Source of the DNA: Azolla caroliniana
Taxonomy: Eukaryota > Plantae > Polypodiophyta
DNA length: 64,000 nucleotides
NCBI GenBank assembly: GCA_043228905.1
Contig: JBHGNT010000008.1
Span: 11,594,001-11,658,000, forward strand
Direction of reading: 5' to 3'
Shown: positions 1 through 64,000 of the stretch, one piece after another
Position numbering within the stretch: position 1 is the stretch's first letter
Layout: each line of letters begins with the position of its first letter
Notes under the pieces: generated by a model
What the model was told of the DNA's origin: nothing
Databases searched by the model: none
What the model saw: only the letters and a program-made list of their open reading frames with translations
Made by a program: the position numbers and the translations under genes

Positions 1-3000
1 AGAGATTGATCAACACTTCTTCGTGCAAGACTCCGCTTCACATCCCGTCATCCTAGGACAACCATATATAACATCGTCCTGGATGGAGACCAAGGTGTTC
101 GATAATGGATCAGCCTTCGCACGCGACAAGAGTCTTGATAGTAAAAGATCTGTTCAATTCCTGACGGTGCGAGCTAATCAAGAAAGGAACCGAGATAGCC
201 TTGGAGGCGAATCCTCAGATTTTTAAAGCGGACTATTGAAGCATGGGGCACAAATAGTCTGAGCAATCATAAGTCCCCACAAGGAAGCAGAGTGTGTGGA
301 TAGCAAGGAGAAGCAACATGCGTCACACCTAGCGGCGCATGCAAACTAAGACTACTCAACAAGAAGGAAAAGTGTCAGATACAAGACTTCGAGGAGGTGC
401 TCAAAGAAGAAAGCATAATTGAAGAAGAAGAATTCGTGTCATATATTCTGGAGGAAGCCTCATTTAACGACACCATCGGTGAAATCGAGGAAGTCGTGGA
501 CTTGAGCTATACTCACCATCAACATGTGATTTCGGTTAACTCCGTCAACATGTATACTATCATCGATGAATATCATCGAGGCCTGTTGATAGAGGAAGCC
601 GAAGTCAACACAAAATATAAAACCGTGGATAGGAAGATCAAGCCAGTTGCAGTTTCGCTACCGGAAGATAGCTGGCAAAAGGTGAAGGAAGTTGCAAAAG
701 ATCCAAGCTTAAGGAACCAAAATACAATTGGCCATGTCTTCACTGAAGAGATGAAGGGAAAGCTACGAGTTGGAAGGGAGGATTTCCTCCTCCCTGAAGA
801 GGAGCGGATGTTTCGTGGAATGCTTGAAAGACATTGGAAAGCTTTCGCGTTTTTCCCACAAGAAATCGGGTGTGCTAATCCAAGGATGGTAGAACCGATG
901 GTGATCTTCACGATGCCGCATGTGCCATGGAATTTGAAACCGATACCGGTTTTGAGAGCACACCTACCGAAGCTTATTGAGGTCTTAAAGGAGAAGGTGA
1001 GGATGGGAATTCTAGAACCGTCGAACGCTCCTTATTCTAATAAGTGGTTCATGGTGCCAAAGAAGAATGGATCGTTGCGATTCATTCAAGATCTTCAACC
1101 CGTCAACAAGGTGACAATTCGGAATGCTGGAATCGGTCTGAGTGTGGATGAATTTGTTGAGGCGTTTGCGGGCCGGTCCATCTACTCCATCGGCGATCTC
1201 TACTCTGGCTCAATAGGGTTGGTGCGGATGTGTACCTTACCTCAAGGTGCAACAAACTTGGTGGCTCATATGGTGAATGCCATGAACAAGGGTCTTGAAG
1301 GATTGCATCCCGGATATCACGATGCCATTCTTAGATGATATTCCGATAAAAGGATGTTCGGATGAAGAGAAGGATGAATCAAAAGATAAGGATGGATGTA
1401 GAAAGTTCGTTGTGGATCATATGAAAGATTGCGAGAAGGTGCTCCAAAGGCTCAAAGATGTGAATTTGACATTTTCGGGAGAAAAATCTGCATTCGGGCA
1501 ACCGGAGATCCTGGTGGTAGGTCACTTGTGTGGAGCATACGGTTGGAAGCCTTTGCCATCCAAGGTGAATGCAATCCAAGACATGAAAGAAGAATGTGTA
1601 ACCCAAACGGAGGTTTGAAGGTTCCTTGGAGCATGCACGTTTTATCATATTTGGATTCCACACTACGCCCACATTGCTAAGCCATTATATGGTCTACTAA
1701 AGAGGAAGCGGATGTTCGAATGGACGAGCGAGCATATAATCGCCATCCGAAGGCTGAAGAAATTATTGATGGAGTCACCTGCATTACGGAAAGCGGACTA
1801 TTCATACCGCAAGACGATTTTCGTGACTGTGGATACTAGTCCAATCGGAATTGGATGGGTTATTAACCAAGAAGATGAAGATTGCAACTGATATGCAATT
1901 CGGTTTGGTGCGAAAGTGTTAAGTGACAGGCAAAGAAGGTATGCCCAAGTGAAGAGGGAGCTATGGGGAATCATCTCGGCAATCAAATTTGATCGTGATT
2001 ACCTTATTGGAGCAGAAGTCATAATTGAGATAGATTGCCTACCAATTTTGGGTATGATATCTGGTTGTAATACACCGGATATTGCCATGTTGCGTTGGAT
2101 TGCATATATCAAATCACTCAACCTGGAGATCCATCATGTACCTGGGAAGCGTAATGTCGTTGCAGACATGCTATCACGAGCGAAATACGACGGAGAAGAA
2201 GATCGACATTCTGATGAAGATGATGTTGGCTTGGATTTCTTTGCAAGTTCCTACACTCGGGTGTTGACTACTTTCATAGAAGAGGACTATGAAGGCGAAT
2301 TCGTGGAGATCGAGAAATACTTGAGTTCTCTCCAAAAAGATGAATCGTGGTCGACGGAAGACTTCTATCGAATTTGGAAGAAGGCATACAAGTATTTCCT
2401 TAAGGATGGAGCTCTTTGGAGGCATGCAAAAAAGAAGAATGGGACTCCGATGAGAGTTGTCTGCAAGCTAGAAGACCAACAAAAACTAATGACTGAATTT
2501 CATGATAGTGTTTTTGCAGGCCATCGAGGAATATGGGCTACGTTTGCGAAGCTTAAGGAGAAATATTGGTGACCGGGCATCTACAAAGATTTAGTAGCTT
2601 ATGTGGAAACATGTAAGGAATGTCAAATGTTTTCGAATATTTGCCATCGAGATGGACTTCATCCGACTTACCTGTTGGCTATGCATTACAAGTGGATGGT
2701 GAACATCGTGATGATGCCAATGGGGCGATGGCAGATGAAGTATCTTGTGCTCGCGAGAGAGGATCTTACCAATCAAGTTGAAGGGCAAGCATTAAGAACT
2801 AAGGAGACATCATCGGTATGCCGATTCCTTCTTGAAGATGTTATTTGCAGATATGGATGCGTCGGCAAGATAGTGGTTGATAGAGGCCAGTTGGATGCTA
2901 ATGAAGCTAGAGAATTCTTCTCGAGGATGGGAATCAAATTATCTCTTTCCGGAAGCAAATGGGAAGGTGGAACGTGGACATGGACCGATTGTGAAGCCTC

Positions 3001-3606
3001 TAGTGAAATCTTGCCATGGGAAAATAGGAGAATGGCCGCGTCTATTGCCATTTGCTCTCTGGGCTGACAGGACTACTCATAGCACGGTGACGGGATACAT
3101 GCCGGCAAAGCTCATGTTTGGACAAAAGCCAATAATGCTTGTAGAACAAAGTATTATTTCATGGTTTGCATTGCCATGGAAAGATGAGATAAGTAGAGAA
3201 GATCTTCTAGCATTGAGGATTCGACAATTAGAGCGGAATTTGGAAGATATAGAGGTGGCTAAAACGTGGCTAAAGAATGCAAGGCTAAGGAACAAGAAAG
3301 ACTTCGATAAACGACATCGACTTCGGTCGAGGAAAATCGTTGAAAGAGATTGGGTGCTAGTCTATGACAGTAGCCTAGATAACCAACATAGTACGGCTCG
3401 AAAATTCTCACAACGATGGTTTGGGCCATATGTGGTGAAGAAAGTGGAAGATAATGCAACATATCATTTAGTAGAACTGGATGGTACACCACTTGCCTCG
3501 CCAATTGCCGGTAAAAGAATCAAGATCTTCAAGAGAAGAGATAGAATAGAAATTGGATTCGAAGCTTTTGACGATTCAGTTTTAAGCATCGATGAAAAAG
3601 TATAGT
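1..3606 (+). mobile_element. Degenerate Ty3/Gypsy element A (non-chromovirus, same family as B): end of protease, RT, RNase H, integrase; 5' part outside window, no cognate 3' LTR seen
   Basis: ORF fragments 23-226 (VILGQPY), 397-1618 (RT: KKNGSLRFIQDLQPVN, FLDDIPIKG), 1916-2572 (RNase H: RELWGII, NVVADMLSR; GHRG), 2603-3605 (IN: EANGKVERG, WFGPY); frameshifts and stops. Confidence 0.93.
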
Positions 3607-3616
3607 AAACAAAAGT

Positions 3617-6600
3617 GAAATTAGGGTTTATGAACCGTAGGGAAATTAGGGTTTATGAGCCGTATGGCTTCCCTAGGGAAATTAGGGTTTTTTGCTTCCG
3701 TACGGAATTTAGGGTTTATGAGAGTTATGGCTTCCCTAAGATAAGGGAGCGAAGAAGGTATAGAAAAATAATGGAGAGAGCCCCCAAGTATAGGAAAAAA
3801 ATGGAATATATATGGTGTTCCCCATTCATCATATGCATGTCTACTTTTTGTTGCATGGCCTCTACTTTTAGGTCCTTAGCTTTTTCTTTTAGTTGCATCT
3901 ATTTTTAGTGGCATGGGTTTTTCGTTTAGTTGCATGTGACCGTCCACATGACCTTTACCTTTTGCATGCACTCCAACTTTACTTGCTTGCGTCCACATGG
4001 CCTTTACTTTAATTCTCTTCACTTTACTTTACTTTGTTGCATGACCCAATCTTTCGTCCTTCCGCGTCCAACCTCGTCTGGTAGCCGGTTCCGCCCGATC
4101 GCCGAATCCCTCGCCGACCGGTTCCATTTTGCTTCCCGGCCAGTTCCGGTTACGATTTTGCTTGCTAGCCGGTTCCCGATTCCGCTTTGCATGCCGGTTC
4201 CGGTTTTGCGTACCGGCCAGTTTCCGGTTTGCATACCAGAACCGGAACCGGTATGCAAACCGGAAACCGGCCGGTAAGCAAAACCGGAAGCGGAACCGCG
4301 TCGGGTTCACAAAAGATGTCACGAAAATACGACGAGGATATGTGAACTTTGAGGCAGGACCCGGGGCCTCTGACCGGAAGATATCAGATTCGTATGATTA
4401 TATTAAACAATTAATACAAAATGATAAAGATTCACAAATTTCATTAATAAAGGGAAAGAAAGATTACAATCAATCTCAAGATTGAGATTACAAAAGTTTT
4501 ATCTTAAGGAGATTGCTAGAATAATAGATTATAAGAAACTAAGATATGGATTCCATAAAGATTTAGGGTTCTTGGCTTTTATAAGAGATTATGGTTATAT
4601 GGGTATTATGGGTTCCGTAGGGAAGATTAGGGTTTATGAGCCGTATGGCTTCCGTAGGGAAATTAGGGTTTATGAACCGTATGGCTTCCGTAGGGAAATT
4701 AGGGTTTTTTGCTTCCAGAGGGAGTTTAGGGTTTATAAGAGTTATGGATTCCCTAAGATAAGGGAGCGAAGAAGGAAAAGAAAAATAATGGAGAGAGCCC
4801 CAAGTATAGGAAGAAAATGGAATATATATGGTGTTCCTCGTTGATCATACGCATGTCTACTTTTAGTTGCATGGCCTCTACTTTTAGTTGCTTAGCTTTT
4901 TCTTTTAGTTGCATCTATTTTTAGTGGCATGGGTTTTTCGTTTAGTTGCATGTGACCGTCCACATGACCTTTACTTTTTGCATGCACTCCAACTTTAGTT
5001 GCTTGCGTCCACATGGCCTTTACTTTAGTTCTCTTCACTTTACTTTAGTTTGTTGTATGATCCAATCTTCCGTCCATCCGCGTCCAACCTCGTCCGCTAG
5101 GCGGTTCCGCCCGATCGCCGAATCCCTCACCGGCCGGTTCCATTTTGCTTGCCGGCTGGTTCCGGTTTTGCTTGTCGGCCGGTTCCGGTTTTGTTGACCG
5201 AAACCACGTCGCGTTCACCAAAGATGTCGCGAAAATACGACGAGGTTACGTGAACATTGAGGGAGGACCCCGAGGCCTCCGACCGGAAGATATCAGATTC
5301 GTATGATTATATTAAACAATTAATACAAAATGATAAAGATTCACAAATTTCATATATAAAGGGAAAGAAACATTACAATCAATCTCAAGATTGAGATTAC
5401 AAAAAGTTTAGCTAATGGAGATTACTAGAGTAATAGATAAGAGAAAATTAAGATATGGATTCTATAGAAATTTAGGGTTATGAGTAAGTTCTTCCTTATG
5501 GAAAATTAGGGTTTTTGAGTCTTAGTTGCATGTGACCGTCCACATGACCTTTACTTTTTGCATGCACTCCAACTTTAGTTGCTTGCGTCCACATGGCCTT
5601 TACTTTCGTTCTCTTCACTTTACTTTAGTTTGTTGTATGATCCAATCTTCCGTCCATCCGCGTCCAACCTCGTCCGCTAGGCGGTTCCTCCCGATCGCCG
5701 AATCCCTCACCGGTCGGTTCCAGTTTTGCTTGTCGGCCGGTTCCGGTTTTGTTGACCGGAACTGCGTCGGGCTCACCAAAGATGTCGCGAAAATACGACG
5801 AGGATACGTGAACTTTGAGGCAGGACCCCGGGGCCTCCGACTAGAAGATAGTAGATTCTTATGATTTTATTAAACTATTAATACAAAATGATAAAGATTC
5901 ACAAATTTCATTAATAAAGGGAAAGAAAGATTACAATCAATCTCAAGATTGAGATTACAAAAAGTTTAGCTAATGGAGATTACTAGAGTAATAGATAAGA
6001 GAAAATTAAGATATGGATTGTATAGAAATTTAGGGTTATGAGTAACTTCTTCCATATGGAAAATTAGGGTTTTTGAGTCTTATGGCTTCCGTAGGGAAAT
6101 TAGGGTTTGTGAGCCATATGGCTTGCGTAGGGAAATTAGGGTTTATGAGCTGTATGGTTTCCGTAGGGAAATTAGGGTTTTTTGCTTCCTTAGGGAATTT
6201 AGGCTTTATGAGAGCTATGGCTTCCCTAAGATAAGGGAGCGAAGAAGGAAAAGAAAAATAATGGAGAGAGCCCCCAAGTATAGGAAGAAAATGGAATATA
6301 TATGGTGTTCCTCGTTGATCATATGCATGTCTACTTTTTGTTGCATGGCCTCTACTTTTAGTTGCTTAGCTTTTTCTTTTAGTTGCGTCTATTTTTAGTG
6401 GCATGGGTTTTTCGTTTAGTTGCATGTGACCGTCCACATGACCTTTACCTTTTGCATGCACTCCAACTTTACTTGCTTGCATCCACATGGCCTTTACTTT
6501 AGTTCTCTTCACTTTACTTTAGTTTGTTGCATGATCCAATCCTTCGTCTGTCCGTGTCCAACCTCGTCCGCTAGGCGGTTCTGCCCGATCGCCGAATCCC

Positions 6601-8030
6601 TCGCCGGCCGGTTCCGGTTTCGATTTTGCTTGCCGGTCAGTTCCGGTTCCGGTTTGCTTGCCGGTTCGGGTTGCGGTTTTGCTTGCCTGCCGGTTCCAGT
6701 TTGCTTGCTAGTAGATTCGTATGATTTTATTAAACTATTAATACAAAATGATAAAGATTCACAAATTTCATTAATAAAGGGAAAGAAAGATTACAATCAA
6801 TCTCAAGATTGAGATTACAAAAAGTTTAGCTAATGGAGATTACTAGAGTAATAGATAAGAGAAAATAAAGATATGGATTGTATAGAAATTTAGGGTTATG
6901 AGTAAGTTCTTCCATATGGAAAATTAGGGTTTTTGAGTCTTATGGCTTCCGTAGGGAAATTAGGGTTTGTGAGCCATATGGCTTGCGTAGGGAAATTAGG
7001 GTTTATGAGCCGTATGGTTTCCGTAGGTAAATTAGGGTTTTTTGCTTCCTTAGGGAATTTAGGCTTTATGAGAGCTATGGTTCCCTAAGATAAGGGAGCG
7101 AAGAAGGAAAAGAAAAATAATGGAGAGAGCCCGAGTGTAGGAAACCAAATGGAATATATATGGAGTTCTCCCTTGATCATAGCCTTTCCACTTTTTGTTG
7201 CATGGCCTCTACTTTTAGTTGCTTAGCTTTTTCTTTTTGTTGCATCTATTTTTAGTGGCATGGCTTTTTCGTTTAGTTCCATGTGACCGTCGACATGACC
7301 TTTACTTTTTGCATCCACTCCAACTTTAGTTGCTTGCATCCACATGGCCTTTACTTTAGTTCTCTTCACTTTACTTTAGTTTCTTGCATGATCCAATCTC
7401 CTGTCCGTCCGCGTCCAACCTCGTCCGGTAGCCGGTTTCGCCCGATCGCCGAATCCCTCGCCGACCAGTTCCATTTTGCTTGTCGGTTGCGGTTCCGGTT
7501 TTGCTTACCGGCCGGTTTCCAGTTTTGCTGGCCTGCCGGTTCCGGTTCCGGTTTGCTTGCCGGTTGCGGTTGCGGTTGCGGTTGCGGTTTTGCTTGTCGG
7601 TTGTGGTTCCAGTTTTGCTTGTTGACCGGTTCCGGTTCCAGTTCCGGTTTTGCTTGCCGGCCGGTTTTGATTCCGGTTCCGGTTTTGCTTGCCGGCCTGT
7701 TCCGGTTCCGGTGTGCTTGCTGGATCTAGGTCCAATTTTGCTTGCCAGATGGTTCCAGTTCCGGTTTGCTTGCCGGTTCCGGTTCCAGTTTTGCTTACCG
7801 GCCGGTCTCCAGTTCCGGTTTGCTTGCCGGTTTCGATTCCGATTTTGCTTACCGGCCTGTTTCCGGTTTGCATACCGGCCGGTTTCCAGATTTGCTTACC
7901 GGATTGGTTTCCGCATTTGCTTACCGGACTGGTTTCCGCATTTGCTTACCGGACCGATTTCCGGATTTGCTTACCGGACCAATTTCCGTATTTGTTTACC
8001 GGCCGGTTTTCGGTTTTAGGGAATTAGGCC
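3617..8030 (-). repeat. Tandem array of about 5 degenerate 0.56-1.3 kb units derived from an LTR plus tRNA-Trp PBS, with 36-bp TTAGGGTTT-containing and CCGGTT-rich sub-repeats
   Basis: Block (G)CATGTGACCGTC recurs near 3931, 4947, 5527, 6421, 7281; LTR-end TGTC at 4317, 5225, 5783, each preceded by a tRNA-Trp 3'-end-like 16-mer; 25-bp period at 7891-8010. Confidence 0.85.
4198..4289. repeat. 40-bp inverted repeat (2 mismatches, 12-nt loop) next to the first PBS copy of the array
   Basis: Left arm 4198-4237 TTCCGGTTTTGCGTACCGGCCAGTTTCCGGTTTGCATACC; right arm 4250-4289 GGTATGCAAACCGGAAACCGGCCGGTAAGCAAAACCGGAA. Confidence 0.9.
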
Positions 8031-8332
8031 ACCATCATCCATGAAGACAAAGTGGCCAAAGTGCTCTTAGCACAAATGAAAAAAGAGGGAGGTCAAGGTG
8101 CTTATATAACCAGGGCCTTAAGTTTCCTATCTATGTGAGATAGTTCTAATTTCACTATCTTCTCAAACTTTATTTTTTCACATAACTTGATATGTATTTC
8201 TCTATTTTGTATATAGTAAACTACATTTTGAAGCTCTTGAGTATATCCATCTTTCTATAGTAAGCTAGTAATCTAATCTATAATAATTATTTCATTATTT
8301 TTGTACATAGTGTGTGAAGATTCACACGACAA

Positions 8333-10826
8333 CGCTTTATACTTGAAGCTGATGCATCTGATTTTGCACTTGGAAGCATACTATGCCAGAATGGTGAAGA
8401 TAGCAAACTACACCCTGTGGCTTTTCACTCACGGAAATTTGAAGCCGTTGAAATCAACTATGAGATTCACGACAAAGAGCTTCTCGCCATTGTGGATTCT
8501 TGTCAACAATGGCGTCATTTTTTGGAGGGTTCTTCTCAATAGATTATTGTCTTCAATGATCACAAAAATCTAACATACTTCCAAAGTGCTGGAGTCTTGA
8601 ATCGTCGACAAGCTCGTTGGGCACAGTTAACTCGTTTTGATTTTGTAATTCTATATCGCCCTGGGATGCAACAAGGAAAAACAAATGCTTTATCTCGACA
8701 TTCGTATATGGAACTTCAACCAGGAGAGGCCGCATTTGAAAGTCAAAATCAAATCCTCTTAGGTCCTGATAGTCTACGAGTAATGGCAATACATACTATC
8801 AACACACCAGGAGATTCGAGGCTTCTTGATTCCATTCGGGAGCAGATTGCGACAGATGCATTCGCCCAAGAGGTTTTGAGTCATATTATCCCAAATCATG
8901 CTTCCAGCTCTCAATCTCAAAATCCTCGTCTAGACTATACCATGTTCAATTGGCATGATGGTTTGCTTTTACGACAGACTCTCTTGTATGTGCCTGACGG
9001 TCCTTCTCGACTCAAAGTCGTGCAACAATGTTATGACACGCCAATGGCTGGACATTTCGGCATCCACAAGACTTTTGAGTTGATTTCTCTTCGATATTGG
9101 TGGCCACGGCTTCGCCATTTTGTTACGGATTATATTCGTAGTTGTGATACATGTTGTTGATCAAAAATGCCTCGACATCATCCATATGTCCTATTACAGC
9201 CAATGCCTATTCCGGAGAGCCCATGGAAATCTATTTCCTTGGACTTTATTACAGATCTTCCACCTTCCAAGGCATTTGATTCTATTCTCACAGTAGTCGA
9301 TCGTTTTACGAAGCTACCGCATTTCCTTCCATGCACGAAGACCATTACTAGTCAAGAGACAGGCAATTTACTCATGCCGGAGGTGTTTCACCATCATGGT
9401 CTTCCGGATGATATTATCAGTGATCGGGTCCCCAATTCATCTCGAAATTTTGGCGGCACATGTTCAAACTCTTACATACTTCTTGTAAACTCTCTTCCGG
9501 CTACCATCCAGAGACTAATGGGCAGAGTGAGCGCACCAACCAAACAGTCGAACAATATCTACGTTGTTTCGTTAACTATCAACAAGATGATTGGGTGGAT
9601 TTATTACATTTGGCGGAATTTGCTTACAACAACTCCGAACATTCTTCTATTGGTTATTCCCCATTTTTTGCTAAAATTGGGTACCATCCTCGTTGGACGA
9701 TGCTTGAACGTCCCGAACTCCCGAAAAATCCGAATGCTGAAGATCGGCTCACTCGACTCCAAGAAATTCAAAATATACTTTTGCATCATTTATGTGATGC
9801 CCAAAACACTCAAAAGAAGATTGTTGATCGTCATCGGCGTGATTCATCGACTACGTTTCAAGTAGGAGATCGTGTATGGCTCTTACAAGGTAGCATTAAA
9901 ACCACCCGACCTTGCTACAAATTGGATTATCAACGTTTCGGCCCATATCTGATCTCTAGTAAGATCAATGATGTGACATTTCGTCTTGATCTCCCTCCTC
10001 ATATGCGTCTTTACCCGGTCTTCCATGTTTCACTTTTGGAGCCCTACACAACAAGCTCTATTCCGGGTCGTCTTACACCTCCCCCACCTCCAATCGAAGT
10101 TTCCAATGGCTCTACATATGAGGTTGCTACTATTCTCGACTCCAAGATCATCCGCAACAAACTATATTATTTGGTTGATTGGTTAGGTTATACACCTAAT
10201 GATCGAACATGGGAGCCTGCCAAGCATCTTGTTAATGCCTCCGACATGGTTGTTGCATTTCACGACAAATATCCCCATAAACCAAGTCCAAACTCTTGTC
10301 TTCTGACTCGTGGAACTCGTCATCAAAAGGGGGGGATAATGTCATGAAGACAACATTTTGGTTATCAAGAATCGATCCAACGACTTCTTGGTTCATGTGT
10401 TGAACCCTTAACCATTGTAATAACATATATGTTGTATGATTATAATAATTACGTTTCTAGTTATTACAAGATATTAGAATATTCTAGAACATTCTAGATT
10501 ATTCTAGAACATCCTTTAATATTTCATCATTATATTTCTTATCATAAAATATAAAATATTCTAGAACATTCTAGATACTCCATAAGGAGGACCTATAAAT
10601 AACGGTCTATACATTCGTTTCAACTCATTCGGTTCAACACCAGTCTTAAGCCCTTAGCCTACACATTGTAATCTTGTTTCATCATAATATAATCTCATTT
10701 CTATTTCAAGTCTTTTCTCTCTCACTCACTCTCTCTCTCTCTCATACGCACACACACACACACACACCCTCTCTCTTTCGTTCTCACTCTCGCTCTCACT
10801 CTATCTTCTACCCACAAGTCTCGATA
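8333..10826 (+). mobile_element. 5'-truncated chromovirus (Tcn1-like) copy of family C: RNase H, integrase, chromodomain, PPT, 3' LTR 10340-10826
   Basis: Near-identical to about 25832-28328; chromodomain YEVATILDSKIIRNKLYYLVDWLGY...TWEP; PPT AAAAGGGGGGGATAA 10325-10339 then TGTCATGAAG. Confidence 0.93.
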
Positions 10827-11294
10827 GTATTTAGCCCTTAGCCTACTCAGTCTAATCTTGTTTCATCATAATATAGTCTCATTTCTATTTCAAGTCTTAT
10901 CTCTCTCTCACTCACTCTCTCTCTCACACGCACACACGCACACACACCCTTTCTCTTTTGCTCTCGCTCTCGCTCTCACTCTATCTTCTACCCATGAGTC
11001 TCGACAGTTTGAACTGAATGAGTTAAAAGGAATGTATAGACAGTTATTTATAGGTCCTTATGGAGTAATCTAGAATGTTCTAGAATATTTTATATTTTAT
11101 GATAAGAAATATAATCATGAAATATTAAAGGATGTTCTAGAATGTTCTAGAATATTCTAATATCTTGTAATAACTAGAAACATAATTATTATAATCACAC
11201 AACATATATGTTATTACAATGGTTAAGAGTTCAACACATAGACTAAGAAGTCGTGGGTTCGATTCTTGATAACCAAAATGTTGTCTTCATGACA
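10827..11294. repeat. Rearranged family-C LTR: second R-U5 copy (10827-11006), PBS, then inverted U3 (11009-11294)
   Basis: 11009-11294 is the reverse complement of the LTR from the TSS region back to its 5' TGTCATGAAGACAA end. Confidence 0.9.
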
Positions 11295-14106
11295 CTTGGT
11301 TCCATTGCTAGACCATCAGGAAATTTTAAATTGGAGGTATGGCTTTTGTTTAACTCTAGTTACCTTCAGTTTGTTGCTTTACTCGATTCTGGGGCATCTT
11401 CTTTCTTCATTGACGTCGCGTTCACCCAAGCACATGGGGTACCCATCGTTTGCCTCTAAAAACCCATTCCCATTGAAGCCATCGACAGGTGCGTCCTCTC
11501 GTCAGGCGCAATTACTCAAGCTACGATCCCATTAGGGCTTCGTGTGGGCTCACACTAGGAAGAGCTCACCTTTTACCTCATCGCATCTCCTCGACATCCA
11601 ATCGTCTTAGGACTAACGTGGTTGGAGGTGCACAATCCAATAGTGGATTGATGCAACCACTCGATTACATTTAGCGAGCCAGGATGCTCGCGCAAAACTA
11701 TGAAGGTCAATTTAGTTTCCCAACCTTCAGAGAAGGTCGATTCCGTCTAGGCTACCCCACCATCGGTCCAGGATGGGGTTGTTTGTGGCGTCGTTTCTGA
11801 CACACTCCATGTTATTCCTGACAAATACCAACACTTCTCCGACATTTTTGAAAAATGTAATGTTGATCGTTTGCCTGAACACTGGCTCTATGACTGTATG
11901 ATTGATCTTCAAGAAGGTGCTTGTCCACCCTTTGGTCCTCTATATGTGTTGTCTGCACCAGAACTGAAGGCGCTTCGTGTGTATCTCAATGAGAACCTTG
12001 AGAAAGGATTTATTCAGCCTTCTACGTTGCCGGCCGGGGCTCCCATTTTATTCGTGAAGAAGAAGGACGGCTCTCTACGCTTATGTGTCGACTACTGAGG
12101 TCTCAACAAACTCACTGTGCGCAACCGCTATCCGCTACCTCTATTCCCCGAACTCCTTGATCGACTCTGAGTTGCGCGTGTCTTCTCCAAAGTTGATCTA
12201 TGTGGAGCGTACAATCTAGTACGCATCAAGCTAGGGGATGAATGGAAAACCGCATCCCGAACACGGTATGGGCATTTCGAATACAAGTTAATGCCTTTTG
12301 GTCTTACTAACGCCCCAACAATTTTTCAACATATGATGAACGATATATTCCGGGAATATCTCGATCATTTTTTTGTTATTTACCTTGAGGATATTCTCAT
12401 TTTCTCGCCAAACATGGAGGAGCACACTCGCCAAGTCCGATTAGTTCTTGCCAAAAGATGAGAAATGCGAGTTCGACCGTACCTCGATCGAATTTTTGGG
12501 CTACATCATCTCGCCCATTGGCATCACCATGTATATGAAGAAGGTCTCTGTCATTTGGGCGTGGGCGACTCCAAGGTGACTTAAAGATGTGCAGTCCTTC
12601 ATCGGCTTTGCGAATGTTTATCATCGCTTCATCAAGGGGTTTTCCACCCTAGCACAACCTCTTATCGCCCTCACCCGTAAAGGTACTCCTTTTTAATGGA
12701 CCTCGGAGGCACAAAATGCATTCGACTCACTCAAACATGCATTCATCATTGCCCCGGTGCTGCTACATGTCGACCCCACAAAACCCTTCCAAGTCGAAAT
12801 TGATGCCTCTGACTTCGCCATTGGCGCCATCTTATCCCAAGTAGACGACACCAACTTAATGCACCTAGTGGCGAACTACTCCCAGAAATTCACGGCCTCC
12901 GAAATCAATTATCCCATATATGACAAGGAGGTTGGTGCTATCATTGTTGCCTTTGAAGAACGGCAACCCTACTTGGCCGGCGCACAACATCGTGTCCAGG
13001 TAGTGACTGATCATAAAAATTTAGTTTATTCTTCCACCACTCATACTTTGAATCGAAGGCAAGCCCGTTGGTAGAAATTTCTTGCCGACTACGATTTTGA
13101 GATCATATTTGGATCTAGTGGCCAACATGGGACGGCCAATGCCCTTTCTCGTCGAGCTAACCTTGCACTCCGCCCCGGGGATGCTACTTATGCTCAACAA
13201 TCTAGACGTTTGCTGAAACCCAAACAATTGCATCTTTTGGCCACTTGTATGTTGCAGGATGATTCATTACTCCAACAGATCACGGATGCATCCATGACCG
13301 ATGCGTTCGCCAATGAGATTCGAGATAGTCTACAAAACCCCTCCAAGGCAACCAAAAGGAAGGATCTTGACAGCTTCACCATACAAGAGGGTTTGCTATT
13401 CTTATACGTCCCAGAGGGCCCATGTCGCACCCGGGTGTTGCCGGAATGCCACCATGACCCACTTGCAAGTCATTTCGGAGTCGCAAAAACACTCGAGCTA
13501 ATCTCTCGGGGGTACTGGTGGCCACAACTATGGAAGTTGGTCAAAGAATACATCAAGAGTTGTGAGGTTTGTGCTCGCTCAAAAGCCGCTCATCATCAGC
13601 CATATGGCTTACTCCAGTCACTTCCAATGCCCCGTCGTCCGTGGGCCTCTATCTCTATGGACCTGATAATTGATCTACCCTTGGTAAATAGCTATGACTC
13701 GGTGTTGATCGTTGTCGATCAGTTTATGAAGATAGCTCACTTCACTCCATGCTCCAAAACCATTTCTGGAGAAGGAATGGTGCATCTACTACCAACAATG
13801 TCGTACGCTTGCATGGACTCCCCCCGATGATGTCATCTTTGATCCCGGACCCCAGTTTGTCTCTCACTTCTAGCAGCGCCTGCTACAAACTTTAGGCATC
13901 TCTATCAAGTTGTCCTCCGCATATCACCCCCAAACTGACGGGCAGATGGAGCCCAACGCGTCAACCAAATCCTTGAGGAGTAGTTTCAGTGCTCGGTTAG
14001 TTAGGAACAAGATGATTGGGTCAACTTACTTTCACTCACGGAATTCGCCTACAATAATTCTCTCCATGCATCGACTGGCATCACTCCCTTCTTTGCAAAC
14101 TATGGT
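11295..14106 (+). mobile_element. Truncated chromovirus (Tcn1-like) pol of family E: protease, RT, RNase H, part of integrase
   Basis: LLDSGASSFFI protease; [19 protein letters not shown]; [13 protein letters not shown]; SSAYHPQTDGQ; highly similar to reverse complement of 61450-64000. Confidence 0.92.
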
Positions 14107-14843
14107 TTGAAGCGACTACTTAAGGATCTGCAAGTGGAGGTATCCGATCCAACGACAATCTATTGCGACAACCTCAGCAACATCCAGCTAGCAAAGAACC
14201 TCGTCTTCCACACCCGGACTAAGCACATTGAGGTGCACTACCATTTCATCCGTGAGCGTGTCCTCTCCGGTGAAGTCGAACTTCAGTATCTTTTGACGGA
14301 TCGGCAAACCACCGACATCTTCACCAAGCCTCTTGGTCTGGACAAGTTGCAACAATTCACGGTTGTGCTTGGGTTGCGTCACCTCGACGTGCTGAACTTG
14401 AGGGGGAGAGACTTCCCGAATGACCACAGAAGAGGGAGAGAAGTTCCGGAAGACCGTGACACCGAGTCGGATGACGAAATCGATTTCGGATCAGCTGAAG
14501 AAGTCGAGGGCGGATTTGCGGAAGATTCTGCAAGCGGAAATAAGTGGAGTGTCGCCACATGAGGTGTACTTCAAGAAGAAGCCGAACTTGGCACAATTGA
14601 GGGTTTTTGGTAGCATCGCATATGTGCATGTGCTAAAGGAGAAATGGAGGAAGTTGGACGCCAAAGCCGACAAGTGTATCTTAGTTGACTACTCCGACGA
14701 GCAGAAGGGTTATAAGTGTTATAACCCCCGAACCAAACAAGTTGTACATCATATGGAGGTAAAGAATGAATTCTTGCAAGAAGAACTTGAGGAACAAGTG
14801 TTATAAAGGGGTGGCATTTACCTCAGATGGATGTAAAGAATGT
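14107..14843 (+). mobile_element. Scrambled Ty1/Copia fragments (RNase H and 3' region, integrase C-term, RT start), tentatively Bryco/RLC5-like
   Basis: IYCDNLSNIQLAKN...RTKHIEVHYHFIRE; LRVFGSIAYVHV...KGYKCYNP; QMDVKN immediately before element F. Confidence 0.85.
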
Positions 14844-17800
14844 TGTTGCCGTTTAGGAACACGGTCCGCGGTTAGTCCTTCAACCTAGACCTCAAAGTGG
14901 GTGTGGAACAACGAACAAGTGTTTAAGCGTAATGCGTAAGGGAAGAACCCCTGTAACCTATCAACATATAAGGGGAGACGGCTACAACCGAATCCCTATC
15001 AGGGGTTAAACTTACGTACTCAAACGCTTAGGTATTCAAGACACACACACTGAATTAGCCGTAGTTATACACAAAAAATCAGAGAAGATAGAATTCTATT
15101 ATCAGGCGTTTCTTCACATTCCCCAAAATTACACGCACCTCCATCAGAGGTTTTCTGCCCTTTATATATGCAGGGTCTATTTGGCCGTTCACGCTTCCTG
15201 CGTGAACCGTTACATGCGTTATGCTCTTATATAATTTCTTATTCCTACGCTTTTGTCCATCGGTTACTATTCCGGTGGACAACACTTGGCACGCCTGTGG
15301 GATAGTGCCCTCGCATGTCGGACCCATCCCGTTAATCCTGTTCGGCTCTGTTGTGGTGTCCTCGTCCGGAGGTGATGTAGGGCCTGTAGGTGCATCGTGG
15401 TGTGGCTCCTCTGTTTGGCCGGGCTGGTTTCTCCCGGAGTTGCCGTCGCCGTGTGTGGGTGGTCCGGGTACGATGAGCTCTTCTTGAGTTAGTGGGTTGG
15501 GCTCCGCCGTTGTCGTGCTTGCAGGTGGCTGCGGCTTTGCCTCCATTGTTACGTCCTCCGTGGTGTCGGCCGTTTTTGTATGTTCCGAGCAGTGGGGCGG
15601 AGATTCCGCCTGGTCCGCACCATTCTCCACGTGGTCTGATGATAGTGTGGGTCGTGCGGCTGGACCTCTTGTTGTGTAGTGGTTTCGCTGTCTGGTCCTG
15701 TGGGGAAGTCCGCTCGTCGGTCCCCGCTATTCTCCATCGTTGTCATCTCTGGTGATCAGGCCTGAGGTTCCTCTTCTTTGGTTGTGCCCGGAATTGGCGT
15801 CACGCTAGATTCCTCGTTTGTGCGCGTGTTGCCGGCTTGTGTGATCTAGTGAAATAGCTCTTCTTGACTTTCACCAAAATCATCTAAGAGTTGTGCGAGC
15901 TCTTCGGAGTGTTGGTCTGCTAGCGCACGATAGTCTTGCGCTAGGTCCTCCCGTACGGCCATAATGCTCTCCTCATTTAGTTATAGAAACCTCGACCGTC
16001 TTTTCGCCGGTTCTCCCAGTCCGCACGATACACGTGCAATTCCGTTGCTTGGGTTGCCCACGCCATCCATCCTTTGTCCAGCGCCATTTTCAATTGCATT
16101 GTGAACCTCTCCCGATTTGTTTGGAGAAGGATCCGCACGTTATCTGTGATGGCTTGGCAACGGTTGCGTGCGTCTTCCATTGACTTCTGGAGATTTGCGA
16201 TTTCCTTCTGCGAGCGAGGGGAGCGCTGATAGCTAGAAGATGGGTTTCTGCTTTGTGTAGAAAATCTTCTGTTTCCTTCTTTTAGTGGCTTAGGGTTCGT
16301 TGGGCGGTGAGCCATCGTGGTGCCACGTGTTCTTGAACTAGGAGTTTGTGCATGCCTTTAGTCGTTTTATTAGTCGCTATCTTCTCCTCTCTCTTTTTTT
16401 CTTTTTTTTTTCGTAACGGCTATTTACAACCTATTTTTACATTCTAGTACAAGTGGGGATGTCCATTTTACGTTGCGGGTTCTCCGGCTCTGTCCTGTTC
16501 GGCGGTGAATGGGTAAGGTTTGAGCCGAAACCCATTCAACTTTTGCCGTACTACTTCTCCAGCCAAAATTCCTAGTTGGAACGTGCCTTGTTCCGCTCCA
16601 ATTATCCAGTATGGGCCGGTCCAGCGGAAACGTAACTTCCCCGGCATATGGCCCATGCGCGTTTGAAAAACTAGCACCGCTCGGCCCACGGCGAACTCCT
16701 TTTCCCTTGCGTTCCGATGTCGATCCACAAATGCTTTACGCCGTCGCTGTTCCTGTTCCAACACAGCCATGTTGTGGACGCGTTTTTCCCCTAGTTCGAG
16801 GAGCTCGTAGAGCCGTACCTCCTCCGACTTGGCTTATGATAATCGGTTCCGTACCTCAATGCGCAAACTAGGTACCTGAAATTCGACCGGCATCACAACC
16901 TCCAGTCCAAACGCTAGTCAGAACAGTGTTGACTGTATGCTTGTTTTGTAGCTAGTTCTATACGCCCATAACGCAGTCTGTAGTTTGGTATCCTAGTCCG
17001 TTCTATTTTCATTGACGGTTTTCTTCAAAATGGTATGTAATGTCTTGTTGGTGGTTCTGCTAATCCATTCGCCTGCGGATAATATGGCATGCTCTTCTTA
17101 CGGACTACGGCGTGATGATGTGTTAGTTTGCGAACCACCGTATTGAGAAAGTGACTCCCCTGGTCACTGATGAGCTCTATCGGACAACCGAACTGGCACC
17201 AGATGTGCTCGTAAAGGAATCTGGCTGTGACGGCCGCCATATTTTCACATAGTGCCTTTGCTTCTACCCATTTGGTGCAGTAATCCGTGGCTACCAATAT
17301 GTATTTATTGCCCGTACGGGCCGCTACTGGTGTGAGGGGCCCTACAAAATCCAATCCCCACTTTTGGAAGGGGTCTAGCGGTAATACGGACTGGTGTGGC
17401 ATCCTTGCGTCCTCCGCGGGCTGACCCATCCATTGACACAAATCACACTTTCTACAATACTCGGATTCATCCTTCTGTGCTGTTGGCCACCATAAGCCCG
17501 CCTGCCATACTTTCCGGGTTGTCATGTCGCCCGCGTAATGGCCTCCTGCCGTGCCGTAGTGTGCTCTCATAAAACTGCTTCCTTCTCATCTTGACGGAGC
17601 CCACGTCGCCAAATGACGAGGCAGAAGTGATAGCTTCAGACGGCTAGTTGTTTCTTCTCGTCCGTGCGTAATAGTGGTGGAGGCAGTTCTGTAGTTAAAA
17701 AGTATGTCATTTCCATAAGCCACCGGTCCGGAAAGGTCGATTCCATTTTTTCTACACGTGTCACTACTCGCAGGATGTCGGCGTCCGTAAAACTGTCGTC

Positions 17801-20800
17801 GTTTTTCTGTATTGTTTCTCCATTCTCGAGTCTGCTCAAAAAATCCGCCACTGCGTGTTGCGTCCCTGGTCAATGCTGAATTACGAAATCGAATTCCTGG
17901 AGCAGCAACATCCACCGTGCCAATTTCCCTATCAGAGCTTGTTTCTCCACCAAATAAAGTAGTGCCAAATGATTCACGTGGAACGTGAATTTCCTTCCTA
18001 ATAAATAGTGTCGGAATTTATTGATGCTATAGATCATCCCTAGCGCCTCCCGCTCTGTTGTGGAATAGTTACGCTCTGCTGCTGACAATTTACGACTCGC
18101 ATAGTATACTGGCCTGTACCAGTTTGGTTCGGTGAGCTGCATTAGTGTGCTTCCTATTGCTATGTCCGAGGAGTCGACGAACACGTGGAATGGCTTCACC
18201 CAAACTAGTGGTTGTACGACGGGAGCTTGTGTGAGCAATATCTTAAGTGCCTAATAGGCCTTATCCTCCATTGCAGTCCATTGGAACGGAGTCCGATGTA
18301 CGACAGCGTGTAGCGGTGTGGTGAAGTCCGCCAAATACCGTATCATCCGACTATGCCACCATATTTGTCCTAAAAACCGGCTAAGCGATTTGGCGTTTGT
18401 CGGAGTTTTGGCTTGCATAATCGCAAAGATCTTGTTTGGGTCGACCGCTATGTGGCCTAGGAGAGTCCCGTTGATCACGCCGAAGGCACATTTTGTGGGA
18501 TTCAGGCTTAAGCGTGCGGTTTGGCAACGTTCCAAGCACAGTCTGGACACGCCTCCCATTCGGAAATGCCTAACTACTCGCAAGTTTTCGTGCTAATTAC
18601 ATTGACGCCTGAGCCGCCGTCGATTACGCATCCAGGAACTTCCTGTCCGTGCAATATTACTGTACTAGCCGGGTTGTGCTGATCCACCACCGGCAGTCCA
18701 TCGCTAATATCTGTCAGGTTTGTGGCGACACTTGCCCCCTGGGTATGCCCGTCGCCCGTTCTTCCATGGTCTGGCGGAAGCGTGGAACTAGTTGTAGCAG
18801 TTTTTCCATGGTTAACGTTATTTCACAGCCTACTAACGCCTGCCAAATGGGGTCTGGACCCGGTGTTTCGTTCTCTGTTCGCTCCATTGTGTTCGCAGAC
18901 TCCTGCCGCATACGTTCCGTATTGGTCGCGTTTGCTTTTTCCACCCACGCTTGGGCTTGTCGGCGTACCTCGTCTTGCGCAACCCAATCCGCCGTTTTTG
19001 TTTGCTAGCATGTCGTGACTTGTTGCACCTCCGCCGTAATCGTATTGACAGCGGGCCCCTTTCCCTTGCGTGTTGGGCATTGCGTGGCATAATGTTCGGG
19101 TTGTTGACAAATAAAGCAATGAATGCTTGATTCTCCCTTCTCGGTTCCAGGTGGTGTGTGCCGCTCCCCTGGTGCTACTTGCTCTTCGCAGTCTGGCCTC
19201 GTTTGTCGGAACGTACGCGGTGGCTACTGTTGGTCCCGTCGTTGTTCCTAGTGCCGCTCATCCCCCGAGCTTTCGTCGTAACGCCGGTGATCCCTATATT
19301 GCCGTGGCTTACCCCAATAGCCATTGAAACCACCTCGTTTGTTTGTCGGTCGTTGATTCTCGTAGCGCCGACCCCCTTTGGCATAACTTGGATTTCCACG
19401 ATATTCCTCATCCTCTGAGTCGTCCTCCTCGGAATCGTTGTGGTTCCGGCGATTCCGGTTGTACCGCTCCTCCCGCGGGTTGCAATCGTTATACTGAGGT
19501 CGGTCTTCTTGCCTCCTTTGGTCAGCCCGGTGCGGTTGACATTGTGTGTGCATGTTGCGGACTGCGGGAGTGGCTCTGTTTAACATATTGTACTCGCAAT
19601 GGGCGACTGTGTGAGCCTTTGAGTGGCAGATTGGGCAGGGGATTCGCATATTGCACTCCACTGCGGAATGCCCCGAGTTCAAGCAAATCGTGCACTGGAT
19701 TGCTTGACGAAACTAGCGTTCCTCGTCCTGAGGTAACGCTTGTCGTAAGGAGGACATAGAAAACCTTTCCTCCTCGTCATCCAACTCGAGCTGTAACACT
19801 TGTTCAATTACCATATCCGCCGTTTCCCCTTTCACGCTATTGTTGTTGAGCGTTGCCCGGATGGGCCGGCGTAAAGCTGCCAGAAATGTTTCCCAAGCCT
19901 CGTCCTCCGTGGGGCTTCGTTCCAGTTTCTGTCGTAAATTTTGGAAACGTAAGCTGACGTCCACTATCGTCTCGGTCGATAATTGCTTAATTGTATAAAA
20001 TTGCCCGAGAATCTCGCGTTGTGGAACCCTCCGATAGAAGAATCGCAAGAAAGCGGACTACAGCTGATCGAAGGTTGTTATGGCTGGTAAATCCATCTGT
20101 GAATGCCAAAACGCCGCACGCCCATCTAATGTTAATCCGAAATCCGTCATTTTCGAGTGGTGTGCCACCGTCTCGGAGAGATTCTGCACCATGTGGTTCG
20201 CATTCCAGACATTCAGGAACATGCGAATATGAGTTGCGGCGTCGGTTTCACCGTCAAAGCAGGGGTAGGCAAAGGCCATAGTGGGAGCTACGACGGGTCA
20301 GGAAAGACCACAGGGTGGTGGTGGTGAGCGTGGTCCCCGTGTCTCGTCGAGGTATTTGCGGAGCGAAGAATCCTCTTTGCACTCACGATAAGTAGTACTG
20401 GGGTCGTTGAGTCGCGGCTTTTGCCGTGCGCGTTCTTCTGCCTAGCGTGTGGCGGACCTTGTTATTGGCCGGTCTTGTCGTGTTGGTTCTCTGGGTTGTC
20501 TGCGGCTAAACCTCCATTCGTTGTTGCTCGTCTGTGAGAAAACACAGATCACCAATCGTGCCAAAAGTGTTGCCGTTTAGGAACACGGTCCGTGGTCAGT
20601 CCTTTGACCTAGACCTCAAAGTGGGTGTGGAACAACGAACAGGTGTTTAAGCGTGATGCATAAGGGAAGAACCCTTGTAACCTATCAACGTATAAGGGGA
20701 GACGGCTACAACCGAATCCCTATCAGGGGTTACACTTACGTACTCAAACGCTTAGGTATTCAAGACACACACACAAAATTAGCCGTAGCTATACACAGAA

Positions 20801-21008
20801 AATCAGAGAAGATAGAATTCTATTATCAGGCTTTTCTTTACATTCCCCAAAATTACACGCACCTCCATCAGAGGTTTTCTGCCCTTTATATATGCAAGGT
20901 CTATTTAGCCGTTCACGCTTCCTGCGTGAACCGTTACATGCGTTATGCTCTTATATAATTTCTTATTCCTACGCTTTTGTCCGTCGGTTACTATTCCGGC
21001 GGACAACA
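14844..21008 (-). mobile_element. Gypsy element F (non-chromovirus, Athila/Tat-related), both LTRs present, RT largely deleted, extra ORF after integrase
   Basis: 441-bp LTRs 14844-15284 and 20568-21008; TSD AATGT/AATGC interrupting Copia RT motif QMDVKN|AFLQGEL; gag 20058-20279 and CCHC 19248-19682; RNase H 17870-18238; IN FQKWGLDFVGP 17025-17570. Confidence 0.95.
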
Positions 21009-22492
21009 AATGCATTCCTGCAAGGAGAACTTGAGGAACAGCTGTACATGGTACAACCCCCCCGATTTCAGTCCGGAAAGAACACCTCGGCGGTATGCCG
21101 ACTAAAGAAGTCCCTCTACAACTAAAACAAGCCCGCGCGCATGGAACACAAAGATCACGCAACGCTTGCGCCGGATGGGGTCGACGACGTCTAAATCAGA
21201 CTCTTCATTGTTCGTCTGGCAAAGTCGGCATGGACCGGTTAGTATTTTACTTTAGTTTGATGATTTAGTCATCGTCGACGCCAACCTAGAAGAAATCGGC
21301 CGCGTAAAGTCCCAGCTTGCGGCATCATTCAACATGAAGGACATAGGGGATCTTCATTACTTCCTAGGGATCGAAGTGATCCACACCCTCAAAGGCATAT
21401 TGATCAGCCACCGACATTACGTGCTGAGGACGCTCTTCAAGTTTGGGATGGTAGACTCTAAGTCCATCTGAACTCCTCTGGACAGAAACATCAAGCTTCG
21501 CCGAGATTCAAGAAAGTCGTGCGACCCAACACAGTTCCGACAAAATTGTCGGAAGCCTAATTTATTTGATGATCACTTGGCCGGATCTCAGTTACCCGGT
21601 TGTCCTCATCAGTCAATCTATGTCGCAGCCCACGGCCGAACACCTTCAGTGCGCGCAAAGGATATTGTGCTATGTCCACGGCACTAAGGATATGGCGTTC
21701 TTATATCGGACCGGTATTGCCGAACAACTCGTCGGCTACTCGGATTCTGACTGGGCCAAAAACGTCAACGATCGTAGATCCACATTTGGGTTCGCTTTCT
21801 CACTTGGAAGCGCCGCGATCGCCTAGGGCAGCAAGAAGCAGCCGACAGTTGTACTGTCAAGCATGGAGGCTGATTACCGAGGAGCGGCTATCGCGACATG
21901 CGAAGCCATTTCGCTCAAGAGGCTACTCAAGGATTTGCACGTGGAGCTGTCCGCTCCGATGAAGATCTATTGCGACAATCTCAGCAGCATCCAACTTGCA
22001 AAGAAGCCCGTCTTCCACACCCGGACCAAGCACATTGAGGTGCCCTACCATTTTGTCCGTGAGTGTGTCCTCTCCAGTGAAGTCGAACTAGCGTATGTTT
22101 TGACGGATCGGCAAACTGCCGACATCTTCACCAAGCCCCTTGGTCTTGACAAGTTGCAACAATTCTAAGGTGCGCTTGGTTTGCGGCACCTCGACGTGCC
22201 AAACTTGAGGGGAAGAACAGACTAGTAAAGGGAGTAGGAAAGGAGCGGAAGTGACCGCCTGAGTCGGATGAAGAATTCGATTCAGGTCGATTGAAGAAGC
22301 CAAAGGCGGAAACAAGGGCAGCAACGGAAGGGAAGAGCCGGAATCATCCGAACAAGGGGGATTTGAAGCCAAGAAAGGCGAGAAGGACAAGACCAAGACT
22401 TGGTCTGATGTGGTTAAGGGCCTAAGGACAGAAGACGAATTGGAGACAACCAATTCGTGCAACAACAGAAACGAATCAGAGAAAGCTGATTC
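21009..22492 (+). mobile_element. Continuation of host Copia: RT, RNase H and 3' region (pseudogenised)
   Basis: AFLQGELEEQLYMVQPP, LKKSLY, GYSDSDWA, CDNLSSIQLAKKPVFHTRTKHIEV. Confidence 0.92.
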
Positions 22493-23008
22493 TGTCATGA
22501 AGACAGCATTTTGGTTATCAAGAATCGAACCCACGACTTCATGGTCTATGTGTTGAACCCTTAACCATTGTAATAACATATATGTTGTGTGATTATAATA
22601 ATAATGTTACAAGTTATTAGAATATTCTAGATTATTCTAGAACATTCTAGAACATTCTAGATTATTCTACAACATCCTTTAATATTTCATGATTATATTT
22701 CTTATCATAAAATCTAAAATATTCTAGAACATTCTAGATTACTCCATAAGGACCTATAAATAATTGTCTATACATTCGTTTCAACTCATTCGGTTCAACA
22801 CCAGTCTTTAGCCCTTAGCCTACTCATTGTAATGTTGTTTAATCATAATATAATCTCATTTCTATTTCAAGTCTTATCTCTCTCACTCCTCTCTCTCTCA
22901 CTCTATCTCCCTCACTCTCTCTCTCTCATGCACACACACACACACACCGTCTCTCTTTCGCTCTCACTCTCGCTCTCACTCTATCTTCTACCCACGAGTC
23001 TCGACAGT

Positions 23009-23019
23009 TTGAACCGAAT
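23009..23019 (+). promoter_or_regulatory. Self-priming PBS of element C
   Basis: TTGAACCGAAT, 2 nt after the 5' LTR, is the exact reverse complement of ATTCGGTTCAA (22788-22798), which starts 33 nt after TATAAA at 22755. Confidence 0.85.
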
Positions 23020-23090
23020 ATTTCTATTTCCTTTTCCAATAACCCTAGCAAGCTTTCTTCTTTTCCCTTCTTTCTTTTTCTCCCTCAGTT

Positions 23091-24218
23091 ATGGAATCCG
23101 TCAGCAAGCAAGAGTATATGCGTGTCCTTTCTGAGCTCGACATGCTCACAACTAAGTTTGTGGCATTAGAGCAAGAAAATCATAGGCTACTCGGGGATTT
23201 ACAACAAGTGAGTACCGAGAAAGCTCATCAATATGAGGAGTTATCACAACGGGTTCATCAACTCGAGGCTACTATATTAACATTACGAGAACAAGCGGCG
23301 GGGGTTCAAAACTCCCCAAGGGAACCAAAGATTAGCCTCCCTGCCAAGTTTGATGGTACCCGATCTTTGTTTCGAGGTTTCCTAACTCAAGTCCGTTTGG
23401 TGATTCAGTTACATCCCAATCGGTACCCAACTGATGCTGCTCGTGTGGGATTAATAGGAACCTTGCTAAGCGGTACCGCATTAGCATGGTTTGCACCACT
23501 TCTAGAGAAGAAATCACCATTGTTGGAGGATTTCGAGGCATTCGTTAAAGAGTTTCAAGCTAGTTTTGGAGACACCGATAGCACTAGAACGACAATAAAC
23601 AAGATTCGAAGACTCCGACAAGGAGATCGTCCCGCTTCAGCCTACGCAACAGATTTCCGTCTCTTGGCATGTGACATCCCTTGGGATGAGGCAGCCTTAA
23701 TGGATCAATTTCGTGAGGGTTTGCGTAACGATGTTAAAGATCTTCTTCATACTATCCACGAAGATCCAAAGTCTCTTACAAAGGCCATTAGTCGAGTTGT
23801 GCGATGTGATAATCGCCTATTTGAGCGACGTTCTGAACGTCAACAAATTATACGCCGTCAACCGGAACAGACGTATGCTTCAATAGTCGCAACACCGCCA
23901 CAAGTTCCCAGACCCGTTACGAGGGATGGTCCCACTCCGATGGAAATAGAGTCAACACAACGTCGAGGGCCTTTATCAGATGCTAAGAAACAACGACGTC
24001 GGGCGCATCGCCTATGCCTCTATTGTGGTGGTCCAAGACATATTGCTGTGAATTGTCCACATAAACCCAGACGACAAGTTTACCAAGCAAGTGCACATGA
24101 CAACCCTACCATGGGTTCTACTATCACTTCTAATAATTTAACTACTAAGCCTAATAACCCATGCCATAAGAATAGATTTGATGTCTTGAGCCAATTAGAG
24201 GATGTGTTAAACGAATAA
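23091..24218 (+). CDS. gag: Retrotransposon Gag of element C (intact ORF; coiled-coil N-term, capsid, CCHC)
   Basis: 375-aa ORF; EPKISLPAKFDG, LRQGDRPASAYATDF, CLYCGGPRHIAVNC. Confidence 0.92.
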   Translation: MESVSKQEYMRVLSELDMLTTKFVALEQENHRLLGDLQQVSTEKAHQYEELSQRVHQLEATILTLREQAAGVQNSPREPKISLPAKFDGTRSLFRGFLTQVRLVIQLHPNRYPTDAARVGLIGTLLSGTALAWFAPLLEKKSPLLEDFEAFVKEFQASFGDTDSTRTTINKIRRLRQGDRPASAYATDFRLLACDIPWDEAALMDQFREGLRNDVKDLLHTIHEDPKSLTKAISRVVRCDNRLFERRSERQQIIRRQPEQTYASIVATPPQVPRPVTRDGPTPMEIESTQRRGPLSDAKKQRRRAHRLCLYCGGPRHIAVNCPHKPRRQVYQASAHDNPTMGSTITSNNLTTKPNNPCHKNRFDVLSQLEDVLNE

Positions 24219-24257
24219 GTCCGGCCAAAATAGGAGCCATTTGGTTGGACCATCCTA
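24206..24257 (+). promoter_or_regulatory. -1 programmed ribosomal frameshift signal (slippery site plus H-type pseudoknot)
   Basis: G TTA AAC 24206-24212; 6-nt spacer; stem 1 GTCCGGCCAAA 24219-24229 / TTTGGTTGGAC 24240-24250; stem 2 TAGGA 24231-24235 / TCCTA 24253-24257; -1 frame is open into pol. Confidence 0.8.
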
Positions 24258-27200
24258 GATATGTAGAATCTGTACCTAGTTGTGGTTCCATTTCATCAAA
24301 TCAAGTTAGTAGAGTTTTTTCTGCACAAGTCAAGCTTAGCACATCTACAGTTCATCGAGTCCTAGCCTCTACCCTCCTACATTCTGGAGCCAATTCTTGT
24401 TTCATGGATCGCGAATTTGCATTGACCCAAAACATCATCTTGAACAAGCTCCCAAACCCAGTAGCTGTAGGAGTGATTGATGGTCGCCCTATAGCATCAG
24501 GTGATATAGTTGAAGAGTCTGAATCAATTCGTGTAGTCCTAGGTAATTTTGCTAGTATCATCTCATTCAACATCATTAGTAGTCCAGAGCACTCTCTAGT
24601 TCTTGGTCTTCCTTGGTTTGAGTTACATAACCCAACTATTGATTGGAGAAAAAGAACTATTGAAGAGTTCATAGTACAATCCGAGTCTCTTGAAACTCCA
24701 ACAAAGGATCTAGGATCCCACATGATTTCAACAATCTCCATACATCAGTTACGAGAGGATGGAAGGAAGGAAGACATGATGGTGTTTGCGGTTTTAGCAA
24801 CTCCCTCATCTACCTCACAAGAATTGGGGGTCCAATTACCAAAGAAGTACATAGAATTCTCCGATGTGTTCGATAAGGTGAAGGCTAATAGATTACCAGA
24901 GCATCGACCCTATGATTGCCCAATTGATTTGCAGCCAGGAAAAGAGCCTCCATGGGGGCCAATTTATAACCTTTCGCCCACGGAGTTAGAGGTTCTTCGA
25001 GAATATATAGATGAGAACCTGGCAAATTGTTTTATCCAACATTCAAGATCTCCTGCTGGTGCACCCATCTTTTTCGTTAAGAAGAAAGATGGTACGCTTC
25101 GTATGGTCGTGGATTATTGGGGCTTGAATAAAGTCACTATTAGAAACCGATATGCTCTACCATTGATCTCAAGCCTTCTAGAACGCCTCAGTGGAGCCAA
25201 GTTTTTCACGAAGTTAGATCTTCGAGGTGCCTACAACCTTGTTCGAATTCGTCCTAGGGATGAATGGAAGACCGCATTCCGCACTCGCTATGGTCATTTT
25301 GAATATACAGTGATGCCATTTGGTCTCACGAATGCACCAGCAGTTTTCCAACATATGGCGAATGACATTTTTCGAGACTTCCTCGATATCTTCATCATAG
25401 ATTACTTGGATGATATCTTGATCTACTCAAAAACTCAAGAGGAGAATGAGATACACGTTCGCCAAGTTTTGCAATGGTTACGAGAGTATGGTCTCTATGC
25501 AAAATTGGAGAAGTGTAGTTTCGACCAGTGTCAAGTAGAATTTTTGGGGTACAGAGTCTCTTCAAATGGCATCTCTATGGATCTATCAAAGGTTCAAACA
25601 ATTTTGGATTGGCAAACACCATAGTCTGTGCGAGATGTACAATGTTTTTTGGGGTTCGCAAACTTTTATCGCAAGTTCATCAAAGATTATTCAAAGATTG
25701 TATTGCCCCTCACTCAACTAACGCGCAAGAATCAACCATTTGTATGGGGTATAGATGCGAACTCTACATTTGAGGATTTAAAGCAAGCGTTTACATCTGC
25801 ACCAATTTTAATGCATGTCAATCCAATGAGGCGCTTTATACTTGAAGCTGATGCATCTGATTTCGCACTTGGAAGCGTACTATCCCAGATTGGTGAAGAT
25901 GGCGAACTGCACCCTGTGGCTTTTCATTCACGGAAATTTGAAGCCGCAGAAATCAACTATGAGATTCACGACAAAGAGCTTCTTGCCATTGTGGATTCTT
26001 TTCAACAATGGCGTCATTTTTTGGAGGGCTCTTCTCAACAGATTATTGTCTTCAATGATCACAAAAATCTAACATACTTCCAAAGTGCTCGAGTCTTGAA
26101 TCATCGATAAGCTCGTTGGGTGCAGTTCTTAACTCGTTTTGATTTTGTAATTCTATATCCCCCTGGGATGCAACAAGGAAAAACAGATGCTTTCTCTCGA
26201 CATTCGTATATGGAACTTCAACCAGGAGAGGCCGCATTTGAAAGTCAAAAGCAAATCCTCTTAAGTCCTGATCGTCTACGAGTAATGGCAATATATACTA
26301 TCAACACACCAGGAGATTCGAGGCTTCTTGATTCCATTCGGGAGTAGATTGCGATAGATGGATTCGCCCAAGAGGTTTTGAGTCATATTATCCCCGATCG
26401 TGCTTCCAGCTCTCAATCTAAAAATCCTCGTCTAGACTACACCCAGTTCAATTGGCATGATGGTTTGATTTTTCGACAAACTCTCTTGTATGTGCCTGAT
26501 GGTCCTTCTCGACTCAAAGTCGTGCAACAATGTCATGACACGCCAATGGCTGGACATTTCGGCATCCACAAGACTTTTGAGTTGATTTCTCGCTGATATT
26601 GGTGGCCACGGCCTCGCCATTTTGTTACGGATTATGTTCGTAGTTGTAATACATGTTACCGATCAAAAAAGCCTCGACATCATCCATATGGCCTATTACA
26701 GCCAATGCCTATTCCGGAGAGCCCATGGAAATCTATTTCCTTGGACTTTATTACGGATCTTCCACCTTCCAAGGGATTTGATTCTATTCTCACGGTAGTC
26801 GATCGTTTTACAAAGATGGCACATTTCCTTCCATGCACAAAGACCATTACTAGTCAAGAGACAGCCGATTTACTCATGCGGGAAGTGTTTCGCCATCATG
26901 GTCTTCCGGATGATATTATAAGTGATCGGGGTCCCCAATTCATCTCGAAATTTTGGCGGCACATGTTCAAACTCTTACATACTTCTTGTAAACTCTCTTC
27001 CGGCTACCATCCAGAGACTAATGGGCAAAGTGAGCGCACCAACCAAACAGTCGAACAATATCTACGTTGTTTTGTCAACTATCAACAAGATGATTGGGTG
27101 GATTTATTACATTTGGCGGAATTTGCTTACAACAACTCCGAACATTCTTCCACTGGCTATTCCCCATTTTTTGCTAACATTGGGTACCATCCTTGTTGGA

Positions 27201-27841
27201 CGATGCTTGAACATCCCGAACTCCCGAAAAACCCGACTGCTAAAGATTGGCTCACTCGACTCCAAGAAATTCAAGATATACTTTTGCATCATTTATGTGA
27301 TGCCCAAAACACTCAAAAGAAGATTGTTGATCGTCATCGGCATGATTCATCGACTACGTTTCAAGTAGGAGATCGTGTATGGCTCTTACAAGGTAGCATT
27401 AAAACCACTCGACCTTGTTACAAATTGGATTATCAACGTTTCGGCCCATATCTGATCTCTAGTAAGATCAATGACGTGACATTTCGTCTTGATCTCCCTC
27501 CTCATATGCGTCTTCACCCGGTCGTCCATGTTTCACTTTTGGAGCCCTACACAACAAGCTCTATTCTGGGTCGTCTTACACCTCCCCCACCTCCAATTGA
27601 AGTTTCCAATGGCTCTGAATATGAGGTTGCTGCTATTCTCGACTCCAAGATCATCCGCAACAAACTATATTATTTGGTTGATTGGTTAGGTTATACACCT
27701 AATGATCGAACATCGTAGCCTGCCAAGCATCTTGCTAATGCCTCCGACATGGTTGTTGCATTTCACGACAAATATCCCCATAAACCAAGTCCGAACTCTT
27801 GTCTTCCGACTCGTGGAACTCGTCATCGAAAGGGGGGATAA
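24245..27841 (+). pseudogene. pol: pol of element C (PR-RT-RH-IN-chromodomain) with several in-frame stops
   Basis: ORFs 24245-25624 (YLDDILIYS), 25628-26110, 26120-26596, 26705-27718, all in one frame and separated by TAG/TAA/TGA. Confidence 0.92.
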
Positions 27842-30800
27842 TGTCATGAAGACAACATTTTGGTTATGAAGAATCGAACCCACGACTTCTTGGTCTATGT
27901 GTTGAACCCTTAACCATTGTAATAACATATATCTTGTGTGATTATAATAATTATGTTTCTAGTTATTACAAGATATTAGAATATTCTAGAACATTCTAGA
28001 ACATTCTAGATTATTCTAGAACATCCTTTAATATTTCATGATTATATTTCTTATCATAAAATCTAAAATATTCTAGAACATTCTAGATTACTCCATAAGG
28101 ACCTATAAATAATTGTCTATACATTTGTTTCAACTCATTTGGTTCAAGACCAGTCTTTAGCCCTTAGCCTACTCATTATAATGTTGTTTCATCATAATAT
28201 AATCTCATTTCTATTTCAAGTCTTATCTCTCTCACTCACTCTCTCTCACTCTCTCTCTGTCTCACGCACACACACACACACCCTCTCTCTTTCGCTCTCA
28301 CTCTATCTTCTACCCACGAGTCTCGACAGATTCGGTTCAAATTGTCACGGATGAACAATTGGAAGACAAAGAGATGGCCAAGTTGATTAGATAGAAAGAT
28401 GGATAAGTTGATGACAATGAGTACCAATATGTATTCCATGACTGGTGTTGATCTCCTTGATGTTAACAAGGGAGATCAAGACTTTTTATACATATAGTGA
28501 TGCATGATAAGCATGCTCATGCCAAGTCATACATACTATAATATTAAGCATACTGATTCTTGCATGCCAAGTCTTACATACTGAGTCTTACATACTAATT
28601 CTTACATACCACTCTTTATACAAAGGTTTAAAGTCTAAAGTCTTTCTAGGAGAAATATATATATACAAGGACCTAAGTCTTGAATTCGACTTGATGTTCA
28701 TGACATTATCCTCCCCTTAAGTGCTGACTTCAAGAAGGTGCAGGTTTGTGAGGATATCGGAGATTAAAATCATGAACCACATCTAGGGCATTGGGTAATT
28801 TTTTTTGTAGGCTCCCAGGTGGCCTCAAAAATGGGATATCCTTTCAACAAGACCAAATACTGGAGATTTCGTCAGCTCTTGCATGAGTCTAGAATGGTCT
28901 CGACTTCATACTCATCCCCGGTTGCCAATGCCACAACGGGTGGCGGCTCGATGCTTCTTCCTGGAATTGAGGATGGATGGTAGAGCTCATGAAGAGATGC
29001 ATGGAAGACATGGTGAATTCGGTAGTGTGATGGAAGAGCAAGACAGAAAGCTACGGGGTTGACTTTGTCAACAATTTGGAATGGACCCAATCTTTTGTAA
29101 TCATGTTTGTTGCATGGACGAGTAGTCGGAATATGCCATTGTAATAGCCAGACCATGTCGCCGACTTTAAAACTAGGTGCATTCCACCAATGTCAATCAA
29201 CCTTCTCTTTGTGTCGTTCCTGAGCAATGGAGAGTTTGAGGGATAGGTCATGGTGTACTTTTTTCATCAGATGAGCTCGTTCTTCAACAGATGGATTCAC
29301 AGAACCAGCAGGGATAGCTATGTTAAAGCATGGATGGAACCCATAGTTTGCGAAGAAGGGAGAGTATTGTTGTAGGCGAACTTGGCCATTGGAAGAAATT
29401 TGATCCAATCATCTTGTTGATAACTTATCTTACATCGGAGATATTGCTCTAGAATCTGATTCACTCGTTTTGTTTGTCCATTTGTTTTAGGATGGAAGGC
29501 TGTCGAAAATTTTGTAGAAGTTCCAAGTGTCTAGAAGAGGCGTTTCAAGAAATGAGACATAAATTTGGGACCACGATCAGAGATAATGTCATCCGGGAAA
29601 CCGTGAAGGCGCACAATATTTGTTAATAAAAGATCCGTTGTTTCCATCCCTAAAATTGCCTTAGAACATGGAATAAAGTGTGCCATCTTTTTGAATCTGT
29701 CAACCACCACCAATACTGAATTGAATCCACCAATGTCTGGAAGGTCAGTGATAAAGTCCGTCGAGATGGAGGCCCATGGCCTATTTGGATTTGGCAAAGG
29801 TTGAAGTAGACCGTAGGGATGATGATGTACTACTTTGGCGCGGGCACATGTATCACATGTTTTCACGAATTCGTTAACAAGTTTCCAAGGTTGTGGCCAC
29901 CAATAACTTCTAGATATTAAACCCCAAACCCTAAACCCTTCACGATACGTATACGACAAGGACCATCTGGGACATACGTTAAGTTGTACCGGAAAAGAAA
30001 ACCATCCCAAAACATAAATTGGTTATGAATATCCCGTACCTCGCCTTTGGATGAGTTGTTGAGATTCTCCCTAATCTCTTGTGCAAATTTGTCGGTGGCA
30101 GTATTTGTGGCTATGGCATTGAGTAATGATTCATCCACGGCCATATAAGTTGCATAAAGTTGAAATTGATGTGGCTGTGATTCTTGATTGTAGGTTGCAT
30201 CCCCCGACCGAATTTCGAATTCCGAACTTCGAGATAGTGCATCGGCTTTACCATGCTGGGCACCAAGACAAAAAACAATTTCAAAGTCATAATCGGCCAG
30301 GAAGGTCGACCATCGTGCTTGCCTTCGATTCAAAATGCGAGTAGTGGTGAAGTAGACAAGGTTCTTGTGATCGGTCATCACCTGGATACGGTGTTGGGCG
30401 CCCGCCAAGTAAGGACGCCATTCTTCAAAGATGGCAATAATGGTAGAGAGTTCTTTGTCGTAAATTGGGTAGTTGATCTCGGGGGGTGTGAACTTCCTGG
30501 AATAAAAGGCAATAGGATGAAAGGAACCCGTTTTTATCTGATTGAGAGAGAATGGCACCAATGGCGAAATCAGAGGCATCAGTTTCAACTGTAAATGGTT
30601 TGGTCAGATCTGGATGAAAAAGTACTGGAGCCGAGGTAAAAGCTTTCTTTAGTGTGTCGAATGCCAGTTGGGTTGTTGGAGTCTAGCAAAAAGGGGAATC
30701 CTTCCGAGTGAGTGCTATAAGTGGTTGCGCTAGTGTAGAGAATTCTTGGATGAATCGACGATAGAAGTTAGCAAAACCCAAAAATGATTACACATCCTTG

Positions 30801-31928
30801 GTGGGGACTTCCCACTCTTAAACTGTTGCAACTTTCTTCTTATCCATAGTGAGACCATCAGATGAAATGACGTACCCAAGGAATTCAATTGAGGTTCGAT
30901 CGAATTCACTCTTCTCAGGTTTCACATAAAGTCCATGTTCTTGAAGTTGGGACAAGATAAGTAGGACGTGCTTGGTGTGCTCTATGTAGTCATGTGAGAA
31001 GATATGTCATTGAGATAGATGACCACAAATTGGTCCAGATATTCTCGAAAGATGTCATTCATCATATGTTGAAAAATAGCAGGAGCATTTGTGAGACCAA
31101 ATGGCATTACCATGTATTCAAAATGCCCGTACCTGGTTCGAAATGCCGTTTTCCACTCATCCCCAGGCTTGATACGTACCAAGTTGTAGGCGCCTCTGAG
31201 ATCAATTTTGGAGAATATACGCCCAGCTCGAAGTCGGTCGAGGAGCTCGGGGATTAGAGGTAGTGGATAGAGATTTCGAACAGTGACTCGATTGAGCCCG
31301 CGATAGTTGATACATAAGTGTAGAGTTCCATCTTTCTTTTTGACAAATAGACTAGGAGAGCCAGCTGGATATTTTGAGTGACAAGTGAATCCCTTTGTGA
31401 GATTCTCTTCAATGTATATTTTGAGGGCCTTGAGTTCAGGTTGAGATAACCCATGGATAGGGACGAAAGGAGGACAAGCACCATCTTTCAAGTCAATTGA
31501 ACAATCGTATTGGTGATGTTCAGGTAGGAGATCAACATTTTTCTTCTCAAATACATCAGAGAAATCATTGTATTTCGATGGAAAAGAGCTACTACTCTGG
31601 AGTGGACATGACCGCCATGTCCTTAGAATTACTTAGCCAAGCAAGAGTGGAATTTGTTTCCGAGGCCGACGCGGTTGGAACTATCGATGTTGTTTCTATT
31701 GGAGCAATCGTTGACATGGTTCTTGTTGAAGAGGAAATGGGAGTGACCACTAATGTGGTCCTCCTAGAGCAGAAATGGGAGTTGCCCTTGAACCATGAGT
31801 GGGAGCAACTATTGACGCGGTCCTCACCAGAGCAGAGACTAGAATTGGAGCAACCATTGCTGTGGTCCTCACTAGAGCATAAACGGGAGTTGTTCCCAAA
31901 ACATGAGTGGGAGCAACCATTGACACGA

Positions 31929-34900
31929 TGTCGTGAAGATTTTCGGCAATGGTGTGAAAATCACATAAAACGTCCAAAATTAAGTATGAATCACATAAAA
32001 CAATAATAGTGAAAATAACATTTTAAATAATGATGGAGGTCTTCAAGAGATTTCGAATGCACTTTATTACACGAGAAACAGACAACTAGATGTCAAGATA
32101 TGAGGGTATAAAGTTTGTGAAAGGAAAAGAGAAAACTGTGAGATATCCCACATAGGCACGACAAATACGGCTCTCATCATATATAACGTAGAGCAAAAGC
32201 TATTATCTTTGTGTCTATGTGTGGAGCATAGAGAGTTCAAGGTAACTTGAATTAAGAGTGGAGTTGGCCTAGCCACTCGTAAACGTTTTGGCCAACCAAA
32301 GCCGACCGGCGATGGAGCCGGTGATCCGGCAGCAGCCAGCAAAGCGATGGTGGTACACTGGCAAGCGGTGATCCGATGGAACTGACATCCGAAGGAGCCG
32401 ACGAGCCGGTGGAACTGACATCCGGCGAGGCGGCGGCCACTGGTAACCAGCGACTAGATAAATAATACAAGGAGGATAATTAAGGATTCGAACCTTGCAC
32501 CTCCAAGTTAGGAGTCAATTGACTTACCACTAAGCCAAGATATTTAGTCAAAATTATATTTCTATCATCATACTTTTACATGTAAATTCTTATGCATGAG
32601 AGCTAAAATGAGTAACATGGTTATCATGCACCACATGTAATACGCGAGCACAAAATGGCAAACATGCATAATATGCATGGGGGCATCTATAAAAGGACGG
32701 ATGAAATGTATTATGGATTCATGTATGAACTAAGAAACTAATGAGAAGAAAATTCATTGATGATATATCTTGTTTCTTAAATCAAGAGTTAAAATCTTAA
32801 TCTCAATATCTCTCTCTTGGCCATATCAATCTTTATCAATCTAAGTCAAGCATTTAATCTTAATCTCTTTCTCTCTTTGAATCTATCCTAAATACTTTCT
32901 CGCTAAGCTTGATGCAAACTTCGATCCTTCCGGTCTAGAACCTCGGCGGTTCCGCCTCGCGATCCGTGCCTAGTGACGGATCTTCACGACATAATGAAGT
33001 GGTGAACCCGACGTGAAAGAGGCGGTAGGAAGGATCAAGTCAAGGATCAACCGATACTTGGAGATGGCATCCTCAAGCAATCAAGCGGGAGAGCTCGAAA
33101 GGATGATGCTAATCGTCGAGCAAATGATGAGATCTCGGGACAACGACGCGAGCGTGGAGAAGGCTGTGGATCGTGTCGTAGAGCTCGAGGGCCAATTTGA
33201 TGGAAGGAACGTTACAAAGTTCCTTGACACATATAGAAGGGAGATGAATCAGAGGGACGTGTCCGAAGCACATCAAATCGCAAGCATCAAGAGAGTTGTC
33301 GCCAACAACATCCAAAGACGCGTCATCGAGCTTCATGAAGGTAAGACAACATGGTTCAAGTTCGAGAAAACGATACTAGCAGAGTTCGCGACTGAAGACT
33401 CAACGAGAATGACTCGACATGCCCTAATGAAGTGGATAGAGAAGAAGAATAAGAAGATGAGCGCCTCGAAGGTGTACGATGAATTCGACTAAATGTTTAG
33501 TCGTCTCCCCAACACGGACCAAGTGTTGCTTGAAGAGGACAAGACTTTGTACTTCTTGAAGGTCGTGGACATGAAGGATAGACGGGAGTTGGGGACTCTT
33601 CTCGAAGATGATACCCATGCAATGGGCTCGTAGCAGATTGGATCGCAGTGAAGGGGGCATGCAATAGGCTCAAGAAGCGTCGTCAGTGGGTTGATGACAC
33701 CAACTTGGTGAGATCGACAGTTGCAAAGAAAACAAGACAACCGAAAGTAGCTGAGCCGCCCAAACAAAGCAGCCTGGAAGAAAAGAAGATTGATGACAAC
33801 ATCATCGAAGAATTGGCAAAGAAGTTTGAGGCGATCACTCTAGCCAACATGAATCGTCGGGGGCCCAAAGGAAAAGAACCCTTTAGATGCGTGTGGTGCG
33901 ATAGCATGGACCACATGAGAAGGGATTGTGCGAGCCTTCGAGAGGCGATCCGACAAAATATTGTGTACATAGATGACAACATGATCTGCTCGAGCGAGAC
34001 TAGCAGACCCCTACGGGTGAATTTCGGAAGAGGAGGAATGAAGAAAGCTATGGAGGATGCCGATGTGACTCATGTGGATGTGATGCACTATGTTGCGTCG
34101 GTCGGAATAAGAGTCGGGAAAGACAGAAATGAAGTTGCGAAAGTGGGAGCCAAGTTTTGGTCTTCCGTTCTCGAGTATGAGAAGATGGGGAAGGTTACAT
34201 CGAACGAGGTAGAGCTTGCGAACCGAAGCGTGCAAAGCATAACCGGGTGGTCGGATTCGGTAGACGACAACACCATACTCACGGAGGTGATGTGCGACAA
34301 CCACGAGGTGTTCGTCGAAGAAAAGAGAAAAAGAATAGAAGAGCAAGGACCATCGAAAAGACATGAAACAAGGAATGCGGAAAAGAAGGACGATGCGGAG
34401 ACGAGTCGACCTTTACAAAAGGAGGAACGAGAATCAAGCCGAAAAGGGGAGCCGAGCGTACGACTTGAAGAAATGGTTCGGCACGTGAAGGTTGGTGTCG
34501 AAGACCTCGCTCGGAGGACAAGGACTATGCCTACCTATAAGCTAAGGTCGGAGATAGAGCAGACGACGGACCTAAAGAAGATTCTCGAAGAACGAGTTCT
34601 TGATAGCCACGTGACTTTGTCCTTGAGGGAATTGCTTGGCATTACGAAGGAGTTCCATGACACGATCGTGGACCTTGTAAAGAGAAAAAGACAACAATCG
34701 GAGGAGGAAGAAGAGAAGCCCCAAAAAGCAAAAATGAATGCCATAACGATGGCAAGAGACGAAGTCGATGAAGATATGGTGGACAACCACTATACTCGAC
34801 CTCATTGGGCACGAGCGACAACGGAGACGTCGGTGAAGATTGGGGAGAAGAAAGATACCGTGGTAGCTTTGATCGACCATGGCTCGGAGATCAACCTCAT

Positions 34901-37900
34901 GTCAACCGACTTCTACAAAAAAGGAAGAAGGCCAATCAATACAAACCACGGATGGAAGATTCGCGCGGCAACAAAGTCTACGGAGGACTTGTACGGAGCT
35001 TGTCCCAATGTCAAAGTTACGATCGGGGATGTGGAGATGGATCAACACTTCTTCGTACAAGAATCGGCATCGCATCTTGTCATCCTAGGGCAACCGTATA
35101 TCACATCATCTCGGATGGAGACCAAAGTGTTCGATAATGGAGCAGGCTTCACATGAATAAAGAGTCTTGACAACCAAAGATCGGTCCAATTGCTAACGGT
35201 GCGAGCCAATCATGAAAGGAATCGAGATAGTCTCGAAGGCGAATCCTCAGATTTTTAGAGCGGACTATTGAAGCATGGGACACAAATAGTCCAAGCAATC
35301 ACAAGACCCCACAAGAAAGAAGAGTGCGTGGATTGCGAGGAGAAGCAACATGTGTCACACCTAGTGGGGCATGTAAACTAGTACTACCCGACAAGAAGGA
35401 CAAGCGTCGGATACAAGAATTCGAGAAGATGTTGAAAAAAGAGAACCATAATAGAAGAAGGGGAGTTCGTGACTCATATTATGGAAGAAGCCTCATTTAA
35501 TGACACCATCGACGAAATCGAGGAAGTGTGGACTTCAGCTATCTTCACGATCATTAAATGGTTTCGGTTAACTCTGTCAACATGTATGCTATCATCGATG
35601 AATACCGACGTGGCATCTCAATGAAGGAAGTTGATATCAACACGAAATATAAAACGGTGGATAAGAAGATCAACCCAGTTGCGGCTCCGCTACCAGAGGA
35701 TAGCGGCCAAAAGATGAAGGAAGTCGCTAACGATCCAAGCTTAAGAGATCTGAAGACGATAGGTCATGTCTTCACCAAAGAGACGAAGGGGAAGCTACGA
35801 GTTGGAAAGGAGGATTTCCTTCTCCCTGAAGAGGAGCGAATGTTTCACGATATGCTTGAGATACATGGGAAGGCTTTCGCATTCTTCCCACGAGAAATCA
35901 GATGTGCCGACCCAAAGGTTATAGAGCCGATGGCGATCTTCACGGTGCCTCATGTGCCTTGGAATTTGAAACCGATACCGGTTCCAAGAGCACACCTTCC
36001 GAAGCTGATCGAGCTCTTAAAGGAGAAGGTGAGTATGGGAATTCTAGAGCCGTCGAATGCTCCTTATTCCAATAGGTGGTTCACGGTGCCGAAGAAGAAT
36101 GGATCATTGCGATTCATCCAAGATCTTCAACCCGTCAACAAGGTGACAATTCGAAATGCCAGAATCGGTCCGAGCGTGGACGAATTTGCTGAAGCGTTTG
36201 CAGGTCGGTCCATCTACTCCATTAGCGATCTCTACTCCGGATATGACCAATTCCAATTGGCGATCGACAGTCAGGACATTACAACCATGAGGACTCCAAT
36301 CGGGCTTGTGCAGATGTGTACCTTACCCCAAGGTGCAACGAACTCGGTGGCTCATATGGTGAATGCCATGAATAAAGTCTTGAAGGATTGCATCCCGAAG
36401 ATGAAGATGTCGCCCTCGACTTCTTCAAGATGGCTCAATTGTCGGCGGAAGACCAGGACACACAAACCCTCCACGCCTTCAATGAGAACGAGTACGAAGG
36501 AGAGTGGTTACTCATGGGTAGATTCCTAAGAACATTGACGATAGATGCTTCGTTGACAAAGGAGGAGGACCTACGAATCCGGAAGAAAGCTTACCGATAC
36601 TTCTTGAAGGGAGGATTCCTTTGGCGACATCCAAAAAGAAGGACAGGAATACCACGTCAAGTGGTGGTGAAGAAAGAAGAGCAAGAGACGTTGATGACCG
36701 AATTCCACGAGAGTGCTTGGGCAGGTCATAGAGGAACATGGGCGACGTTCGAAAAGTTGAAGGAGAAGTACTTGTGGCCAAGCATGTACGAAGATGTACT
36801 CCATTTCGTGTCCACATGCGAAACTTGCCAAATATATTCAAATATACGTCATCGTGACGAGTTACAACCGACATACCCACTCACCATACACTTCAAATGG
36901 ATGGTGGATCTGGTCTCGATGCCAATGGGACAAATGAAGTACTTAGTGTTGACAAGGGAAGACTTGACAAATCAAGTGGAAGGACGAGCCATGACAAATA
37001 AGACTTCAGCTGTTTGCAAATTTCTACTTGAAGAGGTTGTTTGCCGATATGGATGTGTGGGGAAGATAGTGGCCGACCGAGGGGAGTTGGATGCACACGA
37101 AGCGACGGAGATCTTTGAACAACTAGGCGTGAAGCTCTCCCTCACGACTGCCTACAATACGGAAGCGAATGGGAAGATCGAGCGAGGGCATGGACCTATC
37201 GTCAAAGCCATCGTACGAGCATGCAACAGTCGAATCGAGAACTGGCCACGACTATTACCCTATGCCTTATGGGCCGACAACACGACACACAGCTTAGTGA
37301 CAAGGTATATGCCGATGGAGCTTATGTATGGACAAAAGCCGGTAATGCCCATCGAAAGGACGATCGCCTCATGGGTAGCGATACCGTGGGAGAACGAGAT
37401 GAGCCGAGAAGAGTTATTAGGGGGGCGGATAAGGCAACTTGAAAGAAGACATGAAGATCTAAAAAAAGCGCGAAAGATGATGGAGGCAACCCGAGTAAAG
37501 AACAAAGTTCGGTTCGACAACACGCATCAACTTCGTCGCAAGAAGATTGAAGAAGGAGATTGGGTTTTGGTTTACGACAGCAGCCTTGACAATCATCACA
37601 GTACAACAAGAAAGTTCGCAAGAAGATGGTTTGGGCCGTATGTGGTGACAAGTGCCAACGATAATGCCACATACCACCTTGTAGAGCTAGACGGATCAAG
37701 GTTGGCCGTACCCATTGTGGGAAAAAGAGTAAAGATTTTCAAGAAAAGACAAGACGAGGATCCTGACCTCAATCACTTCGACAATGAACATAATAGGGGG
37801 GATGTAAATGACGACATGGAGGAATCTGATTGATCACCGTAGCCGAAATCTCACTTTCTCTCTTCTTGGCACATAACGGAGGACGTGCGGTTTTGTGGGG

Positions 37901-38558
37901 GTGGATGTCGTGAAGATTTTCGACAATGGTGTGAAAATCACATAAAACGTACAAAATTGAGTATGAATCACATAAAACAATAATAGTGAAGATAACATTT
38001 TAAATAAGTTTAATATCTAAGTACAAAATGATGGAGGTCTTCAAGAGCTTTCAAATGCACTTTATTACACGAGAAAGGGACAACTAGATGTCAAGATAAG
38101 AGGGTATAAAGTTTGTGAAAGGAAAAGAGAAAATTGTGAGATGTCCCATATAGGCATGACAAATATAGCTCTCATCATATATAAGGTAGAGCAAAAGCTA
38201 TTATCTTTGTGTCTATGTGTGGGGCATAGAGAGGTCAAGATAAATTGAACTAAGAGTGGAGGTGGCCTAGCCACTCATAAAGGTTTTGGTTGGTGGCACA
38301 CTGGCAACCGGTGATCCGACGGAGCCGGCGAGCCGGTGGAACCAACATCCGACGAGGCGACGACATCCGGCGAACCGGCGACTAGATAAATAATACAAGG
38401 AGGACAAGTAAGGATTCGAACCTTGCACCTCCAAGTTAGGAGTCAATTGGCTTACCATTAAGCCAACATATTTAATCGAAATTATATTTCTATCATCGTA
38501 CTTTTACATGAAATTCTTATGCATGAGAGCTAAAATGAGTGACATGGTTATCACGACA
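31929..38558 (+). mobile_element. Gypsy element B (tRNA-Trp primed), nested in D; RT C-term and RNase H deleted; 3' LTR internally deleted
   Basis: 5' LTR 31929-32991 (TGTCGTGAAG...TTCACGACA); 3' LTR 37906-38558; flanks ACGA/ACGG (possible 4-bp TSD); gag-PR 33013-35258 (CVWCDSMDHMRRDC, LIDHGSEIN); RT from 35558; IN 36388-37833. Confidence 0.93.
33000..33017 (+). promoter_or_regulatory. Primer binding site complementary to tRNA-Trp 3' end
   Basis: TGGTGAACCCGACGTGAA matches the recalled plant tRNA-Trp 3' end (TTCACGTCGGGTTCACCA); 8 nt after the LTR. Confidence 0.85.
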
Positions 38559-40099
38559 ACGGTGCTCACTAGAGCGGAGACTGGAATCGGAGCAACCATT
38601 GATGTGGTCCTCACTGGAGCAGAAATGGTAGTTGTCCCCAAAACATGAGTGGGAGCAACCATTGACATGGTCCTCACAGAAGTAGGAGGCCAAACAAATG
38701 GCGGAGCATTAGCTTGATGAAGAGTGGAAGTAATCCCTTGTGGGCAAGAATTCAAGGTGAATGTGATGGAGCGAGATCGCCAATCCACGATTGGATTGTG
38801 TGTCTCGAGCCATGATAACCCCAAGATGATAGGATGTCGAGGTGATGTGATGAGGTTAAAAATAATTTCTTCCTGGTGGGCTCCTATGTGAAGACTCAAG
38901 GGAATTGTTGTATCTGTGATTACACCAGAAGAGAGCGTTTGACCGTCGATCACTTCAACTAGAATCGGGACAGTTATTTTGTTGCTTGGAATGTTGTGTG
39001 TCCGTGCAAACATGATGTGAATAAAGCACGACGTAGCTTGTTGTGTGAAGCTTGTTGTCGAAGAAGTCAGTTGATTGGGCCCTTGACACAATTGTTGACT
39101 CTTGTGGTCCAAATACATAGCCCCTACTGCAACTGGACATTGGAGTTTTCATGTTGGCAGAAAATGTTAACCCCATCCACACGATGTGGTGTTTGATGGG
39201 GTTCCCTTTTTGGATAAGAATAGATCAAATGGCCAGGGCCGCCACAATAGAGACATAAATTGTTAGCGCGTCGATGTTGTCATTGCACATTAGTCAGTGG
39301 TCGATAGCGAATTCGATCGATATCCATTGGGGAGCTAGAATCTATGGCAGGAGTTGACGATGCAGATGAAGTGGCTGGCCAAGGTGGATGGATCTGAGGA
39401 CATACCTCTTGCCGAAACTCAAAGAGACAGTTATAGCAACGCACAGCTTGGGAAATAGCCTCATTCAAAGATGTAGGCTCAGGAAAGTTAAGAAAAAGAG
39501 TTTTTATCTCACCTTATAATCCTCGACGGAATTGATTGAGGAGGGCTTGTTCTTCCCATTCCACATCGCACGCGAGTTAAAGAAATTCAGATGCATAGAT
39601 TGATGCCGCACGTTCTCCTTGTTGTAACGCATATAGTTTGTTGAGCGTGGCTCGTCGTTTGTTAGTCTCCCCGAAAGTTGCCTCAAATTCGGTAAGAAAT
39701 TCTTGGAAGTCATTCAAGAGAGGTGAAGAAGTCTTTACTAGAGGGGTAAACAAGGCCTGTGCTTGTCCAGTGAGCAACGTGCCGATCAACCCAACTTGTC
39801 GAAAGTCATCAAAATATCGTCGGGGCTGAAGACGAATAATAAGGCGAATTTGTTTGATGACGCCTCTTAATCGTGACCTTGTTCCATTGAATTTTTCTGG
39901 CAAGCAGACATTAGCTTCTACAGCAGAAGGCTCAATAATCGGGTGAGGTATAACCGTCATTGTTGCTTGAAGTTCTTGAACAGAGTTTCATAAGCTCACA
40001 TTCTCATGTTGGAGTTAATGCAGCACCGCCAAAATTTGCTCAAGGTTACTAGATGATTCTGACATGATAGTGTATTTGAGAAAGAAGACAAAAAGAAGG

Positions 40100-40110
40100 A
40101 AGGAGATCAA
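40100..40110 (-). promoter_or_regulatory. Self-priming PBS of element D
   Basis: Minus-strand TTGATCTCCTT, 2 nt after the 5' LTR end (40113), complementary to minus-strand AAGGAGATCAA at 40232-40222, 32 nt after the TATA at 40264. Confidence 0.85.
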
Positions 40111-40465
40111 TCTATCATGGATGAACAATTAATTGGAAGACAAAGAGATGGCCAAGTTGCTGAGATAGAGAGATGGATAAGTTGATGACAATGAGTACGA
40201 ATATCTATTCCATGATTGGTGTTGATCTCCTTGATGTTAACAAGGGAGATCAAGCCTTTTTATACATATAGTGATGCATGATAAGCATGCTCATGCCAAG
40301 TCATACATAGTATAATATTAAGCATATTGATTCTTGCATGCCAAGTCTTACATACTCAATCTTACATACCACTCTTTATACAAAGGTTTAAAGTCTAAAG
40401 TCTTTCTAGGAGAAATATATATATACAAGGACCTAAGGCTTGAATTTGACTTGATGTTCATGACA

Positions 40466-41079
40466 CAAATGTTCGATTTGGAGACGCCAAATCAGCTGAA
40501 GGCCAAGTGGAAGAGGCACCAACACCGCGACATCAAGGGAGTTGCGAAAGGCCGCACGAGCAGACAAGCCGACCGAAAGGGTCGAGGCATGCGGAATTGA
40601 ACGGATCGAGGAGTGCGAGCGAGGCGTGAAGCCAAGAGAAGCCAGAGCGAAGATCCGGAAGAGCAAGCAGAACCTCAAGTTGAGCATTAGGGGGAGTCTT
40701 GAGATACAAGCCGGGTGCGTAAACCGGGTGCACAACGAGAGGCCGTAGCGGTGCAAAAACTAGGAGGTCGTTGGATAGATATTCCGTAGAGGAATATATT
40801 TTGGGAGTTAGTGTAGAGGCTCATTGATGACCATTGAAGTACGTGTCAGTACTTCTGTCAGTCCGTATGGACTTGTATAAAAGTGCTCTCTGAGCACATC
40901 CTATGTACAGAGTTTTAGAGTATTGTTTTGGAGTTGAGTTTTCTATGTTCTGCTCTCTCTGTCTCTCCCACGTACATTGAGTTGATTAAGGCTTTCCATT
41001 AAACCTTCCTCATCTTCTTTGTCTTTTTTCTGTTGATACCCGGTTATGTCTATTAAGCTTCCACACATATTCTTTTACA
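40466..41079 (+). mobile_element. 3' end of host Copia: 3' region, PPT, 3' LTR about 40697-41079
   Basis: Continues the sequence interrupted at 22492/28342; TGAGCATTAGGGGGAG PPT; LTR ends TTTTACA like the Copia LTR end at 54401. Confidence 0.75.
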
Positions 41080-41377
41080 CTAATAAGGCATGAGTGAGGC
41101 CGATCTGATGAAAATCCCACTCTGAGCAGATACGATCACCAAGACACAGTTAAGTGGACTGACTTACTTTAGGGGTGATCTAGCTCAGTGGAGTGCAAAT
41201 TTACAAGTTTTTCTTCTCATAAAGTATGATCTTGTAGAACTTGTTGGCTAGATGATTTCAGTCCAACTAAAATCTCACAATCTATTCTAGCAAACAATTC
41301 AACTAAAAGATCTTCAGGGGGTACTAGAGGAGTGTTGAAGAAGGCAAGCTAAGAGTCGGCCACTGAATCAAAACCAA

Positions 41378-41762
41378 GCTCTTATACTTGATGTTGGAAG
41401 CACGACCGTCAGTGCGGAACAAAACCAGCACCCTATAAGGTGAAGATCTTCAAGTTGATGGTTACCAAAGTCAGCAGGAACAAATTGACAAGAATATAAA
41501 GGCAATTGTAGCAGAAACAAGATCAAGATAGAGCAAAATAGGCAAAGACACACAAAGAGACACAAATTAGTGTAACTATATTATTCAAGAAGTTACAATA
41601 TGGCCTAACAACTCTCAACATCAACTTGGACTAGGTTACAAGTTTAGTTTATATATGCATTGAACTATAGCAACTACCCTTACAATATTTACATATATAG
41701 CCTAAACCTAGTCTGTCCAATGGGACAATGTGAATACATCCATTATAAGCTCGTATTCAACA
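41378..41762 (-). mobile_element. Possible decayed LTR (41392-41762) with degenerate tRNA-Met PBS
   Basis: TGTTG...CAACA termini; GCTCTTATACT at 41378-41388 resembles GCTCTGATACCA. Confidence 0.35.
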
Positions 41763-44700
41763 CTTTGACATCTTTTTCTTCCCATTCTCTTTGCGTGTCA
41801 ACCGTCTCTTCGGCTTCATCCGCAGGGATAACACAACTGAGTCTTCATCGCTCGCTCGCATTTCAATCGATTGGCCATTTCAACTCAGCTCTTCCATCAT
41901 CCCACTCAGCCAAAATGAAATCAGACTCTCATCTTCAGTGCCAATTTCTTCGTCCATTATCATGCTAGGCACATTAACCTCATCCTTAAAATTTGGCACG
42001 GAGTCCACGAGGGTCAGATTGGTTCGTGGTTGATACCACGTGGCCATTTTGTCACACACGATTGTTAGCCAGCTGGCAAGGAGTGGAGGACAGTCCAGAA
42101 TATGAAAGGGCAGAAATAATCGGAGGCTGTTATTAGGATATTAAGATTTTAGAGAAGTGAACGGACGGATCAAAATCGGTATGCCGATGCGGATCCGGAC
42201 CGGTTCATATTAGTGTGCCGGTTGGCACCGTTTTGTAGGCAAAGCCGGTGATCTATAAAAAGGCCCAATTACATTGTAAATGACGACGAATAATTAATAA
42301 AGCTCTTTTTCCTTATCTCTGTGTATTGATTACCATTCTATGCTAATTACTTTCTATCTTACGCGTGTATTAAGATTAAGGATCTGTTGCTTAAGTAACC
42401 GATTAAGGTCTGATTAATCGTCGGTCTAACTCTGTTTCACCGTAACACCCTTTGGTGAAGTGTCTTCTGTAGACACCCTGTGTTAGGCTATTGTTCGGCC
42501 CTAAGGAGTAACACAGTTTTTGGCGACCACGATTCCTACATAAGCGCAGGGAACAACGGCGGGAATGGATGACTAGACCAGCGAGCGGACCGGTTACGGA
42601 TCGAGCAAGGAGACTTGCTGAGCGGTTGCGGAAGCGAGAGGCCTTCCACCAAGCGGCGGAAGAAATTCGTGCCGATCAATCATTTTCCAAAGTGATCCGG
42701 CGAGTGGCTGAGGAGTCACTCCATTTGCAACAAGATTTCCACCCGGACGAAGGAAGCAGCTTGAGTAGTCTTCGGAAAATGGAATCCTTGTTGCAGGCAT
42801 TAGCTGCAGGAGACAGCGATTCTGAACCATTTCCGGCCTTTGAATCGGACTCAGACGGCGAATATAGTGCTCATTCTAATTACCACAGTAGTCATGACAC
42901 CCTAGACGGACCGACGAACGAGGAATCGGATACCTCACAGACACCGGAACCAGAATTGATAGAGCTGGAAGCCACAGATCGGCCAAGGACTGAGCAAACC
43001 CCAACAACTGAAGCAGAGGCGAAGAGACCTCCCACAAAGGAAGAAAGACCTCCGATAGAGGAGGCGGAGAGACCTCCGACGGAGGAGGAAGAGAGACCTC
43101 TGACACCACCAACCCGCGTTTCAACACTGGACGACGACATGTCGTTTCAATATCCCAAGTACAGGGATAATCCAAACGCAGAGGCCCATGTCTATGCATT
43201 TCAGCAGACTTGGGAAGTGAATCATGTGTCACAATGCTTAACCGCGGCCGAAGCAAAACGCTCAAAGATGGTGGAGTTCGGCATGACCCTAGAGGGGCCC
43301 GCTGCTAGATGGCGCCTGACGCAAGATACCAGTACCATCACGACGTTTGAGGCCTTGAAATCTAAATTCTTACATTTTTTTCACAAAGAAGTGGATCAAC
43401 AGGAAATGGTCGGCCTATTCTATACCATCAGGTAGGAGCCCACGGAGAACATTCAACAATTTGCAATCTGATTCCAGAGAATGCACCACCGGAGCTCAGT
43501 TGGGCACCACCGGAGGAAGAGACTAAGGTGATATTCCTTGTAGCACTCTGGGAACCCCTACGAACAGTGTGCACAATCATTGATTTCCGCACGAGTTCCG
43601 TCGACCAGTTCATAGACCGAGTTAGGGAAATGGAAAACTCCAGCTCGTGGCTGACGATGGGGGCACTCCAACGAATGTTACCGACTGATGAAGACCTCTG
43701 CTTTCAACAAGCAGTTCAATGTACGACTTGCCTGAATGTTGGACATTCGGCGCTGGAGTGCACCATGATTTCTCAATGCCTACTTTGCCATTCTAGAAAC
43801 CACACAATGGATCGGTGCGAGTATAACTTGTTGAATCGGCAAGCACCACCGGTCCAGCAAATCGAACCACGAAGCAACTAGGAGGAGGAAGAAGAGCGTT
43901 GGCGGCGAGAGGAGCATTATCGGCCGACACAAGATGTCTGGTACGGTGATCGAAGAAACGCTTATGACCGCGACTGGTATGATAGATATGATAGATATCG
44001 GGACTATAATGGGGAACGGAATGAGCGTTACAACCGGGATCACTCCCCGCAAGGGGAGGACTATGGCAAGTACGACGACTGACTCCGATAGGATTTCCGG
44101 AACAAAAAGCATTTCAACAAAAAACGGCATTTCAATAAAAAAGGGGGTCACCAATGGGAGCCAGAACAGGACCAAGGCCAAGCACTTACCACAGAACCTC
44201 AACCGGTGCCAGGGCGAAAGCAGAATCCAGCAACACCTGGAAGGCATACTGCTACTATTGCCGACAAGAGGGACACTACAGTAACCAATGTCCGGCGAAA
44301 AGCTACGATAAGCGACCAGCGGTAAACATGGTGGTAGCTGAGGTCGCGGACATACAACAAGTGACCACGAGGGAAAAAGGAAAAGCAATGGAGTGGGAAA
44401 CCCAAGAAGCCAGCCGGAAGTAGGCCCCCGAATGGGTAAAGAAGGCAAACGAGCAGAATGTGGCAAAACTGGAGCAACAAAAGGAGAATCTAGAGGAGCC
44501 CACCGGAAATAGCCAGGCAGAATGCCAAATCACGCTGCCATTAGGTCGGCTATTGCAGTTAGTACCTCGGTTTACGGAAGGACTGAAGATGGGAATGACT
44601 GCGGTCGGCATGCCACCGGCTCCGGCATTCTTTTCTAATTCGGAGGAAGGACCGATGGTAGTGGACACGAGCAGGGCAGCTATCACAACCATCGTCAAGG

Positions 44701-47700
44701 GACAAGAACTACCCAGAACGATTATAGACAGAGGATCCAGCGTGAATCTGATTAGCCTCCGAACTTGTAATACCCTGGGAATCTAGGACTGGGAGTCGTG
44801 CCCGTTTTGGCTCCGGATGGCGGACACAAGTTCAGTAAGACCTACCGGATTGATACGAGATTTGGAAGTGTCTATCTGAGGTCACGCATTCCGCATTTCG
44901 GCAGTAGTCCTCTAGCTCAATGCACAAGGAGCATACTCACTGTTGCTAGGCCGGCCATGGTTAAAAACAACGCACATCAAGCAAAACTGGTGGAAAAACA
45001 TAATCACTTTCCAGAGCGGCAAAGCGAAAGTATGGGTACCTACACAACCACGTTCAAGTATCGGCAAGGAGTTGACACCGTTGTATGCGGAATGTGTCAA
45101 CATGCTTGAAGGATTGGCTGCTGAGGAGGTCGATTAGTACTTACAGGAGAATCCAAAAATTGTACCCTTATTTGAAGTTGATGTCGCTGAAGTAATGGCA
45201 CCATACATAATACCGAAGGAGGCTGGCGAAGAACCAGATAAGGAAGCCATCAGAGAGTTACGGCAATCACAGGAAGGTTTGGAGAAGGAATTGGCAGTAT
45301 CTCAACGCGTAAAAGCCTCGCAGCTAGAAGAGGTAAACCTAGGCACCACAGAAGACGCAAGACCAGTTCACATCGCCAAAGAAATGACTCCCGAAAGGAA
45401 GACGACAATGATCACCTTATTAAAGGAGTTCTGGGATGTGTTCGCGTGGTCGTACGAAGACAGTTTCCTGGACGGGTTCAGCGGCTACAATCAGATCAGG
45501 ATGCACCCCGATGACCAGGAGAAAACTGCTTTTGTTACCGAATGGGGAGTATTTGTCGCCGTAGTCATGATGTTTAGACTTAAAATGGCGCCAACAACCT
45601 TTCAACGAATAATCATGGAGATTTTCGGAGAATTTATTCCAGCATTCATGCAGGTGTTCTTACACGATTTCACCGTGTATAGCCAGGAAGGGGAACACCT
45701 CCAATACCACCGACTATGTCTTGAGAAATGTAGGGTTTACCGGTTAAGCCTTAACCCGGCAAAATGCGTGTTCAGTGTGTCAAGCGGTGCACTACTAGGC
45801 CACATCGTTAGCAAGGACTGTATTGCAGTAGACCCGGACAAGGTCAAAGCAATTTTGGAGGCACCGGCACCCACCATGGCAAAAGCATTAAGTCGGTTCC
45901 TAGGACAAATCTGGTGCCATAGCCGGATGCTTCGGTATCTAGCAGACCTGGCCACACCATTGCATGCCGCGGTGCACCGGACACCGTTTCAATGGACGGA
46001 CACAGAAGAGGAAGCTTATCGAGCATTAAAAGTACTACTATCACAAGCACCAGTGGTGCAACCCCCGGATTGGTCTAAGGAATTCCACGTATTCGTAGAC
46101 GCGTCCGACATAGCAATAGGGAGTGCATTAATGCAGCTTACCGAACCCAAGTGGTACCGGCCCGTGTATTATGCTATCTGTAAGTTGTCCCGGGCAAAAC
46201 GGAATTACTCTACGATGGAAAGAGAAGCCTTGGGCATGATCTATAGCGTCACCAAGTTCCGACACTATCTATTGGGGAGGAAATTTTCCTTTCATGTCGA
46301 TCATTCGGCGCTACTTTACGTTGTCTCGAAAGCATCAATCACGGCTAAGCTGGCCCAGTGGACGCTATTATTATAGGAATTTGAGTTCGAGATATTTCAT
46401 CGGCCAGGCATACAACATGCGGTTGCGGATTATTTGAGCCGGTTAGACTCCGGAGAAACCGGTGACGGGGTCGCAGACGAAGTTCCGGATGCAGACTTGT
46501 TTAGGGTCACAGTCGAAACAGCAATAGATGGTACGATCCCCGAGGAGGACAAGTGGCTCACTAACCTGCACCAATTCCTAAGCACTGGATTACCTCCAGA
46601 GGAGATGAACAGAGACGAGCGGAAAAGATTAGCAGTACAAAGCCGACACTTCTGTCTACTACAGGACACACTGTACCATAAAGGCGCGGACGGCATATGG
46701 TGATGCGCGGTGCGCAACGACGAAAAAGACCAAATACTGCGCGAAGCACACTGTGGTGTTGCCGGAGTGCATTATGCTGGGGACGCTACGGCAAGGAAAA
46801 TATGGAAGAGTGGCCTATGGTGGCCAACAACATTAAAAGACGTCGTCCGGTATGCTAAAGAATGTGATTTGTGTCAGCGGATGGGCCAACCAACGGAACA
46901 GGCAAGAATACCTCACTAGCCGGTGCTGCCATTGGAACCATTTCAGAAATGGGGGATGGACTTCGTCGGCCCATTTAAAGCACCAGTAATGAGAACCGAC
47001 AACCGATACGTGATTGTCGCTACGGACTACTACACCAAGTGGGTGGAGGCCAAAGCACTACGTGACAACACCGCGGCATCCATGGCAAAGTTTTTATATG
47101 AATATATCTGGTGCCAGTATGGATGTCCGATCGAGCTAATCAGTGACCAAGGAGGGCATTTCCTAGGACAAGTGGTGGAGAGCTTGATGACATTCTATGT
47201 GGCGGTGCACAAGCGAAACACTCCGTATTATCTGCAAGCTAACGGATTAGCCGAATCCACAAATAAGACACTACAAAACATCCTTCGGAAAATCGTCAAT
47301 GAGAACCGGACGGATTGGGATACAAAGCTACACATTGCACTTTGGGCCTACTAGACAACATATAAGACAAGTATCTGGACAACGCCTTTCCGATTGGCAT
47401 TCGGATTGGAAGCGGTAATGCCGATCGAATTCCAGGTTCCTAGCTTGCGGTTAAAGATTAGGGAACGCCTGAACGAGAAGGAGTCGGAAACCATCCGGCT
47501 AGCAACACTATGCGAACTAGAGGAACACCGAATCACCAGCCTGATGCACATGGAACTGGAGCAACGGAGAAGGAAAGCATTCTTCAATCAACACCAGAAA
47601 GGTAACGGAAAAAGGTTCGGGATCGGCAAGCCAGTACTTGTATTCCAGACCCGGATGGGTAAGATGTCGAGGAAGCTACAGTTTCGGTGGACCAGACCAT

Positions 47701-48951
47701 ATTGGATTACATGGGAGTTCAGCGGTTCTTACCAACTAGGAACACTCGCCAGCGAAGTTATGGGCAAATGGGTGAATGGGTTTCGACTCAAACCATACTA
47801 TGGACCCATGCCACGGAACCCGTTTGAGCAGACAAAGGTTGACACAGCACCAGACACTGGTAAGCACAACGAGACGACAACCAGTCATGCAATCGGCAAG
47901 CACAATCCGGAGAAGGGTCCGTTTGGGCCGGATACATATTAACAAGATCGAATTAAAAAATTTAAAATAAAATAAAATAAAATTGAATCAAACCCAAACT
48001 ATGCGATGGCGAGGAGCAAACGGCCACGTGCAATGAAAAGGAGGGGTGAACGGGCACTTTGAAAAGCCAAGTAGTGGGCTATTTATAGCGCATTTTAAAA
48101 CGCCGCCACATGGCCCTTCATTGCCATTATAGTACACAACGTTCGCATGCGCAAGAATCAAGAAAGGCGCGAACATGCAAAAAGAAAACCTACACCGCGT
48201 GGAGGCCTTCTCATTTCGCGAACAGAGAATTGCAAACGCACACAGTCGATTGAAGATAATCATACGCAAGCACCCAGAGCCCCCTAACACACCTACCTAA
48301 CCAACAACCACCAACTCGGAAGGAGAAATGGACATATCGCACACAAAGCGGCGAGGATGGCTTATTTCGAGAGATCGCTCGTGTACTGCACAAGTATGGC
48401 CATGTGTACCCTCGACCCCCGGCAATGCCTGGGAACAGAGCCAAGTTAATTATCGCCACATATGAAGGTATACAGGTGGACTGATCGGTGTTGATCGCCG
48501 ACGAACTGCGCGCAGCCATCGACTCGGTAAGAGGGAAGGATGGAAGAAAAATATGGTCGGTGATGGTGCAATGGCTCACACTATTACCACCACCAGTGGA
48601 GCGCAACACGGCAAAGAACAACCGAAGGAACCTCCAAACCGGCTTCGAAACGGCAACAGCTATTGGCGGGTAAGGCAACCAAGGGGAAGGAGGCCGACAC
48701 TGAGAAAACGGAGAACGAGCGGCCTAGCCAGGCGGAGACGCAGGAGGCAACACCGACACAGCCAATAAAAATTACATTTTGTCGACCGGGTCAACAAGAG
48801 CCAGATGCCTTGGCCATGAAAATCAATCTTGGGACTCAAGAGGAGGAAACGGCGGAGGAGCCTAGCGAGCACCTCCAACGGCGCCAAAAGATGAGCACTG
48901 TAGACCATGCTAGGAAGCAATCGGGTCCTGAAAAGGATAGGACATTGATAC

Positions 48952-51900
48952 TGTTGGGAGACAGGTCCCTCCGGATGGCAAGGGAGAAGAACAGTGCCGA
49001 TGAACAAACTCGGCCGAGGCCGATAGGCCGAGGCCGAAACCGTATCAGGTGGACCGGAGAGGAAAGTTAGATCCAAAGACCCGGCCATGCATATTCCTCG
49101 GTTACGGTGACGATGAGTTCAGCTACTGAGTGTGGGACCTGGTCGACAAGAAGGTATTCCGGAGTCAAGATATTATCTTCATGGAGAACAAGACGCTCGC
49201 CGACTGGGAGTCGGAGAAGAAGATAATGAACTCCGATTCGACCGGTAAGGATCGACTCTACGATGAGCGGACCCAACCGGCAAGAGACCGGTTAGCACTC
49301 AAGGGACCATACGGTTACGGTAAGGATACCGAACGGGCTGAAGAAGAAGTAGAGGAAGCTGAAACCGGAACCGGCCAAGACCCCGGATCGGATTCCGATG
49401 AAGAGTAGATGGATGAGCCGGTCACCGAAGCCCAGAGACGGAGATATCCTCTCAGAGAGAGAAGGGCCCCCCGGAGATTTCCGGATGCAGAGCATGTTCT
49501 GCTGACCGACGAGGGGGAGCCGGAAAGCTTCGAAGAAGCGAAGGATGACACCCATAGCCGAAAATGGTTAAGTGCCATGCAGGACGAGATGGATTCCCTG
49601 CATGAGAACCATACGTACGAATTGGTGGAGTTGCCGAAAGGAAAGTGGGCACTCCGAAACAAGTGGGTGTACAAGTTGAAACCGGGAGATGCCGGCAACC
49701 CCCCGAGATACAAAGCCAGGATCGTGGTGAAGGGGTTCCAGCAGAAGAAGGGCGTGGACTTCGACGAGATATTTGCCCCGGTAGTAAAGATGACCTCCAT
49801 CCGGACGGTGCTGAGTATAGCAGCAAGAATGGACCTCGAGGTAAAGCAGTTGGATGTGAAGACGACATTCCTTCACGGCGACCTCGAAGAGGAGATCTAC
49901 ATGCAGCAACCGGAAGGATTTGTGGAGAAAGGGAAGGAGCACCTGGTATGTCAGCAGAAGAAGAGCTTGTACGGACTAAAGCAGGCTCCTCGACAATGGT
50001 ACCGGAAGTTCGATTCCTTCATGACCGATCAAGGGTACCACAAGACGCAGGCCGATCACTGCGTGTTTGTGAAGAAGTTTGAAGGAGGCGACTTCCTGAT
50101 ACTCCTTCTGTACGTGGACGACATGTTGATCGTCGGACGGGACCAAGTCAAAATACGGATGCTGAAGAAGGCTCTCAACCGGACCTTCTCAATGAAAGAC
50201 TTAGGTCCGGCAAGACAGATGTTGGGGATGCACATCATTCGGGACCGGTCAGTGAAGCAGTTATGGCTGTCACAGGAGAAGTACGTGACAAAGGTGCTTC
50301 ACCGGTTCAACATGTTAGATGCGAAACCGGTCGGATCGACACTTCCGGAAAACTGCAAGCTATCCAGTAAGCAAAGCCCAAAGACGAAAGAAGAGAAGGC
50401 GGATATGATGAAGATTCCATATGCCTCTGCCGTCGGGAGCTTGATGTACGCTATGGTGTGTACCCGACCGGATATAGGATACACAGTCGGAGTGGTGAAC
50501 CGGTTTATGAGAAATCCCGGCAAGGAGCATTGGAACGCGGTCAAATGGATACTCCGGTAGTTGAAGGGCACTTCAAATATGTGTCTCCGATTCGGCTCCG
50601 AAAAACCTCAACTTGACGGTTTTACCGATTCGGACATGTCGGCTGATGTGGATACTAGCTGGTCTACATCCGGGTATGTAATGACATGTGTAGGGGGAGC
50701 TATTTCGTGGTTGTCGAGGTTGCAGAAGACGGTTGCATTGTCAACCACGGAGGCGGAGTACATGGCGGCTGTGGAAGCCAGCAAGGAAATATTATGGATG
50801 AAGGACTTCATCGGAGAGCTCGGTATCCGGCAAGAGGAATACCGACTCTATTGCGACAGTCAAAGTGCCATCCACCTTGCTAAGAATGCGGCCTACCATT
50901 CCCGGACGAAGCATATCCAACGGAGGTATCAATGGATCCGGGAAAGAGTAGATGACCAGGAGTTCGCACTGACGAAGATCCACACGGCCGAGAACGGGTC
51001 AAATATGCTGACCAAAGTGCTGACACCAGACAAGCTGCACGCATGCCGGAAGAGGATCGGACTGGTAAGACACCCCATGCCGGAGTGAAGGGGGAGTTTG
51101 TTGGGAGACAGGTCCCTCCGGATGGGAAGGGAGAAGAACAGTGCCAATGAACAAACTCGGTCGAGGCCGATAGGCCGAGGCCGAAACCGTATGAGGTGGA
51201 CCCGGCTACGGAGAGCCAGATGGTGCAGACCCGGTATGATCCGGATGAGGAGTACCCAGCTACGGAGAGCCGGATGGTGCAGACCCGGTATGAACCGTAT
51301 GAGGTGGACCCGGCTACGGAGAGCCGGATGGTGCAGACCCGGTATGAACCGTATGAGGTGGACCTGGCTATGGAGAGCTGGATGGTGCAGACCCGGTATG
51401 AACCGGATGAGGAGTACCCGGCTACGGAGAGCCGGATGGTGCAGACCCGGTATGAACCGGATGAGGAGTACCCGGCTACAGAGAGCCGGATGGTGCAGAC
51501 CCGGTATGAACCGGATGAGGAGTACCCGGCTACGGAGAGCCGGATGGTGCAGACCCGGTATGAACCGGATGAAGAGACATATTCGTAAATATGTTTCTGA
51601 GAGTCCATCGAGGCTATCTTTCTAAATAACCGAAAAGTCATATTAGTATAAATTTGACTTAGGGCAAACCTTTAGTTTGAGTTGTTGTTGTCATTTTCTT
51701 GTTGGTGCAAGAAGAAGAGAGAGCACGTAATAGTGTGCAGAGAGAGAGAGAGAGAGAAAGAGGTTGTTGCCTCTATTGTAACCGCCGCCTATGGTGAAGA
51801 TCGTGAGCACGAGGTCGTTACCTCCGTGAACTCACTGTTTTGTACATTCCAACATAGTGATAGTTTGCAGCCTGTGGGCTGCCGTGGTTTTTTCCCTCTT

Positions 51901-52037
51901 TGGGTTTTCCACGTAAACATTCTCTGTGCCCTTTTCTCTCCTTTGTGTCGTGTGTTTTCCGTTTCCTGTTTCCTGTGTATGAAAAGAATCTCGGTTGTGG
52001 CCGAGCGTTGTGCATAAGGAGCGTTGAGTTCCCGTCA
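48952..52037 (+). mobile_element. Ty1/Copia element H (Tork/Tnt1-like), internally deleted
   Basis: TSD GATAC 48947-48951 and 52038-52042; 5' LTR remnant 48952-49057 fused to IN C-term; RT 49409-50560 (LLYVDDML); RH 50561-51088; PPT 51087-51096; 3' LTR 51099-52037. Confidence 0.95.
51184..51573 (+). repeat. 54-bp tandem repeat (about 7 copies, two variants) in U3 of the H LTR
   Basis: Unit GAACCGGATGAGGAGTACCCGGCTACGGAGAGCCGGATGGTGCAGACCCGGTAT. Confidence 0.95.
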
Positions 52038-52635
52038 GATACCCCGCAATGAGGGCCCAGAGCCAAGGGTGGAAGAGGAACCGGTTCAAACATAATCGAT
52101 GACAGAAGTCCCTGCGCTGCAGGCTCCGCCAGCGGGTCAGAGCATGACAAGACCCGTGATTCTGGAGCCGGTGATTCAGTTGCCTACATCACCGGCATAG
52201 CAGGACCAACAAGAGCTGGAACGGCCGACTCAGGCACAACTAGAGCCAGTACTGCCAAGTGGTACCCAGCCAGAGCTAGAGCTATCAACTAGACCAGATC
52301 AGACACTAGCAAACGCAAAAATCGGCCAACCCTCCGCGCCGACACAGCCACAAGACACGGGCAGCCAATGGCTACGGTGGATCGGTGAGCAAATAGCCAG
52401 AGTGGTCCATTATATGGAGGCAGAGGAGAAAGCACAAGTGGACCGGTTGCTAGCCACAACCTGAGAACAAGAGAAGGCCCGGTCAAGGATTCGGAGCTTG
52501 GAACGAGAAGTGGAAATAGCCAAGGAAGAATTGGCTAAGAAGGTCATCACAGGACCCCAGGAGCAGGAACCGGTGGCTCCGGTACATGTATAGAATAATG
52601 AAATACCGGCAATTGTACATAATAACACGACCCCG

Positions 52636-53664
52636 GTGCCGGGAACAAACACGGGTATAATTACAACACAAGCGCAAGAGCTTGTCGTTCTCAAAGAAGA
52701 CCTGGCCGCCCAGGAGGCATTACGGGCCAGGGAAAGAGAATTAAAAATGGTAGCGGAGGAGGAACAACGAAAGACTGCTGACAATCTCCGACGAGCAGAA
52801 GAAAGTCTACGGAAGGGACACCAAGCCTATGACCGGCTTAAGGAAGAGAAAGAAAAAGTGCTGCAAGAGAAGGATAAACTCCAAAGGATGGCGGAAACGG
52901 AGATCGAGAGACTCAAAGAAGAGCTTTGGCAGCAAAAGGATAGGGAAGACCGGGCTCGCCGCCAGATCAATCAGAAGCTGAAGCAGAAATCAGAAGAGTT
53001 TGACTGCTTACACCGGGATTATAAAGATGTTGAGTCGGAATACAAGAAGCTCATTACCGACAGTGACCGGCAGCAGGAGAAGATGTTCGAGCTCCAGAAT
53101 GAAGTGCAACGAACGGAGACGGCACTAGTGGAGGAACGGGCTGAGAAGGAAACCATACGAGCTGAAGCGGCAAAGGAACGCATGGAACTCCAGATGCAAC
53201 ATCAGGGGGAAACGGAACACGCTACCATGGTCTTACAAAGAGTGCAGACAACGTATCAGAATCAACTGGTGAGCTACAAGGACCAGGAGGTGGTAACGGC
53301 GAACCTGATCAAACAGTTGAAAGATGACCGGCAGGCTGCTGAAGACAAATCAAAGATGGGGCTGGAGCGGATCCGGTGCATTGTACATGCATGGAAGAAT
53401 CAGACGAAGCGTTTGATTGAAGACAGCTCAGTATTATGGTGGTCAAAATGGGTGAAGCATGTTGCCGAATTACAGTTGCTGAGGGCGGACGCGGAAAACC
53501 GGTAGAAAGAAGACGATGAGTTCTATAAGCTGGAAAAGGAAGACTTTGCTGCTGTGAAAGATGAATTGGCGGAGGACTTCGTAGCGTTGGCTGATGAACA
53601 GATAATGGTGGTCCGGCAGCTCGTGGCACAACTAGACGATGATCGGCTGGATAACCAGATTTAG
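52636..53664 (+). pseudogene. C-terminal part of the extra ORF of element G: long coiled coil plus conserved helical domain
   Basis: ORF 52636-53505 is E/K/Q/R-rich with heptad character; homology to the F ORF continues through the stop at 53503-53505 to 53664. Confidence 0.7.
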
Positions 53665-53729
53665 TTTGAAAGTTACGAAAAGGAGAGGCTACGACAAGAA
53701 GCGACAAAGAGCATTTTTTTTTTGGCGGG

Positions 53730-54410
53730 CTTGCTCATTGACGCACCCACATGGTTTTCTTCTATGAGGAGCATCGACTACAACTCAAGAAGGACAATGA
53801 TTTTTCTCTCGTGTAGATTGCCATTCAGAATGATCCAAACTTCTGCGCCAGACCTCCGAGGCAGACCTACATCATTCGTCCTCTTCAAGGGACACATTGA
53901 TAAACCCAAGCGAGTCCCAGATCTCCTTTATCTTGGAGGTGTAATCGGCCACCAATATGTCCCTCCTTCGGATGTTCTTCAGCTCTTGTCTGAGTTGCAA
54001 CTTCTTGGCCATTGTGCTTGCGGCGAAAATCTTCTTCAGATTTCCCCAAGCATCCTTTGGCGTTATGGCATCCTCGATGTAGCTGAGCATCTGATTGTTC
54101 ACACAGGAGGGAAAGCAATATAGGACTCTGCTTGCCTGTTCCCATGCCGAGAAATTCCTCTGTGTTGGCTTTAGTGCTACATCGTTTGCTCTTTCCACAT
54201 AGCTCCAATGTCCGTGTCCAAGCTGGTACTGATGCATCCAAGATGCATAGTTGCTCCTGTCAGGTTTTTCCGACGGCAATGAGCTACACATTCCTCTATC
54301 CATGGTCTTGTCAATCTTTTTCCGGAAGTAAAACGGCTTGTCTATACTAAACGCTTGTCAGCTGCAGAGGATTCTACTCAACCCTCACGCTCTGATACCA
54401 TGTAAAAGTT
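53730..54410 (-). mobile_element. Copia (Bryco-like) 5' relic: LTR end, tRNA-Met PBS, gag
   Basis: TGGTATCAGAGC (54400-54389) abutting ...CTTTTACA; gag SEKPDRSNYASW...AKKLQLRQELKNI (53872-54303). Confidence 0.85.
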
Positions 54411-55639
54411 TTACAATGTGCTAATAAGGAAACCCATCCCCCTAGGCTCAACATTAGGAAACCCATCTTCCCTAGGGGGAATGAATGTTACCTAATGACC
54501 GGGACTTATATGTATCATGTAGTGAACTTCATTTGTTATCTTCTCGTCCAACATTTCTACTCTAATTTGGTGGAATGTTGAATATGTTAGCTTTCTAAAT
54601 TCATAATTTTTTTATTTTGAGAGTAAATCCGTCCTTTCAAATCCTAAAATCTTGAAGTATTTGATAATGTGCTTACTTTCTATACCTCCTTAATCCATCT
54701 GTCCTATTAGAATGCATTGAATCTACATGGGAAAACATGGAACTTATTCCTTCTTGTCATTTGATATTGTCTTCCTTCGAAATTGATCGAATTTACTTTC
54801 ATATTTGCTCAATCACTAATTTTCTTCCTACCTTCTCATGGGATCTACTTCTCTCTTGTTAAAGTTTCACCTGTAATAGAATTATTTCCATTACCATAAT
54901 GGATATTTGTTGTTTGTCAAGTGCATTTGGCAAATAAGAGACTTGCATCATTACTCGTAGTAGCCATGCAATTGTCAGATTATGTACCAATATCACTTTT
55001 AATTCTCAAGAAACATGTTGGCTTGTCCAGAATCAATGTTACTTACTATGCTTAGTATCAATTATAGTAACTATTGTAACCACAATTTATTCTTTAGTAA
55101 GTCAATAATACCCCATGTATTGTCAAGAGAATTAAGATAATATCAAATGCACATCAAGTATGTATGCTCAAATGCAAGAAAATGTTACGTAATTCGGTGA
55201 ATCGTGTAACCAGAACCTTTCTTGGGATTTGCAAACAAATTTCTCATGCCATAAACTTATGGGGAACCTTGAATGGTTTAGCATGGGGAGATGAATATCA
55301 TCCCAACCAGAAAATATGAGAGTTCTGCAAGGCAATTCTCCTTTGAAAAGTTGCACGGATTGGCATCCTTTTTTATTTACACCACTCACATCAGGTGGAA
55401 CTTCTATTTCCAGCAAATGTCCTATTTGTTTTATAGCTCCATTATGTATACCTTGAGACATGCAACAATAGACTATCGTCAACTTGTACCTATATTAGAG
55501 ATAAGATGCATCCCAAGCACTAATTTCTGTTTTCACAATCTCTTCTTGCAACTTGCCGCAATAACCTCTGAGATTGACTGACAGACAGACAGGGTTACCT
55601 CATTCAAAATTTGAGTCTAAGTCCTTTTCTAGAAAGGCT

Positions 55640-56374
55640 TCACTCAATAGTCAGAAGTTTGTCAGCAATAATGGATAAGTTCTCAAGCACCTTCGTAGAG
55701 TCTGCAACCGTATTTTGCATCACGATAGAGTGATATTCTAAACCCATCCATTGTGATATGTGTGAGTAATGGGGGCGCATAAAACGTGGCCCAAGCAACT
55801 CTAAGATAATAGTTCCTGGTTGAGCAAAAATTGCATGTGTAAGCCCTGCGCCATGGACTCCAAAAATGATTGATGCATCATGCACTGCTTGAATTTGCTC
55901 TTTCATTTTCATATGCGCAAGTGTCCCATTGATAATCTCAACACTCATTTTCTCCCCTTGTTTTGTATATCTTTTAGATTGAATTTGTGCCCATTTCTCC
56001 ATTTCGTTAAAGATCTGTTGCTCATTTTGTAGCCTAACCTCTGGCTTTCCACCATGCCGGGGATGTGCCAAGTAATTTTCTCGTCGGATAAAGAGGATTT
56101 TGATGACATTGTAGGGTTTTGCATTAGAAATTCCAAAGGAAGCTTTGAAAAATTCGCCAAATTCCTGAAGTCTTGATGTCTTCGAAATGTCCTCTTGCTT
56201 CAAATCTTTGGCCGGGCAACCTTTGCAAGGTATTCCTGAGTTCAAACCTTTGAATAATGCTGTCTCGTAGCCTAATGGTGCAAATATCACATGGTCAAAA
56301 CATATGGGTGAAGCGAAGTGTTTTGCATACTTCACATTGCTAAAAAGAGCATTCCAACCATCGTCCATAGGAGA
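55640..56374 (-). CDS. XYLT: Beta-1,2-xylosyltransferase exon 4
   Basis: Acceptor CAG|TCT; PLGYETALFKG, RRENYLAHPRHGGK, GVHGAGLTH (GT61); ends with TGA. Confidence 0.93.
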   Translation of the reverse strand, partial: SPMDDGWNALFSNVKYAKHFASPICFDHVIFAPLGYETALFKGLNSGIPCKGCPAKDLKQEDISKTSRLQEFGEFFKASFGISNAKPYNVIKILFIRRENYLAHPRHGGKPEVRLQNEQQIFNEMEKWAQIQSKRYTKQGEKMSVEIINGTLAHMKMKEQIQAVHDASIIFGVHGAGLTHAIFAQPGTIILELLGPRFMRPHYSHISQWMGLEYHSIVMQNTVADSTKVLENLSIIADKLLTIE

Positions 56375-56791
56375 CTGCTCATAAGAGAACAATTGTGAGA
56401 AGAATTCTACATGGAAATTCAATGCAATATAAAAAATTCCGACAAGCAATGTCAATCAAGCAACCGAAGCAATCATGTCAATATAACAAACACTCTGATC
56501 CAGCACTTTAAGGCAGTTTGCATTCTATTTATTCAAAAATCACATTTATCTTGGAATGTACATAATACACCCTAGAATTATAAGATGATAAACTTTAAGA
56601 ATAAGTACCCACAAATAATATATATGTCAATAAATGAATCTTTTTACCTTTTCTGTATTTTTCTTTTTCAGAAGCAGTGATGCATATAAATGACGAGCTC
56701 AGTGACAAAATTTAACAAAATGCATTCAAGCTGACATCCCAGATAGCTTAAAAAATAAAACAAGAGATAAAGAAGAAATAATAAAAATTAC

Positions 56792-56941
56792 CTCACAATG
56801 CCCATCGATGAAGACCACATTCGGAGGATGCTTCAAGTCTACCACGCGTGATGCAATGTACGCACTATACCAATCAGTTACTGTATGGAAAAGGTTCGCA
56901 TATTCATATCGAATGACGAGTACAGTTGATTCCGCTACTAC
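56792..56941 (-). CDS. XYLT: Beta-1,2-xylosyltransferase exon 3 (not in the ORF track)
   Basis: 150 nt, AG/GT bounded, encodes VVAESTVLVIRYEYANLFHTVTDWYSAYIASRVVDLKHPPNVVFIDGHCE. Confidence 0.93.
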
Positions 56942-57837
56942 CTACCAATGAAATCGATCCAAGTATCTCATGTGGAGTTTGAGCTTGTTCTTTAATGTAT
57001 TCATAAAAATTGCTTCACACAATTATTGCACCATATGCATTTTGGACTACAGATCCCAGTTTCTTTCGGCAAAGCTAATTAATACCAGATTTCAATGATA
57101 GAACATTGTGGTAAATTGGTTGTGTTCTCTTGTTTCTAAGGTATTTTTTAGCAGTTTCAATTATTGCCTTCTTGAAAGATTGCCCAAGCTTCATTAAAAA
57201 TGGAATTCTACAGTGCAAATTCATAAAAAATGGTTCTAGCCCTTATGTGTCAGTTTTTTTCCCAGCTTATTTGTAGTTTTGTTGAACTCAGAATATTTGT
57301 TCACAGAATTCACTGTGCATGGATGATGTCTTTGTCATCAGGCAACATGAAAATATTACACCTCCATAGAGAGAGAATCTCTGGAAGGAATCTATCTCTG
57401 AGGGAGGTTTTCCCAAATGTCTTCTCTAACTTTCTTACAGTAATCATGCTATTCTCCTAGCAGGCTCCACCATCAATAGTTTCAGTATGTTATGGATTCC
57501 ATAGTCCACTATTGGCCACTTTGTATGCTCAATCACTTAGAAAACGTAAAATGTCAGTAAAATATCTATTCCACCTTCTCATTGTTGTCTCCGTTTGTGT
57601 GAACATGCACAGAAGATTACAATTTGCACCCCAGTTGCTGTGATTCATATGCTTAATTGATGCAAATCTACATGAAAAACATAGTGATGGGGGAGAAACA
57701 GGGAGAATGAAACAGAGCCCTCAATGCAGTTTTTGGATAAAACTAAACAACATATGGAAACCTGCATAAGGAACATAGTGATGGGAGAGAAAACACCATT
57801 ATTGAAATAGAGCCTGAAATTAAACATTAAATGGTAC

Positions 57838-58174
57838 CTGAGAGCAATTGATTTGATCCGATTTTACAGCCCGAATGTTGCTAAATAGAGCACGTAATCG
57901 ATGGTCATGAATCTGACCTTGAGGCAAAATGGCATCAAGAAGCTTTCCATTAATCTCGAAATCCAAGATATCCTGAATTTTGTCAGAAGAAGGAAAGACA
58001 AGCTCAAAAGCACCCGAAGAAGAGAAATCTGGAAGCTCATCACTGTCTCCTCGACCAACCACAGAGTCCAGAGGCTCGCCACCACGCGCCATACGTATCC
58101 GTCCAGGATGCATCACAATCTTCCGGCCTTCGCAAATTGAGGTCCGAAGAGTGTCACTATAGAAGCAATTCAAA
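57838..58174 (-). CDS. XYLT: Beta-1,2-xylosyltransferase exon 2
   Basis: CFYSDTLRTSICEG, MARGGEPLDSVVGR; donor CAG|GTACC at 57838; acceptor CGTAG|T at 58175 is inferred. Confidence 0.85.
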
Positions 58175-58458
58175 CTACGGTACAGAGTAGAGTTAAAAGT
58201 AGAGTTCAAATTAGGGTTGGTCGCTTTTCCATTCCTCAAATTAGGGTACAAAATCGGATTGGTTTTATTATTCCATTGATCAGGGTTCCAGTTAGGGTTG
58301 GGCTGATGATGAAATTTCAGTTGGGGTTCCAACTAGTTTTGAAATCAGGGTAGAAATTAGGGTTCACTTTTCTATACTTCAAATCGGGTGTTCCTTTTCC
58401 ATACCTCAAATTAGGGTTTACTTTTCTAAATTTTAAATTAGGGTTCATTTTTCCATAC

Positions 58459-58790
58459 CTCGCTCTCGAGTCGAAAATAGAGTTTAGTTTTCCATTCCTC
58501 ATCGGAAGAAGGCCGAGCTTCGTGTGAGAAAATACATCGATCTGGTGCGTGAACCCATTCCCGAAGAACCCTTCGCATGATTGAGGTGGCAAATTAGGGT
58601 TTGAAAACCATGGAAGGAAAGAAGGAATAGAAGAAGGCCACCGCTTCGTTGGTTTTGGCTTTAGGGTAGTAGGAAACTTTCTGATCTGTGAGGATGGGAG
58701 ATGAAGGTAAGACATCCCTGCGAGGTTGAAGATAAGGATGATTAGGAACGAGAAAATGGATAGAATCCATGATTTCTTCAACGCTGCCAT
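58459..58790 (-). CDS. XYLT: Beta-1,2-xylosyltransferase exon 1 (type II membrane anchor and stem)
   Basis: ATG at 58790, hydrophobic N-term, WPSSIPSFLPW, SCEGFFGNGFT; donor AG|GTATGG; four exons total 1554 nt = 517 aa plus stop. Confidence 0.85.
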
Positions 58791-58844
58791 TGCAGTACTA
58801 TGTATCAGAGGAGCGTAAGTGTGTTAAGGAATCCCGAGAAGCCA

Positions 58845-59112
58845 TATACATACATATATATATATATGTATATATACATATAGTCAAAATTTCCTAAAGT
58901 GCGTTCCTTCTTTCCCCCCTGCTGCCCTGCGCTGCGTCTTCACCAATACATATATATATATGTACATATACTACATATACACATACATATACATATATGT
59001 ACATACATACATATGTACTACCAGTACCAAGTGAAATAAAGAATGAAATGACCGAAATGCCCCTCCCCTCCCCTCCCCACCCCATTCGTCCGTCCGTCCG
59101 TCCGTCCGTCCG
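58845..59112. repeat. (TA)n/(TACA)n and (CGTC)n microsatellites upstream of XYLT
   Basis: Visible simple repeats at 58845-58882, 58947-59015 and 59087-59112. Confidence 0.9.
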
Positions 59113-59922
59113 GTGTGTTTGTCCTCTCCCTTCCCCTACTAAAAGTTAAAGTAAAGAGACAGGCACACACACACGCGCACAACACATAGGAACTCTCACC
59201 TCGGCACTTTGCTTTGCTCTGCTTTGCACTCTCCTCACTCGCTCATTGTGTCAAGTCAAGATGTGTTTTTGGTCTCTTGCCACCAAGATAAAATCATCAT
59301 CATCCATTCCCTCACCACCTAGTACTTTATGGCATGCTCACATGATTCTACCCTTTCCAATCAATCACATGTGCACTTGCCTGGTCAATCAAAATACCAT
59401 AATGATTTATTAATAACTAGAGAATGTACTTATAGAGCATGGTCAGACACATGCAATAACTCGTAATATCACCCGAATACCAAACCTTTCCGTTCCAGCT
59501 CGTTCAATGTCCAACAAATGTTCGTCCCATGGAACAAATACGAAGAAAGTTAATGGTTTGTCACGATCCTACAACCATTGGCTCCCAACTTGGAATCTAA
59601 AGAATATTAGAAGACTCCTATGCATAGGTATTAAAAAATATTATTAAAATTCACTCAATGTGTCATGAACTCATGCATGAAATGAGTCATGCTATATCTA
59701 TTTTAGTCTTAAGCTTTAGTTAACAAGACTTCATGACCTAAATAGTATGCATGCATCCCATCATCTTGTGGGTCATAAACTCATGTATCTCAAATCATTT
59801 TGGATGATATAGAGAAGAGCATAGCCTATGAGCTCTATCTAGAGATTATATTGATATGTGATTAGTGATCTTGATTAATATCTAATCACACATTGATCTT
59901 GCTTAATAGTCTATTGATAACA

Positions 59923-60461
59923 TGTGATCAACGCGATTCGCCTCAACCATAGTAATTAATTATTCTCTTATAGAAATCTACCTTATTGTTACCATTAGCA
60001 TGGCTTCTCAAACGCTACAAATAGAGAAATGTTTATTCCCACCACTTGTGTTGGATGGGTCCAATTATATGACTTGGATGGTTCATGTCGAAGGCCATCT
60101 CATGGCGAAAGATCTCCTTCATACGTTAAGTGATACTTTTAATGATACGATAAGGGCACTGGGCAATTACTTGTCGAACTTCTATGTTTCATGTTGATCT
60201 TTACTAGAAGTATGGCAAGCAAGGTCAAGATAGGAAACCGTAAGCTAATATGGTAGCAGAAACATCAACGATCTCACCATCAATTCCAATCTTGGAATAT
60301 ATTTTATGGATCAACCTTTGGAATTCGAGCCCGAAGCCAACATGATTGAAGCTCATATGATTGATTTGCATACAAGACGTTTTCTTTGTCTTATTGATTG
60401 TGCCTCAACACACTATTCTATGTCATAAAGAATTCTTTCATCATGTTAAAGATCAAGCCCC
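59923..60461 (+). mobile_element. Old Copia relic (Bianca-like gag and protease traces)
   Basis: FPPLVLDGSNYMTW...HL at 60000-60197; CLIDCASTH near 60387; TGTGATCAACGCG resembles the Bianca PBS CGTTATCAGCACG. Confidence 0.5.
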
Positions 60462-63400
60462 TGTCACGGATCATAAACTCAAGAGACAACGAAGAAGATA
60501 ACCAAATGGACAAGAATGAAGATAGTACTAAAGGAAAGACTCCATAACTAGTGTTGTTCACCTTGAATTCCTTCAAGGTGAACTCTTCTATTTATACTAC
60601 ATGGCATGCATACTTGTTGCACGCATGTGAATCTACAATAGAGCATGTAGGTATGCATGCATGTGCCAAGTGTAAATACTACAAGGGAGCAACTATGCAC
60701 ATGATGCTAGCAAAATAATAAGGACCAATTACATACATAACTAGTACTAGATATCTTGGTTAACTCATAATAGTAGATTATAACATGGTCGTGTCAAGAG
60801 TTCGAATCTTGACATCATCCCCCTTCTTACGCCGCCGCCTTCCCAAATCGGCCGCTGGTTTGTGGGGATATCGGTGGTGATGAAAATCTTGGACGACCTC
60901 TGGGGCATTTTGTAAATTTGCCGATGGTTCCCATGTGGCCTCAGACATGGGGTAACCCCTCCATAGGACGAGGTATTGCAAGTGTCGACGGTGCCAACGC
61001 GAGTCAAGGATTTGGTCGACCTCGTATTCCTCCCCTGTCGTCAAGTGCACAGATGGTGGTGGTGGGGCTTGACGTCCTGGGAGTTGTGAAGCATAATGGG
61101 GTTCGAGGAGGGAGACATGAAAAACATCGTGAATCCGGAAGTGGGATGGAAGGGCGAGCCGGAAGGCGACGGGATTGATGCACTCGATGATACGGAATGG
61201 TCCCAACTTCTTGTAATCAAGTTTCGCACATGGACGAGTAGTAGAGATGTGTCGACGTAACAACCAGACCATGTCTCCAACGACAAAGTGTGGAGTGGAA
61301 GATCGATGGCGATCAGCCTGCTTCTTGTATCGTTCATTAGCAAGACTAAGCTCCAAGGATAAATCATGATGTACTTCTTCCAAAATGCGGGCATGATCCT
61401 CCGCCGAAGGGTTCACGAAAGTGGTAGGAAGGGAAATGTTGAAGCGAGGATGTAAACCGTAGTTGGCAAAGAAGGGAGTGACGCCAGTCGATGCATGGAG
61501 AGAATTATTGTAGGCGAATTCTACGAGCGAAAGTAAGTTGACCCAATCATCTTGTTGGTAACTAACCGAGCACCGAAGATACTGCTCAAGGATTTGGTTG
61601 ACACGCTCAGTTTGCCCGTCATTTTGGGGGTGATAAGCAGAGGACAACTTGACAGAGATGCCTAAAGTTTGTAGCAGGCGCTGCCAGAAGTGAGAGACAA
61701 ACTGGGGTCCGTGATCCGAGATGACATCATCGGGGAGTCCATGCAAGCGTACTACATTGTTGAGTAGGAGATGCACCATTCCTTCTCCGGAAATGGTTTT
61801 GGAGCATGGAGTGAAGTGAGCCATCTTCGTAAACCGATCGACAACGACCAACACCGAGTCATAGCTATTGACCAAGGGTAGATCAGTTATCAGGTCCATA
61901 GAGATAGAGGCCCAAGGACGACGAGGACATGGAAGCGGCTATAGTAAGCCGTATGGCCGATGATGAATGGCTTTGGAGCGAGCACAAACCTCACAACTCT
62001 TTATGTATTCTTTGACCAGCTTCCATGGTTGTGGCCACCAATACCCCCGAGAGATTAGCTCGAGGGTTTTCGCGACCCCGAAATGACCTGCAAGTGGGTC
62101 ATCGTGGCATTCCCGCAACACCCGGGTGCGACCCGGGGACGTATAAGAGATGATCTCGGAACAACAAACCCTCTTGTATGGTGAAGGTGTCAAGATCCTT
62201 CCTTTTGGTCGCCTTGGAGGGGTTTTGCAGACTATCTCGAATCTCGTTGGCGAACGCATCGGTCTTGGATGCATCAGTGATTTGTTGGAGTAAAGAATCA
62301 TCCTACAACATACAAGTGGCAAACAGATGCAATTGATCGGGTTTCAACAAACGTCTAGATTGTTGAGCATAAGTAGCATCCCCAGGGCGGAGTGCAAGGT
62401 CAGCTCGGCGAGAAAGGGCATCAGCCTTCCCATGTTGGCCACCAGGTCGAAATACGATCTCAAAATCATAGTCGGCGAGAAATGTAGACCAACGGGCCTG
62501 CCTTCGATTCAAAGTACGAGTGGTGGAAAAATAAACTAAATTTTTATGATCAGTCACTACCTGGACACGATGTTGTGCGCCGGCCAAGTAGGGTCGCCAT
62601 TCTTCAAAGGCAGCAATGATAGCAGCAAGCTCCTTGTCGTAAATGGGATAATTGATTTCGGATGCCGTAAATTTTCGGGAATAGTAAGCCACTGGGTGCA
62701 TTAGGTTGTTGTCGTCTGCTTGGGATAAGATGGCACCAATGGCAAAGTCAGAGGCATCGGTTTCGACTTGGAAGGGTTTTGTGGGGTCGGCATGTAGCAG
62801 CACCGGGGCAGTGATGAATGCATGTTTGAGTGAGTCGAACGCATTTTGTGCCTCCAAGGTCCATAAAAATGGAGTGCCTTTATGGGTGAGAGCAATAAGA
62901 GGTTGTGCTAGGGTGGAAAACCCCTTGATGAAGCGACGACAAAAATTCGCGAAGCCGAGGAAGGATTGCACATCTTTAAGTCACCTTGGAGTCGCCCACG
63001 CCTGAATGACAGAGACCTTCTTCATATCCATGGTGATGCCAGTGGGCAAGATGATGTAGCCCAGAAATTCGATCGAGGTACGGTCGAACTCGCATTTATC
63101 GCCTTTGGCATAAAGGCCATGCTCGCGAAGTTTGGCCAGAACTAATCGGACTTGGCAAGTGTGCTCCTCCATGTTTGGCGAGAAAATGAGAATATCATCG
63201 AGGTAAATGACAACAAAAAGATCAAGATATTCCCGGAAAATATCGTTCATCATATGTTGAAAAACTGCGGGAGCGTTAGTAAGACCAAAAGGCATTACCT
63301 TGTATTCGAAATGCCCATACCGTGTTCGAAATGCGGTTTTCCATTCATCCCCCGGCTTGATGCGTACTAGATTGTACGCGCCACGCAGATCAACTTTGGA

Positions 63401-64000
63401 GAAGACACGCGCAACTCGGAGCCGATCAAGGAGTTCGGGGATCAGAGGTAGCGGATAGCGGTTGCGCACAGTGAGTTTGTTGAGACCTCGGTAGTCGACG
63501 CATAAGCGTAGAGAGCCGTCCTTCTTCTTCACAAATAAAATGGGGGCCCCGACTGGTGACTTAGAAGGTTGAATAAAGCCTTTCTCGAGGTTCTCATCAA
63601 GATACACACGAAGGGCCTTCAACTCTGGTGCAGACAATGCATATAGAGGACCAAAGGGTGGACACGCACCTTCTTGAAGATCAATCGGACAGTCGTAGAG
63701 CCGGTGTTCAGGCAACCGATCAGCATTACATTTTTCAAATACGTCGGAGAAGTGTTGGTATTTTTCGGGAATAACATGGAGTGTGTTAGAAATGGCGCCA
63801 CAAACAAACCCATCCTGGACGGATGATGGGGTAGTCAATTCGGAGTCGACCGTCTCCGAAGGATAGGAAACTGAATTTACCTTCATACTTTTGCACAAGC
63901 ATCTTGGCTTGCTAAATGTGATCGAGCGGTTGCACCAATCCACTATTGGATTGTGCGCCTCCAACCACGTTAGTCCTAAGACGATCGGATGTCGAGGAGA
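60462..64000 (-). mobile_element. Chromovirus (Tcn1-like) element E: RT-RH-IN-chromodomain, PPT, 3' LTR 60462-60814; continues beyond the window
   Basis: ORFs 62981-63964 (YLDDILIFS), 62303-62971, 60778-61899 (EEYEVDQILDSR...YLVLWRGY...TWEP); PPT AGAAGGGGGATGA before the TG at 60814. Confidence 0.95.

Follow-up and report, generated by a model that had tools for sequence, protein, structure and literature searches.

The window, by which we mean the whole 64-kb stretch of Azolla caroliniana DNA analysed here, carries several LTR retrotransposons and the exons of a host gene. The element at its centre, F, is of the Ty3/gypsy type, and its parts are listed in Table 1 together with the primer-binding site (PBS) of a related element, G. 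The target-site duplication (TSD) around F is 5 bp long, and its two LTRs differ from each other at 20 positions, 17 of which are transitions. Pfam matches to gag, zinc knuckle, RNase H and integrase all fall on the minus strand, and a TATATAAA box (TATA) lies on the same coding strand in both LTRs (15168–15161 and 20892–20885). The minus-strand orientation given in the preliminary description, where ORFs and TATA box were said to agree, is thus upheld, and the sense-facing box together with the minus-strand domains rules out the reverse. The PBS given there, TGGCACG at 20563–20557 with a match over 7 nt, was likewise found where stated. The order gag-PR-RT-RH-INT is seen in F; the RT core is deleted in this copy and present in G and its relatives. 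A deletion at 18544 has removed some 410 codons, among them those of the RT YxDD motif; tblastn alignments jump there from residue 178 to 592 of P0128 and from 124 to 536 of P0182. Because of this deletion, the F copy is non-autonomous.

F is inserted in the RT region of a copia element (14839–14843 / 21009–21030). Assembled contigs from public sequencing runs show empty-site joins at which the inserted letters vary, so the target of F is itself a repeat. Contigs from runs X1 and X3 also join 15289 to 19411, skipping 4121 bases, and represent an internally deleted F-family derivative.

Element G lies on the plus strand and carries, behind its integrase, a long charged and coiled-coil-like extra ORF in the sense direction (52594–53700) with no Pfam match; the corresponding ORF of F is shorter and degenerate. 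A copia element interrupts G at 48952–52000, and the right LTR of this copia element contains a 54-bp tandem array of about nine units (51131–51626) that is missing from its truncated left LTR. A chromodomain-bearing gypsy element at 22493–28332 has an ordinary polypurine tract (PPT), and no TGG-type PBS was seen next to its 5' LTR; it possibly uses Tcn1-like self-priming, judging from this arrangement. Two further gypsy-like elements, at 304–3605 and 33612–37833, give weak RT and integrase matches, the second with a DUF4100 domain on the gag side, and a purine-poor tract, GTGGGGGTG, precedes the LTR at 37904. The host gene is a beta-1,2-xylosyltransferase (GT61), with exons at 55640–58823 on the minus strand. 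Among the 120 matches listed for its exon at 55643–56455, the best named one is from Ceratopteris richardii (64%), and named seed-plant proteins reach at most 49%.

Table 1. Features of element F, and the PBS of element G, in window coordinates
Feature	Position	Strand	Evidence or remark
Element F, Ty3/gypsy	14844–21008	−	LTRs, ORFs, Pfam domains
F 3' LTR, 441 bp, TG..CA	14844–15284	−	TSD AATGT at 14839–14843
2-nt spacer between tRNA-like CCA and LTR	15285–15286	−	Spacer in L065 also 2 nt
17-nt sense copy of tRNA-Arg 3' end, one base missing (tRNA position ~66)	15287–15303	−	Sequence, variants, edit distance, cofold
4-bp hairpin, element's minus strand; interrupts the match between tRNA positions 59 and 58	15305–15316	+	Cofold
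Distal half, copy of tRNA T-stem 5' strand and T-loop	15318–15327	−	Cofold
F degenerate extra ORF region behind integrase	15332–16357	−	ORF list
F remains of RT thumb, RNase H and integrase, with stops and frameshifts	16468–18544	−	Thumb helix FLGQIWWHSRMI
F remains of gag, zinc knuckles and protease	18545–20297	−	ORFs, Pfam
F PBS TGGCACG, 7 contiguous nt	20557–20563	−	4-nt spacer from 5' LTR
F 5' LTR, 441 bp, TG..CA	20568–21008	−	TSD AATGC at 21009–21013
Element G PBS TGGCGACCAC	42521–42530	+	Related to F; PBS shared with L065

The sequence ahead of the 3' LTR of element F

Immediately ahead of the 3' LTR, the sense strand of F reads TCCCACAGGCGTGCCA-AG-TGTTG. Over the 20 nt that precede the LTR, purine runs reach no more than 3 in F and likewise in L065, a metagenomic relative described below, compared with 10–12 at 4/4 other LTR junctions of the window and 7–13 at 3/3 outgroup loci. 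A PPT adjoining the 3' LTR is absent from F and L065 and present at 7/7 scored controls. What stands in this place resembles the 3' end of a tRNA that we take to be tRNA-Arg(UCU), a label that comes from the preliminary description and from stand-in tRNAs. On the minus-strand cDNA, its proximal half (15287–15303) would form a putative tRNA-binding site at the PPT position. The motif had originally been placed at 15285..15320. Its presence, its non-purine character and the CCA 2 nt from the LTR were all found again, but this extent was too small, since the whole site spans 15285–15327.

As a reference independent of these tRNAs we used the 18-nt PBS (7300–7317) following the LTR end of L094, an unrelated plant element at a locus retrieved by RT similarity. 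Within 3 edits of this PBS, the window has no site other than that of F on either strand, and such sites numbered 0 in 10/10 block shuffles of the window. Across 143 loci (943,014 bases), sites at no more than 3 edits were L094 itself, the site ahead of the LTR in L065 and a single stray hit in L134. The edit-distance test was chosen because, under a gap-tolerant local score against the stand-in tRNAs, the site did not stand out from background: of 6398 windows it ranked first with one tRNA and tied for seventh place with the other. No tRNA gene was found in the 64-kb window or in 47/47 loci scanned, and Rfam gave no tRNA match to the split site of F or of L065.

Conservation within the F family was assessed with contigs from four public runs, each from a different study, mapped to 15250–15350 (472, 564, 402 and 99 contigs). 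Run contigs cover F in 30/30 bins, and the tRNA-like site is retained in 4/4 runs. We found that 9/101 positions of this interval vary at 3% or more. Common variants occur in the spacer at 15286 (T>C, 65–71% of depth in the four runs), at 15303 (78–90%; C and T both pair with G) and in the hairpin loop at 15310 (37–58%) and 15312 (75–89%); the remaining five variable positions are C>T or G>A changes at 0.5–6.6%. No variant at 3% or more is listed for 15318–15327, where depth is falling. In most family copies the extra ORF appears to stop at 15334–15332, just before the tRNA-like site, as read by eye from contig loose ends beside the window sequence. Conservation of the pre-3'-LTR motif, which had been suggested earlier as a check, is thus seen throughout the family. 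It excludes a single-copy rearrangement as the origin of the site, and with it the earlier proviso that other members might have a normal PPT and the F copy be rearranged. In the loose-end rows listed (24 of 137), from contigs at least 80% alike, no purine tract abuts the LTR; copies with a PPT, if a minority, could escape notice at this similarity and with this number of rows.

The G family and the structure of the split site

The 3' LTR of G was not found within the window, and the 3' junction of its family was read from L065. A metagenome scan yielded 80 loci, 12 of them in the clade by identity or tree, and among these only L065 reaches the 3' LTR junction. It matches G of the window at 78–87% over LTR and gag-pol and includes the end of G's extra ORF. 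Its order is extra ORF, 3' junction, single LTR (458–917), PBS and gag; as L065 is a collapsed short-read contig, the two junctions may derive from different copies. The TATATAAA (TATA) box is the best-aligned stretch between the LTRs of F and L065. The L065 PBS at 925–934 is TGGCGACCAC, as in G, and follows a spacer of 7 nt (4 nt in F).

The 3' site of L065 reads GTGGGATTCGA-C-GTACAAGGTAC-T-GTCCCACGGGCGTGCTA-TG-TGTTG, with its 2-nt pre-LTR spacer at 456–457 and the equivalent of the F distal half (15318–15327) at 415–425. It shares with F the tRNA type, the missing base and the 2-nt spacer, while the PBS differs. The preliminary description had predicted that the 3' site would covary with the PBS; in the one family tested this fails, the L065 site ending in GGGCGTGCTA and not in GTGGTCGCCA next to a PBS of TGGCGACCAC. 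Because the PBS differs while the 3' site stays, the latter does not follow the former. Over the 45 nt before the LTR, F and L065 share 32 identities in 46 columns with a score of 16 (maximum of 8 in 2000 shuffles), and the flanking 45-nt segments score 0 and −14. Since the extra ORF of L065 stops at 413–415, the site is non-coding there, and coding constraint is ruled out as the cause of its conservation. L065 reads CTA where a primer needs CCA. Decay would be the simple reading; if CTA were the norm of the G family, it would place a mismatch near the primer 3' end. Taken together, we regard it as confirmed that the tRNA-like site of F is real and non-coding, that it is conserved across two distant families, and that it lies exactly where a PPT is expected without depending on the PBS.

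These comparisons bear on two explanations that involve no second tRNA. In one, also raised in the preliminary description, the 3' segment would pair with the PBS, leading to RNA circularisation or minus-strand self-priming. The inner junctions of F can indeed form 16 bp interrupted by a 2-nt bulge (−17.8 kcal/mol), and the 5' and 3' ends of Ty3 are joined through a bipartite PBS according to the accessible part of PMC5371799. However, PBS-motif pairing falls from −12.9 to −17.8 kcal/mol in F to −4.9 to −5.5 kcal/mol in L065, where the PBS differs and the pairing is not formed (−5.5 and −4.9 kcal/mol); the tRNA match extends far past the PBS match, and the plus strand would be left without a primer. 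The failure in L065 largely refutes this explanation, and we see next to no chance of its being correct. In the other, a displaced purine tract about 50 nt upstream would prime the plus strand, and the tRNA-like site would be the relic of an old inverted PBS duplication. L065 does have a 7-nt purine run about 50 nt before its LTR, and the loose ends behind 15329–15337 are purine-rich on the sense strand, but these purines belong to the codons for the acidic end of the extra ORF, and the longest purine run within 60 nt in F is 5. Moreover, some 50 extra bases would need trimming, and a relic would not outlast the LTR and the flanks in conservation. We consider this course of events very unlikely.

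For cofolding, two tRNA-Arg genes from bacteria, each represented by its last 30 nt at the 3' end, served as stand-ins for the host's tRNA. The minus-strand sites of F and L065 both fold with these arms into the same three-way junction, in which, by F coordinates, 15287–15303 pairs with tRNA 76–59 (one tRNA base bulged), 15305–15316 forms a hairpin and 15318–15327 pairs with tRNA 58–49. The energies, computed with RNA:RNA parameters for the bacterial stand-ins, are −28.8 to −30.0 kcal/mol for F and −19.1 to −26.0 kcal/mol for L065, and are partly circular because the stand-ins were found by a motif-derived pattern. The split in the F site falls at tRNA position 58, a methylated base at which PBS pairing ends. 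The hairpin of L065 (427–437) carries a G-C to A-T compensatory change relative to F. In F its closing pair is G.T on the minus strand and an A/C mismatch on the sense strand, so the hairpin favours the minus strand. By itself it is weak (−1.0 to −1.3 kcal/mol; z −2.5 for F, with 3 bp alone, and −0.9 for L065), and the 51-nt sites of both families fold no better than shuffles. On the sense strand F and L065 fold differently, and over 71 nt neither fold surpasses those of shuffled sequences (z −0.5 and −0.8).

A related layout is seen at the other end of the elements. The PBSs of F (20563–20520, minus strand) and L065 (925–960) are followed by a small hairpin and then by a CGAGC/CGAAC box at offset 30–34, and the further pairing predicted downstream of the F PBS consists of 6 bp, a hairpin and the T-loop box. 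This box could pair with the tRNA T-loop, with spacing as at the 3' site; it is missing there in G of the window and found at that offset in 0/5 outgroup PBSs. This gives a weak hint that the 3' site may have arisen from a split PBS copied in inverted orientation. For Ty1 and Ty3, the accessible part of PMC5371799 describes PBSs that are likewise split and pair with the tRNA T arm.

Classification of the clade and its RT thumb

In a quick tree built from 218 columns of RT thumb and RNase H, without named references, F, G, L065 and 14 other rows form one clade (17 rows, SH-aLRT 100). Chromoviruses lie outside it, and so does a group of 34 rows whose motifs suggest that it is Athila-like. Pfam gave no Chromo match in the ORFs of F or G and matches in three other elements of the window; with no chromodomain and a separate clade, chromovirus membership, including Tcn1, is rejected. 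No archaeal RNase H was found, each element giving one RNase H match in Pfam, and P0154 is collinear with F from the RT thumb to the end of integrase, with no room for a further domain. Lacking the extra archaeal RNase H, the elements do not belong to Tat/Ogre/Retand. Phygy and Selgy, which have a 4-bp TSD, a tRNA-Trp or tRNA-Ala PBS and no extra ORF in the accessible part of PMC6317226, were set apart from F, with its 5-bp TSD, different PBS and extra ORF, by these descriptions, the tree containing no reference sequences for them. As to Athila, the clade lies outside the 34-row Athila-like group of this tree without named references, and its PBS is of another type than the tRNA-Asp/Asn PBS given for Athila in the same part of PMC6317226. 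One neighbouring-group member, useful as an outgroup, is L075 (1–10852), a circular contig with a complete non-chromovirus element; its PPT is ordinary, its PBS is 18 nt long, and a long extra ORF lies in the sense direction. No clade member was found in viral contigs, where one search gave 63 distant loci.

With the plant non-chromovirus Ty3/gypsy groups (Athila, Tat/Ogre/Retand, Phygy and Selgy of REXdb, as far as covered in the accessible part of PMC6317226) the F clade shares the lack of a detected chromodomain, a 5-bp TSD and an extra ORF behind integrase, and with TatIII, Ogre and Retand a tRNA-Arg-type PBS. Unlike these groups, F and G form a clade of their own, with no archaeal RNase H found and a TSD of 5 bp versus the 4 bp of Phygy/Selgy. 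That part of PMC6317226 gives no PPT-less lineage for plant non-chromovirus Ty3/gypsy elements.

The clade also differs in the RT thumb. P0001 aligns to the Ty3 RT (4ol8) with E 7e-71, and the thumb helix reads QIRWHSRM in the clade versus MINYYRRF in Ty3. Among the 17 clade rows, W stands at Ty3 Y298 in 16/17, H at Y299 in 16/17 and a residue other than R at R300 in 17/17, whereas rows outside the clade (76, of which 75 were read) have F/Y in 73/75, Y in 71/75 and R in 62/75 at these positions. Of the Ty3 residues, R300 makes contact with the RNA strand, as does N297, and Y298 with the DNA (PMC5371799, accessible part). The thumb change is only a lead, because it is a single evolutionary event and the junction is known for only 2/17 rows. 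RNase H catalytic residues are intact in the clade, which rules out a dead RNase H.

Priming of the plus strand

Overall, we think that in this clade the PPT has rather probably been replaced by a conserved split tRNA-Arg site, at which a second host tRNA would anneal to the minus-strand cDNA and prime the plus strand; the step from elements to clade draws on the two families with a readable 3' junction, F and L065. Plus-strand priming by a second tRNA had been put forward in the preliminary description. It gains support from the family-wide conservation, from the same site and spacer in L065 and from the split T-arm match, which requires a pairing partner from outside; from these we infer the priming step itself.

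In such a scheme the minus strand would be primed by a tRNA at the PBS as usual, and RNase H would clear the RNA over the 3' site. The acceptor and T helices of tRNA-Arg would open onto the cDNA, the 3' 28 nt of the tRNA pairing in two helices, 76–59 (base 66 bulged) and 58–49, while the cDNA hairpin would loop out at the 58/59 step. RT would extend the CCA through the 2-nt spacer into the LTR, after which RNase H would remove the tRNA and integrase would trim two bases, as at a PPT-primed end; 2 nt before the LTR is the offset at which integrase trims. The one-base deletion can persist because the site is copied from the genome and not from the tRNA. RNase H acts on tRNA annealed to DNA, which counts against a tRNA primer. 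Speculatively, with the bulge and the junction the RNA:DNA hybrid would consist of pieces of 10, 7 and 10 bp, which may shield the tRNA from RNase H, and the altered thumb helix may serve a tRNA primer.

The main rival to a second tRNA is a fragment of the element's own RNA. Its copy of the tRNA end would survive RNase H and act as a non-purine plus-strand primer, with RT cutting after CCA at a place resembling the tRNA-DNA junction that it already recognises. Such a primer is on the right strand, needs no tRNA invasion of DNA and fits both the 2-nt spacer fixed in the two families and the altered thumb; the L065 RNA can moreover fold a T-arm-like stem. Yet a perfect RNA:DNA hybrid gives no reason for two tRNA-matched halves and a hairpin with a compensatory change, the sense-strand folds are neither alike in F and L065 nor above shuffles, and the G.T closure favours the minus strand. 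We hold this explanation to be unlikely, though worth serious attention. The site could also be a PBS on an antisense RNA begun in the 3' LTR, where tRNA-primed copying would yield plus-strand strong-stop DNA, or it could act in regulation via tRNA fragments. Read on the antisense strand it does look like a PBS, it is built like the split PBSs predicted for F and L065, and a tRNA:RNA duplex would presumably escape RNase H. However, the sole promoter-like box common to the LTRs faces sense, and a site recopied from the tRNA would lose the shared one-base deletion, which makes this route decidedly improbable.

Returning to tRNA priming on the cDNA, a broader picture can be drawn, for and against which we are evenly divided on the sequences at hand. 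A whole fern Ty3/gypsy clade would be without a PPT and have both strands primed by tRNA (in family G by two different tRNAs), the hairpin-split cDNA site would be an inverted PBS copy, and the RT thumb would have been retooled for a tRNA:DNA primer.

A literature search, for the most part outside subscription journals, found no description of an LTR lineage without a PPT or with two tRNA sites (dual PBS), in line with the earlier remark that no plant LTR family with this layout was known. Cer7 of Caenorhabditis elegans is said to encode its own tRNA-like primer, which reportedly acts on the minus strand at the element's own PBS. The F clade resembles it in having a tRNA-like sequence in the 3' part of an LTR element; in contrast to this account of Cer7, the 3' site of family G mismatches its PBS and replaces the PPT. 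Ty3 of Saccharomyces cerevisiae and retroviruses use a tRNA at the PBS and a PPT before the 3' LTR (PMC5371799, accessible part). The F clade shares with them the LTRs, the gag-PR-RT-RH-INT order, a tRNA PBS and an intact RNase H site, but has no PPT, carries a split, opposite-facing tRNA site in its position and differs in the thumb helix. Departures from canonical priming are described for the minus strand, namely self-priming in Tf1/Sushi, Tcn1 and TAR, half-tRNAs in copia elements and the split PBSs seen in Ty1 and Ty3, whereas in the F clade it would be the plus-strand primer that is replaced. In the accessible parts of PMC5371799 and PMC6317226, from which these variants are taken, minus-strand priming varies, and priming of the plus strand from a PPT counts as invariant in the replication of retroviruses and LTR retrotransposons.

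Elements of this kind would be expected to escape annotation software that requires a PPT, or to be placed in reverse by software that takes their orientation from the best PBS. The thumb helix is a candidate specificity change that can be assayed against the solved structure of Ty3 RT with the PPT. If a clade this successful, with its very high copy number, does without a PPT, nature would offer an exception to PPT priming, in which one could test how a plus-strand primer is chosen and removed by RT and RNase H.
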